Assembly (NCBI GenBank): GCA_965243415.1
Contig: OZ251549.1
Span: 2,555,632 to 2,619,631, forward strand
Source of the DNA: Candidatus Marinacidobacterium sp.
GTDB lineage: Bacteria > Acidobacteriota > Vicinamibacteria > Marinacidobacterales > Marinacidobacteraceae
Direction: 5' to 3'
Length of the DNA: 64,000 nt
Part shown: piece by piece, positions 1 to 64,000 of the stretch
Position numbering within the stretch: position 1 is the stretch's first letter
Layout of the letters: every line of letters begins with the position of its first letter
Notes under the pieces: generated by a model
What the model was told of the DNA's origin: nothing
The model's database searches: none
The model's input: only the letters and a program-made list of their open reading frames with translations
Translations under genes and position numbers: made by a program

Positions 1-2665
1 GGAGGTCCCAGGCCACCCGGTGGATCCCGGCGGATTTCGGGGCGGGAACGCGGCGGACGAAACGGCCGGCGTCGTCGCGGATGACCACCGAGAGGGCCGG
101 CGGTTCTTCCCGGTCTTCCGCCCGCAACTCGTCCCAGGTCGGGTAGGGCAGCGGTTCGCCGGCGGCGGCGTTCGCGCGCTCCCGGTCGCGGCGCGCCTCC
201 CGGAGCGAACGGACCGGCTCCTTCCGGTAGAAGGTGACGACCGCGCCGAAGGGGGGATTCGGGGCGGTGAAGAAGGCGTCGCCCTGCTGCGACTTCTCGC
301 CGCCGCCGAGCGGGTTCGCCTCCACATACATCCAGGGGTCCTTCACCGGGAAGACCTGGGAATCCGCGGCGAGGGTTTCGGCGGAGAGGTGGCGCAGGGG
401 GGTGTAGTCGTCGAGGATGAAGAAGCCGCGGCCGAAGGAGGCGGCCACCAGGTCGTTCTCCCGGGTCTGGATCTCCAGGTCGCGGACGGGGATCGTCGGC
501 ATTCCCCCCTTGAGACGCACCCAGTGTGCACCGCCGTCGTTCGTTACGAACAGGCCGAACTCGGTGCCGAGGAACAGCAGTCCTTCCTGGCCGGGGTCCT
601 CGACCAGCGTCCAGGCGAGCTGGTCTGCGGGCAGGTCGCCGGTGAGGTCTTCCCAGGTGAGGCCCCGGTCGTCGCTGCGTTTCACATAGGGGCGGAAGTC
701 GCCCTGCTTGTGGTTGTTGAAGACCGCGTACACCCGGTTCTCCCGGTGGCGGGAGGCGTGGAGGTCGGCCACATAGGTGAGCGGGGGCACGCCGGGGACC
801 GAATCCACCGCGCGCCATTCCAGGCCGCCGTCGCCGCTGACCTGGATCAGGCCGTCGTCCATCCCGGCGTAGAGCAGTCCTTCGACCAGCGGGGATTCGT
901 CGAGCGCCACCATGTTCCCGTACGTCGAGGTGAAGACATTCCGCCATACCGCGTCCACGCTCCAGGACCTTCCCATGACCGGGGTTTCGGAACGGTCGAT
1001 GCCGCGGGTGAGGTCCGGGCTGACCGGGCGCCAGGTGTTCGCGCGGTCGTCGCTGCGGTAGAGCCGGTTCGCGCCGAAGTAGAGGCGTTTCCCGTCGTGG
1101 GGCGAGATGAGGAGCGGGGAATCCCAGTTCCACTTGAGCGGCGGGTCTCCCGGTTCCGGCTGCGGCTGGATGTCCACCCGTTCGCCGGTGCGGCGGTCGA
1201 AACGGGCGATGCCGGCGTACTGGAACTGCGCATAGACGAGGTTCGGGTCGTCGGGGTCCACGCGCGCCTGGAAGCCGTCGCCGCCGATCACGTCCAGCCA
1301 GTCGCTGTTGCGGATGCCGTGGAGGTTCGCCGTGCGCGAGGGGCCGCCGAGGGTGGCGTTGTCCTGGGTGCCGCCGTACACCCGGTAGAACGGGAAGTGG
1401 TTGTCGATGCCCACCCGGTAGAACTGGGTGAGGTTCTGGTTGGCGTGGAACTTCCAGTGGTCGCCGAGGTCCCAACTCTCGTAGAGGCCGCCGTCGGAAG
1501 CCATGAGCAGGTAGTCGGGGTCGTCGGGGTCGAACTCCAGGTCGTGGTTGTCCACATGCTTCCATCGGGTGTTCACGCCGCGGAAGGTCTTCCCCCCGTC
1601 GTCGGTGACCTGGGTCACCACATCCATGGAATAGACGCGGCCGGGGCGGTGCGGGTCGGGGAAGATCTCCATGTAGTACTGGGGGTCCACGCAGACGTAG
1701 TCGCTGCGCTTCTCCCAACTCTCGCCGCGGTCGGTGGAGCGGTAGAAGCCGCCGGCGTCGTCGGAGGCGGCGATGAGCGCGTACACGATGTCCGGGTCGT
1801 GGGGGGAGAGCGCCAGGCCGATGCGGCCGAGGTCGTGGCGCGCCGGGGAGGGGAGACCCCGGGTCAGTTGCCGCCAGGTGGCGCCGCCGTCTTCGGACTT
1901 GTGGATGCCTCCTTCGGGGCCGCCGGCGACGAGCAGGCCGGTATGGCGGCGGCGCTGCCAGGAGGCCGCGTATATCCGGTCGGGGTTTCGCGGGTCGAGG
2001 ACGACCTCGCTGATACCGGTGTCTTCGGAGATATGGAGCACGCGCTCCCAGGTTTCGCCGGCGTCGGTGGTCTTGTAGAGGCCGCGGTCGCCGCCGGATC
2101 TCCAGAGCGGGCCCTGCGCGGCCACATAGACGGTGTCCGGGTCGCGGGGGTCGAGGACGATCTTGCCGATGTGTTCCGATTCCGGGAGGCCCAGGTGTTC
2201 GAAGGAATCACCGGCGTCGCGGCTGCGGTACACGCCGTTGCCGTAACCGACCGATCTCTGGCCGTTGTTCTCGCCGGTTCCCAGCCAGAGGACCTGCGGG
2301 TTCGTCGGGTCCACGACGACGGTGGCGACCGAATAGACCGGGTAGTCGTCGAAGATGGGTTCCCAGGTGGTGCCCCGGTTCCTCGTGCGGAAGGCGCCGC
2401 CGGAGGCGACCGCGATGTACCAGGTGGCGCGGTCGGTGGGGTCGATCGCGACATCGGCGATGCGGCCCGAACGGGAGCCCGGGCCGATGGCGCGGAGTTC
2501 GAGGCCGGCGAGCAGGTCGGCGTCGATCGCCGGGGTTTCGCTTTCCTGCGCGGGGGCGGGCGCGGCGCCGGGGAATGCCGTCGCGCAGAGGGTCAGCGCC
2601 AGTGCGGCGGCGCAGGGGAAGCGGAAGGGGAGGGAGGGGGCGCGGGGGTTCGCGTTCGGTTTCAT
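1..2665 (-). CDS. BNR/sortilin-like repeat protein (glycosyl-hydrolase-like beta-propeller), 3' partial; C-terminus lies before window start
   Basis: Reverse-complement reading from an ATG at 2665..2663 gives MKPNANPRAPSLPFRFPCAAALALTLCATAFPGAAPAPAQESETPAID..., a signal peptide. In the same frame near 1860-1920 it gives PEGGIHKSEDGGATWRQLT, a BNR/Asp-box-like S-x-D-G-x-T-W motif. The frame runs open to position 1, so the gene is absent from the ORF track. The 1253-aa plus-strand ORF 20..3781 is its low-complexity antisense. Confidence 0.6.
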   Translation of the reverse strand, partial: MKPNANPRAPSLPFRFPCAAALALTLCATAFPGAAPAPAQESETPAIDADLLAGLELRAIGPGSRSGRIADVAIDPTDRATWYIAVASGGAFRTRNRGTTWEPIFDDYPVYSVATVVVDPTNPQVLWLGTGENNGQRSVGYGNGVYRSRDAGDSFEHLGLPESEHIGKIVLDPRDPDTVYVAAQGPLWRSGGDRGLYKTTDAGETWERVLHISEDTGISEVVLDPRNPDRIYAASWQRRRHTGLLVAGGPEGGIHKSEDGGATWRQLTRGLPSPARHDLGRIGLALSPHDPDIVYALIAASDDAGGFYRSTDRGESWEKRSDYVCVDPQYYMEIFPDPHRPGRVYSMDVVTQVTDDGGKTFRGVNTRWKHVDNHDLEFDPDDPDYLLMASDGGLYESWDLGDHWKFHANQNLTQFYRVGIDNHFPFYRVYGGTQDNATLGGPSRTANLHGIRNSDWLDVIGGDGFQARVDPDDPNLVYAQFQYAGIARFDRRTGERVDIQPQPEPGDPPLKWNWDSPLLISPHDGKRLYFGANRLYRSDDRANTWRPVSPDLTRGIDRSETPVMGRSWSVDAVWRNVFTSTYGNMVALDESPLVEGLLYAGMDDGLIQVSGDGGLEWRAVDSVPGVPPLTYVADLHASRHRENRVYAVFNNHKQGDFRPYVKRSDDRGLTWEDLTGDLPADQLAWTLVEDPGQEGLLFLGTEFGLFVTNDGGAHWVRLKGGMPTIPVRDLEIQTRENDLVAASFGRGFFILDDYTPLRHLSAETLAADSQVFPVKDPWMYVEANPLGGGEKSQQGDAFFTAPNPPFGAVVTFYRKEPVRSLREARRDRERANAAAGEPLPYPTWDELRAEDREEPPALSVVIRDDAGRFVRRVPAPKSAGIHRVAWDL

Positions 2666-2680
2666 CGCGGTCGGGTTCCG

Positions 2681-3607
2681 TCAGTCGAGGAGGGCGGCCA
2701 CATGCGCGGCGGCGGCGCGCGCCTGGCCGTCCAGGTTGTAGCCGCCTTCGAGGAGCGAGACCAGGCGGCCCTCGCAGTGGTGGTCGGCGACTTCCCTCAG
2801 GGTGCGGGTCATCCGGGTGAAGGCGTCATCGGTGACCTCGAAGGAGCCCAGCAGGTCGTCGCGGCGGCTGTCGAAGCCGGCGGAGACCAGGACGAAGTCC
2901 GGACGGAACCGCTCCACCGCCGGGAGGAGGACGCGGTCCCAGGAGGAGAGCAGGTCGCGGTCGGTGGCGCCGGGGCCGAGGTGGACATTCAGGTTCGTCC
3001 CGCTGCCTTCCCCGGCGCCGGTGTGCGCGGGGTCGCCGGTGCCCGGGTAGTCGTACCAGTTGTGGGTCGAGAAGAAGAGGACGCTCGGGTCGCGGTAGAA
3101 GGCGTTCTGGGTGCCGTTGCCGTGGTGGTAGTCCCAGTCCACGATGAGCACCCGCTCGTGGCCGCAGACGCGCCGGGCGTAGCGGGCGGCGACCGCGGCG
3201 TTCGAGAAGAAGCAGAAGCCCTCCTCGGCGCCGGCGTCGTTCGCGTGGTGGCCCGGGGGGCGGACGGCGCAGAAGGCGTTCCTGAGCCGGCCGGCGGAGA
3301 CCTCGCGCACCGCGGCGAGGGCGCCGGCGACCGCCAGTTCGGCGATCTCGCCGGTGGTGGGGATGCGGCGGATGCGGTCCACATGCTCCCGGGTGTGGTG
3401 GCCGAGGATCGCGCCGAGGGGGTCGGGCCAGTTCTCCACCGGGACCAGTTCGGGGAGGAGGCCGGCGGCGGCGAGGGCCTCGCGGATCCTGGTGAGCCGG
3501 GCGGGGGACTCGGGGTGGCCGGGGCGGATGTTGTGGCGGAGGAAGGCCTCGCGGTACACGAGTCCGGTGCGCTTCTCCGGGGTTCGTTCGTTCGGTTCGT
3601 TCGGCAT
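2681..3607 (-). CDS. histone deacetylase family protein (AcuC/AphA-like)
   Basis: 308-aa product starts MPNEPNERTPEKRTGLVYREAFLRH. It contains the HDAC signatures PPGHHA, FCFFSNAAVAA and DWDYHHGNGTQ, plus the C-terminal EGGY motif. The start ATG at 3607 was verified by reverse complement. Confidence 0.85.
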   Translation of the reverse strand: MPNEPNERTPEKRTGLVYREAFLRHNIRPGHPESPARLTRIREALAAAGLLPELVPVENWPDPLGAILGHHTREHVDRIRRIPTTGEIAELAVAGALAAVREVSAGRLRNAFCAVRPPGHHANDAGAEEGFCFFSNAAVAARYARRVCGHERVLIVDWDYHHGNGTQNAFYRDPSVLFFSTHNWYDYPGTGDPAHTGAGEGSGTNLNVHLGPGATDRDLLSSWDRVLLPAVERFRPDFVLVSAGFDSRRDDLLGSFEVTDDAFTRMTRTLREVADHHCEGRLVSLLEGGYNLDGQARAAAAHVAALLD

Positions 3608-3699
3608 GGGGGCAACGATACTGCCCGTCGTGCCCGCCCGTCGTGCGGGGGGCTGCGGGGCGTTCGGGTCGGGGCCGGGTTCCGCGGCGTGGCGGGGGT

Positions 3700-3830
3700 T
3701 CGGAGGCGAAGCGGTGTCGTCGAGTTCGCCCGCGGGTCGGTGTCGTCGGGTTCGCCGGCGGGGTCGGGGTCGTCGCGTTGATCCGCGGGGTCGGATCTTC
3801 GGGCTGGTCCGCGGGGTCGGGGTCTTCTGG
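3700..3830. repeat. about five imperfect tandem copies of a ~24-nt unit (gggtcggKgtcgtcgRgttcgccSgcg) in the HDAC/methyltransferase divergent intergenic region
   Basis: Seen directly in sequence 3701-3830. Confidence 0.5.
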
Positions 3831-4129
3831 TTCGTCCGCGGAGTGCTCTTGCGTGTCGGCCGGGTCGGCGGGTGTCCGATTCGGTGCCGGGTACCTGACG
3901 AGTTCGCCGGCGTCGGCCGCGACCGGCCGGTTCGGGGCTCCGGCTTCGGGATCGCGATTCGGGCAGCTTCCGCCCGTTCCGTTCCGGGCCGGCCATCCGT
4001 CGTCCGGTCCGCGGCCCGCTCTTTCCGCCTCGGAGCGCGCGGCGGCTCTCCGGACCTGCCGCCGGTCACCGCCGAGGGCGTCGGCGGCGGTCCGGCCTCC
4101 GGGGTCGTCCCTCCGGTGCGATCCTCGGG

Positions 4130-4873
4130 GTGCGGACGCCCGGCGCCGCCCGTTCCCCGGTACTGTTCTCCCCGCCCGTGCCCCACCACCGCGACCGCCG
4201 GAAGGACCGGCAGCACCACGGCGGGCGGCGGCCCTGGTGGAAGTCCTTCCGCACCACCGCCGCCGTCGGCTACGCCGTGCGGCACTACGAGGGCGCCTGG
4301 AACCGGATGGTGGCGGAGCGGGCCGGGGTGGTCGCCGGGGACCGCATCCTGGACATCGGCTGCGGGCCGGGGCACGGGGCGATCCTGCTGGCGGAGGCGG
4401 CGCCGCGGGTCGAGGTGCGGGCGGTGGACCCGGCCTGGCCGTTCGTGCTGGTCACCGGGTTCCGGGCGTTCCGGAAGCGGTTGACGGTGCTGGCGCGGAA
4501 CGGGGCGGCGGAACGCCTGCCGGCGCCGGACGGGTGGGCGACGCTGGCGGTGTCGGTGAACGCCTTCCACCACTGGGCGGCGCCCCGGGCGGGGTTGGCG
4601 GAGGTGCGGCGGGTGCTGGCGCCCGGGGGGCGGCTGGTGCTGGTGGACGAGATCTTTTCCGAGGACCACCGGCACACGAAGTTCCACCGGGAGGAGGAGA
4701 CGGTGGACCCGGTGCATGCCGGGAGCCCATCGGTGCGGGAGTGGCTGGCCGGGTTGGGGTTCGTCGGGATCACGGTGGAGCGGGTGGAGGACGCCGAGGA
4801 GACGCCGCACCACCTGCTGCGGGCTTCGGTTCCGGGGGCCGGTTCCGGGGCGGCGGGGGCGGCCGGGGGCTGA
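4130..4873 (+). CDS. class I SAM-dependent methyltransferase
   Basis: Contains ILDIGCGPGHGA (SAM-binding motif I) and a downstream LVLVDE acidic motif. The exact start is uncertain; the first ~40 residues of the ORF look low-complexity, and an internal start near 4300 is possible. Confidence 0.6.
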   Translation: MRTPGAARSPVLFSPPVPHHRDRRKDRQHHGGRRPWWKSFRTTAAVGYAVRHYEGAWNRMVAERAGVVAGDRILDIGCGPGHGAILLAEAAPRVEVRAVDPAWPFVLVTGFRAFRKRLTVLARNGAAERLPAPDGWATLAVSVNAFHHWAAPRAGLAEVRRVLAPGGRLVLVDEIFSEDHRHTKFHREEETVDPVHAGSPSVREWLAGLGFVGITVERVEDAEETPHHLLRASVPGAGSGAAGAAGG

Positions 4874-5106
4874 GTCGGGGGGGAGAAAGCGCGGAAGGCG
4901 TGCCGGGACCGGGTCCTGCCGACACCCGGACCGCCGATGCCGGGAGTGGTAGGTTCCCGGATGGCGCACGTGAGACGGTAAAAATCTGCCTGCCGTAACC
5001 GGCCCCGTCAGGGGTGAGTGTGCAATGTGGGGTTCTGGCGGGCCCCACCGTGCGCCACCCTGCTTCGGGCTCCGGGGTCGGGGCCGCGGGTCGGGGCCGG
5101 CCGCGC

Positions 5107-5112
5107 CCTATA
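5107..5112 (+). promoter_or_regulatory. TATAAT -10-like hexamer about 60 nt upstream of tRNA-Leu
   Basis: gcgcccTATAATcccgcg is an AT island in a GC-rich context. No clear -35 element. Confidence 0.3.
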
Positions 5113-5172
5113 ATCCCGCGCCCCGTCCGGCGGCGCCGGTCGCGGGCGGGCGCGGCGGGTGATGCGCCGAGT

Positions 5173-5258
5173 GCCGAAGTGGTGGAATGGAAGACACGTG
5201 CGCTTGAGGGGCGTATGGGATCAGTCCCGTGGGGGTTCGAATCCCCCCTTCGGCACCA
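5173..5258 (+). tRNA. tRNA-Leu (anticodon GAG), encoded CCA
   Basis: Manual fold: acceptor GCCGAAG/CTTCGGC; D-arm GTGG..CAC; anticodon stem TGCGC/GCGTA with loop TTGAGGG (anticodon GAG); long variable arm; T-arm GGGGG-TTCGAAT-CCCCC; discriminator A plus CCA. Confidence 0.85.
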
Positions 5259-5321
5259 GCGCCGCCGGTTCCCGGGGCGCCCGCGGGGGTCGGGGGCGGC
5301 GGGAGTCTTGAGGTTCTACGG

Positions 5322-5675
5322 ATGGCTTCGGGCGAGAACGCGATGACCGGGAGGGGCCGGGCGCTGGAGGATCTGTTCCTCGACCGGTGCCTGAAGGGGG
5401 CGGAGGTGCTGCGGAAACTGCTCGGTCGGCCCCGCACCGAGTTCCTGCGGATGATCGGGGAGCACGGCGCGGTCGGGGCGACGAAACGGCTCCTCCGGGC
5501 GCCGCGGGCGAGCGACACCTTCACCGTCCGGTGGGAGAAGGGGAAACTCGACCTCACGATGGAGTGGTTCGTGGTCGGCGAGCCCGAGTGGGATCCGCTT
5601 TTCGACGACGAGGATCGCCGGGCGGCGGCGCGGCGGCTGCGGGACTACGGGTGCGTCCCGCCGCGGGATTTCTGA
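5322..5675 (+). CDS. hypothetical protein (117 aa)
   Basis: ATG at 5322 with high third-position GC. Product MASGENAMTGRGRALEDLFLDRCLKGAEVLRKLLGRPRTEFLRMIGEHG... has no family I can name. It is the first gene after the tRNA. Confidence 0.45.
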   Translation: MASGENAMTGRGRALEDLFLDRCLKGAEVLRKLLGRPRTEFLRMIGEHGAVGATKRLLRAPRASDTFTVRWEKGKLDLTMEWFVVGEPEWDPLFDDEDRRAAARRLRDYGCVPPRDF

Positions 5676-5745
5676 TCCCGGTCGCGCCGGCGAGCCTGAA
5701 TCGCTCCCGGGGGCGGGGAAGCGGCTCCGGCCGGGGGTCGTCCGG

Positions 5746-6339
5746 TTACTCGGAAGAGTCTGCGGCGGGACCGGCGGGTCTCCCGGTCGCCTGTTCCAAC
5801 CGCTCCGGCATCTTCCGGGTGGCCGCCTGCCGTTCGATGCGGATCTCCCGGATTCGGGCCTCCGCTTCCGCGTCGGTCCGGTGGGCCGGGTGCTCCGCGA
5901 GGCTGCGGAGCGCCTCGATCGCGTCGCGGTTGCGGGCGCTCGGGGTGTCCGGGTCGGGCCGGACCAGCGTCGGGCGGGGCTTTGTTTCGCTCGGGGTTTC
6001 GTTCGGGGGTTCGCTCCGGGGCGTGCTCGTCGCGGTCGGGTCGGGGGGTTCAGGGGCAGGATTCAGGGCAGGGGATCGAGGTTCGGGGGGACTCGGGGGC
6101 GGGGAGTCATCGCCGGCGGGCGGCGCCACCGGCTCCTCCGGCGGCAGGTCGAACTTCTCCAGCATCTGCTGGGTGGACTCCTCGCGCATGAGGCGGATCT
6201 CGCGGATCCAATCCTCCATCTCCATCTCCATCCGCGCCGGAAGCGGTTGCGCCCGGAGTTTGCGGAGCGCTTCGAGGGCCTTGCGGTTGCGGTCGCTCAG
6301 GTCTGCCGGGCCGGTCCGGTTCGGGGGTCGCTGCGGCAT
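5746..6339 (-). CDS. protein with two tandem copies of a VapB-antitoxin C-terminal (toxin-binding)-like module, no RHH domain
   Basis: Module 1 is SDRNRKALEALRKLRAQP...EDWIREIRLMREESTQQMLEKFD; module 2 is SARNRDAIEALRSLAEHP...EARIREIRIERQAATRKMPERLEQ. They are joined by a Pro-rich linker. Both resemble the C-terminus of the VapB at 7479..7805 (QEALEALRRLRELP...EAWIREIRLMGEESDRHMLDKIARA). Confidence 0.5.
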   Translation of the reverse strand: MPQRPPNRTGPADLSDRNRKALEALRKLRAQPLPARMEMEMEDWIREIRLMREESTQQMLEKFDLPPEEPVAPPAGDDSPPPSPPEPRSPALNPAPEPPDPTATSTPRSEPPNETPSETKPRPTLVRPDPDTPSARNRDAIEALRSLAEHPAHRTDAEAEARIREIRIERQAATRKMPERLEQATGRPAGPAADSSE

Positions 6340-6395
6340 GGTTTCGCCCGGGGGTTTCGTTCCGGTCGGCGTTCGTCGCGGCCCGGTCCGGCGAT

Positions 6396-6653
6396 TCAGG
6401 GTCGGCAGGACTCGGGGGCGGGATCATCGCCGGCGGGCGGTACGACCGGCCGGTTCCCGGCCCGCGCGGTCTTGTCCAGCATCCGGCGGGTGGATTCCTC
6501 GCGCATGAGGCGGATCTCGCGGACCCAGGCCTCGCGCTCTGCGTCCGTCCGCGCCGGCGGCTGCGCCCACAGTTTGCGGAGCGCTTCGAGGGCCTTGCGG
6601 TTGCGGTCGCTGAGGGCGTCCCGGGCGGGCTGGCCGGGCGTTGGGTGCGGCAT
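6396..6653 (-). CDS. single-module antitoxin-C-terminal-like small protein (85 aa)
   Basis: Internal ATG at 6653 gives MPHPTPGQPARDALSDRNRKALEALRKLWAQPPARTDAEREAWVREIRLMREESTRRMLDKTARAGNRPVVPPAGDD. The longer N-terminal extension in the ORF track is low-complexity. Confidence 0.45.
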   Translation of the reverse strand: MPHPTPGQPARDALSDRNRKALEALRKLWAQPPARTDAEREAWVREIRLMREESTRRMLDKTARAGNRPVVPPAGDDPAPESCRP

Positions 6654-7101
6654 CGTTTCGCTCGGGGTCTTAGGCTCGGGGTCTCGTTCCTGATGGCGTT
6701 CGTGGCGGTCGATTCCGGGAGTCCGGGTCGAGGGAGGCGGATCGTCGGCGCTTCCGATTTCGTTGCCGGCGGACTGCTCGCCGGGTTCGGAACGGAGGGA
6801 ACCGGGGAAGCGGGAGGCTACCGCGCCGGATCGCGGCGCGCCGGGCGACGACCCGTGAGCCGGATCCGCGGCGCAGCGCCGCGAAGGCCACCCCGGCGCC
6901 GACGCCGCCCCGGGCGACACCCCGTGTTGCGGTAACCCCCCGGGGGCGCGAGGGCTGCCGGACGCGGTCTCGAAGGTCCCGACAGGTGGGCCTCGTTCCA
7001 TCTCTCCCGCCGCCTGCGTGTCCCCGCGTCCCTCGCTCGAGTTCGGGGGAGACGTCCGGAAGAGACGGAAACGGGCATTCCGTCGCCGGAGGCGATCCGC
7101 G

Positions 7102-7482
7102 TCAGGTCGTCAGGACGGTGAGCCCTTCGATCTCGAACCGGCGGAAGTCCGCGTAATTGCTCGTAGCCACCGCGGCGTTCGACGACAGCGCTACCGCGGC
7201 GATGAGGCAGTCCCTGAACAATTTGCGCCGCCGCCCGGAGATGTTGAAGAGCCGCGCCGCGGTCTCGGCATCGGGGCCGGTGAGCGGAACCGTTTTCGAC
7301 AGCAGTCGACGGGCGGTGCTCCTCTCGTCGGGCGTCGTCGGCCCGCACCAGAACTCGGCCCAGGCGACAGCGCTGATCTGGATCTCGGCGCCCTGGTCGA
7401 TCCACTCCTGGAGTCGCGAATGCTGCGGCAGGTCGGGATCCAGGGCTCCGATCAGGAAACTGGTGTCGAGGTGGATCGTCAC
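7102..7482 (-). CDS. vapC: type II toxin VapC (PIN-domain RNase)
   Basis: MTIHLDTSFLIG (Asp6), the AWAEF Glu, RDCLIAAVA Asp and TSNYADF are the canonical PIN acidic positions. There is a 4-nt ATGA overlap with the upstream antitoxin. Confidence 0.85.
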   Translation of the reverse strand: MTIHLDTSFLIGALDPDLPQHSRLQEWIDQGAEIQISAVAWAEFWCGPTTPDERSTARRLLSKTVPLTGPDAETAARLFNISGRRRKLFRDCLIAAVALSSNAAVATSNYADFRRFEIEGLTVLTT

Positions 7483-7805
7483 GAAGCATCGTCTCCGGAA
7501 ATCGGCTTCCTTCTCGCCCGCGCGATCTTGTCCAGCATGTGGCGGTCGGACTCCTCGCCCATGAGGCGGATCTCACGAATCCACGCCTCGGTCTCCGCGC
7601 TCGTCCTCGCCCTCGGGAGCTCTCGGAGGCGGCGGAGCGCTTCGAGCGCCTCCTGCTTGTAGGGCTTCTCCCGTTCTGCGGTGGCGCGGATGGCGCGGCG
7701 CACCGCTTCCGTCCGGGAGACCTCCCAGTGGGCGGCGAGTTCCTCCACCCGTCCGGCGGTGTCGAGGTCGAACGAGTAGGTGAACTTCCTCGTGATGCTG
7801 GCCAT
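7479..7805 (-). CDS. vapB: type II antitoxin VapB, ribbon-helix-helix N-terminus plus toxin-binding C-terminus
   Basis: Start chosen at MASITRKFTYSFDLDTAGRVEELAAHWEVSRTEAVRRAIRA (RHH beta-alpha-alpha). The C-terminal half matches the repeated module. The ORF-track start 7838 would read through the operator palindrome. Confidence 0.75.
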   Translation of the reverse strand: MASITRKFTYSFDLDTAGRVEELAAHWEVSRTEAVRRAIRATAEREKPYKQEALEALRRLRELPRARTSAETEAWIREIRLMGEESDRHMLDKIARARRKPISGDDAS

Positions 7806-7829
7806 ACAGCCATATCCTAGCGTATGGCC
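7800..7829. promoter_or_regulatory. perfect 8-bp-arm inverted repeat GGCCATAC-N14-GTATGGCC overlapping the vapB start codon (candidate RHH autoregulatory operator)
   Basis: ggccatacagccatatcctagcgtatggcc is seen directly. The spacer is an AT island. Confidence 0.5.
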
Positions 7830-8141
7830 AGCCAGCACGGGTCGGGCGGAGGATGGCCGCGGGGGAGATCGGGGTTCGCCGGCGGTCGGGAACGGCGGAT
7901 GAGCGGGGTCGGCGGGCGGGGATCCGGTCTCCGCGACCCTGCGGGCCGCCTCGGGTTCCGGCCCTGCGGAGTCGCGCTCGGCCGCCGGTCCGGCCGGGTC
8001 CCCGTTCGTTCCGGGGGCGCCTCGCCGGGGTCCGCGGGACGGCGGGCGGCCGGTTCCGGGACGACGACGGGCGGCCGCCGCGGGGCTTCCGCCGTTCTCG
8101 ATGGCAGAGGCCGGCGGCGCCTCGGGGCGGGGAGCCGGGCC

Positions 8142-8714
8142 TCAGTCGGAGTCGCGGCTGTCGGACGGGACCGGCTTCCGTCCCGCCCGTTCGAACTGCT
8201 CCTGCAGATGGCGGGTGAGCTCTTCCCGCCGGAGGCGGACTTCGCGGATCCAGGCCTCGATCTCCTCCTTCGTCCGGGTTCCGGGCAGGGTCTGCAGCCG
8301 GCGGAGCGCTTCGAGTTGCTTCCGTCTGCGTTCGATCCGGGCCGCGGGGTCGGACGGCCGGGAGGGCCGGGGCTCGCCGGGGAGCGGGTTCCCGGCGGTC
8401 GCGTCGGGCGATTCGGGGTCGGGCGATTCGGGGCCGGGCGGTACCGGTTCGGGGGAAGCGGAGGGGACGCGGGGGTGGGCGTCGTCGTCGCCGGGGGGCG
8501 GTGCGACCCACGGCATCCACGCCCGTTCCAACTTCTCCAGCAGGTGGAGAGTGGACTCCTCTCCCATGAGGCGGACTTCGCGGATCCAGGCCTCGGTCTC
8601 CTCCTGCGTCCGGGTCCCCGGCAGGGCCTGCAGCCGGCGGAGCGCTTCGAGTTGCTCGCGCCGGCGGTCACTCCGGGCGGCTGCGTCGGGCCGGTCGTCC
8701 GGTCGGGCGGACAC
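8142..8714 (-). CDS. protein with two tandem antitoxin-C-terminal-like modules
   Basis: SDRRREQLEALRRLQALPGTRTQEETEAWIREVRLMGEESTLHLLEKLERA and ERRRKQLEALRRLQTLPGTRTKEEIEAWIREVRLRREELTRHLQEQFERA, each followed by a P(V/W)...GDD tail like the other copies. Confidence 0.5.
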   Translation of the reverse strand: MSARPDDRPDAAARSDRRREQLEALRRLQALPGTRTQEETEAWIREVRLMGEESTLHLLEKLERAWMPWVAPPPGDDDAHPRVPSASPEPVPPGPESPDPESPDATAGNPLPGEPRPSRPSDPAARIERRRKQLEALRRLQTLPGTRTKEEIEAWIREVRLRREELTRHLQEQFERAGRKPVPSDSRDSD

Positions 8715-8740
8715 GGCGGCGCCTCCCGGGCGGGCTCCCG

Positions 8741-9151
8741 CTAGCGCGGGTCGGGGGCCGGGGACTCGGGCTCTGCGCCCGGCGCGGCCTCGCCGCCCTC
8801 CGGCTCGGGTTCGGCGGCGGGGGTCGTCTCGCCCGCTTCCTCGGCCTCGTCCGGGGCGGGGGTGGTCGCGGCGGGGAGGGGAACGCCGCCGGTCGCCTCG
8901 TCCACCACCGTCTGCTGGCCGGCTTCGGAGCCGATGTAGCCGAGCAGGAGCGAGGTCACCATGAAGATCGCGGCGCAGACGGCGGTCACCCGGGTGAGCA
9001 GGGTGGCGGTGCCGCGCGCGCCGAAGGCCGCCTGGGTGCCGGCGCCGCCGAAGGCGCTGGCGAGGTCCTGTCCCTTCCCCTGCTGGGTCAGCACCACCAG
9101 GATGAGGAAGACGCAGACCAGGACATGGAAGACGGTCAGGAGGATGGTCAT
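8741..9151 (-). CDS. secG: preprotein translocase subunit SecG
   Basis: MTILLTVFHVLVCVFLILVVLTQQGKGQDLASAFGGAGTQAAFGARG matches the SecG signature (hydrophobic helix, QxGKG, AFGGG), followed by an acidic Pro-rich tail. ATG verified at 9151. Confidence 0.85.
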   Translation of the reverse strand: MTILLTVFHVLVCVFLILVVLTQQGKGQDLASAFGGAGTQAAFGARGTATLLTRVTAVCAAIFMVTSLLLGYIGSEAGQQTVVDEATGGVPLPAATTPAPDEAEEAGETTPAAEPEPEGGEAAPGAEPESPAPDPR

Positions 9152-9221
9152 GGGTTCGGGGGCGGGGGATTCCCGGGCGGGAGGGATCGGGCGAGGCGGC
9201 GGGGGAAGGGATCGGCCGCGG

Positions 9222-10124
9222 TCACGCGCCGACCGCGGCGGCGCAGACGGCGAGGAAGGAATCGGCCGCGAGACTCGCGCCGCCGACGAGCAGGCCGTCC
9301 ACCTCGGGACTTTCGAGGAGCGCGGCGGCATTATCGCCGTTCACCGATCCCCCGTAAAGAATCCGGGTGGTGGCGGCGGCTTCGTCGTTCCACACCCGGG
9401 CGACCTCGGCGCGGAGGGCGCGGTGCATCGCGGCGGCGATCTCCGGGGTGGCGGTGCGCCCGGTGCCGATGGCCCAGACCGGTTCGTAGGCGAGGGTGAC
9501 GGCCGGGCGGTCCGCCTCCGGGATCGCCTCGAGGACGGCCCGCAGCTGGGCGCCGACCGCGTTTTCGGCGTCGCCGGCGTCGCGCTGCTCCCCGGTCTCG
9601 CCGACGCAGAGGACCGGGGCCAGGCCGGCGGCGAGGGCGGCTTCGGCCTTCTCCCGGACCTCGGCGTCGGTCTCGCCGAAGACCCGGCGGCGCTCCGAGT
9701 GGCCCACCAGGGTCAGCGAGCAGCCGCAGGCGGCCAGCATGGAAGCGGAGACGGCCCCGGTGAAGGCGCCGTCGGGCTTGGGGAACAGGTCCTGGGCCGC
9801 CAGGCCGATCGGGCTGCCGTGGAGGGCGTCCCGGACGGCGACGAGCGCCGGGAAGGCCGGGGCGATCGCCAGGTCGAGGGTCGGCGCCGCTTCCCCGTCG
9901 TCCGGCGTTTCCCCGGCGCGTTTCCCGGCTCTCCTGCCGGTGTTCCGTTCGGCGTTCCGGTCGGGAGGCAGGACCTCGCGGCGCGCCCGTCCGGCGATGA
10001 CGCGGGCCAGGCCCCCCGCTGCGGGCGGGGTCAGGTTCATCTTCCAGTTCGCGATGACGAACGGGGTGCGCGCGGTCGCCGCGTCTGCGGAGGGGGCCGG
10101 GGTGGAGTCCGGGGAGTCGGTCAT
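9222..10124 (-). CDS. tpiA: triosephosphate isomerase
   Basis: FVIANWKMN, GHSERR, LCVGET, AYEPVWAIGTG and ILYGGSV are TIM signatures. Start ATG verified at 10124. Contains a ~35-aa low-complexity insertion after the first strand. Confidence 0.9.
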   Translation of the reverse strand: MTDSPDSTPAPSADAATARTPFVIANWKMNLTPPAAGGLARVIAGRARREVLPPDRNAERNTGRRAGKRAGETPDDGEAAPTLDLAIAPAFPALVAVRDALHGSPIGLAAQDLFPKPDGAFTGAVSASMLAACGCSLTLVGHSERRRVFGETDAEVREKAEAALAAGLAPVLCVGETGEQRDAGDAENAVGAQLRAVLEAIPEADRPAVTLAYEPVWAIGTGRTATPEIAAAMHRALRAEVARVWNDEAAATTRILYGGSVNGDNAAALLESPEVDGLLVGGASLAADSFLAVCAAAVGA

Positions 10125-10213
10125 GGAGGTCGTCGGGGAGTCGGTGGGGGATCGGGTGGGGGGCGGGTTCCGGTCGGTTTCGCGCGGCCGCCGGCGGCGG
10201 CGTCTCGCGGGTC

Positions 10214-11449
10214 TCACGAGGGTTCCGGTTTCCTTTCGCCGCCGGACGCCGCCATCGGGAGCCAGGTCAGGGCTTCCACCCCGGGCAGGGGCTCGCCGGC
10301 GAGGAAGGCCAGCGAGGCGCCGCCGCCGGTGGAGAGGTGGCCGATGCGGTCGGCGACCCCGGCGCGGCGCACTGCGAGCAGCGAGTCGCCGCCGCCGACG
10401 ATGGTGACCGCGCCCCGGTCGGCGGCGTCGGCCACCGCCGCGGCGACCGCGTTCGTGCCGAGGGCGAAGCGGGGGTCTTCGGCGAGCCCCATCGGGCCGT
10501 TCCAGAGAACCGTAGCCGCGCCGGCGATCTCCGCGGCGTAGCGGGCGGCGGTCGCCGGACCGAGGTCGAACCCGGCCCGGTCGTCCGGCAGGCTGTCGGC
10601 GGGGAACACCGGCGGGGGATCCGCGGCGTCGGCGGGAGCCGCGCGCTGGTCTTCGGGGAGGGCCAGCCGGTCGGGATGGCGCCGCAGCAGCCGCTCGGCG
10701 TCGGGACGGCGCTCCGGTTCGACGAGCGACCGGCCGGTGGGGAGGCCCTTCGCGGCGAAGAAGGTGTAGGCCATCGCGCCGCCCACGAGCACCCGGTCGG
10801 CGCGGGCGAGCAGGGACTCGACGACGCCCAACTTGTCCGAGATCTTCGCGCCGCCGAGCACCGCCACGAAGGGCCGCCGCGGCGCGGTCAGGGCCCGGCC
10901 CAGCCAGCGGAGTTCCCGTTCCAGCAGCGGGCCGGCGGCGGCCCGGGGGAACCGGCGGGCGCAGGCGTCCACCGAGGCGTGGCGGCGGTGGGCGGCGCCG
11001 AAGGCATCGTTCGCGTACTCGTCCCCGAAAGCGGCCAGGGCGGCGGCGAACCGGGGGTCGTTCGCGGTCTCGCCGGGGTGGAAGCGGAGGTTCTCCAGGA
11101 CCAGCACTTCTCCCGGCGCGACTTCGGTGCGACGGCCTTCCGTCTCGTCGGCGCCGACCGGGCGGGGGCGGAACCGGACCGGGGCGTCGAGGAGTGCGCC
11201 CAGCCGCTCCGCCACCGGGCGAACGCTCAGCGCCGGGTCGGGAACGCCGCGCGGCCGGCCGAGGTGCGTCGCCAGGACCACCCCGGCGCCGGCCTCCCGG
11301 GCGGTCCGGATCGCCGGGAGCGCCGCCCGCAGGCGGAAGTCGTCGGCGACGACGCCGTGGTCGAGAGGCGCGTTCAGGTCGGCGCGGAGCAGCAGCCGTT
11401 TCCCCCGCAGGTCGAGGTCGGCGAGGCGCTGCCGGCGCTGCGGTTCCAC
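10214..11449 (-). CDS. pgk: phosphoglycerate kinase
   Basis: RADLNAPL, FGAAHR, GGAKISDK, GGGASLAFLAG and NGPMG are Pgk signatures. There is no in-frame ATG; GTG at 11449 is the proposed start (VEPQRRQRLADLDLRGKRLLLRADLN). Confidence 0.85.
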   Translation of the reverse strand: MEPQRRQRLADLDLRGKRLLLRADLNAPLDHGVVADDFRLRAALPAIRTAREAGAGVVLATHLGRPRGVPDPALSVRPVAERLGALLDAPVRFRPRPVGADETEGRRTEVAPGEVLVLENLRFHPGETANDPRFAAALAAFGDEYANDAFGAAHRRHASVDACARRFPRAAAGPLLERELRWLGRALTAPRRPFVAVLGGAKISDKLGVVESLLARADRVLVGGAMAYTFFAAKGLPTGRSLVEPERRPDAERLLRRHPDRLALPEDQRAAPADAADPPPVFPADSLPDDRAGFDLGPATAARYAAEIAGAATVLWNGPMGLAEDPRFALGTNAVAAAVADAADRGAVTIVGGGDSLLAVRRAGVADRIGHLSTGGGASLAFLAGEPLPGVEALTWLPMAASGGERKPEPS

Positions 11450-11692
11450 GGCGGCGCCGAACGATATGCGACCGGCGCTCCCCGGCGCGCCCTTCGGGGG
11501 CGGCCGCGCCCGGGGGACGGACGGGCCCTCCGCGGAGGGGTTCCACGGCGGCGCCGCCGCGGGCAGAGGGGAACCGGGGCGGCGCCGGGGGAAGGGGGAC
11601 GGGGCTCCGGGCCGTCTCGACGAGGCCGCCCGGCGGTCGCGGCCGCGCCCCGGCCGCCCGTCGTCGAGCCCGTCCGATCGGTGCTCCCGCTC

Positions 11693-13050
11693 CGGATCGA
11701 CCCGATATTGAGCCGACGGATCGACCCGATAAGTGGCGGGGCCGGCGCGGATCGACCCGATAATGAGCCGATGGCGGATCGACCCGATAATGAGCCGATA
11801 CGGATCGAGCCGACGGGAGCGGCGCAGGTGTGGATCGACCCGATAATGAGCCCGATGGCGGATCGACCCGATAGTGAGCCGGTGCGGATCGACCCGACAG
11901 GGGCAGACCGGTGCGGATCGACCCGATAGTGAGCCGATAGGGATTGAGCCGATGGGAGCGGGGCCGGTTCGGATCGACCCGATAGTGAGCCGGTACGGAT
12001 CGAGCCGATGGGAGCGGTGCGGTGCGGATCGACCCGATAGTGAGCCGACAGCGGATCGACCCGATAGCGGATCGAGCCGATAGGAACGGGGCCGGCGCGG
12101 ACCGAGCCGATAGCGGATCGACCCGATAAGGAGCGGTTCCGGCGCGGATCGACCCGATAGTGAGCCAGTGCGGATCGAGCCGAACAGCGGATCGACCCGA
12201 TACGAGCGTTGGACCGCTGCGGATCGACCCGATAGTGAGCCGATAGCGGATCGACCCGATGGGATCGAGCCGATATGGATCGACCCGATGGGAGCGGGCG
12301 CCGGTGCGGATCGACCCGATAAGGAGCGGTTCCGGCGCGGATCGACCCGATAGTGAGCCAGTGCGGATCGAGCCGAACAGCGGATCGACCCGATACGAGC
12401 GTGAACCGCTGCGGATCGACCCGATAATGAGCCGACAGCGGATCGACCCGATAGGAACGGGCAGGTGTGGATCGACCCGATAGTGAGCCCCGGTGCGGAT
12501 CGACCCGATAGTGAGCCGATGCGGATCGACACGATAGGAACGGGGCCGGCGCGGATCGACCCGATAGGAACCGGCCGGTGCGGATCGACCCGATAATGAG
12601 CCGATACGGATCGATCCGATGGGAGCGGGGCCGGTGCGGATCGACCCGATAGTGAGCCGACACGGATCGAGCCGATGGGAGCGGGGCGGCGTGGATCGAC
12701 CCGATAGTGAGCCGATGGCGGATCGAGCCGATAGGAACGGGGCCGGTGCGGATCGACCCGATAAGGAGCGGTTCCGGCGCGGATCGACCCGATAGTGAGC
12801 CAGTGCGGATCGAGCCGAACAGCGGATCGACCCGATACGAGCGTGAACCGCTGCGGATCGACCCGATAATGAGAGGTTCCGGTGTGGATCGACCCGATAG
12901 TGAGCCGATAGCGGATCGACCCGATGGGAGCGGGCCGGTGCGGATCGACCCGATTGGTGCGGGCAGGCGCGGATCGACCCGATAGGCGCGGGGGCTGGCG
13001 CGGATCGACCCGATAGTGAGCCGACACGGATCGAGCCGATGGGAGCGGGC
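11693..13050. repeat. minisatellite of about 45 copies of a 15-nt core CGGATCGACCCGATA (variant CGGATCGAGCCGA) with 6-17-nt semi-repeated spacers and higher-order repeats of ~120-150 bp
   Basis: Seen directly. Three long minus-strand ORFs cross it only because the minus strand lacks stops in all frames; the plus strand has TGA in most units. Confidence 0.9.
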
Positions 13051-13373
13051 CATGTCGATCGGCAACGAAAATGTCCCGCTTTCGAGCAACGAAAATTTCC
13101 CACTCCGGAGGAGGGCGGGCCGGGGGGATGGAAGGACGATCCGGGGGAGTTCTCGCCGAGGTCGGGGGGCGCGAACGGCGGTGCGGGCGGCGCCTCGGGG
13201 GCGAGCCCGGTGACCGGTGGAGGGTCGGTGCGGGCGGCGCCGGACTTCGGGCTCGACCCTCGGCGGCGGGAACTCCCTGCCGGGCTCCGGCGCGTCGGCC
13301 GGGCCGCGCGGAAGGGGCCGTTCCCCGGGTGCTGCCGGGACAGGGCGGGAGCGGTCGAGTCGCCCCGAAGTCA

Positions 13374-13440
13374 TCCCCGGGATCGACCCCGGGATCGACC
13401 CCGGGATCGCCCCCGAATTCGACCCCGAGATCACCCCCGG
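13374..13440. repeat. 12-nt tandem repeat (CCGGGATCGACC-like) x5
   Basis: cgggatcgaccccgggatcgaccccgggatcgcccccgaattcgaccccgagatcacccccgg. Confidence 0.7.
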
Positions 13441-13599
13441 CGTCCTCGCAGCGGCTTCCCGAGGTCGCCGGGAGGCGCCTCCGCGCCGCGGGCCGCCGGT
13501 AGCGGCGCCCGTCCGGCCCGACTCGCCGCCGGTCGCCCCCCCTTCGCGCAGCCGCCAGCCGGAAGGGAGGCCGCCCGGGCCGGTCGCCGGGTTGGTTAT

Positions 13600-13850
13600 C
13601 CTCCCGGCCTCCAACACACGGCTTCAGGTTTTCGGCTGTCGGGCCTTCCGGCGGACCGGACGAAGAGGGAACCGGGTGCGAATCCCGGACGGCCCACGCC
13701 ACTGTGATCGGAATGCCCGACCCGGGCCGCTCCGCTTCGGCGGGACGGCGCCCACTCCCGGCGGTCGCCGGGGGGAAGGGGGGAACGGCGGGAGGCCTGT
13801 CGCTGCCGCAGCGACGAGGCGTCCGTTCCGTGAGTCAGGAGACCTGCCCG
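13600..13850 (+). ncRNA. cobalamin (AdoCbl) riboswitch
   Basis: AAGAGGGAACCGGGTGCGAATCCCGGACGGCCCACGCCACTGTGA carries the B12-box core (GGGAA-C-GGTG-AA-TCC...GCC-CACGCCACTGT). Downstream are GGGAAGG and AGTCAGGAGACCTGCC 3' elements. It lies directly upstream of a TonB-dependent receptor and a cobalamin adenosyltransferase gene. Confidence 0.8.
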
Positions 13851-13895
13851 GAGCCCCGAACCGCGCGATCTCTTCGCTGGGAAGGATGGTTCTCC

Positions 13896-16424
13896 ATGCG
13901 ACAGCACCGCTTCGGTGCCTCCGGCCTCCGCCACCGACTTCCGGTGGGGCGACTTCGGGAAGGTCTCCCGGGCCTCACCCCGATCCCCACTCCGCTCCTC
14001 TTCGCCCTCGTGGCGCTCTCCCTCGCCGCCCCGCCCCCGGCGGCGGCCGGCCCCCGGGCAGCGGCCGGCCCGCCGTCGGCGCCCGCCGCCCTCCGCGCCT
14101 CCTCGCCGACCGCCGCCCCGACGACCCCGCTCGCCGTGGTCGTCCGCGGCGCCGACGGCCGCCCGGTCGCCGGGGCCCGGGTCTTCGCCGACTCGGTACT
14201 CGGCGACGCGCGCTCCGCCGCCCGCACCGACGCCGCCGGCGCCGCGGTGTTCGCGGACCTGCCTCCGGGCCGCTACCTCCTCTCCGCCGCCGCCCCCGCC
14301 GGGACCGCCGCCCCGGTCGAGGCCGACTCCTCGGCGCCCCTCGCCGGCCCCATCCCGCTGACCCTGCGGTTCGCCGGCCACCGGGAGGCGGTCGTCGTCT
14401 CGGCGGCGCTCGGCGCCCGGGCGGAACGCGAAGCGGGGGTCGCGGTGGACACCCTGACCGCCGCGGAACTGCGCGAACGCGGCGAGTGGGGCGTCGTCGA
14501 AGCCCTGCGCGGCGTCGCCGGGATCCTGGTGCGCCAGGATGGCGGGCCGGGGACGCTGGCCCGGGTCCAGGTGCGCGGGCTGCCCGGTTCAGCGACCGCG
14601 GTCGTCGTGGACGGCGCCCCGCTCCGGGACGCGGCCTCGATCACCGGCGGCAGTTCCTCGCTCCTGCCGGGGGTCGGCCTGCTCGGGGTGGACCGGGTGG
14701 AGATCCGGCGCGGCGGCGGTTCCACGCTCTACGGCACGAACGGGATGGGCGGCGTGCTGCAGATCGTCACCCGGGCCGGGAGCGGCGGCGATTCCCTCCG
14801 CGCCCGGGCCGAGGCGGGGACGAAGGGGCAGGCCGCGGGAGCCGCCGAATGGGGCGCCGGCGGGCCCCGGGGCGCGGTCTTCGCTTCGCTGGGCGAACGC
14901 CGGATCACCGCGGGCGCCGACGGCGATGATCCCTTCGAGAACACCACCGCCTCCCTCCGCGCCGGCCGGCGGCTCTCCCCGGGCCTCCGCCTCTCCGCCC
15001 GGGCCTTCTGGTCGGACGCCGAACTCGGGCTGAACGACAACCCCTTCCCGGTGGGCGGCCCGGCGACCGGAGTGGTCGAAGCCGCCGCGGTCCCGCTCGA
15101 GACCGTCCGCGCCCACGAGGGCGGCGCGGCGCTCGCGGACCTCGACCTGGGCGCGGCCACCTTCGTCCCGGCGACGAACGACCCGGACGCGAGGCAGCGG
15201 ACCCGGTTCCTGTCGGCGCTGGTCTCGCTCTCCGGGAATCCGACCTCCGCGCTCGCCTGGACGCTCCGCTACCACGACCTGACCACCCGCCGGGAGAACA
15301 CCGACGGGCCGGCCGGGGTGAACCCCTGGGATCCGGCGGCGCCGCAGACGATCACCTACGCCGCCGGGATCCGCACCGGGTCGGCCCGGGTCGAGTTCGG
15401 GGGCGGCCGGCACCGGCTGCTGCTGGGGGCGGAGGCCGAGTGGGAGCGCGCCGAGACCCTCGACCCGGCGTTCTCCACCCGGCTGGGGCAGTCCGGGCTC
15501 GCCGCCGTCGTCCAGGAGGAACTGCGCGCCGCCGAGGGCCGCGCCTCGCTCCGCGGCGCCGTCCGCTTCCACCGCTTCGAGACCCGGGCGCCGGAACTCG
15601 AACCGGCGGCGGGCGGTCCGTACGCCGGGACCCTGCCGCCCCCGGGCGCGAGCGCGGTCACCGCGGACCTCTCCGGGACCGCGGCGCTCGGCGGCGGCCT
15701 GCGCCTCAGCGCCTCCTGGGGCCGGGGTTTCCGCGCGCCCTCCCTCTACGAGCGGTTCGGGACCTTCTACTCGACCTTCGGCTACTCGGTCTTCGGCGAC
15801 CCGCGCCTCGAACCGGAGTTCACCTCCGCCGCCGACTTCGGGCTCGACTGGGAATCGGCGGACGGCGGGGTCCGGTTCCGGGCGGCGGCGTTCCGCTCCC
15901 GGAGGCCGCAGGTGATCGCCTTCGGCTCCTTCGACGCCGCTGCCGACCCCTTCGGGAGGTTCGGCGGTTACGAGAACACCGCCGCCGGCGGCGCCCGGGG
16001 CGGGGAGACCGACCTGGCGCTCGCCCCCGGCGCCCGGACCCGCGCCCGGTTCCAGTACACCTTCACCGACGCCGACGCCCCGGACAACGCCCCCGCCGCG
16101 TTGCCCGCGGCCTGGCTGCTCCCCCGCCACCAGGGGGCGGCGCTGCTCTCCGGCCGGGTGACCGACCGCTTCGGCTGGGCCGCGGACCTGCTGCTGTCCT
16201 CCGCGATGCACGCGCCGCTCTACGACCCGAACACCTTCTCCACCCGGGTGTTCCGCTTCGCCGGCCTCCGCCGGCTGGACCTGGCCGCCTCGCTCGAGAT
16301 CGGGCGCGGGCTCCGCCTGCGGTTCGTGGTCGAGGACGCGTTCGACGACGCCGCCTTCCAGAGCGGCGGCTTCCGGCCGCTGGGGCGGGCCCTCCGGGCG
16401 AACCTGGAGTGGAGCGGACGCTGA
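13896..16424 (+). CDS. TonB-dependent receptor (BtuB-like cobalamin/corrinoid transporter) with N-terminal CarboxypepD_reg-like domain
   Basis: Start at MRQHRFGAS with SD GGAAGGA and a signal peptide LLFALVALSLAAPPPAAA. Carries a plug domain (VDTLTAAELRERG...VQVRGLPGS...VVVDGAPL) and a C-terminal beta-barrel. The ORF-track start 13704 would overlap the riboswitch. Confidence 0.85.
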   Translation: MRQHRFGASGLRHRLPVGRLREGLPGLTPIPTPLLFALVALSLAAPPPAAAGPRAAAGPPSAPAALRASSPTAAPTTPLAVVVRGADGRPVAGARVFADSVLGDARSAARTDAAGAAVFADLPPGRYLLSAAAPAGTAAPVEADSSAPLAGPIPLTLRFAGHREAVVVSAALGARAEREAGVAVDTLTAAELRERGEWGVVEALRGVAGILVRQDGGPGTLARVQVRGLPGSATAVVVDGAPLRDAASITGGSSSLLPGVGLLGVDRVEIRRGGGSTLYGTNGMGGVLQIVTRAGSGGDSLRARAEAGTKGQAAGAAEWGAGGPRGAVFASLGERRITAGADGDDPFENTTASLRAGRRLSPGLRLSARAFWSDAELGLNDNPFPVGGPATGVVEAAAVPLETVRAHEGGAALADLDLGAATFVPATNDPDARQRTRFLSALVSLSGNPTSALAWTLRYHDLTTRRENTDGPAGVNPWDPAAPQTITYAAGIRTGSARVEFGGGRHRLLLGAEAEWERAETLDPAFSTRLGQSGLAAVVQEELRAAEGRASLRGAVRFHRFETRAPELEPAAGGPYAGTLPPPGASAVTADLSGTAALGGGLRLSASWGRGFRAPSLYERFGTFYSTFGYSVFGDPRLEPEFTSAADFGLDWESADGGVRFRAAAFRSRRPQVIAFGSFDAAADPFGRFGGYENTAAGGARGGETDLALAPGARTRARFQYTFTDADAPDNAPAALPAAWLLPRHQGAALLSGRVTDRFGWAADLLLSSAMHAPLYDPNTFSTRVFRFAGLRRLDLAASLEIGRGLRLRFVVEDAFDDAAFQSGGFRPLGRALRANLEWSGR

Positions 16425-16443
16425 CCCCGGTGCGGACGCGGCG

Positions 16444-17019
16444 ATGAGCATCTCCACCACGCTCGGCGACGGCGGGCAGACCCAACTGGGCGACCGCCGG
16501 GTGGCCAAGACCTCCGCCGCCGTCGAGGCGCTGGGGGCGCTGGACGAGTTGGGGGCGGCGCTCGGGTTCGCCCGCTCGCTCGCCCGTTCCGAACCGATCC
16601 GCCGGCGGACCGAGGAGTTCCAGCGGGCGCTCTTCGAGGTCGCCGCCGTCATCGGCGCCCCGAAGTCGGCGGTCGGGGAGGCGCCTCCGGGAGTGGGCGC
16701 GGAGTTCGTCGCCGGCGTCACCGCCGAGGTCCGGGATCTCGAGGGCCGGGAGGGGATGCTGAGCGACTGGGCGCTCCCCGGCGGCCACGCCGGGGCGGCG
16801 GCGTTCGACCTGGCGCGCACCGCCTGCCGCCGCGCCGAACGGGCGCTGTTCCGGCTGCGGGAGAGCGGGACGGAAACGCCGCCGGCGCCGGAGTCCCTCG
16901 CCTTCCTGAACCGGCTGTCGGACCTCCTCTGGCTCTACGGCCGGGTCCTGGAACGCGAGTCCGGGGTGGACGGCGCGCTCCGCCGCCGGGAAGGTCCTCC
17001 CGCCTCCGAACCGGCCTGA
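16444..17019 (+). CDS. ATP:cob(I)alamin adenosyltransferase, PduO type
   Basis: MSISTTLGDGGQTQLGDRRVAKTSAAVEALGALDELGAALGFAR is the PduO-type N-terminus (T-x-GD-G-x-T-x-L). It lies downstream of the riboswitch-controlled receptor. Confidence 0.85.
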   Translation: MSISTTLGDGGQTQLGDRRVAKTSAAVEALGALDELGAALGFARSLARSEPIRRRTEEFQRALFEVAAVIGAPKSAVGEAPPGVGAEFVAGVTAEVRDLEGREGMLSDWALPGGHAGAAAFDLARTACRRAERALFRLRESGTETPPAPESLAFLNRLSDLLWLYGRVLERESGVDGALRRREGPPASEPA

Positions 17020-17548
17020 TCCCCGGGGCCGGGCGCCGGCGGTCGGGGGGAACGCCGGGCGGCGGCCGGCGACTCGGCGCGCGCCGGCCGAGCGCTTCCA
17101 TCGCTTCCGGGACCGCGGGGCCGGCGCCGCTCCGTCGCCGGGGACCCCCGGTTCCCCTCGAACCGGGTTCCCGGCACTCTTCCGCCGCCGCGACGGGGCG
17201 CCGGAACGCCGGGTCGGAGGGGACCGCGCTCCCTGCCGCCCGGCCGATCCTCCCGAATCCGGCCTCTCCCCGACTCGGCGCCGGGCCGCTCGCCGGGGGG
17301 AGGCGCCCCCGGACCGGTTCCCCCGGCCCGGCGGACCGCCGCCCGGCGCCCGTTCCTTTCGGCCGGCGCTTCGCCGGCGGCCGCGACGGGAGTCCGTTCC
17401 GCGCCGGTTCCGCTCCGCCGCCGGGGCCGGGCCCCGGGGAGCCGGTCGCCCTCCCTCGGCTCTGCGGCCCGGCGGCGCCGCCGCGATCCCGGCGGGGAAG
17501 GGGGGGGCGCAGACTCCCCGGGCGACCCGCCGAACGCCCCGGCGCAGT

Positions 17549-18862
<1,314 letters not shown>

Positions 18863-18883
18863 TCAGGAGCACTACCCACCACC

Positions 18884-19492
18884 ATGACGAACCTCACCGT
18901 CTTCCACCCCACCCCGACCCTGCGCCGGTTCTTCCGCGAGGGCTTCCCCGGCGACGCGCTCTTCGGGACGCTCTTCGGCGAGCCCTCCCCCGAGGCCGGC
19001 GCCGAGCCCTCCCCCGAGCCCTCTCCCGAAGCCCGCCCCCGCTGGAGCCCGCGGGTGGATGTCCGCGACCGGGGGCCCGAAGTCGTCATCGAGGCCGACC
19101 TGCCCGGCGTCCGCCGGGAGGATCTCTCGATCCGCTTCGACTCCGGCGCGCTCATCGTCGAGGGCCACCGCGACCGGGCGACCGACGCCGCGCCGCTCGT
19201 CGAGAACGCCGACGCCACCCCGGAGGCCGACGCCGACGCCTCCGCCGACGCCACCCCGGAGGCCGACGCCGACGCCACCGCAACCGACGCCGAGCCGTCC
19301 CCGACCGGGAACGGCCGGACCGTCTGGTCGCGCCGCGAGCGGGTCACCGGCCGGTTCCGCCGCGCCTTCCGCCTCCCGGAGACCGTGGATGTCTCCCGCA
19401 TCCGCGCGGAGTCCCGGGACGGGGTGCTCACCATCACCCTGCCGAAACTGGAGCAGGCGCTCCCGCGCCGGATCGAGGTCGCGGTCCACTGA
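18884..19492 (+). CDS. Hsp20/alpha-crystallin family small heat-shock protein
   Basis: The alpha-crystallin domain runs from WSPRVDVRDRGPEVVIEADLPGVRREDLSIRFDSGALIVEG to SRDGVLTITLPK. Between them sits an acidic low-complexity insert (DATPEADADASADATPEADADATATDAEPSP). Confidence 0.85.
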   Translation: MTNLTVFHPTPTLRRFFREGFPGDALFGTLFGEPSPEAGAEPSPEPSPEARPRWSPRVDVRDRGPEVVIEADLPGVRREDLSIRFDSGALIVEGHRDRATDAAPLVENADATPEADADASADATPEADADATATDAEPSPTGNGRTVWSRRERVTGRFRRAFRLPETVDVSRIRAESRDGVLTITLPKLEQALPRRIEVAVH

Positions 19493-19544
19493 CCGGACTT
19501 CCCGGGGGGGAGGCCTGATCCTCCTCCCCGCTCCTTCCTCTCCA

Positions 19545-19603
19545 CTCCCTCTCACCTCCCTCTTCTCATCTCCCTCTTCTCATCTCCCTCTTCTCATCTC
19601 CCT
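19545..19603. repeat. CT-rich 14-nt tandem repeat (CTCCCTCTTCTCAT) x3-4 immediately after the hsp20 stop
   Basis: ctccctcttctcatctccctcttctcatctccctcttctcatctccctg. Confidence 0.7.
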
Positions 19604-20469
19604 GCCGCCGGCGTGAGCGCCGGCGGCCGGCCCCGGTCACGGTTGCTTTCCGGCGCCCCGCGACCGGGCCCGAAGTCGCCGCCGAGACCCGTCAACGCGA
19701 CGACGCCGCGACCCGCCGGAACCCGACCGGCTCGGTCCGACCGGCGAGACCGCCGGCACCCCGGAGCGTCCGGGGCGAGCCGGCGGGGTCGGGCGCCGCG
19801 ACCGCCGGGGATCGGCGGAACCGAACCGGCCTGATTCCCACCGGCGAGACCACGGCCCCCGGCGCGCCCGGCCCTCGTTCGGGAAGGGCCGGCGCGAGCG
19901 AGGCCTCCGCCCGAGCCGCGACGATCGCCGGAACGCGACCGGCTCGGTCCCTCCGGCGGGACCTCCACCGAGTCGAACGCGAGGGCTCCGTCCTCGATCC
20001 GGCCCGGGCTCCCCGCTCGCGCCGGGGAAGTCCGTCGGACACCGGGCCGCGCGGACCCCGGCGAACCGGCCACCAGCCGGCGCTGTCGCGGGCGAACGAA
20101 CCGGTGATCCGCGCCCGGCGCGCCGACGAAACGACTTCGCCGGCGGAGCCGCCCCGGCCGGCGCGCCGCGGCGAGCGACCGGGCGCCCCCGGCGTACCAT
20201 CCTTCGCGTCCCGTGTCGGTGGATTCCCCTCGCGTGCCGGTGCCCGCCCTCCCCCTGGCCGCCCTCCCGCTGACCGCCCTCCGCCCCCGGCCGCGCCGCG
20301 CCCCGGCCGGTCCGCCCTCCCGACTCGACCCCTGACCCGACCCGCGGCCGGCCCGGCGCCCGCCCCCCGCACCGCCCCCGGCGCCGCCTCCCCGGCCGCA
20401 CCCACCGCTCCCGCGGCCGCCTCCACCGCCGGCGCCGACGAGCGCCGGCTGGCCCGCCGGGCCGGGTCG

Positions 20470-22128
20470 GTGAGCCTCGGCGTCATCGTCTCGCGTTTCA
20501 CCGGCCTGGCGCGGGAGCAGGTGCTGGCCTACCTGTTCCCGACGGCGCTCCTCGACGGGTTCTTCGCCGCCTACACCTTCCCGAACACGCTGCGGGAGTT
20601 GCTGGCCGAAGGCGCGCTCTCGAAGGCCTTCGTGGCCACCTTCGCCGCGGTGGACGCCCGCGAGGGGCCGGAAGCGGCGCACCGGCTGTTCCGGCGCGCG
20701 TTCCGGGCGCTCTTCCTCGTCGCCCTCCTGGTGACCGTGCTCGGCGTGGTGTTCGCGCCGCAGTTGGTGGACCTGGTGTTCTCGCGGGAGGCGTTCTCCC
20801 GGCCGCTCCCGGAGGCCCTCGGCGGCCCCTTCGCCACCGGCCGCGACCTGACCGTCTGGCTGACGCGGCTGATGTTCCCGTTCATCTTCTTCGCGGCGCT
20901 GGCGGCGCTCTTCATGGGCGGACTCCAGGCCCGCCACCGCTTCTTCCTCACCGGGGTGGCCTCCTCCTTCTTCAACCTCGCCGCGATCGCCTTCGCCCTG
21001 GTCGGCGTCCTGGCGGCGCCGGCGCTGGGTCTCCACCCGATGGCCGGACTGGCGCTCGGGGTCCCGGTGGGAGGGCTGGCGCAACTCGCCGCCCAGGCGA
21101 TCGGCTTCCGCCGCACCGGGTTCCGGCGGACTCCCACCGGCGGGGCGCGCGCCACCCTGCGCGACCCGGCCTTCCGGCGGATGGCGCGGCTCTTCGCCCC
21201 CGCCGCCGGCGCCGCCGGGACCCTGCAGTTGAATGTCCTCATCTCCCGGCACTTCGCCTCCGCCGGCACCTCCTGGCTGGCCTGGTTCTCGATGGCCTAC
21301 CGGCTGGCGCAACTGCCTTCGGGCCTCATCGGCGTCGCGCTCTCCCACGCCGGGCTCCCCTCGCTGACCCGCGCCGCCGGCGGCGGGGACCGGGACGGCT
21401 TCGCCCGGGTGCTGACCCGGGTCGGGCAACTGATGCTGGTCCTGGGGCTGGCCGCGGCCGCCGGGCTCATCGCGGTCGCCGACCCGCTGGTGGCGCTCAT
21501 CTACCGGCGGGGGGCGTTCACCCCGGAGGACGCCGCGCAGGTGGCGGCGATGCTCTCGGTCTTCGCGCTGGGCCTGCCGGCCTTCGGGACGACGAAGATC
21601 CTCACCGACGCCTTCTTCGCCCTCGGCTCCACCCGCCCGCCGTTCCTGGTGGCCCTCGGCGCCACCGGGGCGACCTACCTCCTCACCCGCGCCTTCGTGC
21701 TCGACGCCGGGCTCGACCACCTGGGACTCCCGCTGGCGGTGGTCTCGGTGTCCGCCCTGTCGGCGGCCGCCCAGGCGCTGCTCCTCGCTCCCCGGCTGGG
21801 CCGCGACGCCCTCGGACGGAGCCGGGCGCGCGCGGTGTTCTCCGATCTGGGCCGGACCGCGCTCCGGGGTCTGCTGGTGGCGCTCCTCGTCGGCCTGGCC
21901 GCCGCCGCCGCCGCCGCCGGGCTCCGCGCCGGGCTGGAGCCGGGCCCGGTCTCCGATCTGGCCGCCACCCTCCTGCCGGCGGCGCTCGGCGTCCTGGTCT
22001 TCGGACTGGCCGCCCGCCGCCTGGCCCCGGTGGAGTACGCCCCGCTCCGGGCCGCCGCGGCCCCGCTCCTCGACCGGCTGGCCTCCCGCTTCCGCCGGCG
22101 GAACGGTCCCGGAGGAAGCGCAACCTGA
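20470..22128 (+). CDS. murJ: lipid II flippase MurJ
   Basis: VSRFTGLAREQVLAYLFPTALLDGFFAAYTFPNTLRELLAEGALSKAFV is the MurJ signature, followed by multiple TM helices. GTG start at 20470 is chosen because GC3 rises sharply there; the ORF-track start 20104 adds a 120-aa Pro/Ala-rich extension with lower GC3. Confidence 0.8.
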   Translation: MSLGVIVSRFTGLAREQVLAYLFPTALLDGFFAAYTFPNTLRELLAEGALSKAFVATFAAVDAREGPEAAHRLFRRAFRALFLVALLVTVLGVVFAPQLVDLVFSREAFSRPLPEALGGPFATGRDLTVWLTRLMFPFIFFAALAALFMGGLQARHRFFLTGVASSFFNLAAIAFALVGVLAAPALGLHPMAGLALGVPVGGLAQLAAQAIGFRRTGFRRTPTGGARATLRDPAFRRMARLFAPAAGAAGTLQLNVLISRHFASAGTSWLAWFSMAYRLAQLPSGLIGVALSHAGLPSLTRAAGGGDRDGFARVLTRVGQLMLVLGLAAAAGLIAVADPLVALIYRRGAFTPEDAAQVAAMLSVFALGLPAFGTTKILTDAFFALGSTRPPFLVALGATGATYLLTRAFVLDAGLDHLGLPLAVVSVSALSAAAQALLLAPRLGRDALGRSRARAVFSDLGRTALRGLLVALLVGLAAAAAAAGLRAGLEPGPVSDLAATLLPAALGVLVFGLAARRLAPVEYAPLRAAAAPLLDRLASRFRRRNGPGGSAT

Positions 22129-23075
22129 CCGCCGCCCCGCCTCGCCGCCGGTCGCCCGACCCGGTCGCCGCCCATCCGCAGGTCGGCCCCTTCCTCCACC
22201 ACCTGGCGGTCGAGCGCGGCCTCTCCCGGAACACCCTGGACGCCTACCGGCGCGACCTGGCCAAGTTGGTCGCCTTCGCCGGGGAGAAGCCGCTCCCGAC
22301 GCTCGACGCCGACGATCTCCGGGCGTTCCTCTCCCACCTCCACCACCGGGGCCTCGACTTCCGCTCCATCCGCCGCACCGGGTCGGCGGTGCGCGGCTTC
22401 TTCGGCTTCCTGCTGACGGAAGGGGTGATCGAGCGGGACCCGGCGGGGGAGGTCACCCCGGCGCGGGTGCTCGCGGGGCTGCCCCGGTACCTCTCGCTGG
22501 AAGAAGTGGAACGGCTGCTCGACGCCCCGGACGACTCGCCGCTCGGTCTCCGCGACCGGGCGATGCTGGAACTGCTCTACGCCACCGGCCTCCGGGTGAG
22601 CGAGTTGGTGGGGCTGCCGCTCGGCGGCGTGGTGTTCGGCAAGGACGGCGCGCCCGGCTACCTGACGGTGGTGGGGAAGGGGAACCGGGAGCGCATCGTC
22701 CCCTTCGGCTCCGCCGCCGAGACGCGGCTCTCGGAATACCTGCGGAGCGGGCGCCGGGCGCTCCTCGCCGGGCGGGGGGAGTCGCCGGCAGTCTTCGTGA
22801 CCGCCCGGGGCGGCGCCATGACCCGGATCCGCTTCTGGCAGATCGTGCGCCGCTACCAGACCCTGGCCGGCATCGAGCGGCCGCTGTCGCCGCATGTGCT
22901 CCGCCACTCCTTCGCCACGCACCTGCTGGAGCGCGGCGCCGACCTGCGCAGCCTGCAGCAACTGCTCGGCCACGCCTCGGTGAGCACCACCCAGATCTAC
23001 ACCCATGTCTCCGAGGAGCGCCTGCGCCAGATCTACGACCGCCACCACCCCCGGGCGAAGCGCGCCGGTTCGTGA
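22125..23075 (+). CDS. xerD: site-specific tyrosine recombinase XerD
   Basis: N-terminal core-binding region FLHHLAVERGLSRNTLDAYRRDL is encoded upstream of the ORF-track TTG start. The catalytic region carries LRVSEL, HVLRHSFATHLLE and LGHASVSTTQIYTHV. There is no in-frame ATG/GTG; a CTG at 22125 overlapping the murJ stop (cTGA) would give a 316-aa protein. Start is uncertain. Confidence 0.75.
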   Translation: MTAAPPRRRSPDPVAAHPQVGPFLHHLAVERGLSRNTLDAYRRDLAKLVAFAGEKPLPTLDADDLRAFLSHLHHRGLDFRSIRRTGSAVRGFFGFLLTEGVIERDPAGEVTPARVLAGLPRYLSLEEVERLLDAPDDSPLGLRDRAMLELLYATGLRVSELVGLPLGGVVFGKDGAPGYLTVVGKGNRERIVPFGSAAETRLSEYLRSGRRALLAGRGESPAVFVTARGGAMTRIRFWQIVRRYQTLAGIERPLSPHVLRHSFATHLLERGADLRSLQQLLGHASVSTTQIYTHVSEERLRQIYDRHHPRAKRAGS

Positions 23076-23082
23076 GCCGGGA

Positions 23083-23170
23083 TCCGTCGTGAGTCCCGAG
23101 TCCGACCCGACGGGCCGCCGCGATCCGGCAGCCGCCATCCGTTCCGCCGCCGGGCGGCCGGGAGCGGGCG
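23083..23170. repeat. degenerate direct duplicate (~75% identity) of the first ~90 nt of tsaC, placed just after the xerD stop
   Basis: gtgagtcccgagtccgac...gccgccgcgatccg...cgggcggggtcgcggtccctcc compares with 23379- gtgagtccgaagtccgac...gccgccgcgatccg...cgggcggggtcgccctctat. The minus... plus-strand ORF 23005..23382 translates the copy as VVSPESDPTGRRDPAAAIRSAAGRPGAGGVAVPP versus TsaC VSPKSDGARLPGAGGPDLAAAIRSAAERLRAGGVALYP. Confidence 0.5.
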
Positions 23171-23378
23171 GGGTCGCGGTCCCTCCGCTCCGGACCTCCG
23201 GCGGTGTCGGCGCCGAACCGCGTTCGCCGGATCGCGGCGTCGCCGGGTTCCGGCGGCACCGGCCCCGGGTGTCGCGCCGGCGGCTCCGGACTGCGGCCGA
23301 CGGGGAACGGGCGGGGAACGGGCGTCGATTCCCGGAGCGCGCCGCGGCGCGGGGCCACCCGGGGGAGAGCGGGCGCCG

Positions 23379-24023
23379 GTGAGTCCGAAGTCCGACGGGG
23401 CGAGGCTCCCCGGCGCGGGCGGGCCCGACCTCGCCGCCGCGATCCGCTCCGCGGCGGAACGGCTGCGGGCGGGCGGGGTCGCCCTCTATCCGACGGAGAC
23501 CTTCTACGCCCTCGGCGCCGATCCGCGCTCTCCCGAAGGGTGCGCCGCCGTCTTTCGACTGAAGGGGCGGGAGGCGTCGCAACGGCTGCCCCGGATCGCC
23601 GCCGACCGGGAACAGGTCGAAGCGGTGTGCCGGCTGTCGGACGCCGCCGCCGCGCTCGCCGACCGGTACTGGCCCGGGCCGCTGACGCTGGTGCTGCCGC
23701 TCCGGGACGGGGAGGACCCGGTGGCGGTGCGGGTGAGTTCGCATCCCGTCGCCCGGGCCCTCGCCGCGGCGCTCGGCCACCCGGTGATCTCCACCAGCGC
23801 GAACCGCAGCGGCGCCCCGCCGGCGCGGACGGCCGCCGCCGCGGTCGCGAGCCTCGGGGAGACCGCCGCGGCTCCGCTCGCGATCCTCGACGGGGGAGCC
23901 ACCCCCGGCGGCGCCCCCTCCGTCATCGTGGACGCCACCGGGACGCCCTTCCGCACCCTGCGCGGCTCCCTCGAATCGCTGTCCGAGGCGCCGCCGCCCG
24001 ACTCCCGCGCCCCGCGCCGCTGA
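23379..24023 (+). CDS. tsaC: L-threonylcarbamoyladenylate synthase (YrdC/TsaC family)
   Basis: VALYPTETFYALGADP, FRLKGREASQRLP, PGPLTLVLP and ISTSANRSG are YrdC/Sua5 motifs. GTG start. Confidence 0.8.
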   Translation: MSPKSDGARLPGAGGPDLAAAIRSAAERLRAGGVALYPTETFYALGADPRSPEGCAAVFRLKGREASQRLPRIAADREQVEAVCRLSDAAAALADRYWPGPLTLVLPLRDGEDPVAVRVSSHPVARALAAALGHPVISTSANRSGAPPARTAAAAVASLGETAAAPLAILDGGATPGGAPSVIVDATGTPFRTLRGSLESLSEAPPPDSRAPRR

Positions 24024-24093
24024 GGCGCCCGAAGTCCCGCCGGCCCGAACCGAAATCCCGTCGCCGCGCCGGCGCCCCCGCCGGTCAGCGGGG

Positions 24094-24155
24094 AACCGGG
24101 AAGAGAACCGGGAGGGGAACCGGGAAAAGAACCGGGAAAAGAACCGGGAGCGGGC
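24094..24155. repeat. 12-nt tandem repeat (GAACCGGGAAAA-like) x5 in the convergent tsaC/lon intergenic
   Basis: ggaaccgggaagagaaccgggaggggaaccgggaaaagaaccgggaaaagaaccgggagcgg. Confidence 0.7.
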
Positions 24156-24161
24156 CGGGAC

Positions 24162-26774
24162 TCAGTGGATCGGGACCCGGTCCCCGTCGGCGCCGCTCTC
24201 CAGCGCGGGGGCCGTCGGCGGGGCCAGCGTCGGGAAGATGATCGGCAGCGTCTCGTCGAGGTTCGACACCAGATGCACCGTCAGGTCGTCCCGGATCTCG
24301 TCCGGCACATCCTCGAGCAGCGTCGGCTCGTTCAGCCGCGGCAGGATCACCTCGCGGATCCCGTAGCGGTGCGCCGCCAGCAACTTCTCCTTGATGCCGC
24401 CCACCGGGAGCACATGCCCGGTGAGGGTGATCTCGCCGGTCATCGCCAACTCCGGGCGGCAGGTGATCCCGGTCACCACCGACACCAGCGCCGCCACCAG
24501 GGTGATGCCCGCCGACGGCCCGTCCTTCGGCGTCGAGCCCTCCGGCACATGGAAGTGGATGTCCGACTTCCGGTAGAAGTCGCCGGTGAGCCCGTAGGCC
24601 GGCCCGTTCCGGCGCACCCAGGAGAGCGCCGCCGTGGCCGACTCCTTCATCACCTCGCCCAACTGGCCGGTCAGCGTCAGCCGGTTGTTCCCCTTCATCC
24701 GGGAGACCTCGGCGAAGAGCAGGTCGCCGCCCACCGGCGTCCAGGCGAGACCCACCGCGACCCCCGGCACGCTGACGCGCTCCTGCAGTTCCCGGGAGAG
24801 CGAAGTGGGCGCGCCGAGCAGGTCGGTGACCACTTCCGGGGTCACCACCAGCGGCCCCTCCGTCCCCTCCGCCAACTTCCGCACCGCCTTGCGGCAGATC
24901 TTGGCGATGGAGCGCTCCATGTTGCGCAGCCCGGCCTCCCGGGTGTAGTCCCGGATGATGAGCGAGATCGCCTCCCGGTCGATGACCGGCGCCACTTCCT
25001 CTTCCTGGATGCCGTGGTTCTCCAACTGGCGGGGGATGAGGTGGCGGATCGCGATCTGGATCTTCTCCTCCTCGGTGTAGCCCTGCAGATGCAGGACCTC
25101 CATCCGGTCCTTCAGCGCCGGCGGGATGGGATCCACCATGTTCGCGGTGGCGATGAAGAGCACTTCGGAGAGGTCGAAGGCCAGGTCGATGTAGTGGTCG
25201 CGGAAGGAGTCGTTCTGCTCCGGGTCGAGCACCTCGAGCAGCGCCGAACTGGGGTCGCCGCGGAAGTCCATCCCCAGTTTGTCCACCTCGTCGAGCATGA
25301 ACACCGGGTTGCGGGTGCCGCCGCGCACCAGCCCCTGGATGATCTGGCCGGGGAGCGAGCCGATGTAGGTGCGCCGGTGCCCCCGGATCTCGGCCTCGTC
25401 GCGGATGCCGCCCAGACTCATCCGGACGAACTCCCGCCCCACCGCGGAGGCGATGGACTTGCCCAGACTGGTCTTGCCGACGCCGGGCGGGCCCACGAAG
25501 CAGAGGATCGGCCCCTTCTGGTCCGGCTTGCGCTCGCGCACCGCCAGGAACTCCAGGATCCGGTCCTTGACCTTCTCCAGGTCGTAGTGGTCGGCCTCGA
25601 GGATCTCCTTGGCGCGGGGGATGTCGTACTTGTCCTCGGTGCGCTTGTCCCAGGGGATCCGCACCAGCCAGTCGAGGTAGGTGCGCCCGACGGTGTACTC
25701 GGCGGAGGAGGAGGGGATGCGGCCCAGGCGGCGGAACTCGCGCATCGCCTCCTTCTCGGCCTCTTCGGGCATCCCCGACTTCTCGATCTTCTCCCGCAGT
25801 TCGTCGAGTTCCCGGGAGGAGTCGTCGCCTTCGCCCAACTCCTTCTGGATCGCCTTCAACTGCTCGCGCAGGAAGAACTCGCGCTGCGTGCGCCCGACTT
25901 CGCTCTTGACCTTGGACTCCAGGCTGCGGCTCAGGTCGCGCATCTGCTTCTCGCGCAGGATGGCGGCGTAGGCCAGCCCCAGCCGGTCCTCGATGGAGAG
26001 CGTCTGCAGCACTTCCTGCCGCATCTCGGTGCTCAGGCTGGGCAGCTGCTCGGCCACGAAGTCCGCCAACTGGCCGGCGCTCCCCACCCGGGCGAGATTC
26101 ATCTTCATGATCTCGCGCGCCCTCGGGAAGAGGTCGCTCCGGATCATCTCCTGGAGTTCTTCGCGGATCTTCCGGGTGAGCGCTTCGAACTCGACGGTCT
26201 TCGTCGCGCCCACGGCGCCGTCGAGCACCCGGATGTCGGCGCGCACGTACGGCTCGGTCTGGACGATGCGCTCCACGCGGAAGCGGAAACTGCCGCGGAT
26301 CACGATGCGGACGGTGCCGCTCTCGCGCATCTTGACCTGCTTCTCCAGGCGCGCGGCGGTGCCGATCGCGTAGAGGTCGTCCTCGCCCGGGTTCTCGACC
26401 GAGTCGTCCTTCTGGGTGAGGACCGCCAGCATCACCTTGGGCGCGGAGCGGCCGGACTCGGCTTCCGAGGCCTCCTTGGTCGCGTCCCGGAGCATCCGGA
26501 GCGTGCTCTTCCGGCCCACCTGCAGCGGCAGGTAGGAGTGCGGGAACACCACGATGTCCCGCAGCGGCAGCACCGGGACCCGGCGATGCACCTGCCCGTG
26601 CGGCGCGCCGCTCTCGGCGACCGGCGTCCGGACCTCGGAGCCGTCGCCGTCGCCGGGGTCGCTGTCGGCGGCGGCAGCAGCGTCGGCGGGGTCGGCGGAG
26701 GGGGCTTCGCCGTCCGGCGAGCTCTTCGCGGCGTCCTTCTTCGGGGACTCTTTGGGATCCTGGGCGTCAGACAT
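24162..26774 (-). CDS. lon: ATP-dependent Lon protease
   Basis: Lon N-terminal domain ([13 protein letters not shown]), the AAA+ motif GPPGVGKTS, and the proteolytic site with [17 protein letters not shown]. 870 aa with an acidic N-terminal extension. Confidence 0.95.
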
Positions 26775-27135
26775 GAAGGACGGACCTCTCCCCGCCGCAG
26801 GTGCGGACAGGCAGCGCGGATAGTAGCCCCGCCGCTCGCCCGCCGCCGGGGGCCGGGGGCGCCTCGCCGGCCCGGACTTGAGCCGGAACCGGTGAGATTT
26901 CAGGAAACATTCGAAGCGGCAACGAGTTGCGGGAACGGCGCTTTCCGCCGGGTTGAGTCAGGGCGCATCAGATCTGCGATCCGCCGCCACCGGTCGGACT
27001 TCACCGTCGGAACCTCCGAGGCGAACCGGCCGGTGCGACTCCACCGGCCGAGCCTGACCCGCTCGCCGGAGAGACCCACGAGCAGGACGACCCGCCGGCG
27101 GTCCCCGTCCGACGGGCGATCGACCGCCCGTCGCT

Positions 27136-27284
27136 CATGGGCCGCACCACCGGAGCAGGAGCCCGAGCAGCGCGATCACTCCGAGCACCCCGCCGCAGCC
27201 CCACTGCCTGCCCGCCGCAACCAGCGCGACGACGAACGCTCCGACCCCGACCAACGCCAGGAACCCCGCGAGAACCCCGACCAT
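27136..27284 (-). CDS. small hydrophobic membrane protein (~49 aa), not in ORF track
   Basis: Reverse complement gives AAGGAG-N6-ATG then MVGVLAGFLALVGVGAFVVALVAAGRQWGCGGVLGVIALLGLLLRWCGP, i.e. two TM helices. Ends are +/-1 nt. Confidence 0.35.
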
Positions 27285-27684
27285 CTGTCGCTCCTTCGCG
27301 CCCTTCCGCTCGGAAGCCCCCCCACGCTCCCCGGTACTGCCGGTGGATCGCTTCCCCCGCCATCAGCCTCGTCGGGTCAGTCCGACCCGCTCCTCCCCGG
27401 AGTGCGCCGTGAACGCTCGCTCACCGGACAGTCCGGTCGTCTCGTCCGTCCATCCGGTGGGCGCTCCGCCCGGACCCGGCACCGGATGCCTCCCGGTCAG
27501 TCCAGCCCGGAGCCAGCCCAAGTCGAGAGCCAGCCGGTCATGAGTCACCGCCAGCCTCGGTCGGGAGCGCCGGGAGGCGAAGTGCGCCGCTCGGGGGAAG
27601 GGACCGCATCGGTGGAAGGAGGCCGCTTCCGCCGAAGGGGGCTTCGGCAGCCGAGAGCGGATTCGTCAGCCGAAAGGGAGTTCA

Positions 27685-28137
27685 TCAGCCGAAGGTGACT
27701 TCGTCGGGGAGTTCGTTCACATCGTCGGGCCGGATCGGGAAGTGCTCGCCGAGGAAGGCGCCGATGCGGCGGACGCCGTGTTCCAGGCCGTCCCCGATCC
27801 CGTTCTCCCGGATGTGCTCGGTGATCTCCGCCGCGATCCCGTTCCAGGCTTCCGCCCCGACCTTCTCGTCGATCGCGCGGTCGGCGACGATCTCGAAACG
27901 GCCGGACTTCACCGCCAGGAAGAGCAGGACCCCGGAACCGTCCTTCGTCCGGTCCACCCCCAGCGAGAAGAACTCCCGGACCGCGCGCCGCCGCGGCTTC
28001 TCGAAGGGCAGCAGCCGGGCGACCACATGGACCCGCAGTTCCCCGGAGGTCCCGCGCTCCGCTTCGGCGATGGCGGCGGCGATCCGGTCGAGGTCCTCCT
28101 CGGAGAGGTGCCCGCGCAGGGCCCGGGGTACGCGCAT
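27685..28137 (-). CDS. TPM domain-containing protein (TLP18.3/Psb32/MOLO-1 family)
   Basis: LSEEDLDRIAAAIAEAERGTSGELRVHVVARL, GVLLFLAVKSGRFEIVADRAIDEK. Confidence 0.8.
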   Translation of the reverse strand: MRVPRALRGHLSEEDLDRIAAAIAEAERGTSGELRVHVVARLLPFEKPRRRAVREFFSLGVDRTKDGSGVLLFLAVKSGRFEIVADRAIDEKVGAEAWNGIAAEITEHIRENGIGDGLEHGVRRIGAFLGEHFPIRPDDVNELPDEVTFG

Positions 28138-28152
28138 GTCCGTTCTACCCGG

Positions 28153-29106
28153 TTACCAACTGCCGCTGGCGCCGCCGCCGCCGAAGCCGCCGCCCCCGCC
28201 GACGAACCCGGAGAAGCCGCCGCCCATCCCGGAGCCGTGGAACGCCGACCCTCCGCCGCCGGGAATGCCGGCGTAACCCCAGCCGCCGCCGCCCCGGCCG
28301 GCGGTGGCCCGCGTGAAGGCGGTCGCCCCCAGCCCGGCGACGAGTCCCATCGGCGCCAGCCAGAGCATCGCCATCCCGCCGAGGAAGAGGAAGCCGACGA
28401 GCGCCGCCAGCCCGCCGCCGAGCACCGCCGCGCCGGCCGGATGGAAGGCGTTCCCGATCCAGCCGAGCAGTTGCAGGAGGACGAACGCCCCCAGGATCCA
28501 GAAGTGCCCGCGCCGGGAGCGGCCTTCCTCCCGCGGTCCGCCCCGCGGCGCCGCCGCTTCCCGGTACTCCCCCCGGGCGGCCTGCCCGAGCGCCTCGGCG
28601 GTGGCGGCGAGCCCGGCCGCGAACTCCCCGGCGGCGAACCGGGGCGCCATCCGGTCGCGGATGATCCGCCCGGCCAGCCCGTCGGGGATCGCGCCCTCGA
28701 GCCCGTACCCCACTTCGATCCGCGCCTGCCGGTCCTCGACGGCGACGACCACCAGCGCCCCGTTGTCCGTCTCCGCCTGCCCGATCCCCCAGTGCTCGGC
28801 GAGCCGGAGCGAATAGTCCTCGATCGCGCCGCCGAACTCCTCCGGCAGGCGGGGAACGCTGGCGACGACGATCTGCACCGTGGTCTCCGCTTCCAGCCGG
28901 GCCAGCGTCTCTTCCAGCGCCGCCCGTTCCGCGGCGGAGAGGATCCCGGCGGCGTCCACCACCCGCCCGGTCAACTCCGGGAACGCCGGCTCCTGCGCCG
29001 CCCCGGCGGCCGGCGCCGCGACCGCCGCCAGCGCCAGCAGCGCCGCCGCCCGGAGCGCGACCGGAGGCGCCGCCGGCGACTGCCGGAACGACCGGAGAGT
29101 CAACAA
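28153..29106 (-). CDS. TPM domain-containing protein (YgcG-like) with signal peptide, C-terminal TM and Gly-rich tail
   Basis: Signal peptide LRAAALLALAAVAAPAAGAAQ, then TGRVVDAAGILSAAERAALEETLARLEAETTVQIVVASV and ALVVVAVEDRQARIEVGYGLEG. A TM segment precedes a GGGGFGGGG tail. Confidence 0.8.
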   Translation of the reverse strand: MLTLRSFRQSPAAPPVALRAAALLALAAVAAPAAGAAQEPAFPELTGRVVDAAGILSAAERAALEETLARLEAETTVQIVVASVPRLPEEFGGAIEDYSLRLAEHWGIGQAETDNGALVVVAVEDRQARIEVGYGLEGAIPDGLAGRIIRDRMAPRFAAGEFAAGLAATAEALGQAARGEYREAAAPRGGPREEGRSRRGHFWILGAFVLLQLLGWIGNAFHPAGAAVLGGGLAALVGFLFLGGMAMLWLAPMGLVAGLGATAFTRATAGRGGGGWGYAGIPGGGGSAFHGSGMGGGFSGFVGGGGGFGGGGASGSW

Positions 29107-29150
29107 AACGGGCGAGCCTCTGCGTGCGTGCGAATCTCAGCGGGGCCGGA

Positions 29151-29768
29151 TCAACGCGAGAAATCGACTTCCGGCGCGGTCTCCGCCCCCTCGTCGGCCT
29201 CGAAGTACGCCGCCTCCCCGAAGTCGAACCAGTTGGCGACGATCCGCGTGAAGAACCGCCGCCTCCTCGTGTTGTACGCCTGCGCCGCCTCGTTGAACCG
29301 CCGCCGCTCCACCGCGATCCGGTTCTCGGTCCCCGCCAGTTCGTCCTGGAGACTCAGGAAGTTCTGGTTCGCCTTGATGTCCGGGTAACGCTCGACGACC
29401 ACCATCAGCCGGGAGAGCGCCCCGGTGAGCGCCCCCTGCGCCGCCTCGAAGCGGGCCAGCGCCTGCGGGTCGTTCAGGTCGGCGGCGGACACCTGCACCC
29501 CGGTGGCCCGGGAGCGCGCCTCGACGACTTCCCGGAGCGTCTCCCGCTCGAAGTCGGCGGCGCCCTCGACGGTGCTCACCAGGTTCGGGATCAGGTCCGA
29601 CCGCCGCTGATAGACATTCTCGACCTGCGACCACCCGGCCTTCACGCCTTCGTCGAGGGTCACCAGCCCGTTGTAGGTCGAGGTGACCGAGAAGAACAGG
29701 ATGACGCCGACCAGCAGCAGCACGGCGAGCGCGCCGCCGCAGCCGACCAGGACGAGTTTCTTCTTCAC
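29151..29768 (-). CDS. LemA family protein
   Basis: GTG start gives VKKKLVLVGCGGALAVLLLVGVILFFSVTSTYNGLVTLDEGVKAGWSQVENVYQRRSDLIPNLV... (N-terminal TM plus LemA core). Sits upstream of the two TPM genes, the conserved LemA-TPM arrangement. Confidence 0.8.
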   Translation of the reverse strand: MKKKLVLVGCGGALAVLLLVGVILFFSVTSTYNGLVTLDEGVKAGWSQVENVYQRRSDLIPNLVSTVEGAADFERETLREVVEARSRATGVQVSAADLNDPQALARFEAAQGALTGALSRLMVVVERYPDIKANQNFLSLQDELAGTENRIAVERRRFNEAAQAYNTRRRRFFTRIVANWFDFGEAAYFEADEGAETAPEVDFSR

Positions 29769-29892
29769 GGGCGGGATTCCTCGGGGGGCAGGGGAAGGGA
29801 CAGGGGCAGACGAAGGGGCAGGCGAAGGGGCAGGGAAGGAGGCCGGGAAAGAGGCAGGGGCGTTTCTTCCCGGTTCGGGAAGCGGCGGGATG

Positions 29893-30960
29893 CTAGTGGA
29901 CCGTAGCGGGAGTTCGGATAGTGATCCGCCGAGAAACATCAGAGTACGTCCACTTGTAGGGCCGGGCGACCTTGTTGTGCTCACGGATGAAGCGAAGGAT
30001 CTTCCGCTCCAGATCCGCAACCGAGGTGAAGATGCCGCGGGCCAGAACATCCCGCTTCAGCTTCGAGAACCACAGTTCGATCTGGTTCAACCACGACGAG
30101 TAGGTCGGCGTGTAGTGGATGTGGAAGTTCGGCTGGGCCGCCACGAAGGCTTTGACCGCCTTCGTCTTGTGGACCGAGAGGTTGTCTGCGATCACGTGGA
30201 TCTCCCGGCCCGGCGGCTGGCTCGCCACGATCTCACCGAGAAAGTCGAGGAACGAGGCTCCGTTGACCCGTTCCACCGTCTTCCCGTGAACCACACCGGT
30301 CTGCGTCTCCAGGGCCGCGATCAGCGACCGGGTGCCATGCCGGTAGTACTCGAAGCCGTGGCGCTCGGCTCGGCCCGGGGACATCGGAAGCACCGGCACC
30401 GTCCGTTCCAGGGCCTGGATCGCCGTCTTCTCGTCCACACTGAAGACGGCTGCGTTCTCCGGAGGGTTCAGATACAGGCCGATGACATCGGCCGCCTTCC
30501 GCTCGAAGTCCGGGTCCTTCGACGCCAGATAGTTCCTCTTCGAGTGCGGCTGGAGGTTCGCGCTCGTCCACACCCGGTGCACCAGGGTGTGGCTGACGCC
30601 GAGGTGTCGCGCCAGGCGCCGCGTGCTCCAGTGCGTGGATCCATCCGGCGGCTTCTCCCGGGTCGTCGCCAGGACCTTCGCCTCCATCTCCGGTGTCTGA
30701 ACCGTCCTCGGCGACCCCGGCGCCCTCCGCGAGGCCAGCGCCGGCACCCGACCTTCCCGGAAGCGCTTTCCCCACTTGTTCACGAAGGCGGGCGTGCAAT
30801 CCAACTTGTTCTGGATCACGGACCACGGCTTCCCCGAGGCGAGCAGGAGAATCACCCGGGCGCGCCGGGCGTCTTCCGCTCTCACGGCGCGAGACTGGAC
30901 GCGCCGGTTGAGCTCGCGTCGTTCCGGTGGTGACAGGATGATGGGATCGCGTCTCCGCAT
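29893..30960 (-). CDS. IS630-family transposase (HTH plus DDE_3)
   Basis: MRRRDPIILSPPERRELNRRVQS...WSVIQNKLDCTPAFVNKWGKRF is the HTH. The DDE region carries VFSVDEKT, IHVIADNLSVHKT and SSWLNQIELWFS. The stop codon TAG is formed by the TA duplication plus the flanking base. Confidence 0.85.
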   Translation of the reverse strand: MRRRDPIILSPPERRELNRRVQSRAVRAEDARRARVILLLASGKPWSVIQNKLDCTPAFVNKWGKRFREGRVPALASRRAPGSPRTVQTPEMEAKVLATTREKPPDGSTHWSTRRLARHLGVSHTLVHRVWTSANLQPHSKRNYLASKDPDFERKAADVIGLYLNPPENAAVFSVDEKTAIQALERTVPVLPMSPGRAERHGFEYYRHGTRSLIAALETQTGVVHGKTVERVNGASFLDFLGEIVASQPPGREIHVIADNLSVHKTKAVKAFVAAQPNFHIHYTPTYSSWLNQIELWFSKLKRDVLARGIFTSVADLERKILRFIREHNKVARPYKWTYSDVSRRITIRTPATVH

Positions 30961-31001
30961 GGGAGAAGCATACCAGTATTCCATATGTTGTTACGATCCA
31001 C
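29896..31001. mobile_element. IS630-family insertion sequence (~1.1 kb) with ~16-bp terminal inverted repeats and TA target duplication inside a CTAG site
   Basis: Left end is TA|GTGGACCGTAGC; right end is GTTACGATCCAC|TA, with flanks ...gatgc / gccggggg that rebuild a CTAG target. It contains one intact transposase ORF. Confidence 0.75.
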
Positions 31002-31059
31002 TAGCCGGGGGCTGCGACGAATCCGGTCACCCCCGGGGGCCGGCCGGGCGCCCGCCGGC

Positions 31060-33462
31060 TCAGCGGTCGGCGCCGGGGCCGCTCGTCGGTTCCGTCCCCG
31101 CCAGGAACGCCTCGACGATGGTGTTCGGGCCCGGCGCGGCCGGCTGCCCGCTCTCCAGGTCCACCGGCACCAGCGCCACATTCCGGGGCGCGCCGAACGC
31201 CTCCGCCGGGGCGCCGCCGCGGACGGCCTCCATGAACCAGGTCCACGCCGGGAGCGCCACCCGGGCGCCGCTCTCCTTCTCCCCCAGCGTCCGGCTGGGC
31301 TGGTCGTGGCCCACCCAGACCCCGGCGGCGATCTCGGTGTCGAAGCCGATGAACCAGGCGTCGGTGAAGTCGTTCGTGGTCCCGGTCTTCCCGGCGATGG
31401 GCCGCCCCAGCCGCCGCGCCCCCACCGCGGTCCCCCGCGCCACCACCCCCTGCAGCAGGTGGGTCACCACGTACGCCAGGTCGGCCCGGATGACCGAGGC
31501 GGTCTCCGGATAGAAGGTCTCCAGTTCGCGCCCGTCCCGGTCGGTGATCCGGGTGATGAAGTAGGGCGCCATCCGCACCCCCCGGTTCGGGAAAGCGCTG
31601 TACGCGGACACCATCTCCTGCAGCGAGACATCGGCGGAGCCCAGCGTGATCGAGAGCACCGGCAGCAGGTCGCTGCTGATGCCCAGCCGCCGCGCGAACT
31701 CCACCACCCGTTCCGGGCCCACTTCGTGGACCATCCGCACCGCCGGCACATTCCGGGAGCCCTCGAACGCCTGCCGCATGGTGATCCAGCCGCGGTGCTC
31801 CTCGTCGTAGTTCTGCGGCTCGTACACCGCCCGGGTGACCGGGTCGGTGTAGGAGAAGGGCTGGTCGAGGATGAGCGACGCCGGGGAGAACCGCCCGGTC
31901 GCCAGCGCCGCGCCGTAGGCGAACGGCTTGAAGGAGGACCCGGCCTGGCGGCGCGCCTGGGTGGCCCGGTTGAACTCGCTGCGGTCGAAGTCGAACCCGC
32001 CGACCAGCGCCCGCACCGCCCCGGTCTCGATCTCCAGGGCGAGGAAGGCGCCCTCCGCCTGCGGCTCCTGGTCGAGCGCCACCCGCAGCAGCGTCCGGCA
32101 CTCCGGCGGCAGCGGCGGCCCCTCGGCCTCTTCCTCCTCCGTTCGCGGCGGCAGCAGGCGGAAAGAGCCCGCATCGCCGACCCGGAACAACCGCTCCGGG
32201 CGCTCGAAGGTCCAGGCCAGCGAGCCGGTGTCCAGGCACGCCGGGCGGCCGCCGACGCGGATGCGGGGATTCGTCCCCGCTTCGGTCACCACGCCCCGGA
32301 CCACATCGCCGGGCCGCGCGGACGCGGTGCGCGAGTCGGGCGGGAAGTCCTCGAGCGTCCGCCCCTCGTCGAGCAGGTTCCGCTCGAAGCCCCGGAACCC
32401 CCGGCGCTTGTCGTGGGCCCGGAGCGCCCGCTCCACCGCGTCTTCGGCGGCCTGCTGCATCCCGGCGTCGAGGGTGGTGTACACCCGCAGCCCCCCCTCC
32501 CGGGTCCGCGCGCCGCCGTAGTCCCGCCGCAGCCGCAGCCGCACCATCTCCAGGAAGTGCGCGCCCAGGCGCTCCCCGCCGCGCGCCCGCAGCCGCACCG
32601 GTTCCGCCTGCGCCGCCGCCGCCGCTTCGCCCGTCAGGTAGCCGTCCTCGACCATGCGCCGGAGCACCCGGTCCCGCATCCGCACCGCCTGCTCCACGCT
32701 GCGGAAAGGGTTGTAGCGCGCCGGGTTGGGGGCGACCCCGACCAGCATCGCCGCTTCCCCGACGGTGAGTTCGGCGGCGCTCTTGTCGAAGTAGTCCCGG
32801 GCCGCCGCCCCCACGCCGTCGTTGCTGTTGCCGAGGTGCACCAGGTTCGCGTAGTGGGTCAGGATCTCCGGTTTGGTGTAGGCGCGCTCGATCTCGGCGG
32901 CGGTGATCGCTTCCCGGATCTTCCGTTCCAGGGTGGGCGCCCGTTCGTCGAAGAGTTCGCGGGCCACCTGCTGGGTGATGGTGCTGGCGCCCTGGACGGT
33001 CCGGCCCGCCCGGAAGTTGCTCCACGCCGCCCGCGCGATGCCGAGCGGGTCGAACCCGTGGTGTCCCCAGAACCGTTTGTCCTCGGAGGCGACGAGCGCG
33101 TCCCGGAGGTGCTGGGGCAGGTCGTCGTAGCCGAGCACGATCCGGCGCTGGTCCTCGCTGCGGAATTGGCCGAGTTCGACGCCGTTCCGGTCGTACACGA
33201 TGCTGGTCGCGCCTTCCCGGGCCAGCGCCTGCTCGATGCGCTCGATGACGCCGATGTCGCTCTGGTACGCGGCGAGCAGACCGATCATGACCCCGGCCAC
33301 GGCGGCGCCGCAGAAGAGGGCGCCGACGATGATCCGCCGGGCCAGCGCGCGGCCCCGGGGGGCGGCGGCTCCTTTCGTGGCGCCGGCCCTCTTCCCCGCG
33401 GTTCCCTTCGCGGAGGAGTTCTCCCCGGAGGCGGACGAGGAGGAAGTCCGGCGTCGGGGCAT
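31060..33462 (-). CDS. mrcA: penicillin-binding protein 1A (class A PBP, transglycosylase/transpeptidase)
   Basis: Glycosyltransferase motifs EDKRFWGHHGFD and GASTITQQ. Transpeptidase motifs SSFKPF, SRN and KTGTT. N-terminal TM anchor. Confidence 0.9.
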   Translation of the reverse strand: MPRRRTSSSSASGENSSAKGTAGKRAGATKGAAAPRGRALARRIIVGALFCGAAVAGVMIGLLAAYQSDIGVIERIEQALAREGATSIVYDRNGVELGQFRSEDQRRIVLGYDDLPQHLRDALVASEDKRFWGHHGFDPLGIARAAWSNFRAGRTVQGASTITQQVARELFDERAPTLERKIREAITAAEIERAYTKPEILTHYANLVHLGNSNDGVGAAARDYFDKSAAELTVGEAAMLVGVAPNPARYNPFRSVEQAVRMRDRVLRRMVEDGYLTGEAAAAAQAEPVRLRARGGERLGAHFLEMVRLRLRRDYGGARTREGGLRVYTTLDAGMQQAAEDAVERALRAHDKRRGFRGFERNLLDEGRTLEDFPPDSRTASARPGDVVRGVVTEAGTNPRIRVGGRPACLDTGSLAWTFERPERLFRVGDAGSFRLLPPRTEEEEAEGPPLPPECRTLLRVALDQEPQAEGAFLALEIETGAVRALVGGFDFDRSEFNRATQARRQAGSSFKPFAYGAALATGRFSPASLILDQPFSYTDPVTRAVYEPQNYDEEHRGWITMRQAFEGSRNVPAVRMVHEVGPERVVEFARRLGISSDLLPVLSITLGSADVSLQEMVSAYSAFPNRGVRMAPYFITRITDRDGRELETFYPETASVIRADLAYVVTHLLQGVVARGTAVGARRLGRPIAGKTGTTNDFTDAWFIGFDTEIAAGVWVGHDQPSRTLGEKESGARVALPAWTWFMEAVRGGAPAEAFGAPRNVALVPVDLESGQPAAPGPNTIVEAFLAGTEPTSGPGADR

Positions 33463-33611
33463 CGTTCAGGCCAGCCGCGGCGGGCGGCGTCCGGAGTCCG
33501 GCTGTCCCGCCCGGCGGGTGCTCCGGGCGCGGCGGGCCGGCGGGAAGGGGATCGACCCCCGGTGGTCGGCGGGGCCGGCGCCGATCACCGGGCGGAGCGG
33601 CGGGAGGGGGA

Positions 33612-34565
33612 TCAACCCTTGCCGAACAGGGCCGCGAGGGCCTCGTCGAGATCGGGGTGGCGGAACTCGAACCCGGCGTCGAGCAACCGGCGCGGCACCG
33701 CCCGCTGGCCGCTCAGGAGCAGCGCGTCGGCCATCTCGCCGAACAGCAGCCGCATCGCGAACCCGGGCGCCGGGAACGGGGTCGGCCGCCGCAGCGCGCG
33801 CCCCAGCGCCTTCGTGAACGCGGCGTTCGTCACCGGCGTCGGCGCGGTCAGGTTGTACGCCGGCGCCAGCGAACCCGCCGGGGCGTCGAGCAGCGTCCGG
33901 AAGGCGCGGGCCACATCCTCGACCTGGATCCAGGGCATCCACTGCCGCCCGTCGCCCAGCCGGCCGCCGAGACCGAACCGGAACGGCGGGAGCATCTTGG
34001 CGAGCGCCCCGCCGTCCGCGGCGAGCACCAGCCCGATCCGGAGCGCGGCGGTCTCCACCCCGTGCTCCCGGGCGGCGCCGCTCGCCGCTTCCCAGGCCAG
34101 GCAGACCTCGCTCAGGAAGCCGTCGCCGGGCGCTGCTTCTTCGTCGAGTTCCTCGTCGCCGCGGGCGCCGTAGTAGCCGACCGCCGAGGCCGCGAGCAGC
34201 CGTTTCGGGCGTCCGCCGGACCCCGCCGGCAGCCGTCCCAGGGCTTCGACCAGCGTGGCGGTCCCGCGCACGCGGCTCTCCCGGATGCGCCGCCGCCGCT
34301 CCGCGCTCCAGCGGGCCCCCACCGGTTCGCCGGCCAGGTGGACGACGGCGTCGAGCCCGGCCAGCGCGGCATCGAGTTCGCTCGCCCCGGCCCCGCCGAG
34401 CGGATCCCAGCGCGCGGTTTCGACTCCGGCGGGAAGGCCGGGAGGACGCTTCTCGCTGCGGGTGAAGGCGACCACCTCCCGTTCGGACGCGCCTTCGCCG
34501 CCCGTCAACTCGCGGACCAGCGCGCCGCCGATGAGCCCGGTGGCGCCGGTGATCCCGATGCGCAT
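33612..34565 (-). CDS. TIGR01777-family NAD-dependent epimerase/dehydratase (SDR39U1-like, DUF1731 C-terminus)
   Basis: MRIGITGATGLIGGALVREL is a Rossmann GxxGxxG motif. The C-terminal region matches the TIGR01777 tail (PAPGFAMRLLFGEMADALLLSGQRAVPRRLLDAGFEFRHPDLDEAL). Confidence 0.8.
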   Translation of the reverse strand: MRIGITGATGLIGGALVRELTGGEGASEREVVAFTRSEKRPPGLPAGVETARWDPLGGAGASELDAALAGLDAVVHLAGEPVGARWSAERRRRIRESRVRGTATLVEALGRLPAGSGGRPKRLLAASAVGYYGARGDEELDEEAAPGDGFLSEVCLAWEAASGAAREHGVETAALRIGLVLAADGGALAKMLPPFRFGLGGRLGDGRQWMPWIQVEDVARAFRTLLDAPAGSLAPAYNLTAPTPVTNAAFTKALGRALRRPTPFPAPGFAMRLLFGEMADALLLSGQRAVPRRLLDAGFEFRHPDLDEALAALFGKG

Positions 34566-34910
34566 CTCCCGCCGCCTTTCCGCCGATTCTAACAGCCGCC
34601 CGGGCCGCTCCCGGGCGCCCGCCGGGGGTCGCCGCCGGGCCGCCGCGGGCGTCCGCCGCCGCTCGCGCCGCCCCGCCGACCGCGCCGTGTTCGGGGCGCC
34701 CGGGACGCGTGACCGACGGGTCGTTGCCGGCAGCCGGACGCCGATTCTCGTCGCCGCTCCCGCTCTCCTCCGGTCCGTCTCCCGGGCGGAGTCCCGACCA
34801 GCGGCCACGGGTTCGCTCCGGGGAACGGTGCCGAGCCGCTTCGGGCCCCGGTCACCGAGTCCCGGCGGCACGGGAACGCCACTCGGAAGCAGGCGTACCC
34901 CTCCGGCGGA

Positions 34911-36882
34911 CGCGGCCGAAGTTCCAGAGCGGTGAGGCCACAGAACCGTTGTAGTTCTTGGGGTGCGGGGCATTTCCGGAGTTCCGGCTCTGGCTACGAC
35001 AGGGCGGAGACGCCGAGGAGGTCGAAGGCCCGGCTCTGGACCGGGGTGAGATCGGTGATCTGATCGAAGGTGTGCTCGGTGCCGGGGAAGCGCATGGTCA
35101 ACCGGCTGAGGGCGCCGAGGTTCCGAAGCAGCGTGGCGTAGGAGTGCAGGGCCAGCCCGTCTTCGGTCTTGCGGGCGGCGGTCTTGGCCCGGGTCTGGGG
35201 CGAACGGACCGCGGGCGCCACCACCGAGGAACGGGCGGCCCGGGCGGCGGCCGGGTCTTCTTCCTGGAAGAGGAGCGGAGCCAGGCGGCGGCGAAGGTGC
35301 CATTCCAGGTGGTAGGCCAGCATCCGCAGGAAGAAGTGCGCCCGCACCCGGTCCGGGCGCCGGTGGTGGATGGGGCGCACCTGCAGGGAGAAGGTCTTGA
35401 AGCAGCGGAAGGCCGTTTCCACCACGCCCAGCCGTTTGTAGGCGGCCACGGCCCGGGGGCCGTCGAGGTCCGCTTCGGGCACATTGGTGCGCACCACATA
35501 GAAGCCGTCGAGGTCCGCTTCGGCAGCAATACGCTCCTCGCGGCGCCGGTAGGCGAAGTGTCCGCGCCCGGTCTCGATCTCGAAGAACTTGCGCGTCCGG
35601 TAGCGGTCCAGGATGCGGGTGGAACGCTCGATGATGGCCCTTTCGCTGCGCAGCGGCGAACTGGCCCGCCGGGTAGCTTCGACCAGTTTCTCCAGGCCCG
35701 CCTCGGTGGCCGCCAACAACTCTTCCCGCCGGCGCCGGCGATCGCCCGCCGTCCGGGGGTTGCGGCAAACGACCAGTCGTTCTCCCGGGAACTCCGGCGA
35801 CCGCACTTCCGCCAGATCCCGCTCCTCGAACAGCGACGGCTGCACCGTCCCGCCGCGGAACAACTCCCGGATGTCGGCGCGGCGCAGCGCGGTGATCCAC
35901 GAAAGCCCTTCCAAACCGATCAGGTCCTCCCGGATCCGGGCGTCGGTCAGCATCCCCCGGTCCCCCACCAGCACCACCCGCCGCAGGCCGAACCGCTCCC
36001 GCACCTTCTCCACCTGCGCCGAGAGCGTCTTCGGATCGGCGGTGTTCCCCTCGAACACCTCCACCGCCACCGGGCACCCTTCCTCGGAGCACAGCACCCC
36101 GAACACCACCTGCAGCGTCCCGCGCTTGCCGTCCCGGCTGTAACCCCGCGCCGCCAGCGGGCAGCGGCGGCCGGTGAACCAGCTGGAGCTCACGTCGTAG
36201 AGGACGATCGAACCTTCGCTCAGGTGTTTGCGCGCCAGCCGGGTCTCGACGGCGGCCTGGCGCCGTCCCAGCCAGTCCAGGGCGGCGTAGAGGTCGTTCT
36301 CGTCCACGCGGCCCAGGTCGAGCAGCGAGCCCAGGGTGGAGGTGGCGGTCGGGGGGTTCAGGGTTCGGGCGGTGGCCAGTTTGGGGAGCGGATCGAGGGC
36401 GCTGGCGACGATGAGGGCCACCGCCAGGTCGCGTTCCCGGGAGCGTCGGGCGGCGAGGGTCCGGTCGAGGCCCAACCGGCGCAGCGTTCCGAGGGCGGCG
36501 GCGGCGTGGCCGTGGGGGAGGGAGCGTTCGGAGCGCAGGGCCAAGCCGGCGGGGACCAAGTCTTCGCCGCGGAGGGCCCGGGCGATGACCTCGATGAGGT
36601 AGGGCGAGAGGTGGGTGATGTTGCCGAAGGTGCGGTGCTTGACCTTCGGGCCTTCGCGGAAGGAGCGTCGGAGGAGGACGGAGGTGTAGGTCTTCCCGTT
36701 CTGCCTGCTCTTGATCCTGGCCACATGTCCGGGGCTCTTCCTGCGGGGCATTTCGGGGGATTTTCGCAGGGAATGGGGGCGATGTCAAGCATATTACTGG
36801 CTACAAAATGACGCCGGGATCGGGCGGAAACCGATGGCGCCCAACGGCTTGAGGCCATTTCCCGGCTGGAACTTCGGACGCG
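34911..36882. mobile_element. IS1634-family insertion sequence (~1.97 kb) bounded by ~22-bp inverted repeats
   Basis: Left arm is cgcggccgaagttccagagcgg at 34911. Reverse complement of the right arm at 36861 is cgcgtccgaagttccagccggg (19/22). It encloses a 585-aa transposase. No clear target duplication resolved. Confidence 0.65.
34994..36751 (-). CDS. IS1634-family (IS4-related) DDE transposase
   Basis: 585 aa starting MPRRKSPGHVARIKSRQNGKTYTS. Contains GLRRVVLVGDRGM, DGFYVVRTN and HFFLRMLAYHLEWHLRRRL, the family-typical blocks. Confidence 0.85.
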   Translation of the reverse strand: MPRRKSPGHVARIKSRQNGKTYTSVLLRRSFREGPKVKHRTFGNITHLSPYLIEVIARALRGEDLVPAGLALRSERSLPHGHAAAALGTLRRLGLDRTLAARRSRERDLAVALIVASALDPLPKLATARTLNPPTATSTLGSLLDLGRVDENDLYAALDWLGRRQAAVETRLARKHLSEGSIVLYDVSSSWFTGRRCPLAARGYSRDGKRGTLQVVFGVLCSEEGCPVAVEVFEGNTADPKTLSAQVEKVRERFGLRRVVLVGDRGMLTDARIREDLIGLEGLSWITALRRADIRELFRGGTVQPSLFEERDLAEVRSPEFPGERLVVCRNPRTAGDRRRRREELLAATEAGLEKLVEATRRASSPLRSERAIIERSTRILDRYRTRKFFEIETGRGHFAYRRREERIAAEADLDGFYVVRTNVPEADLDGPRAVAAYKRLGVVETAFRCFKTFSLQVRPIHHRRPDRVRAHFFLRMLAYHLEWHLRRRLAPLLFQEEDPAAARAARSSVVAPAVRSPQTRAKTAARKTEDGLALHSYATLLRNLGALSRLTMRFPGTEHTFDQITDLTPVQSRAFDLLGVSALS

Positions 36883-36949
36883 GACAGCGCGCCGGCGGAG
36901 CCGGGTGTCGGCGCCGGTGGCCGGAGAAGCTCGATCGCTGCCGGGACCG

Positions 36950-37645
36950 GGTGTCGATCGAGTCCCGAACCGGGCGTCGGTCGAAGCCGCCGGGAGTGGC
37001 CTCGGTCGAAACCGTGCCGGAGTCGGGGAGCGGGCCCGGGTCGAACGGGGCGGGGGGTGGTGGTCGAGGGTCGGGCGGGGGCGTTCGTCGAGCGGGGACC
37101 GAAGCGGGGCGGGCGCCGCTCGAAGCCCGCTCGGGCGCGTTCGGCGCCATCGGTCGAAGCCATCGGTCGAAGCCGGGAACCTCGGGTCGACCGGGGCGGG
37201 GGGTGCCGGTCGAAGGTCGGGCGGAGGGCGTTCGTCGAGCGGGGACCGAAGTCGGGGCGGGCGCCGCTCGAATCCCGGTCGTTCGCGTTCGGCGCCAACG
37301 GTCGAAGCCATCGGTCGAAGCCATCGGTCGAAGCGGGGAGGCTCGGTCGAACGGGGCGGGGGCGTGACGGTAGAAGGTCGGGCGGGGGCGTTCGTCGAGC
37401 GGGGGCCGAAGTCGGGGCAGGCGCCGCTCGAATCCCGGTCGTTCGCGTTCGGCGCCAACGGTCGAAGCCATCGGTCGAAGCCATCGGTCGAAGTCGGGAG
37501 CCTCGGTCGAACGGGGCGGGGGCGTGACGGTCGAAGGCGGGGCGGGGGCGTTCGCCGGGCGGGGACCGAAGTGGGGGCGGGCGCCGCCCGAAGCCCGGTC
37601 GTTCGCGGTCGGCGCCGACAGTCAGCCATCGGTCGAAGCCGGGGT
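36950..37645. repeat. ~175-bp tandem repeat x ~4 (with internal ggtcgaagccatc sub-repeats) directly abutting the IS1634 right end and upstream of the S9 peptidase gene
   Basis: Unit ggcgccaacggtcgaagccatcggtcgaagccatcggtcgaagcggggag...ggcgttcgtcgagcggggaccgaagtcggggcgggcgccgctcgaatcccggtcgttcgcgttc recurs at ~37140, 37290 and 37470, plus a diverged copy at 36950. Overlapping ORFs on both strands are repetitive low-complexity artefacts. Confidence 0.85.
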
Positions 37646-37700
37646 CTTTGTTGAAGCCGAAGGCCGCCGGGGGGAGAATCCGCAGCGCAGGAGGGCTTCC

Positions 37701-39812
37701 ATGCTCCGACTCCGTTCCTCTTCCGTCCCCGTCCGCCTCCGCCGCCTCGCCGCCGGGTTTGCGGCGCTGCCCGCCGCCGTCGGCCTCGCCGTCGCCGCCG
37801 CTTCCCCGGCCCCGGCCCAGGAGAAGCGGTCCATGAGCATCGTCGAGATGATCGACATTCCCGGCGTCGGCAGCCCCCGCCTCTCCCCGGACGGCTCCCA
37901 GATCCTCTACACCCGCTCCGACACCGACTGGAAGAAGAACGGCCGCACCACCCACCTCCACCGCATCGAAGCCGACGGCAGCGGCGCGGTGCAGTTGACG
38001 AACGGCGAACACGGCGAATCCCACCCCCGCTGGTCGCCGGACGGCTCCCGCGTCGCCTTCCTCGCCCGCCGCGGCGAGAGCCCGTTCACCCAGATCTTCG
38101 TCATGCGCAACCGCGGCGGGGAAGCGGCCCCGCTCACGGAGCACGAGAGTTCGGTGCAGTCCTTCGAATTCTCCCCGGACGGCGATTCCATCTTCTTCGT
38201 CGCCCCCGATCCGAAGACCCCCGAAGAGAAGAAGAAGGACGACCTGCAGGACGATGTCTTCGCCTTCGACGAGGACTACAAACAGCGCCACCTCTGGAAG
38301 ATCGCCGCGGATTCGGAGTCCGGCGAGGCCGAGCGCATCACCGAAGGCGACTACTCGATCGTCGGCTTCCGCCTCTCCGACGACGGCGCCCGCATCGCCC
38401 ATTCCCGCGCCCCCTCGCCGCTCTACGACAACCGCGACGAAGGCGAAGTCTGGATCATGGACGCGGACGGCGGCAACGCGCTGCAACTCACCGACAACAC
38501 CGTCTCCGAACGCGGCGCCCAACTCTCCCCCGACGGCGGCACGGTGCTCTTCCTCTCCGATTCGAGCACCGACTTCGAGACCTACTTCAACGACAACATA
38601 TTCCTGGTCCCGGCGACCGGCGGCCCCCACCGGATGCTCTACGAAGCCATGCCCCACGAAGTGCAGGCGGCGACCTGGGCCCCCGACGGCTCCCTCTATT
38701 TCACCGCGAACACCGGCGTCCGCTCCCAACTCTTCCACGCCGGCGTGGACGACGCGGAACCCCGCGCCCTGACGAGCGGCGACCATACCCTCACCGGCTG
38801 GAGTTTCCGCGCCTCTGCCGGCGAACATGTCTTCGGTATCAACCGGCGGGAGAACGCCGGCGATATCCACCGCCTCCCGGCGAACGGCGGCGAACCGGTC
38901 GAGGTCACGAGCGTCTTCGACTACCTCGAAGAAACCTTCGTCCTGCCGATCCAGAAGGCGGTCCGCTGGCCGGGCGAGGACGGCGTGGAAGTCGAAGGCC
39001 TCCTCTTCCTCCCGCACGACCACGAAGAGGGCCGGCGCTACCCCCTCGTCGTCCAGACCCACGGCGGCCCGGCGGCCTCGGACAAGTTCTCCTACGGACG
39101 GTGGAGCAGTTACCCCCAGGTCCTCACCGGGCGCGGCTACGCGGTGTTCAAGCCCAACTACCGGGGCAGCACCGGCTACGGCGACGACTTCCTCCGCGAC
39201 ATGGTGGGCCACTACTTCCACCAGGCCCATCTCGATGTGATGACCGGCGTGGACTACCTGATCGCCGAAGGAATCGTGGACGGCGACCGCATGGCCAAGA
39301 TGGGCTGGAGCGGCGGCGGCCACATGACGAACAAGATCATCACCCACACCGACCGCTTCAAGGCGGCCAGTTCCGGCGCCGGGGCGGTGAACTGGATCTC
39401 CATGTACGGCCAGAGCGATGTGCGCATCTACCGCACGCCCTGGTTCGGCGGCACCCCCTGGCAGGAGGACGCCCCCATAGACACCTACTGGGGCCACTCC
39501 CCGCTCAAGGACATCTACAGGGTCACCACCCCGACCATCGTCCTCGTCGGCGAGAACGATGTCCGCGTCCCGCCCCCGCAGTCCGTCGAACTCTACCGGG
39601 CGCTCAAGACGAACGGCGTGGAGACCCACCTCTACATCGCCCCCCGGGAACCCCACGGCTGGCGCGAACTCCGCCATGAACTCTTCAAGGTGAATGTGGA
39701 GATCGACTGGTTCGAACGCCATGTCCGCGGAATGGACTACGAATGGGAGACCGCCCCCGAAACCGGCGACGACGACGAGGAAGCCACGGAAACCGACGAA
39801 AACGGCCACTGA
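37701..39812 (+). CDS. S9 family peptidase (prolyl oligopeptidase/acylaminoacyl-peptidase type; beta-propeller plus alpha/beta hydrolase)
   Basis: Start MLRLRSSS with SD GGAGGG and a signal peptide. Propeller repeats (SPDGSQILY, SPDGSRVAF, SPDGDSIFF). Catalytic domain with GWSGGG (Ser nucleophile), plus downstream GENDVRVP (Asp) and REPHGW (His). Confidence 0.85.
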   Translation: MLRLRSSSVPVRLRRLAAGFAALPAAVGLAVAAASPAPAQEKRSMSIVEMIDIPGVGSPRLSPDGSQILYTRSDTDWKKNGRTTHLHRIEADGSGAVQLTNGEHGESHPRWSPDGSRVAFLARRGESPFTQIFVMRNRGGEAAPLTEHESSVQSFEFSPDGDSIFFVAPDPKTPEEKKKDDLQDDVFAFDEDYKQRHLWKIAADSESGEAERITEGDYSIVGFRLSDDGARIAHSRAPSPLYDNRDEGEVWIMDADGGNALQLTDNTVSERGAQLSPDGGTVLFLSDSSTDFETYFNDNIFLVPATGGPHRMLYEAMPHEVQAATWAPDGSLYFTANTGVRSQLFHAGVDDAEPRALTSGDHTLTGWSFRASAGEHVFGINRRENAGDIHRLPANGGEPVEVTSVFDYLEETFVLPIQKAVRWPGEDGVEVEGLLFLPHDHEEGRRYPLVVQTHGGPAASDKFSYGRWSSYPQVLTGRGYAVFKPNYRGSTGYGDDFLRDMVGHYFHQAHLDVMTGVDYLIAEGIVDGDRMAKMGWSGGGHMTNKIITHTDRFKAASSGAGAVNWISMYGQSDVRIYRTPWFGGTPWQEDAPIDTYWGHSPLKDIYRVTTPTIVLVGENDVRVPPPQSVELYRALKTNGVETHLYIAPREPHGWRELRHELFKVNVEIDWFERHVRGMDYEWETAPETGDDDEEATETDENGH

Positions 39813-39916
39813 CCGCCTGACCTCCCACCGGCCGGCGCCCCTCCCGCGCCGGCCGACCCCTCTCGACCTCGCGCCCCGACCCGGGAACGCTCCCCCCGAC
39901 CGCCGGCCAGCGCGCC

Positions 39917-40541
39917 TTATTCGGACCCCGGCTCGCCGACCGTCCCCCGGATGACCTCCCGCGCCCGCCGAACGAACGCCCGCAACGAGTGGTCGTTCCT
40001 CCCGGCCCGGTGCAGATCCATCTCGGCCACGACCTTCGGCGCGAACCCGCTGTCGTCGGAGCGACCGACCGGGTAGCGGCCCTTCCGAAGCGCATCCGCC
40101 AGGAGTTTCTGGTAGTGGCCGCGCTCGCACTTCTCCTGCCCGAGAGTCGGAGCGTGCCCAGGACCGGGCCGAGGCTCGAGGAGTCCGCCGGATACCACCG
40201 CTCGATATGCGGATCGGGACACGCCGCGACCAGCCGGTCGGCGAACGCCGCACCCGTGGTGTCCTCGATCACCTGGCGAGAGGCCGAGAAGGTGGAGCAG
40301 TTGCCGTCGATCGCCACGACGACCAGGTCCGGGGTGGGCTCGTCGGCCGGGACCGTAGATCGGGTCGTCCGGTACATCCCGTACTCGCGGAGCGCGACGC
40401 CGTGGCCACCACGCGCAGAGATCACCCTGATCCGCGCCGCTGCCCCCGCCTCTTCGCACAGGCCATGGAGCATCGGCGTGAGGAACAGTTGGTGCGCGCG
40501 GTCCTCGGCGAACACGACCACCTGGAGGCGGTTACTCGTTG
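39917..40541 (-). pseudogene. DUF4276-like protein, copy A, disrupted by a 1-nt frameshift near 40150 (or sequencing error in a G run)
   Basis: N-terminal frame gives VVVFAEDRAHQLFLTPMLHGLCEE...DLVVVAIDGNCSTF...AACPDPHIERWYPADSSSLGPVLG. The C-terminal part continues in another frame: TLGQEKCERGHYQKLLADALRKG...FAPKVVAEMDLHRAGRNDHSLRAFVRRAREVIRG. Both halves align to the intact paralog at 42505..43125. Start is GTG ~40541 or ATG 40587. Confidence 0.6.
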
Positions 40542-41794
40542 ATGTAGCCACGCAGCAACAGACCCTCGAACAATCCCTCTTCCCCACGGTTGGACAGAGC
40601 CTGCACGAGTTTGGGATCGTTCAACAGCGCGTCGGGAATCTCGAAGACCTCGACGGAGGTGTCCGACTCCGTCTCCCCGTTCGGGCGCCGCACATTCAGA
40701 AGCACGATATCGTCAGGATCGTCGGCCTTCCGCTGTTCCTGAAGCACGGTCGCCACGAACAGGGGTGAGTGTGTCGCGACGATGACCTGCCGTCTTCCGT
40801 GTTCGGCCAAGGACAGGAGGAGGTGGGCGAGATCTTCGACCCGGCGCGGATGAATTCCGTTCTCCGGTTCCTCGATGGTCACCAGACCGCCGACCTGCCA
40901 CGGATTCACGGACATGGCGCAGAACGCCAGGGCCCGGAGCGTGCCGTCGGACAGAAGGTGGGTCGAATAATCGATGCCTCCCTGGCGTGCGATGATGTTG
41001 AGCGTGCCGCGCATCGTGTCGAGGTCCATCGTGAGATCCTCGATGGAAGGAACGAGACCGCGGAGTTTCAGCACGAGAGACTCGTAGTAGTGCGGATGGG
41101 AGGCCCTGAGTTTGTACAGGAACGGCGCGATGGTCTGTCCATTCACGCCGATGTCGCGAACATCCGCCGGCCCGGTGGAGGCGCGCATGAGTGTCCTCGG
41201 TTCGAGGGCGTAGGGCCGCCAGGTTCGGAGTTCGGAGCGCAGCGCATCGAGGCGGTCGTAGCCGGGCCCGGACACACTGAGATCGGACACGATGGAGTGG
41301 CTGAGTCCGATCTCTTCGTATCGGGATGGGCGCGAACGCCGAGTCGAACGGACCAGGAGGCTCCCGTTCCGACTCTCGATGGTCGCCCTTGCGCCGCGGG
41401 GTCGCGTCTGGCAAAAGTACTCGTCGTCGACGACCGGAAATCCGGATGGCTGTGCGAGGCGGGTGGCGAGGCGGTAACGGAAAGAGCGCGGATCGGTCGC
41501 GATGTCGGCCTCGAGGCAAAAGGTCGGGTCGGGACAGTCCGGCTGCAACAGGGCCGGGAGCCCTCCGGAGGGGAAGGTGAAGGCCTCGAAAGGGTGTCCG
41601 CGGATGGGGAGGGGGCCGTCGAGAGCGTCGTGGATGGTCCGGGCGCTCGGCACCGCGGCCAGGAAGTTGACGGCTTCGAGGATGTTGCTCTTCCCGGCGG
41701 CGTTCGGCCCGAAGAGGACCGTCAGGCACCGGCCGGGCTCGATCGTGACTTCGCGGAGCGACTTGAAGCCACGGACGGTCAGGCGTTCGAGCAT
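40532..41794 (-). CDS. AAA_21/AAA_15-type ABC ATPase (SMC/RecF-like P-loop; OLD/Gabija/Septu-ATPase-like), copy A
   Basis: MLERLTVRGFKSLREVTIEPGRCLTVLFGPNAAGKSNILEAV is Walker A. LSDGTLRALAF is the signature motif, IEEPENGIHP Walker B/D-loop, and VATHSP the H-loop. 420 aa. Confidence 0.8.
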   Translation of the reverse strand: MLERLTVRGFKSLREVTIEPGRCLTVLFGPNAAGKSNILEAVNFLAAVPSARTIHDALDGPLPIRGHPFEAFTFPSGGLPALLQPDCPDPTFCLEADIATDPRSFRYRLATRLAQPSGFPVVDDEYFCQTRPRGARATIESRNGSLLVRSTRRSRPSRYEEIGLSHSIVSDLSVSGPGYDRLDALRSELRTWRPYALEPRTLMRASTGPADVRDIGVNGQTIAPFLYKLRASHPHYYESLVLKLRGLVPSIEDLTMDLDTMRGTLNIIARQGGIDYSTHLLSDGTLRALAFCAMSVNPWQVGGLVTIEEPENGIHPRRVEDLAHLLLSLAEHGRRQVIVATHSPLFVATVLQEQRKADDPDDIVLLNVRRPNGETESDTSVEVFEIPDALLNDPKLVQALSNRGEEGLFEGLLLRGYINE

Positions 41795-42267
41795 GGCAGT
41801 GCTTCAGGCATTGGATTCGCCGGATGGTAGCGCCGGCCCGGCCGGCGGAGGCGATGGCCGACTTCGGCGGGCGGCCGGCGACTCGGGGAGGCCTGGCTGC
41901 CGTGCGCCTCGGCAGCGATGGCGACAGCGGCCCGCTGTCGGGTACGCCGGGGAGGTGCGCGGCGCCACGGGAGCGGGAGATCCGGAGGCGCGTCCGGCCC
42001 TCCGCAATGGGCCGGCGGAGGCCCGAATCACGGGGCGACCCGTCGGCAAGTGCCATCGGCGTGCTCGGACCGCTACGGAGGGTCCCGAGGTGGCGCCGGC
42101 GGGGAACCTCGGACCGCAGGGCGCAGCGGTCGGAAACCGGGTGGCCGAGGTGGACCTTTGCCGCGGCGAGTCGACGCAGAGGGGCCATCACCCGGAGCGA
42201 CCGCTCGATGCGGCGAGTTCCGGCGCCGGAAGGCTGGGGCGCGATCCCGGGTACGGCCGGAGCGATA

Positions 42268-42440
42268 ACGAACGGCGTGGAAATCCACCTCCCCATCGCC
42301 CCGCGCAAACCCCGTGACCTCCGCCACGAACTCCTCGAAGTGATCGTGGAGATCGATTGCCTCGTCCGTGGGATGGACGAGGAATGGGAATCGCCCCCGA
42401 GTCCGACGACGCGGTCACCACCGAAAACCGCTGCCGGCCG
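42268..42440 (+). pseudogene. degenerate duplicated remnant of the 3' end of the S9 peptidase gene
   Basis: Translates NGVEIHLPIAPRKPRDLRHELLEVIVEIDCLVRGMDEEWESPP. The peptidase C-terminus at 39605-39800 is NGVETHLYIAPREPHGWRELRHELFKVNVEIDWFERHVRGMDYEWETAP. It marks the left edge of the duplicated module. Confidence 0.6.
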
Positions 42441-42504
42441 CCCGACCACTCCGGCCGGCGCCTCCGCGCCGGCCGGCCCGAATGAGCCGGGGTCGCTGAC
42501 CGGT

Positions 42505-43125
42505 TCAGTCCGCCGACAGCGATCGCTGCCGGAGGAACTTCTTTCTCAGGTCCGTGAGGAACGCTCCGAGCGACCGGCAGTTCTTGCCCGCCCGGTACAG
42601 CCGCATCGCCGCCACGACTTCGGGTGCGAACTCCCGTCCGTGCAGCAGCGTCGGCGGATGGCCGGCGCCCCGGATCGTGTCGGCCAGGATCTTCTTGTAG
42701 TGGGCTCGCTCGCACTTCTGACGACCGAGGGAAGGCGCCCTGCCGACGACGGCGGCGAACGACTGCGGATCGGCCATGAGCCATCTCTCGATGTGGGGGT
42801 CCGGGCACGCCGCGACCAACCGGGGCGCGAAGGCCGGCAGCACGATCTCCTCGATACTCTGCTTCGTCTTGGCGAAGGTCGCACAGTTCCCGTCGAGCGC
42901 GACGACCACGAGGTCGAACGGCGCCACCGCCGCCGGGAACAACGCTGCCGTCTCCTGCCACGCCCGGAACTGGCTGAGCGCCCGCGGGCGCCCGCCCTCC
43001 GCCGACAGGATCTGCGTGGCGACCGACACCTCCAGCGATTCCGCGACCCGACCCACCAGCGGAACCAGGAATGCGGCGTGGGCGGAGTCTTCGGCGAAGA
43101 CGGCGACCCGAATCGGATCAGGCAT
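42505..43125 (-). CDS. DUF4276-like protein, copy B (intact, 206 aa)
   Basis: MPDPIRVAVFAEDSAHAAFLVPLV...DLVVVALDGNCATF...AACPDPHIERWLMADP...GRQKCERAHYKKILADTIRG...FAPEVVAAMRLYRAGKNCRSLGAFLTDLRK. The conserved acidic N-terminus, DGNC and CPDPHIERW blocks are shared with copy A. Family name is from recollection of DUF4276 and not verified. Confidence 0.65.
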   Translation of the reverse strand: MPDPIRVAVFAEDSAHAAFLVPLVGRVAESLEVSVATQILSAEGGRPRALSQFRAWQETAALFPAAVAPFDLVVVALDGNCATFAKTKQSIEEIVLPAFAPRLVAACPDPHIERWLMADPQSFAAVVGRAPSLGRQKCERAHYKKILADTIRGAGHPPTLLHGREFAPEVVAAMRLYRAGKNCRSLGAFLTDLRKKFLRQRSLSAD

Positions 43126-43255
43126 CGAGGATTCCCCGGAGGATCAGGGATTCGACGACCCCCTGCTCTCCCCGGTCCGCCAGCGCGCCGGCGATCCGCT
43201 CGTCCTCGAACAGGGCGTCCGGAGGATCGAACGGCTTGACGGTCGTTCGATCGTC

Positions 43256-44368
43256 CTACGACCCGACCTGGAGGAGCCGTACGCCGTCGGGGTCGTCACT
43301 CCGGCGTTTCGCCCGGACGATCCGGCCCACGAAGAGCGGAGAATGCGTGGTGACGATGACCTGGCGGTCCTGCTGCTCGCCGAACGACAGGAGGAGGTCG
43401 GCGATCTGCTCCAGCCGACGCGGATGCACTCCGTTCTCCGGTTCCTCGATGCCGACGAGTCCCTCCTCGATCCACGGATTCCTGGTGAGGGCGCACAGCG
43501 CGAGGATCCGCAGTGTCCCTTCGGACACGATCCGGGAGGAGTACTCGATCCCGTCCTGCCGGAAGAGGAGATCGAGGTTTCCTCTCCGTTCGTTCAGGGC
43601 CAGGGTGAAGGCGTCCATGCCGGGTACGAGTTGCCGGAGCATTCGGACGACGGAGGCGTAGTACTTCGGCTTCGCGGCATGCATTCGGTACAGATACGAA
43701 CCGATGAATTCGCCGTGAACGCCGATGTCGAGGAAGTCCCCCGGAAACTGTTCGGCCCGCATACGGAACTGCGGTTCGACGGCATAGATTCGCCAGCGCT
43801 CGAACTCCCTGCGCAAGCGATCCAGTGCTTCGTATCCGGCGCCGGAGTAGCGGCGATCGGACAGGATCGAACCGCGGGCGCCGACGGATTCCCGTTTGGG
43901 TTCGCGCGATCCCTTCCGGCGTATGAGGATCTGACCATCGCGCGTCCGGATGCTGGGGAAACGGTCGGGGTCGGGCCGCGTCTCTGCCAGGTATTCGTCG
44001 GCGACTCCGATGGCGCCGATACGCGGGTCCAGCCGTGCAGAGAGGCGATACTCGTACGCGGTGGCACTCGTCGAGATGGCGGCTTCCAGGGTGAAGGACG
44101 GGCTGGCCCGGTCCGCTTTCAGAAGCGCGGGAAGACCCTCGTCCGGATAGGAAAAACACTCGGCGGGGTGGCCGCGGACCGGGGAATTCGCACCCAACGC
44201 TTCCTGGAGGGTGGGGGCGCGACTCATGACGGACAACACCTGGGCCGCCTCCAGGAGGTTGCTCTTCCCGGCGGCGTTCGGCCCGAAGAGGACCGTGAGG
44301 TGTCTTCCGGGCTCGATCGTGACCTCGCGGAGCGACTTGAAGCCGCGGACGGTCAGGCGTTCGAGCAT
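43256..44368 (-). CDS. AAA_21/AAA_15-type ABC ATPase, copy B
   Basis: Internal ATG gives MLERLTVRGFKSLREVTIEPGRHLTVLFGPNAAGKSNLLEAA, then SEGTLRILAL, IEEPENGVHP and VTTHSP. Roughly 50-60% identical to copy A. The ORF-track N-terminal 40 aa are low-complexity. Confidence 0.8.
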   Translation of the reverse strand: MLERLTVRGFKSLREVTIEPGRHLTVLFGPNAAGKSNLLEAAQVLSVMSRAPTLQEALGANSPVRGHPAECFSYPDEGLPALLKADRASPSFTLEAAISTSATAYEYRLSARLDPRIGAIGVADEYLAETRPDPDRFPSIRTRDGQILIRRKGSREPKRESVGARGSILSDRRYSGAGYEALDRLRREFERWRIYAVEPQFRMRAEQFPGDFLDIGVHGEFIGSYLYRMHAAKPKYYASVVRMLRQLVPGMDAFTLALNERRGNLDLLFRQDGIEYSSRIVSEGTLRILALCALTRNPWIEEGLVGIEEPENGVHPRRLEQIADLLLSFGEQQDRQVIVTTHSPLFVGRIVRAKRRSDDPDGVRLLQVGS

Positions 44369-44405
44369 CGGGCAGCGCGTTCTCGACCGCAGGGTAGCCC
44401 GGGGG

Positions 44406-45581
44406 TCAGCGAGTGGTGGCGGGCGAAGCCAAGGCGGTTTCGGCGAGGCGGCGGGCGGCTTCGGGGAGGCCCTGGCCGCTCTGGACATTCGCGGTCAGCG
44501 CCACGGCGAGGCCGCGTTCGGGGAGGCGGAGGAGGTGGGTGGTGCCGCCGGTGGCGCCGCCGGAGTGGGAGATCCAGAGGCCCGCCGCGTCCTCGGCGAT
44601 CCGCCAGCCGAGACCGTACTCACTCAGCGTGCCGTCGGCGAGTTCCATCGGGGTCGTCATCCGGCCGTGGGTTTCGGCGGAGATGATCGCCCCGGCGTCC
44701 AGCGCCAGCGCGAACCGCACCAGGTCCGGCGCGGTGGAGATCATGCCGCCGCCGGCCCACTTGATGGAGAGGTCGGCGAAGGGCGCGTTCCGCACCCAGG
44801 GGGCGTCCTCCGACTTCACATACTGGCGGACGCGGTTCGGCACGATGTCGCCCTGGTGTTCGAGGTAGGTCGCCTCCATCCCGGAGGGCCCCCAGAGGTT
44901 GTCCTGCAGGTAGTCGTCGAAGGACTGCCCGGCGACGGACTCCACCATTCCGGCGAGCAGGTTGTAGGCGTAGGTCGAGTAGGAATACTGCGTTCCCGGC
45001 TCGAAGAGCAGCGGGTCGTCGCGGAAGATGGCGGTGCCCGCTTCCACGGTGTCGAAGTGGTCTTTCAGGTCGAACTCACCCTCGTTGTAGTGGCGGATCC
45101 CGGAGGTATGCGTCATCAGGTGGCGCACGGTGACCGGGTATTCCTTCTCCGGGAACGACGGGAAGTACTCCTGGATCGTCCGGTCTATGTCGAGGACCCC
45201 CTGTTCGGCGAGGTGCATGATCGCGGTGGCGGCGATGGGCTTCGAGATGGAGGCGATCCGGTACACGCTGTCCGCGGTCGCCGGGACGCCGTTCTCGATG
45301 TCGGCGAGACCGGAGCCGCCGCTCCAGGTCAGCACGCCGTCCACCGCCACCGCGGCGGAGAGGCCCGGGCTGCCGGCGGCGTCGCGCGCTTCCTCGACGA
45401 TGGCGGCGAACTCCAGGTCGCGCTGGGCGGTCGGATCCGGCGCCGAACAGCCGACGACGCCCGCCGCGAAGAACGCCGCGAACGCGACCGACGGGAGGGA
45501 GAACGAGGCGAAGCCCCTCGTGGCGGCAGCGCGGGGAACGGCAGTGCGGGAAACGACGGGGCGAATCGGGAGAGCGGTCAT
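44406..45581 (-). CDS. serine hydrolase (class C beta-lactamase/esterase-like) lipoprotein
   Basis: Lipoprotein signal ...FFAAGVVGCSAP. SISK (S-x-x-K) in YRIASISKPIAATAI, a YSN-like YSTYAYN and HSGGATGG. Start ATG verified. ATGA overlap with the upstream dipeptidase stop. Confidence 0.85.
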   Translation of the reverse strand: MTALPIRPVVSRTAVPRAAATRGFASFSLPSVAFAAFFAAGVVGCSAPDPTAQRDLEFAAIVEEARDAAGSPGLSAAVAVDGVLTWSGGSGLADIENGVPATADSVYRIASISKPIAATAIMHLAEQGVLDIDRTIQEYFPSFPEKEYPVTVRHLMTHTSGIRHYNEGEFDLKDHFDTVEAGTAIFRDDPLLFEPGTQYSYSTYAYNLLAGMVESVAGQSFDDYLQDNLWGPSGMEATYLEHQGDIVPNRVRQYVKSEDAPWVRNAPFADLSIKWAGGGMISTAPDLVRFALALDAGAIISAETHGRMTTPMELADGTLSEYGLGWRIAEDAAGLWISHSGGATGGTTHLLRLPERGLAVALTANVQSGQGLPEAARRLAETALASPATTR

Positions 45582-47722
45582 CGGAAATGTCCTCCTGTGG
45601 CGGAAAGGCCGCCGGCGGGTTCGGGGGATGGTTCGGGCGGCGGGCGCGGGATTTCGGAATCGGGGAGAGGGACGGTCGCTGCGCCCCGGACGCGCTCGAA
45701 GTTGCCGCCGAGAACCGCGTCCACCTCGGCGTCGGCGAAACCGGCCTCGGCGAGCGCGGCGAAGTTCTCGTCCTCCCGGAGTCCGGCGCTGTGGGCGGAC
45801 CTGCCGCGCCGGTTGTTCCCGATCCGGATCCGGATGCTGCTGCCTCCGCGAGCGACAGTCCGCCGCACCGGTCGGGGGACGAAGGCGGCCACTGCGGGGA
45901 CCGGACCGCCGCCGACCCGGCCGCCGGCAGGTTCGGGGGATGGTTCGGGCGGCGGACGCTGGGTTTCGGATCCGGGGAGATGGGCGGTCGCCGCAGTCCA
46001 TACCCGCTCGAAGTTGCCCCCGAGGACGGCGTCCACCTCGGCGTCGGCGAAACCGGCTTCGGGGAGCGCGGCGGAGTTCTCGTCCTCCCCGAGTCCGGCC
46101 CCGTGGGCGGACCTGCCGCGCCGGTCGCTCCCGATCCCGATGCTGCTGCCTCCGCGAGCGACAGTCCGCCGCACCGGTCGGGGGACGAAAGCGGCCACTG
46201 CGGGGACCGGACCGCCGCCGACCCGGCCGCCGGCGGGTTCTGGGGATGGTTCGGGCGGCGGACGCCGGGTTTCGGATCCGGGGAGATGGGCGGTCGCCGC
46301 GGTCCACACCCGCTCGAAGTTCCCCCCGAGGACGGCATCCACCTCGGCGGCGGCGAAACCGGCCTCGGCGAGCGCCTCCGCGATGGCTTCGAAGTCCGCC
46401 TCGTCCCCGAACCCTTCGCTGTAGGCGGACATGCCCCGCAGGTCACTCCCGATCCCGGCGCTGCCCGGGCCGCCGAGATCGGTCACGCGCCGCACATGCC
46501 GGGCGAGGTCGGCCACCGTCGGAACCAGACCGGCATTCGGCCAGATCCCGAGGACGCCGCCGGCTTCGGCGATGGCCCGGATCTCCGGATCGCGCAGGTG
46601 CCGGTCGTGCTCGCGCAGCGCGAACGAACCGGTATGGCTGAACACCACCGGCGCGGTGGAGAGCGCCAGCGTGTCCCGGATCGTCTCCGGGTTCGCGTGC
46701 GCCAGGTCGAGGACGATCCCCAGCCGGTTGCACTCGCGCACCACCTCCCGACCGAACTCGGTGAGCCCGCCCGGCGTGTAGGGCCAGGTCTGGATGTGCC
46801 CCAGCCCGTTCGCCCGGAAGTGCACGAGTTGCAGCAGCGCGAGCCCCATTCCGTGGAGTTCCCGCAACCGCTCGATATCTCCTTCCAGCGAGTCCGCGCC
46901 TTCGACCGCCGGGAGGATCGCCAGCGCGCCGGCGTCCCGCGCCCGCCGGGCCTCCGCCGGCGTCCGGACGAAGACCGCGTTCGCCTCGGCGACGGTCCGG
47001 GTCAGCCGCTCGAACCGGTCGAGCGTGTAGGCCCAGGGTTCCCCCGGTTCCGGTCGGCGGTCGCCGGACTCGATCCTCGTTCCGTCACGCAGCACATAGC
47101 CGCCCCGGTAGGGAGTGTCGGTGCTGATCGTCGCCACGACAGCGTCCATGCCGCGGTCGAGATAGCGGGCGATCTCCTCGTCGCTGATCCGCGGCACATT
47201 CGCGCGGTGGAACCGGGACGGATGCGCGTGGATGTCCACCCGCAGCGGCCGTTCCCCGTCCTCCTGCCGCACCCCGGTGCGGTCCTCCGGGAGGACGGCC
47301 CCGACCGGCAGGCCCCGGTGCGCCGGCCCGCCCCCGGCAACGGGTATGGAGCGGGGCATGAAGGGGGGAATGAACGGGGAACCGAAAACGGAACGGGGCC
47401 GCCCCGAAGCAGGGTTCGAAGCAGGCCCCGGCACGACCACCGGAATGAAGGCGGAACCGAATGCGGAACCGCCGACCGAACCGCCCACGAAACCGATTTT
47501 CGTCGAGCCGCCGACCGCCGAACCGCCGGCTGACGAACCGCCCACTGACGAACCGATGGCCGCCGAGCCGCCGCCCGACGAACCGACCGCCGCCGAACCG
47601 ACCGCCCCGCCGAACCCCGCCGCCGCGCCGGCGGAAACCAGCAGGGCCCCGGCGAGCGCCGCCCGCCCACGCCTCCGCGACCCGAACCGCTGACGCCCGG
47701 CCGCCGGCCCTCCCCCCGACAC
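45578..47722 (-). CDS. membrane dipeptidase (peptidase M19) with candidate Tat signal, Gly/Ser-rich linker and triplicated C-terminal segment
   Basis: M19 core DIHAHPSRF, VHFRANGLG, LDLAHANPE, VFSHTGSFAL and IGSDLRG. Upstream in frame are RRRGRAALAGALLVSAGAAAG (Tat-like) and a GGS-rich linker. A GTG start is proposed at 47722. The 3' ~780 nt are three in-frame tandem copies of the last ~86 codons. Confidence 0.7.
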   Translation of the reverse strand: MSGGGPAAGRQRFGSRRRGRAALAGALLVSAGAAAGFGGAVGSAAVGSSGGGSAAIGSSVGGSSAGGSAVGGSTKIGFVGGSVGGSAFGSAFIPVVVPGPASNPASGRPRSVFGSPFIPPFMPRSIPVAGGGPAHRGLPVGAVLPEDRTGVRQEDGERPLRVDIHAHPSRFHRANVPRISDEEIARYLDRGMDAVVATISTDTPYRGGYVLRDGTRIESGDRRPEPGEPWAYTLDRFERLTRTVAEANAVFVRTPAEARRARDAGALAILPAVEGADSLEGDIERLRELHGMGLALLQLVHFRANGLGHIQTWPYTPGGLTEFGREVVRECNRLGIVLDLAHANPETIRDTLALSTAPVVFSHTGSFALREHDRHLRDPEIRAIAEAGGVLGIWPNAGLVPTVADLARHVRRVTDLGGPGSAGIGSDLRGMSAYSEGFGDEADFEAIAEALAEAGFAAAEVDAVLGGNFERVWTAATAHLPGSETRRPPPEPSPEPAGGRVGGGPVPAVAAFVPRPVRRTVARGGSSIGIGSDRRGRSAHGAGLGEDENSAALPEAGFADAEVDAVLGGNFERVWTAATAHLPGSETQRPPPEPSPEPAGGRVGGGPVPAVAAFVPRPVRRTVARGGSSIRIRIGNNRRGRSAHSAGLREDENFAALAEAGFADAEVDAVLGGNFERVRGAATVPLPDSEIPRPPPEPSPEPAGGLSATGGHFR
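45600..46400. repeat. ~258-bp tandem repeat x3 inside the 3' end of the M19 dipeptidase ORF
   Basis: Protein-level copies: ...EADFEAIAEALAEAGFAAAEVDAVLGGNFERVWTAATAHLPGSETRRPPPEPSPEPAGGRVGGGPVPAVAAFVPRPVRRTVARGGSS, then ...AGFADAEVDAVLGGNFERVWTAATAHLPGSETQRPPPEPSPEPAGG..., then ...AGFADAEVDAVLGGNFERVRGAATVPLPDSEIPRPPPEPSPEPAGG. DNA copies are ~90% identical. Confidence 0.8.
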
Positions 47723-47804
47723 GGCTACGACGACCGCTCCTCCGCGGCGAGGTCCGGGGGCGCGCCGAGCCTCGCTCCGAACCCGCCCCCCGACACCGCT
47801 GCGA

Positions 47805-49205
47805 CTACTGCTCGTCGGTCGCGACTTCCGGCAGCACCACCCGCGCCACGCCGTCCCGGACCTCGAACTTCGTCCCGTACGGCTCCGAAAGCCGCACCAC
47901 ATCCTGCAGGATCTTGTCGGCGAGCGCGCCCTTCGCCATCATCGGCCGGCCCCGCACCGAAACCGGTTTCCCGTGGCCGAGCGTGATCGGATGGAGCGTC
48001 AGGTTCGCCAGTTGCGACCCGCGCCACTCGGGAACCGCGACCACCGCTTCCCAGATCTCCGGGATCGCCGGGAAACCCACGGTGTCGTTCCGATACCGGG
48101 CGGCGTTGAAGTCGGCCAGCCCGTCCATCTCCCCCAGCCCGTATCGCTGGTAGTTCTCGTACGGCAGCCGCTCCAGCGTCTCGTTCTGGAAGAGGAAGTC
48201 CCCGAGGCTGTAGAGGATCGGCGCCCCCTTGTAGATCTCGATGGCGCGCAGCACATGCGGCCCGTGTCCCACGAACACCGACGCCCCGGCGTCCACCATC
48301 GCCCGGGCGAAAGTAACCAGGAACTGCGCCGGCAGGAAACGGCTCCCGGCGCCCTCGTGGGCGTGGATGGTCACCATCACATACTCGGCCAGGCGGCTGG
48401 CGTTGTTCACCACCGAGGCGATCTCCGCCATATCGCCGGCGTGCGGCTCGGTGCGGATCCCGGGGGCGTCGGCGACCTCGAACCGCTGGCGCAGGAAGGT
48501 CAGCGTGTCGCCGCTCTCCGGGGGATCCATATCCAGGCCGCGCATCGTTTCGCGCACGCCTTCGATCTGCTCCCGCGTCACCAGGTAGGTCGTGGTATGC
48601 CGCAGCGGGTTCAGCCCCGGCCGCGCCGGGATGTCGTCCCGCGACCGGCCGGCCATCGAATGGAGCGGGAAGGTCGAGGACACCGAGATCAGCGCCAGCC
48701 GCCCGTGCTTGGTCTCGACGAACTTCGCCGCCCGCGCTTCGGCCAGACTCCCGCCGACCCCGGCCGCGACGATGCCCGCTTCGCGCACATATTTCTGCGT
48801 CATCAGCATCGCCGGCGGCCCGTAGTCCCCGGAGTGGTTGTTCGCCAGCGATCCCAGGTCGAAACCGGCCCAGGCGAACTCGGAGACCAACTCCGGCTGG
48901 GCGCGCATGTAGGTGCCGCCGCTGGAACTCATCGGGTAGGTCTCGTAGTCGTGGAACAGCATCTCCACATTGGTGAAGGCCAGGTCCGCGCCCCGGATGA
49001 GTTCGATCATCTCCAGGAACTCCGGCTCCTCGTACACGCTCATCTTCCGGGTGATGATCGAGTCGCCGGTGAGCGCCAGCCGCAGCCCGTCCTGGGCGCC
49101 CACGGCGGCGGCGAGGCCCAGGCAGCCGCAGAAGGCGAGGGCGAAGGCGGCGAACCGCCGGAACCGGGAGCGCGGGTCCGCGCCGTCACGGGTGATCTCA
49201 GTCAT
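47805..49205 (-). CDS. CapA-family (PGA_cap) metallophosphatase-like protein with signal peptide
   Basis: MTEITRDG...FAAFALAFCGCLGLAAAVGAQD is a signal. LALTGDSIITRK, GFDLGSLANNHSGDYG and MVTIHAHEG match the CapA/calcineurin-like fold. ATG verified at 49205. Confidence 0.8.
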   Translation of the reverse strand: MTEITRDGADPRSRFRRFAAFALAFCGCLGLAAAVGAQDGLRLALTGDSIITRKMSVYEEPEFLEMIELIRGADLAFTNVEMLFHDYETYPMSSSGGTYMRAQPELVSEFAWAGFDLGSLANNHSGDYGPPAMLMTQKYVREAGIVAAGVGGSLAEARAAKFVETKHGRLALISVSSTFPLHSMAGRSRDDIPARPGLNPLRHTTTYLVTREQIEGVRETMRGLDMDPPESGDTLTFLRQRFEVADAPGIRTEPHAGDMAEIASVVNNASRLAEYVMVTIHAHEGAGSRFLPAQFLVTFARAMVDAGASVFVGHGPHVLRAIEIYKGAPILYSLGDFLFQNETLERLPYENYQRYGLGEMDGLADFNAARYRNDTVGFPAIPEIWEAVVAVPEWRGSQLANLTLHPITLGHGKPVSVRGRPMMAKGALADKILQDVVRLSEPYGTKFEVRDGVARVVLPEVATDEQ

Positions 49206-49209
49206 GGTG

Positions 49210-50945
49210 CTCTGCCCTCCGGGGAACGACAGTGGGAACAGCGAGTGTATCCGCCCCGGCATCGGCCCCGCATCGGCCCCCGCCCCGGCCCCGTTGTCCG
49301 CCTCTTCCCCGGCGCTCCCGAACCCGTCCCCGGCGCGTCCCCCGGGCCGGTTCCCCCGCCTCCGCCCCGTCGCGCGGCCCCTCCCCGGCAGCCGCGCCGC
49401 ACCTCCACGACCTGCCCGGCGTCCCCGCAACCGCGTCTTCCCCGGCGCTCCCGAACCCGTCCCCGGCGCGTCCTGCCGGGCCGGATCCCGCTCCCGACCC
49501 GCCGCGCGCCGCGACTCCTGACAGCGATGTCGCACCCCGACGACGAGACCCGGCCCCCGCCGCCCGGCCCCCCGACGACGACGCCCGGCGTCCCGGCAAC
49601 GGCTTTCCTCCCGGCGCTCCCGAACGCGGCCCGAACACTTCCTCACCGGGCCGGATTCCGCTCCCGACCCGCCGCCCGGCCCCTCCCCGGCTCCCGCCGC
49701 ACCTCCGCCGCCAGCGCCCCCTCCGCCGCCAGCGCCCCCGCCGCCGTCAGCGCCCCCGATACCACCCGGCGCGCCGGCGTCCGCCGGTTCCCTCCCAACT
49801 CCCGGCTCACCGCCGTGCGGCTCATCCCCGTCTCCGGGTAGTGGCGGCCCGGAACCCGCCGCTCACCTCCGACCCTCTCGCCCTCTCGGCCGGGAACGAA
49901 TGGACTGCACCCCTCGCCCCCCCGGATCGGAACCTCCGCCGCGCCGGCCCCGAGCCGAAGAGCGGGAAATCTCCACTGCCGGGCGACACTCCGCAACCGC
50001 CTCCTTCCCCGGCGCTCCCGAACCCGTCCCCGGCGCGTCCTCCCGGCCCGGGTCCCCGTTCCCGACCGCCGCCCGCGCCAACCGCCGAACAGCCGCGTCG
50101 CACCCCGAAGACGAGGCCCCGGCGCCCGACGACGCCCGGTCCCCCGACGACGACGCCCCGCGCCCGCTGCCCCGCTGTCCCGGCTGTCGTCCGGGCACCC
50201 GCCCGCCCCGACTCCCGACCCCGGCCCTACCGCCGCCGGGAGTCGAGCGGGGGCCGGTCGCCGAGGACCCCGCTCAGGGACGAAATCCGACCCCCGCGCT
50301 GCATCGAGTGCCGCTGTCGCCGCCTCCACCTTGCGCCGGTTCCCGGGCATCCCGGCCCCCCGCCGCGCTGCCCCCGCTACCGCGCCACTCCCGGAACTGC
50401 GCCGGCCCTCGCCGACTTCCGGCGCCGGCGCTCGTCCGGACCCCGGCGGCCCCGACTCCCGCCGCCGGCGCCCGCCCCGACTCCGCGGCCCTGACTCGCC
50501 GCCCCGACTCCCCACCCCGGCCCTACCGCCGCGCGGCGATCGGGCGGGGGCCGGTCGCCGGGAACGCGGCTCAGGGACGAAGTCCGACCCCCATGCCGCT
50601 CCGAGTTCCGCTGTCGCCGCCTCCACACTCCGCCGGTTCCCGGGCATCCCGCCCGCCGCCGCGCCACCCCGCCGGTCGCGCCACCCCCGCGGCCACGCTG
50701 CCCCATCGCCGAGCCGGCCCCCGTCGTCGCGCCGCTCCCGCCGGTCGTTCCACCTCCGCTGCCGCGCCACCCCGCCGGTCGCGCCACTCCCGTCATCGCG
50801 CCATCTCCGCCGCCACCCCGCCCCCCGGCGCCGCCCGATGACATCCGGCGCCCGACGATGACGCCCGACGCTTCCCGGCGCCCGGCGCCCCGCCCCGACT
50901 CGACGGCCCTGACGCCCGGCGCTGGCCCCGCCCGACCGATCCCGA
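49210..50945. repeat. 1.7-kb GC-rich (~80%) non-coding block with at least five dispersed/tandem copies of a ~130-bp element (TTCCCCGGCGCTCCCGAACCCGTCCCCGGCGCGTCC...CCGACCCGCCGC) and related sub-repeats
   Basis: Copies start near 49306, 49438, 49600, 50000, 50330 and 50630. The only ORFs are repetitive Pro/Arg/Gly artefacts on both strands (e.g. the GMPGNRR(S/K)VEAATA repeats). Confidence 0.7.
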
Positions 50946-50948
50946 CCC

Positions 50949-52388
50949 CTACCGCCGGTAGTCGAGCGGCGGGGGCCGGTCGCCGAGGAGCGGCTCGTAC
51001 ACGAAATCCGGCCCCTGCGCCGCCTCGAGTTCCGCCTGCGCCGCCTCGATCCGCGCCGGATCCCGGAACAGGTCGGCGGCCGTCCGCGCCAGCACCTCCG
51101 CCGCCCGATGCATCCCCTTCAGCCCGATGCTCATCCCCCCGGCGGCCACCGCCTGCCAACTGTGCGCCGGGGTCCCCGGAACCCAGGTCGCCGTCCGGAA
51201 CTGCGCCGTCGGCACCACCCAACTCACATCCGCCACATCGGTCGAACCGCCGGCCGGCTTCCGCTCCCACTCGGCCACCTCCTCCTGCGACCCGATCGGC
51301 CGCGGCCGGGCCAGCGACTCCTGGATCTCCTCGGCGAACGCCCGCTCCTCGTCGGTGTAGGCGAACCCCCCGACCGCCTGCAGGTTCTCGTGGAGCAGCC
51401 GCCCGATCGTCTCGTTCGGCAGGAGGTTGTAGAGCCCGTGGATGATCTCGTGCTCGACCTCGGTCCCGGTGCCCAGCGCCGCGCCCTCCGCCGCCTTCAG
51501 GATGCGCTCCCAGTTCGACCGCGCCACCTCCACCGACGGGTGCCGGTTGTAGTAATAGACCTCGGCGAAGTTCGGCACCACATTCGGCGCCTCGCCGCCC
51601 CGCGTGATCACATAGTGGATGCGGCTCCGCTCGTGGACATGCTCCCGCATCAGGTTCACCAGGAAGTTCATCGCCTCCACCCCGTCGAGCGCCGACCGCC
51701 CCTGGTCCGGCGCCCCGGCGGCGTGCGCCGAAACCCCCCGGAAGCGGAACTTGGCCGACAGGTTCGCCAGCGAGTCCCCCGGACTGGCGTCGTTCCGGTC
51801 GCCCGGGTGCCAGGCCAGCACCGCGTCCACCTCGGCGAACAGCCCCTCGCGCACCAGGTACACCTTCCCGGCGCCGCCTTCCTCCGCCGGCGTCCCGTAC
51901 ACCCGGATCCGCCCCTCGCTCCCGGTGCGTTCCAGCCAGTCCTTCGCCGCCAGTCCGGCCGCCACCGAAGCGGTCCCGAAGAGGTGGTGGCCGCAGGCGT
52001 GCCCGGCGCCGACCCCCTCGCGCTCCTCCGGCCGGGGCGCCGCCGTTTGGCTGATGCCGGGCAGGGCGTCGAACTCGGCCAGGATCCCGACCACCGGGCC
52101 GCCGGAACCCCACTCCGCCACGAACGCCGTCGGCATCCCGGCGACCCCGGCCTCCACCTCGAACCCGGCGGCGCGCAACTGCTCCTGCAGCAGGCCGGAA
52201 CTCTTCTCCTCCTGGTAACCGACCTCGGCCCACTCCCAGATGCGGAGCGCCACCTCGTCGAAGTCGGTGCGCTGCGCCCCGAGGAAGTCGCCGATCAGCG
52301 CGCGGTCGTCGCCGTCCTGGGCCGCGGCCGCTGCCGGAGCGAGAACGAGGGCCGTCAGGCCGAGGGAAAGGAGCGCGGATCGGAACAC
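50949..52388 (-). CDS. M20D-family amidohydrolase (AbgB/hippurate-hydrolase-like) with signal peptide
   Basis: GTG start with SD GGAGG at 7 nt gives VFRSALLSLGLTALVLAPAAAAAQDG. VGAGHACGHHLFGTASVAAG is the M20D metal-binding signature. Confidence 0.85.
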   Translation of the reverse strand: MFRSALLSLGLTALVLAPAAAAAQDGDDRALIGDFLGAQRTDFDEVALRIWEWAEVGYQEEKSSGLLQEQLRAAGFEVEAGVAGMPTAFVAEWGSGGPVVGILAEFDALPGISQTAAPRPEEREGVGAGHACGHHLFGTASVAAGLAAKDWLERTGSEGRIRVYGTPAEEGGAGKVYLVREGLFAEVDAVLAWHPGDRNDASPGDSLANLSAKFRFRGVSAHAAGAPDQGRSALDGVEAMNFLVNLMREHVHERSRIHYVITRGGEAPNVVPNFAEVYYYNRHPSVEVARSNWERILKAAEGAALGTGTEVEHEIIHGLYNLLPNETIGRLLHENLQAVGGFAYTDEERAFAEEIQESLARPRPIGSQEEVAEWERKPAGGSTDVADVSWVVPTAQFRTATWVPGTPAHSWQAVAAGGMSIGLKGMHRAAEVLARTAADLFRDPARIEAAQAELEAAQGPDFVYEPLLGDRPPPLDYRR

Positions 52389-52612
52389 GGGCAGCCTCCG
52401 GTCGGGGAGTCGTCGGGGGAGGGGAAAAACGGGTTTCGGAGTGTAATCGGGGCAGGGTCCGGCCCGGCGCGTCTTCGTTCGCTCGCCGGGGACCGGGCAA
52501 ACCTCCCTCCCGGCCCTGCGGCGTTCCGCCCCCGCCGGCGGCATCGTTCCCCCCGACTGGCCTTCGCCTTGCAAGAAATCCCTCCGCCGACAAAGGCGAA
52601 GGAGGCGACTCC

Positions 52613-53464
52613 ATGAAGAGATTCGCATCGTTCCTCATCCTCGTGATCGCCGCGGCGGCGCCCGCCGCAGCACTGGCGCAGGACCCGCCCCCCCCGAAGG
52701 GGGACGCCGGGAAGGGCTGGCGCCTCGAAGTGTTCGGCAGCCCGGCCTGGAACCTGCTGAGCGCTTCGGCCGAGGACGCGGCCACCTTCGATGTGGTCCC
52801 GGCCTCGCAGTCCGTCTCCGGCTCGCGGCTCTCCGCCGACTTCGGCTGGGGCGCCGGCGTCCGCGTCGGACGGGGCCCCTGGGGCCTCGAAGCCGCGTAC
52901 CGCCGCATCGCCAGCCAGGACCTGACCCCCGGCCACCTGATCCGGGACACCCGCGCCCAGCCGGAAAACACCAACGGGCCGGTCCTCACCATCCTGCCTA
53001 CGGAGGTCCCGAGTTCCCGGGGCGACCTCTGGTTCGGTCAGGTCTTCCGCGAGTTCCGCGCTTCCCGCCGGTCCGCCGTGTCGCTCGGGGTCGGCGGCGG
53101 CTATCTGCGGGTGACCGACTCCTTCACCGAGAGCCTGCTGACCCAGGACTGGTCGTCCTACCTCTCGGACGACCTCCAGAAGATAGATTTCGGCGCCGCC
53201 CGCAACAGCCCGGTGTACGGCGCCTCGCTGGCGCTCACCACGCACCTCGGCCGCTTCCTCGTCCGTCCCCGCCTCGATGTGATCCTGCCGGTCCGCAACC
53301 TGACCACCACGCTCGACCTGAGCGGCGTCACTCCGGCCTGGGTGGCGACCGAACGCGACGGCAGCACGACCGAAGGCCTCTCGGAGCGCTGGACCGGCGC
53401 CACCACCACCAGCGTCCGCCCGACCCTGTTCTTGGTCTCGATCGAGATCGGCTTCGGGAACTGA
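52613..53464 (+). CDS. outer-membrane beta-barrel protein (paralog 1)
   Basis: SD AAGGAGG; signal peptide MKRFASFLILVIAAAAPAAALAQ; alternating beta-strand pattern; ends ...LFLVSIEIGFGN. Confidence 0.65.
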   Translation: MKRFASFLILVIAAAAPAAALAQDPPPPKGDAGKGWRLEVFGSPAWNLLSASAEDAATFDVVPASQSVSGSRLSADFGWGAGVRVGRGPWGLEAAYRRIASQDLTPGHLIRDTRAQPENTNGPVLTILPTEVPSSRGDLWFGQVFREFRASRRSAVSLGVGGGYLRVTDSFTESLLTQDWSSYLSDDLQKIDFGAARNSPVYGASLALTTHLGRFLVRPRLDVILPVRNLTTTLDLSGVTPAWVATERDGSTTEGLSERWTGATTTSVRPTLFLVSIEIGFGN

Positions 53465-53484
53465 CACGAAGGGGAAGAAACCCC

Positions 53485-54381
53485 ATGAAGCACCCGGCCA
53501 CCTTCCTCACGGCCCCCTTCCTCACCGCCGCCCTCCTCGCGCTCCCGGCCGCCGCCGCCGCGCAGCCCGGCCCCGCGCCCGACGAGTGGCGGTTCGAGGT
53601 CTTCGCCAGCCCCGGCTGGAGCGGGCTCCGCACCGCGGCGGAAGACGGCTGGGCGCTGACCGTCGCCGGCCCCGGCGCCGCGGCCGGCCCCGAAGACTGG
53701 ACGCACCGCGCCAGCGGTTCCCGGCTCTCCGCCGGTTTCGGCTGGGGCGGCGGCGCGCGCCTCTCCCGGGGCCCCTGGGGGATCGAGGCCGCCTACCGCC
53801 AGATCCGCAGCCGCGACCTCACCCCCTCCCACCTGCTCCTCGACACCGGCGCCTACTCGGGAATACTCGACTCGATCGCGGAGGAGGGCGGAGTCGAGTC
53901 CGTCGCCGTCGATCCGGCCGCCGGCGCCGACCCGCCGCTGCCGCGTTCCCGCGGCGACCTCTTCTTCGGCCAGGTCTTCCGCAGTTTCCGACTGCGCCCG
54001 GGCGCGGTCCTCTCCGTCGGGCTCGGCGGCGGCCACCTGCGGGTCACCGACGACCGCACCGACGAACTGCTGGCCCGCGACTGGGGGGTGTTGCCGGTGC
54101 CCGACTTCTTCGAGGGCTGGTTCGAGATCGACACCGGCTACACCGCCCGCCGCAGCCGCTTCGTCTATGGCGGCTCGGTGGCGCTCACGACGGAAGTCGG
54201 ACGCTTCCTGATCCGGCCGCGCCTCGATGTGGTGGTCCCCACCGGATCGCTCACGACCGCGTTCGACTACGGCCTCGAAGTGCGGGATCCGGAAACGACC
54301 CAGCGCCTCGAAGGCGCCTACACCAGCAGCGTCGATCCGATCCTCTTCCTGATGTCCGTCGAGATCGGCTTCCACCACTGA
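53485..54381 (+). CDS. outer-membrane beta-barrel protein (paralog 2)
   Basis: Signal peptide MKHPATFLTAPFLTAALLALPAAAAAQ. About 45% identical to paralog 1 (WRFEVFASPGW..., GSRLSAGFGWGGG, GPWGIEAAYRQI, RGDLFFGQVFR, LFLMSVEIGF). Confidence 0.65.
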   Translation: MKHPATFLTAPFLTAALLALPAAAAAQPGPAPDEWRFEVFASPGWSGLRTAAEDGWALTVAGPGAAAGPEDWTHRASGSRLSAGFGWGGGARLSRGPWGIEAAYRQIRSRDLTPSHLLLDTGAYSGILDSIAEEGGVESVAVDPAAGADPPLPRSRGDLFFGQVFRSFRLRPGAVLSVGLGGGHLRVTDDRTDELLARDWGVLPVPDFFEGWFEIDTGYTARRSRFVYGGSVALTTEVGRFLIRPRLDVVVPTGSLTTAFDYGLEVRDPETTQRLEGAYTSSVDPILFLMSVEIGFHH

Positions 54382-54506
54382 CGCTCCGGTCGGCGCGGCG
54401 CCCGGTCCACCGCGCCGACATCCCCGGACGGGGCCATCCTCCCGGCCCGCGCCGGCCACCGCGAAGGGCCGAGGACAGGACTTCTATCGCTCACAAAACG
54501 CCCATT

Positions 54507-54531
54507 TCGTGATTGATAGAATGCGATTCTA
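54507..54531. promoter_or_regulatory. AT-rich perfect palindrome ATAGAAT-GCG-ATTCTAT immediately upstream of the Fic gene start
   Basis: ttgatagaatgcgattctatcgatcATG, seen directly. Confidence 0.35.
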
Positions 54532-54537
54532 TCGATC

Positions 54538-55698
54538 ATGCGCTGGATCTGGCAGCGGCCGGAGTGGCCCCGGTTCCGTTGGGAAGCGTCGGCGATCACG
54601 CCCCTGGAGACCCGCTACCGACTGGCAGCCGAGCGCTCCCGGGGCGCCCGTTGGCATCTCGACGAGGCCGACCGCGCCGAACTCCGGGTCGAGTGGCTGA
54701 CGGACGAGGCGGTCGAGACCTCGGCGATCGAGGGGGAGACGCTCGACCGCGACTCGGTGCGATCCTCCCTCCGGAACCACTTCGGCCTGGCAGCCGACCG
54801 CCCGGGTTCCACCCCGGCCGAGACCGGCGCCGCCGACCTGATGGCCGCCCTCTACCGCGACTTCGCCCGGCCGCTGGACTTCGAGATGCTGTTCGACTGG
54901 CATCGCCGCCTCCTCCGCTGGCGCCCGGACCTGGCGGTCGTCGGAGCGTTCCGGGGCGGCCCGGAGCCGATGCGCGTCGTCTCCTCGGCGCCGCCCCCCT
55001 TCGAGGTCCACTACGAAGCGCCCCCGTCCGAGCGCGTCCCGGCGGAGATGGAGCGATTCGTGGCCGGGTACGAGCGCTCCGCGAGAGAAGGCCTCCCGCC
55101 GCTGACCTGGGCGGGCCTCGCCCACCTCGACTTCGTCTTCATCCACCCCTTCGAGGACGGGAACGGCCGCCTCGCCCGCGCCCTCTCCGAAAAGGCCCTC
55201 GCCCGCTCCTCGGGACAGCCGAGCCTGATCGCCCTCTCCCGGACGATCTCCCGCCGCCGCCGCGCCTACTACGACGCCCTGGAACGGGCGAACCGCTCGC
55301 TGGACTTCACCGACTGGCTCCGCTTCTTCGGCGAGACGGTGCTGGCAGCGCAGCGGTGGAGCGAGCGCCGGCTGATCCGCACCCTCGACCAGGCCCGGAT
55401 GTTCCGCCGACTCGGCGACCGCCTGAACGACCGCCAGCGGAAGGCGCTCCGCCGCCTCTTCCGGGCGGAACCGGAAGGATTCGAGGGCGGCCTCAGCGCC
55501 GGCAACTACCGCCGCATCACCGGCGCCATCCCGCCCACGGCGACCCGCGACCTGGCCGACCTCGTGGCGCTCGGCGCCCTCCGCCGCACCGGCGCCCGCC
55601 GCCACACCCGCTACTTCCTCGACCTGCCCCCGTTCCCGGACGAACCGGGTGCCGGCCCTCTCGGCGAGGGCCAGACCGGGGCCGCCGCGCCGTCGTGA
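54538..55698 (+). CDS. Fic/DOC family protein (AMPylation-type fido domain)
   Basis: HPFEDGNGRLAR matches the Fic motif HPFx(D/E)GNGR. Confidence 0.85.
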   Translation: MRWIWQRPEWPRFRWEASAITPLETRYRLAAERSRGARWHLDEADRAELRVEWLTDEAVETSAIEGETLDRDSVRSSLRNHFGLAADRPGSTPAETGAADLMAALYRDFARPLDFEMLFDWHRRLLRWRPDLAVVGAFRGGPEPMRVVSSAPPPFEVHYEAPPSERVPAEMERFVAGYERSAREGLPPLTWAGLAHLDFVFIHPFEDGNGRLARALSEKALARSSGQPSLIALSRTISRRRRAYYDALERANRSLDFTDWLRFFGETVLAAQRWSERRLIRTLDQARMFRRLGDRLNDRQRKALRRLFRAEPEGFEGGLSAGNYRRITGAIPPTATRDLADLVALGALRRTGARRHTRYFLDLPPFPDEPGAGPLGEGQTGAAAPS

Positions 55699-55915
55699 CG
55701 CTCCGCGCCCCCGACCTTCCCGCCGGACCAGGCGCGGAAGGCCAGGCGGCGCCCCTCGAGGGCGTGGCCCTCGCAATTCCGTTGTGTGCGACCGGTGCCG
55801 GAACGGCAGTTGAACGACGGAGGCGCATGAAGTACTTTGCAATTTCACCTGCAGGTCGCGGACGCCGATGGTGGCGACCGGCAAGCGGTCTCGACCCAAC
55901 GGAGGAACCCGACCC

Positions 55916-56206
55916 ATGAAGAAGACCAAGACACTCCCCGCCACTCCGCCGGTCACGCCGGAAGAGGCGACGGGCTCGAACTGGCTCCGCCTCCGGAAGC
56001 GTCCCGTGGCGAACCTCACGGAGGACCAGATGGAGGATGCCGCCGGCGGCCATCCGCACCCGGCCACCTGCGAGCCGACCTGCCCGCAGACCTGCTGCCC
56101 GACCTGCCCGGAGACCTGCGGCCGGGGCTGCCCGGAGCCGAGCGACCGCTACTCCTGCTCGCCCACCTGCCCCGTCGAGGACACCTGCGACCTGGATATC
56201 TGCTAG
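55916..56206 (+). CDS. Cys/Thr/Pro-rich peptide with Bacteroidetes-type double-glycine leader (candidate RiPP precursor), paralog 1
   Basis: SD GGAGG-N10-ATG. MKKTKTLPATPPVTPEEATGSNWLRLRKRPVANLTEDQMEDAAGG | HPHPATCEPTCPQTCCPTCPETCGRGCPEPSDRYSCSPTCPVEDTCDLDIC. The leader fits the GG-Bacteroidales pattern (MKKxxK...L.L.K..IANL.D.EM....GG). The core has 11 Cys. Confidence 0.6.
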   Translation: MKKTKTLPATPPVTPEEATGSNWLRLRKRPVANLTEDQMEDAAGGHPHPATCEPTCPQTCCPTCPETCGRGCPEPSDRYSCSPTCPVEDTCDLDIC

Positions 56207-56207
56207 T

Positions 56208-56228
56208 CCCGGCATCTAAGCGCCGGGG
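56208..56228 (+). terminator. GC hairpin CCCGGC-atctaagc-GCCGGG just after peptide 1 stop
   Basis: Seen directly; no U-tract. Confidence 0.3.
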
Positions 56229-56552
56229 CAGCGGGCCATCGCCCGCGTCGGCAGACATGGCATCGCTCTGTTCGGGGTGGGCAGGTCTGTTCTGTACATT
56301 GCAGTCGGTCGGCCCGAGAGCCATCGGCGACACTGACGACGTGGCCGGCATGCGGTTACGGAGGGCGTCTTTGATCCTTGCCCGCCCGCCACGGGTTACG
56401 GGAGCGCCACGGTCTTGGCCGTGGACCCCGGCGCCTTGATGCCGGACGCTGTATCGCGGGCGGGCGGTTTATCGTCGGTCGGGAGACCGAGGGCCTCTTT
56501 TCCGGGCTCGTGGCGGCCCCACCGGACCGGGAAGCGGGAGTGACTGGCAGCG

Positions 56553-56669
56553 GTGCTCGACGAGGTGCGGCGGCTGCGGGAGGCGCACCCCAGCCTGGGC
56601 AAGCGGAAGATCCGTCCTGTCCTGTGGCGGTTCTGCGTGGAGCGGGTTTCGTGCGCTCCGTGGTGGTGA
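56553..56669 (+). pseudogene. IS481/IS3-like transposase fragment (remnant)
   Basis: VLDEVRRLREAHPSLGKRKIRPVLWRFCVERVSCAPWW*; the HP(S/T)xGxRKI block is characteristic of IS481-family integrase-type transposases. No intact ORF. Confidence 0.5.
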
Positions 56670-56921
56670 CCATGGGGCGGCTGACCGCCGACGCCGGCGG
56701 CCTGCGGGCGATTCTGCCCAACGGGCATCCTCGGTCCGGGTTGAGGTCATGCGTCGGGCGGCTTGGATCTTGGGTGCTGCCCGCGAGACTCCGGGCCACC
56801 GACGATCGCCGGAATCGCAGTTGACCGAGATGGGCCGGTTCGGGTAAAAGTCACTTGATTTCGGCACTGACAGTCCCGGCTGGTCGGCGCCCCCTCACGA
56901 TCCTCAAGGAGATCTGCAGAC

Positions 56922-57218
56922 ATGAAGAAGGTCAAGACCCCGCTGGTCCCTACGGCCAAGGTGGTGAACTCGAACTCCCTCCGCATCAGGCGGCGCTCGG
57001 TGGCGAACCTCACGGAGAACCAGATGGGGGACGCCGCCGGCGGTCACCCGCACCACACGTGCGAGCCGACCTGCCCGGCCACCTGCTGCCCCACCTGCCC
57101 GGACACGTGCCCGCGCGGCTGCCCGGTGGTGGAGCCCCCGAGCGCCGGTGACACCTGCCGCGGCAGCACCTGCGACACCTGCGACACCTGCATCAGCTGC
57201 TACGACGCCTGCGAGTAG
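56922..57218 (+). CDS. Cys/Thr/Pro-rich peptide with double-glycine leader (candidate RiPP precursor), paralog 2
   Basis: SD AAGGAGA-N9-ATG. MKKVKTPLVPTAKVVNSNSLRIRRRSVANLTENQMGDAAGG | HPHHTCEPTCPATCCPTCPDTCPRGCPVVEPPSAGDTCRGSTCDTCDTCISCYDACE. Followed by a GGCGCCT...AGGCGCC hairpin. Confidence 0.6.
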   Translation: MKKVKTPLVPTAKVVNSNSLRIRRRSVANLTENQMGDAAGGHPHHTCEPTCPATCCPTCPDTCPRGCPVVEPPSAGDTCRGSTCDTCDTCISCYDACE

Positions 57219-57720
57219 CTATCCGGTAGCCTCACCGGCGCCTCGCGTTGCAGGCGAAGGCGCCGGGTGGTTGTGCCCCCCGCGACTCGTCGTTCGGACG
57301 GAGTACTCCCCGGGAGCTCGTCAGCGTCGACGCAGCGGGCATCCGTACGCCTCGGAGAGTCATTTGGCTCTCTCAAGGAAGTGAGCCAGTCCGGGCACCG
57401 CATCCCTTTCCTCCGCCCTGCGTGCTCGAATGTTCGGGCTGCCATGGCTCGCTTTCCGCAGGGTCGGGGGTCGGGGTGGGAACGCAGCCCGTTGAACCAC
57501 AGTCGATCAGCCTGTGCTGTGGATCTCGGGCAACACAGAGAAGAAGCTTCATTCTGCTGTCCGGCATCTTGCGGTAACCGAAAACTGGGCCTCGTTGGGA
57601 TTCTTGGCCGCATGTCACGGTCCGGTGTTCCCCGCGGGTCACGCGCATCCAGCGCGACCACCATCCGAGGAGAGTGCCTGGACGACCTCTCCGGCGGTGC
57701 CTCCGCCACGGTACAAGCGT

Positions 57721-57750
57721 GTGGCGCTCACCCCGTAGGGTGAGCGCCAC
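57721..57750. terminator. perfect 13-bp-stem hairpin GTGGCGCTCACCC-cgta-GGGTGAGCGCCAC, ~45 nt beyond the convergent TonB-receptor stop
   Basis: Seen directly in line 57721. Confidence 0.55.
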
Positions 57751-57793
57751 GACTGCGGCTTGCCGGGCCTCTGATCGAGCCCGCGTCTTGGGT

Positions 57794-60700
57794 TTAGAAG
57801 CGCAGGGTGCCGCGCAGCAGCATGGTCCGGGCGTTCTGGCGACTCCGCAACTCGAGGAAGTTGGGCAAGAAAGTTCGGTTTGCTCCGCTGTAAGTGAACT
57901 GGTTGTGGTTCGCGGCATCGAGCAGATTGAAGACCTGCACTTGGAATTCGAACTGGGCTGGGCCGAGATCGAAGATCCGGCCCAAGGACAGCCCCACGGT
58001 GTGTACCGTTGGAGCCTGTACCTGGAGTTCTCCACGATCCTGACCGACGATGCGATACCGAGTCGAGAGTGGGTTGGTCTTGTCGTTGTTGGCCTTGCCG
58101 GGACCGTACTGCGTGACCTGCGGATCGTCGGCGTCCAACTGTTCAATCGGCGGACCGGTCCACGGGCCGGCGTTGGCCGTGTAACTGATCGCGGTCGTGA
58201 TGTCGAACGGAAGCAGGTAACTCAACCCGCCGCGGATCGAGTACTGTCGCCAAGTCGGCGCATACGACAGATTCGAGTGCGCGCGCAGGGTGTTGAAGTC
58301 GTTGTTGCCTCGTGGCATGTAGAGCGCCTTGTTCGAATCGAATTTCTCCGGGGAGATGAATCGCGCCGGATCTTTGGGATTCCAGTCGCCTGCGTAATGC
58401 TGCCACTGGCGACTGATGTTCAGGGTGGCCGACATCTTCTCGGTCCGGCGGGTGCTGGTGACCTCGATGGCGGTATAGACCAACTTGCTCCACGAATTGT
58501 TCGTCTGCTGCCGAACCTCCCCGTGGTCGAGACCGACTTGGCCGAACTGGAACTGACCGCGCGGAACCGTCGCAGGTGCCTCGGAAGGCCAGGAGCCGTT
58601 CTGCTCGAGGAGCGCGTAGTTGTCCGTGTAGCGCCGATGGATGAGCGCTACATCCATGGCGAACTGCCCCCGGAACTGTCGCCGGATGCCGGCGATGAAT
58701 TCGTCCACGAAGGGTTGTCCGATGTCGGGATCGAAAAGAGTGGAAATCGGCAGGCCGGCGACCGGAGGGTTGTAGACATCGTGGTCCGCTTCGCCATCCC
58801 CGTCGTGGTCGTATTCCGTGTAGGAGCCGGCGCTGGCGCCTCCATGTATGCGGGTGATCGCGTCTCGACCGTTCATCTGCTCATGGACCCGGCCATAACT
58901 GCCGCGAAGGATGTTGCGGCCATCCTCGGTTATCTGGTACGCGAAACCGGCTCGTGGTCCGATGGCGATGGTGTTCATACGCTCGAAATCGAGAATGCCG
59001 TCGTAACGCCTGACGAAGTCGGCCCGAACGCCGAGATTCAAGGTGAGGCGGTCGAACGGCTTCCAAGCATCCTGGAGGTAGATGCCGATGTCCCGATCGT
59101 CGCCGTCGATGGTCTCGAGCGAGTCGATGGGACCGTTGGCATCCCCGGTCCGGGTGCGGCGGAACCAACGGGTGCCGGCGACCTGGGTGAGGTCATCGGT
59201 GGGGTTTCCCGAAGCGTCGAGCATCACATGATTCTCGCTGCGCCAACCGTTGACCATGGTGTAGGTGCTGGTGCTCGGATATGCGTTCCAGGGTGCCGCA
59301 TAGACACCGAATCCAATTTCGTGGGACCCGGCGACATCGTCGAGATAATGCGTGAGATCGGCCCGGAACAACATGAGGCGGGCCGGCCGATCCGCGCCGC
59401 CGCCGGTGCCGGCGACGGCGAGGCGGCCGCCATCGGAAGTGGTGCCGGAGGAATTGACGGAATAACCGTCGTAGATCGTCACATAGAGGGGAAGCGAATC
59501 TATCTGCGGTTGGAGGTCGAGCGGCACTTCGGACGCCTTGTCGTTGTAGGACAGGGTGAACTGGCCGGTCGTGTTCGCGCCGAAAACGGAGGTCAACTTG
59601 GCGCCGTAGAGATTGCCGCCGGTCTGTCCCGTGTACCGCGGCGCGAGATCGTATTCGCGATTGGAGGTGTTTTCGGTCGTATCGCGCTGGTAATAGAGAT
59701 TCAATTCGTGACTGGGGTTCACCTGTGCGCTGATCTTGACATAGGGTTGGTGGCTCCGGGTGGTGTTCAGGAACGGAGAATAGGTCGGCGCGGTGCCGAG
59801 GCCGCTGCCGAGGGGAATGCCGGAGAGAGCGGTCAGGCGCTCGACATCGGAACCGCCGCGGCTGATGCGGGCGGCGAGGTCTGCGTAACGGTACGAGGCG
59901 AAGAACCAGGCGCGATCACGCATGAGGGGCCCGCCGAAGGAGAAGTCGGCTTGGCGCACCTGGTGGGCGGTCGGTGTTCCGATGGAGTTGGAGGCCGATT
60001 CCGGCGGCTCGTAAACCCCGAGGCTGGCGAAGTTCGCTTTTTCGGAGGCGAAGGGATCGAATCCGGGGGGTACCTCGTTGTCGCCGAACCAGCCGCCGAG
60101 GCCGTCGGCATCGCCGGTGCCCCAGTCGAAGGACTGGAGATCGTAGGAGGCGGAAGCGGTCAGGTCGTTGCCGCCGCTACGCGTCACCACATTGATGATG
60201 AGGCCGGTCCCCATGGGGTCCTTAGCCTCGGCGCCGCCGGTCTTGACGGACATGTCTTCCATCATGTCGGCGTTCATCCCGACATGAGTTACCTGGGAGT
60301 CCGTATAGCCGGCCGCCGCCATACCCTCCAGTTGGATGACATGGGAGAAGTGCTCCGTGCCGTGGCCGAAATAGACCATGCGACCGGAGCCATCGTCGAA
60401 GGGCCGGGCGTTGACGCCGGGTGTCATCTCGAGGAAATCGCTCCAATTCCCGCGGGCCTGGATGGGCAGGTCCCGCTGGAGGTCGCCTTCGATGGTCAGG
60501 ATGTTTCCGGGCCGAGAGATTTCGAGCATCGGCGTCTCGGCGGTCACGGTGACCGTTTCCTGGACGCTGCTGATGGAGAGCACCGGGTCCACGCCGATGT
60601 TCGTGCTGGCCCGGACCTGGATTCCCTCCTGGCGGTAAGTGGCGAAGCCCGACAGCGCGGCTTCGACGCTGTACTCCCCGACGGGAAGGTTGAGCAACCG

Positions 60701-60901
60701 GTATGCCCCCTGACTGTCGGTGACCGTCGTAGCCGGGGCGATCAGGGCGTCGCTCACGGCGGTGACGCTCACTCCGGGAAGGACCGCGCCGGAGTCGTCG
60801 GTCACGGTGCCTCGAATGCTGGAATCGCCGGCCTGTCCGAACGCGCTGGCCGGAAGGGCCAACAGGGTCGCAAGAACCAGCGAGGAAGTGGACTTCCGCA
60901 T
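57794..60901 (-). CDS. TonB-dependent receptor with N-terminal CarboxypepD_reg-like domain (1035 aa)
   Basis: SD AGGAGA-N4-ATG; signal MRKSTSSLVLATLLALPASAFGQ; GTVTDDSGAVLPGVSVTAV...GEYSVEAALSGF (CarboxypepD_reg); plug; beta-barrel ending ...RGTLRF (terminal Phe). Length is divisible by 3 from the ORF-track end. Confidence 0.85.
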   Translation of the reverse strand: MRKSTSSLVLATLLALPASAFGQAGDSSIRGTVTDDSGAVLPGVSVTAVSDALIAPATTVTDSQGAYRLLNLPVGEYSVEAALSGFATYRQEGIQVRASTNIGVDPVLSISSVQETVTVTAETPMLEISRPGNILTIEGDLQRDLPIQARGNWSDFLEMTPGVNARPFDDGSGRMVYFGHGTEHFSHVIQLEGMAAAGYTDSQVTHVGMNADMMEDMSVKTGGAEAKDPMGTGLIINVVTRSGGNDLTASASYDLQSFDWGTGDADGLGGWFGDNEVPPGFDPFASEKANFASLGVYEPPESASNSIGTPTAHQVRQADFSFGGPLMRDRAWFFASYRYADLAARISRGGSDVERLTALSGIPLGSGLGTAPTYSPFLNTTRSHQPYVKISAQVNPSHELNLYYQRDTTENTSNREYDLAPRYTGQTGGNLYGAKLTSVFGANTTGQFTLSYNDKASEVPLDLQPQIDSLPLYVTIYDGYSVNSSGTTSDGGRLAVAGTGGGADRPARLMLFRADLTHYLDDVAGSHEIGFGVYAAPWNAYPSTSTYTMVNGWRSENHVMLDASGNPTDDLTQVAGTRWFRRTRTGDANGPIDSLETIDGDDRDIGIYLQDAWKPFDRLTLNLGVRADFVRRYDGILDFERMNTIAIGPRAGFAYQITEDGRNILRGSYGRVHEQMNGRDAITRIHGGASAGSYTEYDHDGDGEADHDVYNPPVAGLPISTLFDPDIGQPFVDEFIAGIRRQFRGQFAMDVALIHRRYTDNYALLEQNGSWPSEAPATVPRGQFQFGQVGLDHGEVRQQTNNSWSKLVYTAIEVTSTRRTEKMSATLNISRQWQHYAGDWNPKDPARFISPEKFDSNKALYMPRGNNDFNTLRAHSNLSYAPTWRQYSIRGGLSYLLPFDITTAISYTANAGPWTGPPIEQLDADDPQVTQYGPGKANNDKTNPLSTRYRIVGQDRGELQVQAPTVHTVGLSLGRIFDLGPAQFEFQVQVFNLLDAANHNQFTYSGANRTFLPNFLELRSRQNARTMLLRGTLRF

Positions 60902-61176
60902 GGGGTCTCCTTGGTGAAGTGTCTGAATTGCGGGAGAGGCCCGCGGGGAGCCGAACGGCCAAGTGCCGCAGGACCGGGCGCGGGAACGGGCAACGATTAT
61001 GCCATATCGAAGGCCGGCGACGGTGGCCGGGCAACCTGCCCGGCTGCCGAGAGTTGCGGGCGAGCCGGTCGTTGCGGCGCCGGCGGTGAGGCCTCTCCGT
61101 TCAAGATTCCGAACAGCCCCGGGGAACCCGCCGCCCGCTTCGGCAAAGGGATGCCGGCGGCCGGGCGTGGAGTGGC

Positions 61177-63279
61177 TCAGTGTCGGCGGGAGGGGGCGCT
61201 CTCGCGGAGGGAGGCGAGGAGGCGGCGGATCTCCGGTTGGGCCGGGTCGAGGGTGAGGGATCGTTCCAGATAGCCGATCGCCTTGGCGGAGTGCCCCCCT
61301 GCCGCGAGCGACCAGCCGAGGGCGTTCAGGAGGGTGGCGTCGGGGGTCTGCAACCCCAGGGACCGCTCGTAGAGTGCGGCGGCCCGCGACGGGTTGCCGG
61401 ACTCGCGGTGAGCGTCGCCGAGAGCGCGGAGGATCGGCACATTCTCCGGGGCCTGGGCGAGGGCCGGTTCGAGGAGACGCACGGCTTCCTGTGGCCGGGC
61501 GCTGTCGAGCGCGAACCGGCCGAGGACGAGGCGGGCGCGCAGCAGGTTGGGCTCCGCGGCCAGCGCCGTTCGAAACATCTCTGCTGCGCGTGCCTCTGCG
61601 CCGGTTCGGAGCCACTGCTCGGCGAGGGCTGCCGGGAGCGCTCCCGGGGCTTCGGCGTCGAAGGAGTCGGTGAGCCCCCAGGGGCGCGCCACGGCGGCGC
61701 GGGCGGTGAGGTCGAAATCGGCGCTGCGCTCCGCGGCGGCGGCGGCCACGGTCAGGACATATCTGCCGGAAGTCCAGGAGTCCGTCGTCGGCGACCACCG
61801 GGCGAGCCCCTCCTCCACCGGGACTTCTCCCTCGGCGACGGGGGCGGGCGCCCGGCCGTCCTCGGTCGTCGTCCAGGGTGTCACCCGGAAGCGGACCCGG
61901 TCGTGGCCCGGCGCCGCCGCCACCGCGGACAGCGGCGCGCCGAGCGCGGAGACGCCCCGCCCGTCGGGAACGAGCGGCGAACCGCCGGGCGCCCAGACGC
62001 CGTACGCGCCGCGGTCCTCGGTCGGCAGTCCGTGGAGCAGCACCGGGCGGGAGAGGAACGAGGGCGCGTCGCCGTCCGGGACGGGGATTTCGTCCTCGAA
62101 GACGGTGTACTCGGTCCTGGCGTCGTTCTTCATGATGACGCGAAGGCGGTAATCCCCGGGGATGAGCGGGAACATCCCGCGCCAGGCGAAGGGACGGGCG
62201 CCGACTTCCCGGAGTTCGCGCTCGCCGAGCCGGAGGAAGGGGGTGGTCGCGAAATCGTGTACGACTTCGCCGTCTTCGTTGGTGACTTCCCCCTGGATGT
62301 CGAACCGGGTGAAGTACTCGTTCCCGTCCTCTTCCCGCGCCAGGGTGAAGTGCTGGGGCTCGATCTCGATGGCGTAGTGGACGAACCACGACGGCGGTCC
62401 GGAGGCGGGGCCGGGGAATACCCGAGCCGCTCCGGCGCTCGGAACGAAGTTGAACAGGTACTCGCTCTCGACCAGTCCCCGTCCGGCATCGGCGCCGGAC
62501 ACCCAATTCGTGTCCAGCAGGCGATACGGGGCGCGGTTGATGTCCTGCAGCAGGGTCTGGGTCTGGAGTTGTGCCATGTCCGGCAGGGCGAGCCCGGCCG
62601 TGACTCCGCGGTCAGCCCGCATGGTGATGCTCGCGTGCGCCAGTTGCGGCGACATCTCCTGCAGGGTGAGGAATGCCTCGTCGCGCGACTCCCCGACGGG
62701 GAACGACTGTGCCGGGAGCAGTTCTTCCGGCTGGTGGATGAGGTGGTTGAACTGGATGAACGGCCCGGCGTTGTGCTCCTGGAAGAAGAGGATGTAGAGC
62801 GGAGGCAGCAGGTGTTCGTCGTTTTGCAGGTAGAACCACAGTTCCGTCGGATAGAGGCCGGGAACCGCCGCGAAGGTCTCGCGTTCGTCCGGTTCTCCCA
62901 ACTGGATCCAGATGCGGCCGCGGTCGGTCATCCAACCGGGCATCGCGGTCTCGCCGCCGAGGCGGGAGTTGGCGTAGGCGATCCGCTCGTAGTGTTCGAG
63001 GCGGTACTCGTTCTCCGGGGTCAGCGGTTCCGGGTCGCGGCGGCGCCAGAAGGCTTCGATGAACGCTTCCCGCTCCGCCTCCGACTGCAGCCGCTCGAAA
63101 GCGTCCTTCTCCCGGTCGCTGATGATGTAGAGGACTTCCTGTTCCAGCCACTTCCGGTGTCCGTCGCTCAGCGGCAGCGCGTCCTGGGCGGCGGCCGGGG
63201 CGGCGAGGGTCAGGGCGAGGGCCAGCGCGGCGGCGGGCGGCGCGGCGTGGCGGAGGGGGGAGATCGTTCGTCCGCTCAT
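61177..63279 (-). CDS. GWxTD domain-containing protein with C-terminal TPR repeats
   Basis: Signal peptide; AMPGWMTDRGRIWIQLGEPDE is the GWxTD motif; C-terminal TPR-like helices (NALGWSLAAGGHSAKAIGYLERSLTLDP). Confidence 0.75.
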   Translation of the reverse strand: MSGRTISPLRHAAPPAAALALALTLAAPAAAQDALPLSDGHRKWLEQEVLYIISDREKDAFERLQSEAEREAFIEAFWRRRDPEPLTPENEYRLEHYERIAYANSRLGGETAMPGWMTDRGRIWIQLGEPDERETFAAVPGLYPTELWFYLQNDEHLLPPLYILFFQEHNAGPFIQFNHLIHQPEELLPAQSFPVGESRDEAFLTLQEMSPQLAHASITMRADRGVTAGLALPDMAQLQTQTLLQDINRAPYRLLDTNWVSGADAGRGLVESEYLFNFVPSAGAARVFPGPASGPPSWFVHYAIEIEPQHFTLAREEDGNEYFTRFDIQGEVTNEDGEVVHDFATTPFLRLGERELREVGARPFAWRGMFPLIPGDYRLRVIMKNDARTEYTVFEDEIPVPDGDAPSFLSRPVLLHGLPTEDRGAYGVWAPGGSPLVPDGRGVSALGAPLSAVAAAPGHDRVRFRVTPWTTTEDGRAPAPVAEGEVPVEEGLARWSPTTDSWTSGRYVLTVAAAAAERSADFDLTARAAVARPWGLTDSFDAEAPGALPAALAEQWLRTGAEARAAEMFRTALAAEPNLLRARLVLGRFALDSARPQEAVRLLEPALAQAPENVPILRALGDAHRESGNPSRAAALYERSLGLQTPDATLLNALGWSLAAGGHSAKAIGYLERSLTLDPAQPEIRRLLASLRESAPSRRH

Positions 63280-64000
63280 GGTTCGTCGGTCCCGGGCGCG
63301 GCGGTCGCGCCGTTCGTCCGCAGGGACTCGCGGAAGGCGGTCGCCGCCCGGCGGACGGCGGCCTCGTCGTCGGCGTCGAAGGTGACGCGGGTCTCGCCGT
63401 TTCCGGGGTAGGAGCCGACCTGCACCTCGGGGTGTTCCGCCACGATCCGGTTCAGCAGGGGGATCAGGCGCTCCTCCGGGCCGGGGACGCGCTCCTCGGC
63501 GTTCGCCCAGGCGGCGCCCGCCGGCAGGCAGGCGTCGAGCACCCCCATCTTCTGCCGGAACGCCGGGGGCAGGCCGGGGAGGATCCAGACCCGCTCCATG
63601 ACCACCACCGGGAAGCCGCAGCCGGCGCCGCGCCGGAGTTCCGCCCCGGCGGGGGCCCGGGCCAGGTCGCGGTGGCCCTCGCCGAGGCCGCGTTCCCGGA
63701 GGGCGTCGAGGAACTCGGGGTGGCGGGTGACCGGGACGCCGAAGGCCCGGGCCACTCCCTCCATCGTCACATCGTCGTGGGTGCCGCCGACGCCGCCGGA
63801 GGTGAACACCAGGTCGTGGGCGCCGCGCAGGGCTTCCACTTCCTCGGCGATCGCCGCCGGGTCGTCGCCGATGGTGACCACCCGGCGCAACTCCAGGCCC
63901 TTCGTTCGCAGCAGCCGCGCCAGCACGCCGGTGTTCGTGTCGGCGGTCTTGCCGGAGAGGATCTCGTTGCCGATGACGAGCAGCGCGGCGGTGCGGCGGG
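63276..64000 (-). CDS. CinA-like/MoCF-biosynthesis-domain protein, 5' partial (N-terminus beyond window end)
   Basis: The frame continues upstream of the ORF-track GTG as AALLVIGNEILSGKTADTNTGVLARLLRTKG (CinA/MogA-type N-terminus). LVFTSGGVGGTHDDVT is the MoCF-binding motif. ATGA overlap with the GWxTD gene start. Confidence 0.7.
   Translation of the reverse strand, partial: RRTAALLVIGNEILSGKTADTNTGVLARLLRTKGLELRRVVTIGDDPAAIAEEVEALRGAHDLVFTSGGVGGTHDDVTMEGVARAFGVPVTRHPEFLDALRERGLGEGHRDLARAPAGAELRRGAGCGFPVVVMERVWILPGLPPAFRQKMGVLDACLPAGAAWANAEERVPGPEERLIPLLNRIVAEHPEVQVGSYPGNGETRVTFDADDEAAVRRAATAFRESLRTNGATAAPGTDEP

What the first reader, a model, noticed from the sequence alone, without database searches (positions are those of the whole stretch)
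49210..50945. 1.7-kb repeat-dense, ~80% GC non-coding block between CapA and the M20 amidohydrolase
An unusually long intergenic region for a compact bacterial genome. It holds at least five copies of a ~130-bp element and shorter sub-repeats (ccggttcccgggcatcccgcc). No ORF has credible composition. It could be a family of REP/MITE-like elements, an ncRNA array or a recombination hotspot.
Basis: seen in the sequence. Interest (0 to 1): 0.55.

Follow-up and report, generated by a model that had tools for sequence, protein, structure and literature searches.

The report
Spacer built from local tandem duplications
The 1.7-kb GC-rich gap between two genes is not a mobile-element family or an RNA gene array but decaying leftovers of repeated local duplications, including two dead copies of the tail of the neighbouring peptidase gene, in a genome unusually prone to such duplications.

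Summary
Positions 49206-50948 are a 1743-nt non-coding spacer with 80.3% GC and 52% C on the + strand, and 84% of it is covered by direct repeats internal to the locus.

- **Right half:** it holds two frameshifted copies, plus one fragment, of the last ~145 nt of the M20 peptidase gene. Each full copy includes the TAG stop and ~100 nt of downstream sequence.
- **Left half:** it holds four copies, not five, of a 125-150-nt unit, interleaved with 12-20-nt and 69-nt minisatellites.

Evidence on what the repeats are:
- Neither unit occurs elsewhere in the 64-kb window, in 160 related loci, or (30-mer core) in the metagenome collection.
- There are no terminal inverted repeats, no fold signal, no Rfam hit and no codon periodicity.
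- The pseudo-tails differ from the gene equally at all three codon positions.
- Their AT-to-GC bias predicts an equilibrium GC of 0.79-0.84, which matches the spacer.
- Seven relatives keep the M20-CapA-M19 gene order with 60-680-nt, repeat-free spacers.

The window carries 8.8% tandem repeats against 0-1.5% in relatives, and it has other duplicated gene ends (M19, a VapB-like gene, a TsaC-like gene).

Verdict: nested local tandem duplication followed by neutral decay. The locus itself is ordinary. The lineage-wide duplication load is mildly interesting.

The parts
49206..49250 (-). Unique CapA leader: GGAGG ribosome-binding site and an ATACACTCGC motif, the ancestral part of the spacer
   Evidence: This stretch is not covered by any locus-internal repeat. 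The motif CCATAC(A/T)CTCGC...GGAGG...ATG is shared with seven relatives.
49249..49293 (.). 12-nt minisatellite (ATCGGCCCCGGC, 3.8 copies)
   Evidence: TRF
49268..49424 (-). u1, copy 1 of the 125-150-nt unit (core CCCGGCGCTCCCGAACCCGTCCCCGGCGCG)
   Evidence: nhmmer E = 1e-23. Exact 30-mer core at 49308. Alignment.
49412..49560 (-). u2, copy 2. Similarity to u4 extends to 49593.
   Evidence: nhmmer E = 5e-32. 81.7% identity to 49976-50165 over 191 nt, E = 7e-41.
49581..49724 (-). u3, copy 3, the most diverged
   Evidence: nhmmer E = 1.8e-22. Family D1 at 77% identity.
49694..49757 (.). 18-nt minisatellite (CCTCCGCCGCCAGCGCCC, 3.1 copies, 94% matches)
   Evidence: TRF
49815..49975 (.). The only sizeable unique stretch (161 nt, lower GC). 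Origin unknown.
   Evidence: Not covered by repeats. No similarity to related loci with the low-complexity filter on. No Rfam match.
49976..50125 (-). u4, copy 4. It abuts the downstream part of pseudo-tail A.
   Evidence: nhmmer E = 3.3e-27. Exact core at 50008.
50119..50420 (-). Pseudo-tail A: a decayed copy of the M20 3' end (about 125 nt of coding homology, pseudo-stop cta at 50227-50229) plus ~100 nt of its downstream sequence
   Evidence: 72.6% identity to 50845-51066, E = 7e-22. 82% identity to copy B, E = 2e-53. nhmmer E = 2e-66. Indels break the frame, and differences fall 14/14/11 over codon positions.
50449..50720 (-). Pseudo-tail B: second decayed copy of the M20 3' end (pseudo-stop cta at 50523-50525) plus downstream sequence
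   Evidence: 73.6% identity to 50864-51091, E = 2e-22. nhmmer E = 6e-60. Differences fall 16/15/16 over codon positions.
50652..50812 (.). 17-nt / 69-nt minisatellite (CCCGCCGGTCGCGCCAC, 9.4 copies). It includes a partial third copy of the unit's 5' extension at 50760-50804.
   Evidence: TRF. Families D5, D8 and D14. nhmmer E = 0.022.
50845..50948 (-). True downstream flank of M20, the source of the downstream part of the duplicated unit
   Evidence: Aligned with 50119-50228 and 50451-50525.
50949..51104 (-). Intact 3' end of the M20 peptidase gene, the parent of pseudo-tails A and B
   Evidence: Pfam Peptidase_M20 and M20_dimer. The C-terminus ...GPDFVYEPLLGDRPPPLDYRR* is the same as in relatives.

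Best explanation
The block is a locally generated, nested set of tandem duplications that is now decaying neutrally. It is not a functional element.

**Proposed history**
- The ancestral M20-CapA spacer was short, as in relatives.
- A tandem duplication with one breakpoint about 145 nt inside the M20 gene and the other in the downstream spacer left M20 intact. It added a promoterless, 5'-truncated pseudo-tail with its own stop codon.
- That copy diverged and was then duplicated again, giving copies A and B.
- A spacer segment (the u unit) was duplicated to four copies.
- Short 12-20-nt and 69-nt motifs expanded into minisatellites.

**Decay**
- Free of selection, the copies picked up indels and substitutions at all codon positions.
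- They drifted under the genome's AT-to-GC bias to about 80% GC, with extra G on the sense strand.

**What is shown and what is inferred**
- Shown: the homology, the order of events implied by the identities, the neutral substitution pattern, the confinement to this locus, and the absence of the repeats from relatives.
- Inferred: the molecular mechanism. I propose replication slippage or template switching, followed by unequal recombination between G/C-rich direct repeats. This may be favoured by the many G-quadruplex-type runs on the sense strand.
- Also inferred: that the only consequence is to separate M20 from CapA and to leave a copy-number-unstable stretch.
For: - **Pseudo-tails of M20.** Gene against copies is 73% identical (E ~1e-22). 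Copy A against copy B is 82% identical (E = 2e-53). Both copies keep the TAG and share derived changes.
- **Neutral decay.** Indels break the frame. Differences fall 14/14/11 and 16/15/16 over the three codon positions.
- **GC content explained.** AT-to-GC changes occur at 0.40-0.48 per AT site, and GC-to-AT changes at 0.09-0.11 per GC site. This gives an equilibrium GC of 0.79-0.84, against 0.803 observed.
- **Local and nested.** 84% of the spacer is in locus-internal direct repeats, with periods of 12, 13, 17, 18, 20, 69, 133, 169, 297 and ~425 nt. Both units are confined to the locus.
- **Absent from relatives.** Seven relatives keep the M20-CapA-M19 order with 60-680-nt spacers and no such repeats.
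- **General tendency of this genome.** Tandem repeats cover 8.8% of the window against 0-1.5% of 12 related loci, including one of equal GC.
- **Other duplicated gene ends, of both kinds.** M19 3' end in three copies; VapB-like C-terminal domain copies; a pseudo-5' end of a TsaC/Sua5-like gene. This is what random tandem duplications across gene-spacer borders predict if only those that keep one intact gene survive.
- **No sign of a function.** No coding periodicity, no Pfam match, no Rfam match, no fold signal, and no sigma-70-type promoter or intrinsic-terminator consensus.
Against: - Bacteria normally delete useless DNA, so 1.7 kb of persistent junk is unexpected and could hint at a function I cannot see.
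- G-quadruplex-type motifs on the sense strand are somewhat enriched: 13 observed against 7.9 +/- 1.9 in dinucleotide shuffles. The repeat copies are not independent, so this is weak.
- Each pseudo-tail keeps a strong stem-loop across its pseudo-stop. For copy B the z-score is -2.36.
- A 21-nt block, GCGGGGGCCGGTCGCCGAGGA, is identical between the gene and copy A. This could reflect gene conversion or constraint.
- Only 64 kb of this genome was available, so genome-wide dispersal of the units could not be excluded directly.
- No transcription data exist.
Confidence: 0.75

Rival explanations
1. The array is a functional cis-acting or RNA element. It could be a G-rich, G-quadruplex-forming long leader of CapA. 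It could be a series of tandem terminator or insulator hairpins after M20. It could be an array of small RNAs.
For: - 13 of the window's 24 minus-strand G-quadruplex-type motifs lie in this spacer, above the shuffle expectation.
- A stem-loop spanning the stop codon is present in the gene, in both copies and in relatives L001 and L081.
- The array lies between two co-oriented genes.
Against: - No Rfam match at E <= 1.
- Fold z-scores of the u units range from -0.74 to +0.83 on both strands.
- The covariation term is positive.
- There is no terminator or promoter consensus.
- Relatives manage with 60-150-nt spacers.
- The substitution pattern is neutral.
- The G-quadruplex-type motifs are inherited with the repeat copies, so they are not independent events.
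Confidence: 0.1
2. The pseudo-tails are scars of mobile elements that integrated site-specifically into the 3' end of M20. Such elements carry a replacement gene tail, as islands that target tRNA or protein gene ends do. On this reading the cargo has since been lost.
For: - Each copy keeps the stop codon and the downstream flank.
- Relatives L002, L004 and L006 carry different 500-680-nt inserts with small ORFs in this same spacer, so the site is variable within the clade.
Against: - The spacer has no integrase, transposase or other Pfam-recognisable ORF, and the nearest genes have none either.
- The copies are head to tail, 297-425 nt apart, with no cargo between them.
- Copies A and B share derived changes, so one arose from the other and not from separate integrations.
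- The inserts in relatives have no att-like direct repeats longer than 10 nt.
- The copies are no closer to any orthologue's gene tail than to the window's own gene.
- The same locus and the same window show duplications at many scales that involve no gene end.
Confidence: 0.06
3. The units belong to a dispersed REP/BIME- or MITE-like family, and are clustered at this locus by chance or by targeting.
For: - The position is extragenic, just after a stop codon.
- The composition is GC-rich.
- A hairpin containing GTAG spans the stop codon.
Against: - No copy is found outside the locus in 62 kb of the same genome.
- No copy is found in 160 related loci.
- The 30-mer core is absent from the metagenome collection.
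- No terminal inverted repeats flank the units.
- The units are 125-300 nt long and one of them is plainly the tail of the adjacent gene.
- The TAG in the hairpin is simply the stop codon, and it is TGA in most relatives.
Confidence: 0.03
4. The block encodes a repetitive low-complexity protein (Pro-rich on the + strand, or Gly/Arg-rich on the - strand). Alternatively, it is an assembly artefact.
For: - Long ORFs are open in several frames.
- Some repeat periods are multiples of three: 12, 18, 69 and 297 nt.
Against: - All three phases have a similar, high GC, with no coding periodicity.
- Other periods are not multiples of three: 13, 17, 20, 133 and 169 nt.
- There is no Pfam match.
- Open frames are expected at 80% GC.
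- Copies differ by 14-30%, with indels and shared derived changes. Assembly errors do not produce this.
- The gene order matches seven independent genomes.
Confidence: 0.04

Closest known systems
Bacterial tandem segmental duplications and the VNTR/minisatellite arrays they create (slippage, template switching, unequal recombination). Basis: general knowledge.
   Same: - The copies are head-to-tail direct repeats confined to one locus.
- Repeat periods are nested, from 12 nt to ~425 nt.
- The copies are homologous to the adjacent unique sequence.
- Copies differ in age, at 70-94% identity.
   Different: - The scale is unusual for a bacterial spacer: 1.7 kb, 84% repeat, with 8.8% tandem repeats across the window.
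- The copies are old and diverged. They are not the near-identical, unstable amplifications usually studied.
Gene remnants, i.e. truncated pseudogene fragments in intergenic DNA
   Same: - There is clear homology to a parent gene.
- Frameshifts are present.
- Substitutions are spread evenly over codon positions.
- The pseudo-tails have no start codon or 5' part.
   Different: - The parent gene is intact and lies immediately adjacent.
- The fragments are extra tandem copies of its tail. They are not the relic of a lost gene.
MIRU-VNTR loci of mycobacteria (40-100-nt tandem units in intergenic regions of high-GC genomes). Basis: general knowledge.
   Same: - These are tandem intergenic repeats between co-oriented genes in a high-GC genome.
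- Copy number is likely to be variable.
   Different: - MIRUs are a dispersed family with related units at many loci, whereas these units are unique to one locus.
- MIRUs are not derived from the neighbouring gene.
REP/BIME elements and MITEs
   Same: - The location is extragenic, after a stop codon.
- The sequence is GC-rich.
   Different: - The units are not dispersed.
- There is no defining palindrome or terminal inverted repeat.
- The units are much longer than REPs.
- One unit is a copy of a gene tail.
Silent partial gene cassettes (Neisseria pilS, with a G-quadruplex-dependent pilE recombination site) and DGR template/variable repeats. Basis: general knowledge.
   Same: - Promoterless copies of a gene's 3' part lie next to the expressed gene.
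- G-quadruplex-type motifs are nearby.
   Different: - The copies are frameshifted.
- Mismatches are of every kind and are not specific to adenines.
- No reverse transcriptase was seen nearby.
- The expressed C-terminus is nearly invariant among relatives, so nothing is being diversified.

Membership tests
Local tandem segmental duplication / minisatellite array | Direct, head-to-tail copies confined to one locus | tested here: met
   All copies are in direct orientation at spacings of 133, 169, 297 and ~425 nt. A profile search finds no copy elsewhere in the window.
Local tandem segmental duplication / minisatellite array | Copies derive from adjacent unique sequence | tested here: met
   Units A and B align with the M20 3' end plus its downstream flank. 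The source of the u unit was not identified.
Local tandem segmental duplication / minisatellite array | Absent from the orthologous site in relatives (a derived, lineage-specific state) | tested here: met
   Seven syntenic relatives have 60-680-nt spacers with no such repeats.
Local tandem segmental duplication / minisatellite array | Copy-number polymorphism between strains | not testable with these tools
   No close strain was found. The best relatives share 85% amino-acid identity in M20. The window's proteins are not on record.
Pseudogene fragment | Homology to a functional gene together with loss of coding constraint | tested here: met
   Frameshifting indels are present, and differences fall 14/14/11 and 16/15/16 over codon positions.
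REP/BIME | Short imperfect palindrome forming a stable hairpin | tested here: not met
   u units have fold z-scores of -0.74 to +0.83 on both strands. No arm pairs lie within units.
REP/BIME | Many dispersed extragenic copies in the genome | tested here: not met
   There are no copies in the other 62 kb of the window. The core is absent from related loci and from the metagenome collection. Limit: the whole genome was not available.
REP/BIME | Associated RAYT transposase gene in the genome | not testable with these tools
   Only a 64-kb window was available.
MITE | Terminal inverted repeats and target-site duplications around each copy | tested here: not met
   Only three inverted pairs occur in the locus, and none flanks a unit.
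Structured ncRNA family or array | Match to a known family, or a conserved structure supported by covariation | tested here: inconclusive
   There is no Rfam match. The covariation term is +1.12 kcal/mol and z-scores are near 0. Four related copies give little statistical power.
Diversity-generating retroelement (TR/VR pair) | Mismatches confined to template adenines | tested here: not met
   69-72 mismatches of all twelve kinds; only 11-13 have A in the copy.
Diversity-generating retroelement (TR/VR pair) | Reverse transcriptase encoded nearby | tested here: not met
   The Pfam-scanned genes between 37.7 and 63.3 kb show no reverse transcriptase. The rest of the window was not scanned.
Integrative-element att duplication at a gene 3' end | Recombinase and cargo between the duplicated gene tails | tested here: not met
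   No Pfam-recognisable ORF lies in the spacer. The tails are 297-425 nt apart.
Silent-cassette antigenic or phase variation | Expressed gene tail is variable or mosaic | tested here: not met
   The C-terminal 20 residues are nearly identical in seven relatives. The copies are frameshifted.

The most novel reading that the evidence does not exclude
This Vicinamibacteria-like lineage may have an unusually active, possibly mechanistically specific, process that copies gene termini together with the adjacent spacer in tandem. The process could be coupled to stalled replication or to transcription termination at hairpin- and G-quadruplex-rich gene ends, or it could follow the loss of a repair or helicase function. 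On this reading the genome accumulates 'junk' intergenic DNA on a scale rare in bacteria, and this locus is its most advanced example. The supporting observations are 8.8% tandem repeats in 64 kb and at least four duplicated gene ends.
Probability: 0.2. Interest if true: 0.55.

Novelty: new member of a known kind. Interest (0 to 1): 0.3.

Why it matters
**For annotation**
- The block should not be called a mobile-element family, an RNA gene array or a gene.
- The two M20-like stretches are pseudo-tails.
- The long open frames are artefacts of 80% GC.

**For biology**
- The locus gives a small natural experiment. Dead copies of known origin show the neutral substitution spectrum of this genome: strongly AT-to-GC, with an equilibrium near 80% GC and extra G on the sense strand.
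- Wider point: this uncultured Acidobacteriota lineage tolerates or generates far more tandem duplication than its relatives.
- If that holds genome-wide, it would be a useful case for studying how bacterial spacers grow despite the usual deletion bias.

Tried and rejected
- **Source genome.** An exact-protein look-up of two window proteins found nothing on record, so the whole genome could not be searched.
- **Closer strains.** Scans of the genome and metagenome collections with the M20 protein gave no relative closer than 85% amino-acid identity. Copy-number variation could not be examined.
- **Metagenome scan for the u core.** The 30-mer gave 0 hits.
- **Known RNA families.** Rfam at gathering thresholds and at E <= 1 gave no match in the region.
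- **Promoter and terminator consensus scan.** It found 0 sites.
- **Structure of the u units.** Folding and covariation gave no signal.
- **Coding potential.** Pfam on five long ORFs gave no match.
- **DGR reading.** Rejected on the mismatch spectrum.
- **Integrative-element reading.** There is no recombinase, and the inserts in relatives have no att-like repeats.
- **Foreign origin of the pseudo-tails.** The copies are no closer to any orthologue's gene tail (about 72-77% identity) than to the window's own gene.
- **The 161-nt unique stretch.** tblastx against the related loci gave only low-complexity noise, and nothing with the filter on.
- **GGATCC at duplication breakpoints.** The motif occurs 43 times in the window, so it is not special.
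- **u unit as a relic of the M19 array.** nhmmer E-values are 0.67-3.2, which is not significant.
- **Literature.** No paper mentions the closest named genus. A search on tandem duplication and gene fragments in bacterial intergenic DNA found nothing describing this pattern.
Full report
**Observation**

- The flanking genes are both on the - strand.
  - CapA (Pfam PGA_cap, E = 2.8e-45) runs 47805-49205. Its ATG is preceded by a GGAGG ribosome-binding site.
  - An M20 peptidase (Pfam Peptidase_M20 plus M20_dimer) ends with TAG at 50949-50951.
- The spacer is 49206-50948, 1743 nt. It has 80.3% GC and GC skew -0.295, which is 52% C on the + strand. The window as a whole is 72% GC.
- No phase shows the GC3 > GC1 > GC2 signature that is clear in both flanking genes.
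- The five longest ORFs have no Pfam match at E <= 0.1.
- There is no Rfam match at gathering thresholds or at E <= 1.
- There is no sigma-70-type promoter or intrinsic-terminator consensus.
- The block is real, non-coding and repeat-dense. 1459 of 1743 nt lie in direct repeats internal to the locus. The only sizeable unique piece is 49815-49975.

**Anatomy**

The right half is built from the tail of the M20 gene.

- Two stretches, A (50119-50420) and B (50449-50720), align with the last ~145 nt of M20 plus ~100 nt of its downstream flank (50845-51104).
- A is 72.6% identical to the gene and B is 73.6% (E ~1e-22). A and B are 82% identical to each other (E = 2e-53).
- Both copies keep the stop codon context CGGCGGTAGGG. 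Both have frame-breaking indels and share derived changes. One copy therefore diverged from the gene and was later duplicated.
- A fragment of a further copy lies at 50760-50804, inside a 17/69-nt minisatellite.
It is simply the part of A and B that corresponds to ccggatcccggaac in the gene.

The left half holds the u unit and short minisatellites.

- There are four copies, not five, of a 125-150-nt unit: u1 49268-49424, u2 49412-49560, u3 49581-49724 and u4 49976-50125. nhmmer E-values range from 1e-22 to 5e-32 and identities from 70 to 82%.
- The similarity between u2 and u4 runs on into a GACGACGACGCCCGG-type motif. That motif also occurs in the downstream flank of M20 and of copy A. The u units were therefore probably once part of the same larger spacer unit. 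This link is an inference.
- Minisatellites of 12, 13, 18 and 20 nt are interleaved with the units.

**Is it a dispersed family or an RNA?**

- The 30-mer core occurs three times, all at this locus, against 0 expected.
- Profile searches with both units find nothing else in the window. The best outside hit has E = 0.67.
- BLASTN against 160 related loci finds only the orthologous M20 tails.
- The exact core is absent from the metagenome collection.
- No inverted repeats flank the units.
- The u units fold no better than dinucleotide shuffles on either strand, with z-scores from -0.74 to +0.83.
- The alignment fold has a positive covariation term of +1.12 kcal/mol, although four copies give little power.
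- REP/MITE membership therefore fails on the features I could test. The ncRNA reading has no support.

**Evidence of neutral decay**

- I took orthologues as the outgroup. The pseudo-tails then differ from the gene equally at the three codon positions: 14/14/11 for A and 16/15/16 for B.
- AT-to-GC changes occur at 0.40-0.48 per AT site. GC-to-AT changes occur at 0.09-0.11 per GC site. This predicts an equilibrium GC of 0.79-0.84.
- That matches the observed 80.3% and fits the GC3 of 0.90-0.94 in the neighbouring genes.
- On the sense strand, sites where the copy has G and the gene has C (18 and 16) outnumber the reverse (10 and 9). This is in line with the spacer's G excess.
- These counts are small, and A and B share part of their history.

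**Comparison with relatives**

- The closest genomes are uncultured Acidobacteriota labelled Vicinamibacteria or Candidatus Marinacidobacterium. Their M20 proteins are 79-85% identical.
- Seven of them keep the order M20-CapA-M19.
- Their M20-CapA spacers are about 60-680 nt. The short ones hold a hairpin and a conserved CCATAC(A/T)CTCGC...GGAGG...ATG leader. The window keeps that leader at 49206-49250.
- The longer spacers (L002, L004, L006) hold unrelated small ORFs. These inserts have no att-like repeats.
- None of the relatives has local duplications here.

**A property of this genome**

- Tandem repeats cover 8.8% of the window. They cover 0-1.5% of twelve related loci, including one of equal GC.
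- Self-comparison shows many local duplications:
  - The M19 dipeptidase 3' end plus its flank is present in three copies of 306 nt, in frame. The ancestral stop codon is lost relative to orthologues.
  - Several copies of the C-terminal domain of a VapB-like antitoxin lie at 5746-8714.
  - A decayed copy of the 5' end of a TsaC/Sua5-like gene lies just upstream of the intact gene (23111-23311 against 23416-23616).
  - A whole AAA_21 + DUF4276 gene pair is duplicated.
- Both 3' and 5' pseudo-ends occur. This is what random tandem duplications across gene-spacer borders would leave if only those that preserve one intact gene survive.

**Mechanism**

- Shown: local origin, nested duplication, the order of events, neutral decay, and lineage specificity.
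- Inferred: the events arose by replication slippage or template switching and then by unequal recombination between G/C-rich direct repeats.
- The sense strand carries 13 G-quadruplex-type motifs, more than half of the window's minus-strand total. Shuffles give 7.9 +/- 1.9.
- Each gene tail, real or dead, sits in a long stem-loop across its stop codon, as in relatives L001 and L081.
- Such structures are known from other systems to stall replication. Whether they drive duplication here is untested.

**Rivals**

- **Functional cis or RNA element (0.10).** It is not excluded, but it has no positive evidence beyond the G-quadruplex-type motifs and hairpins inherited with the copies.
- **Scars of integrative elements (0.06).** This is contradicted by the missing recombinase and cargo, by the tandem spacing, and by the descent of A and B from one another.
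- **Dispersed REP/MITE family (0.03).** It fails the dispersal, palindrome and inverted-repeat tests.
- **Coding protein or assembly artefact (0.04).** These fail on composition, on periods that are not multiples of three, on the divergence between copies, and on conserved synteny.
- **DGR or pilS-like cassette readings.** These fail on the mismatch spectrum and on the invariant C-terminus.

**Verdict**

- The locus is an ordinary kind of thing, a tandem-duplication-derived array with gene-tail pseudogene fragments, in an unusually exuberant form.
- It is a new member of a known kind and of low to moderate interest.
- The more interesting lead is the genome-wide duplication load. It cannot be assessed from 64 kb.

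Noticed in passing
window 45578-46532 (- strand): The last ~62 codons of the M19 dipeptidase gene plus ~120 nt of flank are present three times, with a 306-nt period and 84-90% identity. All three copies are in frame. The stop codon present in orthologues (...AHLPxxDP*) is missing, so the ORF reads through all three copies to 45578.
   Followed up: partly
window 47381-47804: The CapA-M19 spacer is also expanded, to about 400 nt against about 40-130 nt in relatives. It has 15/30/45-nt tandem repeats, 80% GC and a strong AT skew of up to +0.67.
   Followed up: no
window 5746-8714: There are at least six copies of a ~50-residue domain (...ALEALRRL...EAWIREIRLMREES...). It is the C-terminal part of a VapB-like antitoxin (7479-7838) that precedes what looks like a PIN-type toxin (7102-7482). 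The copies lie singly or in pairs in neighbouring ORFs between two tRNA calls. I inferred the PIN and VapB identities from the sequence and did not check them against Pfam.
   Followed up: partly
window 23111-23311 vs 23416-23616: A decayed copy (69% identity) of the 5' end of a TsaC/Sua5-like gene (23379-24023) lies just upstream of the intact gene. It is a 5'-end counterpart of the M20 and M19 pseudo-tails.
   Followed up: partly
window 11690-13050: About 50 copies of a 14-nt core, GGATCGACCCGATA, are separated by 10-20-nt linkers. The core contains the palindrome ATCG-N3-CGAT. The array lies between the 5' end of a - strand gene and a cobalamin riboswitch (13609-13865). GC skew changes sign at about 13-14 kb. 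It looks like a binding-site, iteron or centromere-like array and not like decayed duplicates.
   Followed up: no
window 36971-37643: Three copies of a 160-nt unit (91% matches) contain the 13-mer GCCATCGGTCGAA in tandem. They lie in the divergent promoter region before an S9 prolyl-oligopeptidase gene.
   Followed up: no
window 55868-56206 and 56922-57218 (+ strand): Two paralogous small ORFs (112 and 98 aa) have a leader ending ...LTE(D/N)QM(E/G)DAAGG and a core rich in Cys, Thr and Pro (TCEPTCPxTCCPTCPxTC...). They look like precursors of ribosomally made, modified peptides. Neither has a Pfam match.
   Followed up: no
window 39338-44654: A two-gene unit, AAA_21 ATPase (OLD/AbiEii-like) plus DUF4276, is tandemly duplicated at about 65% nucleotide identity. 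It is an older, whole-gene example of the same tendency.
   Followed up: partly
window 50880-51000; L001 7410-7555; L081 5265-5390: The M20 stop codon sits inside a long G/C-rich stem-loop formed by the last ~30 coding nt and the first ~30 downstream nt. This holds in the window, in both pseudo-tails and in relatives. z-scores are -1.7 in L001 and L081 and -2.4 in copy B, but +0.24 for the window's own gene and +0.54 for copy A, so the stem-loop is seen in the predicted structure and is not supported by the z-score in those two.
   Followed up: partly
L002 4463-5140; L004 7375-7880; L006 7366-7870: In three relatives the same M20-CapA spacer holds unrelated 500-680-nt inserts with small ORFs. 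In L004 one ORF looks like a ribbon-helix-helix antitoxin and another like the truncated start of an ATPase. The site is therefore a variable segment across the clade.
   Followed up: partly
window 8735-8825: ARAGORN calls a 91-nt tRNA-Pro(CGG) here, but Rfam at gathering threshold reports only the tRNA at 5173-5255. The call overlaps a coding-like ORF (8741-9154) and may be a false positive.
   Followed up: no

Follow-up and report, generated by a model that had tools for sequence, protein, structure and literature searches.

Two dispersed genes with L1a-type leaders and Cys/Thr-dense cores are likely class I lanthipeptide precursors matured in trans

Two paralogous genes between a Fic gene and a TonB-dependent receptor gene

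The window (the whole 64 kb stretch of DNA that was analysed) carries two small open reading frames on the forward strand, gene A (55916-56206, 96 aa) and gene B (56922-57218, 98 aa), the only two copies of their family in this stretch. Over their first 73 residues, the products share 67% identity (E 4e-30), well above what chance would give, which bears out the description of a paralogous precursor pair in an earlier note on this DNA. The neighbours are also as described there: a DUF4172+Fic protein upstream (54538-55698) and a convergent TonB-dependent receptor (TBDR) downstream (57794-60901). The start of gene A was corrected. The ATG at position 55868, proposed previously, lies further upstream in the same frame and is not shared by the orthologues, and the start was placed at 55916, which gives the MKK start common to the whole family.

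A promoter-like element read from the sequence lies in an AT-rich island upstream of gene A (55810-55838, + strand), with TTGAAC at 55810-55815, a 17-nt spacer and TACTTT at 55833-55838. It scores under the threshold of the consensus scan; the layout, GCAGTTGA(A/C)-N17 followed by a -10-like box, is kept upstream of the orthologues L006A, L007A and L007B. A similar element precedes gene B (56821-56850, + strand; TTGACC at 56821-56826, a spacer of 17-18 nt and (G)TAAAAG at 56844-56850), and its boxes are kept 5' of the orthologue L006B (TTGACC ... GTACAAG). Both elements would function as promoters, judging from their layout, while the consensus sigma-70 scan itself found no promoter for A or B. 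A Shine-Dalgarno sequence is located 9 nt 5' of each ATG (GGAGGA at 55901-55906 for gene A and AGGAGA at 56907-56912 for gene B, both + strand), and a GGAG-type motif occupies the same position in the gene A orthologues.

The earlier note had attributed to each gene its own Shine-Dalgarno sequence and terminator hairpin. The former are present, and hairpins indeed follow both stop codons, but neither carries the T tract of a terminator. Two G+C-rich hairpins lie 3' of the gene A stop (56206-56246, + strand; 56206-56229 and 56231-56246), in a region folding at -32.7 kcal/mol (z = -3.6), and one G+C-rich hairpin, a putative terminator, lies 3' of the gene B stop (57233-57269, + strand), where the folding of 57216-57285 (-34.6 kcal/mol) reaches a weak z of only -1.7. 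The consensus terminator scan returned a single weak site (56267-56285), no more than expected by chance, and an Rfam search of 55600-57800 gave no match.

Two further candidates were discarded. A 246 aa 'gene' called upstream of B in locus L002 is spurious, this DNA being the same intergenic region (99.3% identical to the window). The idea that the pair works together with the TBDR of the window was also rejected, since this TBDR is a gene of the syntenic backbone; it shares about 28% identity with the TBDRs of the lanthipeptide clusters described below, over only one third of its length.

The leaders are of the class I lanthipeptide L1a type

The gene A leader (45 aa, 55916-56050, + strand) reads MKKTKT...LRLRKRPVANLTEDQMEDAAGG and the gene B leader (41 aa, 56922-57044, + strand) MKKVKT...LRIRRRSVANLTENQMGDAAGG, the latter with exact copies in L001 and L002. 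The ending noted previously, ...VANLTE(D/N)QM(E/G)DAAGG, was found in both, with hydrophobic residues at -4, -7, -12 and -15 before GG as in double-glycine leaders, and the designation of A and B as RiPP precursors with such a leader was upheld.

The type of leader had to be revised. It had been attributed to peptides modified by radical SAM/SPASM enzymes, with a search by TIGR04149-type models as the proposed check. In this search, neither A nor B matched TIGR04149 or any other radical SAM target model of NCBIfam, even at E <= 10, and TIGR04149 was matched by none of 100 family members (E <= 0.01). Instead, the class I lanthipeptide model NF038153 (lant_leader_L1a, NCBIfam) matched the A leader at residues 24-45 with 23.2 bits (E 5.7e-5; curated cut-off 22 bits). 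The B leader scored 19.0 bits (E 0.0012), under this cut-off. The model was matched at E <= 0.01 by 78 of the 100 family members, the best with E 1.4e-10. Nif11/NHLP leader models of NCBIfam matched neither A, B nor any of the 100 members, and a Pfam search of both peptides was negative.

An LxLxKx5L motif with GG, which co-occurs with C39 proteases, has been described for class I LanAs (Walker et al. 2020, PMC7268733). In A, this motif reads L24-R-L26-R-K28-RPVAN-L34 ... A-G-G45, and in B, with conservative changes, L-R-I-R-R-x5-L ... GG. The earlier suggestion of an undescribed Cys-rich peptide class is thus not retained: the leader family is already curated, and TCxxTC cores are common among Bacteroidetes-type LanAs. 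The A/B family is a new, uncharacterised member family within a known class, not a new class.

A fixed Thr-Cys module is followed by a hypervariable core

The gene A core (51 aa plus stop, 56051-56206, + strand) consists of HPHPATCEPTCPQTCCPTCPETC followed by a variable C-terminal part with the end DTCDLDIC, and the gene B core (57 aa plus stop, 57045-57218, + strand) of HPHHTCEPTCPATCCPTCPDTC followed by a variable part with the end TCDTCISCYDACE. Previously given as 11-12 for both cores, the number of Cys is 11 in A and 13 in B, so that the count stands for A and fails for B. With 10 Ser/Thr in A and 12 in B, Cys exceeds Ser/Thr by one in each core. Both cores therefore hold dehydratable Ser/Thr as well as thioether-forming Cys, and in 8-10 dipeptides per core a Thr or Ser directly precedes a Cys.

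The family comprises 99 clusters at 90% identity, all of 88-121 aa and almost all metagenomic, with a median core of 12 Cys and 10 Ser/Thr. Representative genomes yielded no relatives in a protein-pattern scan and, with a degenerate DNA pattern, a single 3.5 kb MAG contig (L005) labelled Piscinibacter, probably mis-binned. No relatives were found in a scan of JGI metagenomes.

Across the family, the Thr and Cys positions of the N-terminal core, TCEPTCPxTCCPTCPxTC, vary little or not at all, and 84 of 111 members have HPH right after the cleavage site. In contrast to this conserved N-terminal part, the C-terminal core is hypervariable, with a conserved end for each type (DTCDxDIC for the A type, CYDACE for the B type); B, P0012 and P0013 (= L006B) have the longer motif ...TCDTC(I/V)(S/T)CYDACE in common. 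In most comparisons above 0.2 dS, dN/dS was 0.5-0.8 for the leader and 0.26-0.69 for the N-terminal core, against at least about 1 for the C-terminal core; these ratios are based on a few dozen sites and approach 1 for the closest pairs.

The maturation enzymes would be encoded elsewhere on the chromosome

The absence of a maturase from the window, already pointed out, was confirmed by Pfam searches of 41 ORFs and by tblastn with the LanB, LanC, PCAT, MFP, EreA-like and VWFA proteins of the related clusters. No gene for LanB, LanC or PCAT occurs in the 55.9 kb upstream of the pair or in the 6.8 kb downstream of it. A and B thus depart from the usual, though not obligatory, clustering of a precursor with LanB and LanC.

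Such clusters were found around other family members. On the metagenome contigs L003 and L004, an exact copy of P0034, a paralogue of A and B, belongs to a cluster of genes for a TBDR, LanA, LanC, LanC, LanA, LanB and an HlyD-like protein. The related metagenome clusters L010, L011 and L016 also encode membrane-fusion proteins and an exporter with Peptidase_C39, ABC_membrane and ABC_tran domains. Both LanCs keep AHG, WCYG and CHG, which align with motifs conserved in a solved LanC-like protein. In all three independent clusters, family members are flanked by LanB and LanC, and cluster precursors with the same core are placed between LanC and LanB. The last 22 leader residues of A and B are identical to those of the cluster precursor L003a at 21 and 18 positions, respectively.

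Records of the exact sequences of A, B and the paralogues P0022, P0034 and P0061 all point to an NCBI contig of 4,475,995 bp. The LanB adjoining exact P0034 in L004 is 95% identical to P0383, a full-length LanB of 1110 aa (Lant_dehydr_N 3-649/649, Lant_dehydr_C 1-255/255), and since its contig is of the same length and source, we infer that P0383 is encoded on the same contig as exact A and B. The nearest named LanB relatives belong to Gemmatimonadota and Acidobacteria MAGs (55-56% identity). The earlier proposal that the maturase acting on the pair has its gene elsewhere is in line with this placement of P0383; with it, and with the C39-ABC exporter of the related clusters, the case of a genome devoid of any maturase or leader peptidase, which would have spoken against that proposal, does not appear to apply.

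Orphan members were also found in L012 and in L013/L014, so that dispersed precursors are a trait of the family. Taken together, these results make it likely that A and B are orphan (dispersed) LanA genes, that is, class I lanthipeptide precursors of the L1a leader type, probably matured in trans.

The pair is older than the IS481 insertion

A decayed IS481-family transposase fragment, limited to the N-terminal HTH region and interrupted by a stop codon and frameshifts, lies between the two genes (56392-56722, + strand). HMM searches of this fragment alone gave no match. Comparison with an intact transposase among the precursor genes of L010 (4104-5174; 356 aa with HTH_32, LZ_Tnp_IS481 and rve) confirmed the dead IS481-type element reported previously: positions 56392-56718 are 81% identical in DNA to the 5' part of this gene over 336 bp (blastn), and 56440-56722 contains three frame-shifted pieces with 72-80% protein identity to residues 31-124 of 356 (tblastn). 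Homology with the IS481 family is thus with the HTH/leucine-zipper N-terminal part, of which only about 330 bp are left; 56392-56722 lacks the rve catalytic domain, and no element ends were identified in it.

The proposal that the pair arose by IS-mediated duplication was not sustained. An A-type/B-type pair occupies the same syntenic site in L006, and in L007-L009 this site carries an A-type gene with a second precursor of different C-terminal core. The IS remnant is absent from the corresponding intergenic space of all four loci (L006-L009). The duplication is therefore older than the IS insertion.

One could consider A and B as silent relics, cassettes scattered by IS activity which have lost expression or processing. 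The dead fragment between the genes fits such a history, as do a nearest maturase at least 6.8 kb away, dN/dS close to 1 both for the closest pairs and for the C-terminal core, and the failure of the scans to find a consensus sigma-70 promoter or a terminator with a T tract. Nevertheless, the precursor pairs at the Fic-to-TBDR site are intact in L001, L006 and L007-L009, with ORFs uninterrupted in every orthologue, while the neighbouring TBDR has diverged to 72-73% protein identity and the Fic/gene A region to 89-97% DNA identity. The invariant Cys and Thr of the N-terminal core and the GG site are retained, as are the -35/-10-like boxes, the Shine-Dalgarno sequence and the C-terminal end proper to each type. 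Moreover, a conserved leader with a hypervariable core is the usual picture in active RiPP systems with several precursors, for instance the prochlorosins. We consider decay improbable, though of the alternatives it fares best.

Other fates of the peptides

Slightly less probable still is that A and B are exported by a C39-ABC transporter without lanthionines, as disulfide-rich bacteriocins with a GG leader or as metal-binding peptides using Cys and His. A GG leader by itself suffices for PCAT export; the conserved HPH, the 11-13 Cys and the excess of one Cys over Ser/Thr would suit such functions, and CutA1 and CusB/CzcB-like proteins are encoded near some members, with TBDRs adjoining. However, the CusB/CzcB matches are weak or faint and concern a barrel-sandwich domain general in membrane-fusion proteins. 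The leader fits the LanB-type class I model and not a class II bacteriocin leader, the Thr before Cys is as invariant as the Cys itself although neither metals nor disulfides need it, and cluster precursors that share this core are encoded between LanC and LanB.

Maturation by a radical SAM/SPASM enzyme acting on a TIGR04149-type leader or a Cxxx-repeat target, with thioether or other cross-links made by this enzyme instead of lanthionines, is close to refuted: the C-x-x-x periodicity of the core, a weak match of TIGR04117 (Syntroph_Cxxx) in 5 of 100 family members (best E 2e-4) and a weak precomputed PF27846 (tSAM_targ_Cxxx_rpt) match in some do not exceed what is expected from a repetitive Cys composition, and they are opposed by the lack of target-model matches for A and B, by the absence of any radical SAM Pfam match from 16 related loci (precomputed) and from the window, and by the LanB and LanC next to family members.

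A model for processing in trans and comparison with known systems

For A and B as class I lanthipeptide precursors, transcription, processing in trans, ring chemistry and export can be pictured from sequence as follows. Each gene would be transcribed from its own promoter, and translation would give a prepeptide of about 97 aa. The leader would be bound in trans by the LanB dehydratase of a lanthipeptide cluster at another site of the chromosome, which would glutamylate core Ser/Thr and eliminate glutamate to give Dha/Dhb. The two LanC cyclases of the cluster would then add Cys thiols to form a dense set of (methyl)lanthionine rings, and its C39-peptidase ABC exporter would cut after Gly-Gly and export a polycyclic product, 51 or 57 residues long and starting with HPH. 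In this product the N-terminal module TCEPTCPxTCCPTCPxTC may serve as a constant scaffold of rings. Diversity among the products would come from the hypervariable C-terminal part, so that one enzyme set could serve several precursors.

The closest known systems are the class I LanAs with L1a leaders (NF038153; the family of Walker et al. 2020 that includes pinensin; PedA15 of Pedobacter lusitanus; the viridisins of Thalassomonas viridans). A and B share with these the leader, in HMM match, motif and Gly-Gly end. Likewise, both groups have clusters with separate LanB, LanC and C39-peptidase ABC exporter and several precursors each, and cores rich in (T/S)Cxx(T/S)C, as seen in many distant matches of the profile search. 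They differ in the host, a 72% G+C uncultured bacterium rather than a member of Bacteroidota, in longer leaders (about 41-49 aa in the family) and in a fixed N-terminal core, TCEPTCPxTCCPTCPxTC, preceded by HPH. In addition, the related cluster contains a pair of LanC paralogues and opens with a TBDR gene, the precursors are spread over several loci, and their products are uncharacterised.

In gene organisation, A and B recall the prochlorosins, class II lanthipeptides of marine cyanobacteria in which ProcM acts with up to 29 ProcA precursors. Common to both are a conserved leader with a hypervariable core, a GG cleavage site and many precursors per genome; several ProcA genes lie at a distance from the synthetase gene, and their products are processed in trans. 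In contrast to the single bifunctional LanM and Nif11-type leaders of the prochlorosins, the clusters related to A and B have LanB and LanC with an L1a leader, and whereas the whole prochlorosin core is free to vary, the A/B family keeps the first 20 or so core residues. The Cxxx-repeat radical SAM targets (TIGR04117, PF27846) are likewise short, with a Cys every fourth residue, and are weakly matched by a few relatives of A and B. A and B themselves do not match, the leader is different and no radical SAM gene occurs in the contexts examined; the resemblance is compositional.

A bolder version of this model, which we regard as possible but still doubtful, is that uncultured high-G+C bacteria, probably associated with sponges, follow a class I equivalent of the prochlorosin strategy. 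A single LanB and two LanC paralogues would mature at least five to seven scattered precursors, all with the fixed Thr-Cys ladder TCEPTCPxTCCPTCPxTC and with C-terminal cores under diversifying selection. The outcome would be small methyllanthionine rings, packed very densely in a pattern not seen before, with a dedicated TBDR-like outer-membrane protein serving perhaps in export or re-uptake.

The A/B pair does not amount to a new class of biology. It does account, by known logic, for a maturase-less pair of Cys-rich genes, as lanthipeptide precursors probably served in trans, and it brings to light an uncharacterised lanthipeptide family of about 100 sequence clusters with unusually Cys/Thr-dense cores and dispersed precursor genes. 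For genome mining, it is a concrete example of a genome whose class I precursors would mostly escape cluster-based tools. For natural-product chemistry, the fixed TC ladder with its hypervariable tail is a candidate scaffold whose ring topology is not yet described.

Two intact precursor genes in a conserved interval

Two paralogous Cys-rich peptide genes are encoded on the + strand where the earlier note had put them, between a Fic gene and a TonB-dependent receptor (TBDR) gene. Gene A (55916-56206, 96 aa) and gene B (56922-57218, 98 aa) give products 67% identical over the first 73 residues (E 4e-30). The start of A had been set at an in-frame ATG further upstream (55868), which is not kept in orthologues; we prefer 55916, which gives the MKK start common to the family. 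Each gene has its own Shine-Dalgarno sequence, as claimed, 9 nt 5′ of the start (GGAGGA for A, AGGAGA for B). Hairpins do follow both stop codons, but they are G+C-rich and carry no T tract, and compared with shuffled sequence folding was clearly better for A only (z -3.6; B, z -1.7). No Rfam model matched the region of A and B, and no third precursor copy was detected in the window by regex search or tblastn. The proposed 11-12 core cysteines hold for A (11) and not for B (13); the cores also contain 10 (A) and 12 (B) Ser/Thr, with Thr-Cys dipeptides predominating.

The surrounding backbone (beta-lactamase, M19, PGA_cap, M20, 283 aa protein, 297 aa protein, Fic, precursors, TBDR, GWxTD-TPR) is syntenic in L001, a near-identical copy of the locus, and in the related loci L006 and L007-L009. 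Two intact precursor genes lie between Fic and TBDR in each, the second having been overlooked by the gene caller in L007-L009. In L006, P0007 is the counterpart of A and P0013 that of B; A-type peptides end in ...DTCDxDIC and B-type in ...TCDTC(I/V)(S/T)CYDACE. Upstream of the orthologues, and set in an AT-rich island, a GCAGTTGA(A/C)C box and a -10-like hexamer separated by 17-18 nt have been kept, these promoter-like boxes falling below the threshold of a generic scan. By the Nei-Gojobori method, dN/dS was in most comparisons 0.5-0.8 for the leader and 0.26-0.69 for the N-terminal core, while the C-terminal core reached about 1 or more, estimates that are noisy given the few sites. Active multi-precursor RiPP systems show this combination of a constant leader and scaffold with a tail that diversifies. 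A and B could alternatively be silent relics; since the ORFs are intact and both their signals and their position are conserved across diverged genomes, this is unlikely.

The M20 peptidase and 283 aa genes occur twice in L001 (1-6568, compared with window ~50900-54400), the two copies being separated by ORFs of 88 aa and 335 aa. A second M20 peptidase gene was not found in the window by Pfam survey, and L001 may have undergone a tandem duplication or insertion, unless its arrangement is an artefact of assembly. The larger of the two ORFs (335 aa) is also present between the precursors and TBDR in L007 and L009.

A probable maturation cluster elsewhere in the genome

The absence of a maturase nearby was borne out by a Pfam survey of 41 ORFs, picked by GC3 frame bias and covering essentially all 64 kb: LanB, LanC, LanM, radical SAM, YcaO and C39-ABC proteins were all absent. 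The survey returned housekeeping genes (Lon, PBP1a, MurJ, GAPDH, PGK), peptidases, two transposases, toxin-antitoxin genes, AAA_21/DUF4276, Fic, two TBDRs and the GWxTD/TPR protein. Searching the window by tblastn with the cluster proteins described below recovered a distant TBDR paralogue and nothing else.

Among the other genes, one with a weak DUF4276 match (below the Pfam cut-off) lies between a pair of AAA_21/AAA_15 ATPase paralogues (AbiEii-like, OLD-type) at 40532-44494, which looks like a small defence-type island; transposase genes of IS630 type (DDE_3, 29893-30990) and DDE_Tnp_1 (34994-36784) are found a few kb 5′ of it. The region 7102-8141 probably holds a VapBC-type toxin-antitoxin pair: a PIN-domain gene (7102-7572) shares its upstream end (7479-7572) with an ORF that weakly matches a ribbon-helix-helix model.

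The suggestion that A and B are precursors for a maturase encoded elsewhere is supported by a LanB and by a paralogue within a complete class I cluster. Exact-sequence look-ups recorded A, B and the paralogues P0022, P0034 and P0061 together on a 4,475,995 bp NCBI contig. P0383, a LanB of 1110 aa in which neither dehydratase domain is truncated, is likewise recorded on an NCBI contig of that length. It was found by searching with the LanB of locus L003 and opening the top clusters, and is 95% identical to the LanB adjoining an exact P0034 in L004. On two metagenome contigs, L003 (from the sample that also gave L001, which is 97% identical to the window locus) and L004, exact P0034 belongs to a complete class I cluster with the order three EreA-like genes (opposite strand), LanA, TBDR, LanA (P0034), LanC, LanC, VWFA protein, LanA, full-length LanB and HlyD-like protein. 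The related clusters L010, L011 and L016 add a 782 aa Peptidase_C39 + ABC_membrane + ABC_tran exporter (PCAT), with membrane-fusion proteins further on. The two LanCs are 71% identical to each other and both keep AHG, WCYG and CHG, which coincide with conserved motifs when aligned to a LanC-like protein of known structure. Over the 22 residues before the cleavage site, A shares 21 and B 18 with L003a, a precursor of L003; such identity is as would be expected if one LanB and PCAT serve cluster and orphan precursors. Further orphans exist: P0024 follows a TBDR on a stretch where no LanBC is seen, and over 10 kb separate P0073 from any LanBC. Among named relatives, the LanB comes closest to sequences from MAGs assigned to Gemmatimonadota (56% identity) and Acidobacteria (55%). 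G+C is 72%, and the sample names (PANK22-1_SAMN...) may point to a sponge-microbiome study.

Export without lanthionine formation, as disulfide or metal-binding peptides, is quite improbable, as it leaves unexplained both a Thr conservation equal to that of Cys and the identical cores embedded between LanC and LanB.

Several accessory genes accompany these loci. Downstream of P0073, in the same orientation, lie 2OG-Fe(II) oxygenase (PF13640) and CutA1 genes (L013 10947-12075, L014 1251-2379), the oxygenase being a possible tailoring enzyme. The VWFA protein (633 aa, L003 12873-14774; TIGR03436 acidobact_VWFA, 150 bits), which L003/L004 encode between the second LanC and the third precursor, is missing from L010/L011 and L016, clusters that are otherwise collinear. 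All three lanthipeptide clusters include a TBDR-like gene (CarboxypepD_reg + OMP_b-brl_4; L003 6401-9325, L010 438-3365, L016 6970-9882; 76-78% identical to one another) with a precursor gene ~110-120 bp downstream on the same strand with no promoter-like box between; a 40% paralogue (L012 6767-9604) precedes the orphan precursor of L012. TBDRs are uncommon in lanthipeptide operons; here the protein may act in export, re-uptake or immunity. Erythromycin-esterase-like genes (PF05139) form tandem arrays of 1-4 on the opposite strand beside precursor genes (L003 440-4875, L006 804-7048, L015 617-5005, L016 3611-5005), whether at LanBC clusters or, in L006, at the orphan pair; none is present in the window.

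Leader type and family

The leaders of A and B do end in ...VANLTE(D/N)QM(E/G)DAAGG. Their assignment to a radical SAM/SPASM type was not upheld: TIGR04149 gave no match for either, even at E <= 10, and matched none of 100 family members scanned individually. The sole NCBIfam model matched was NF038153 lant_leader_L1a ('class I lanthipeptide'), with A (23.2 bits) above and B (19.0) below its 22-bit cut-off; it matched 78 of the 100 members, and TIGR04117 (Cxxx-repeat rSAM-target) matched 5 weakly. The leader of A, L24-R-L26-R-K28-x5-L34 ... G44-G45, carries the LxLxKx5L...GG motif described for class I LanAs by Walker et al. 2020 (PMC7268733). That A and B are substrates of a radical SAM/SPASM maturase is extremely unlikely, weak compositional matches standing against the lack of an rSAM gene in any genomic context examined.

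A protein search yielded 38 relatives; searching with a profile gave 99 clusters (90% identity), with all members 88-121 aa long and almost always from ENA or Logan metagenome assemblies. In the alignment the leader is conserved and the N-terminal core (H-P-H)-T-C-E-P-T-C-P-x-T-C-C-P-T-C-P-x-T-C nearly invariant, whereas the tail behind it, rich in Cys and Thr, varies. When 1.84 billion representatives were searched exhaustively with the profile, 27 proteins were returned at E <= 1e-10 and, more weakly, ~450 short Bacteroidetes LanA-type peptides. Several of these have similar TCPxTC repeat cores; the Cys-dense core is thus an extreme within a known precursor superfamily. With the leader model curated as well, an undescribed Cys-rich peptide class is not supported.

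The core DNA pattern matched once among 185,579 representative genomes (L005 2269-2301, a 3.5 kb MAG contig labelled 'uncultured Piscinibacter sp.' and likely mis-binned), so the family is poorly represented in reference genomes.

The IS481 remnant is younger than the gene pair

Between A and B lies, as noted earlier, a dead IS481-type fragment ('HPSLGKRKI'; 56392-56722), recognized by homology to the 5′ part of an intact transposase gene in L010 (356 aa; HTH_32, LZ_Tnp_IS481 and rve matches). DNA identity is 81% over 336 bp (56392-56718); at protein level only residues 31-124 are represented (56440-56722), in pieces broken by a stop codon and frameshifts. The 562 bp from the end of A to the conserved upstream region of B, remnant included, are found only in the window, L001 and L002, the second near-identical copy. 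In L006 and L007-L009 the pair is present without this stretch. The duplication is therefore older than the insertion, and the idea that it was IS-mediated has to be abandoned.

This IS481-family element, intact or as a remnant, adjoins precursors at four different lanthipeptide loci (L010 3794-5297, intact; L003 5127-5282; L016 5939-6533; window 56392-56722), with remnants just upstream of L003a in L003/L004 and also in L015/L016. A role in scattering precursor cassettes is possible. The TTGAC -35-like box preceding the next precursor coincides in part with the transposase stop codon, at the 3′ end of that gene, in both L010 and L003; the IS end may thus supply an outward promoter.

Proposed maturation route

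Class I systems use a glutamyl-tRNA-dependent LanB, a zinc-dependent LanC and a C39 PCAT. From the sequence features, each precursor gene would be driven by its own promoter and translated from its canonical Shine-Dalgarno sequence. By class I chemistry and gene content, the remote LanB would then bind the leader and dehydrate core Ser/Thr, the two LanCs would catalyse thioether formation, and PCAT would cut after GG and export the peptide. Hydrophobic residues occupy -4, -7, -12 and -15 before the GG cleavage site. The spacing T-C-x-P-T-C-P-x-T-C would allow consecutive four-residue Cys(i)-to-Dhb(i+3) rings or overlapping Dhb(i)-to-Cys(i+5) rings.

Taken together, A and B are very probably dispersed class I lanthipeptide precursor genes with a curated leader type, whose cognate enzymes are probably encoded elsewhere in the genome. 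They belong to an uncharacterised family within the known class I lanthipeptide precursors, a family whose interest to genome mining and lanthipeptide chemistry is moderate.
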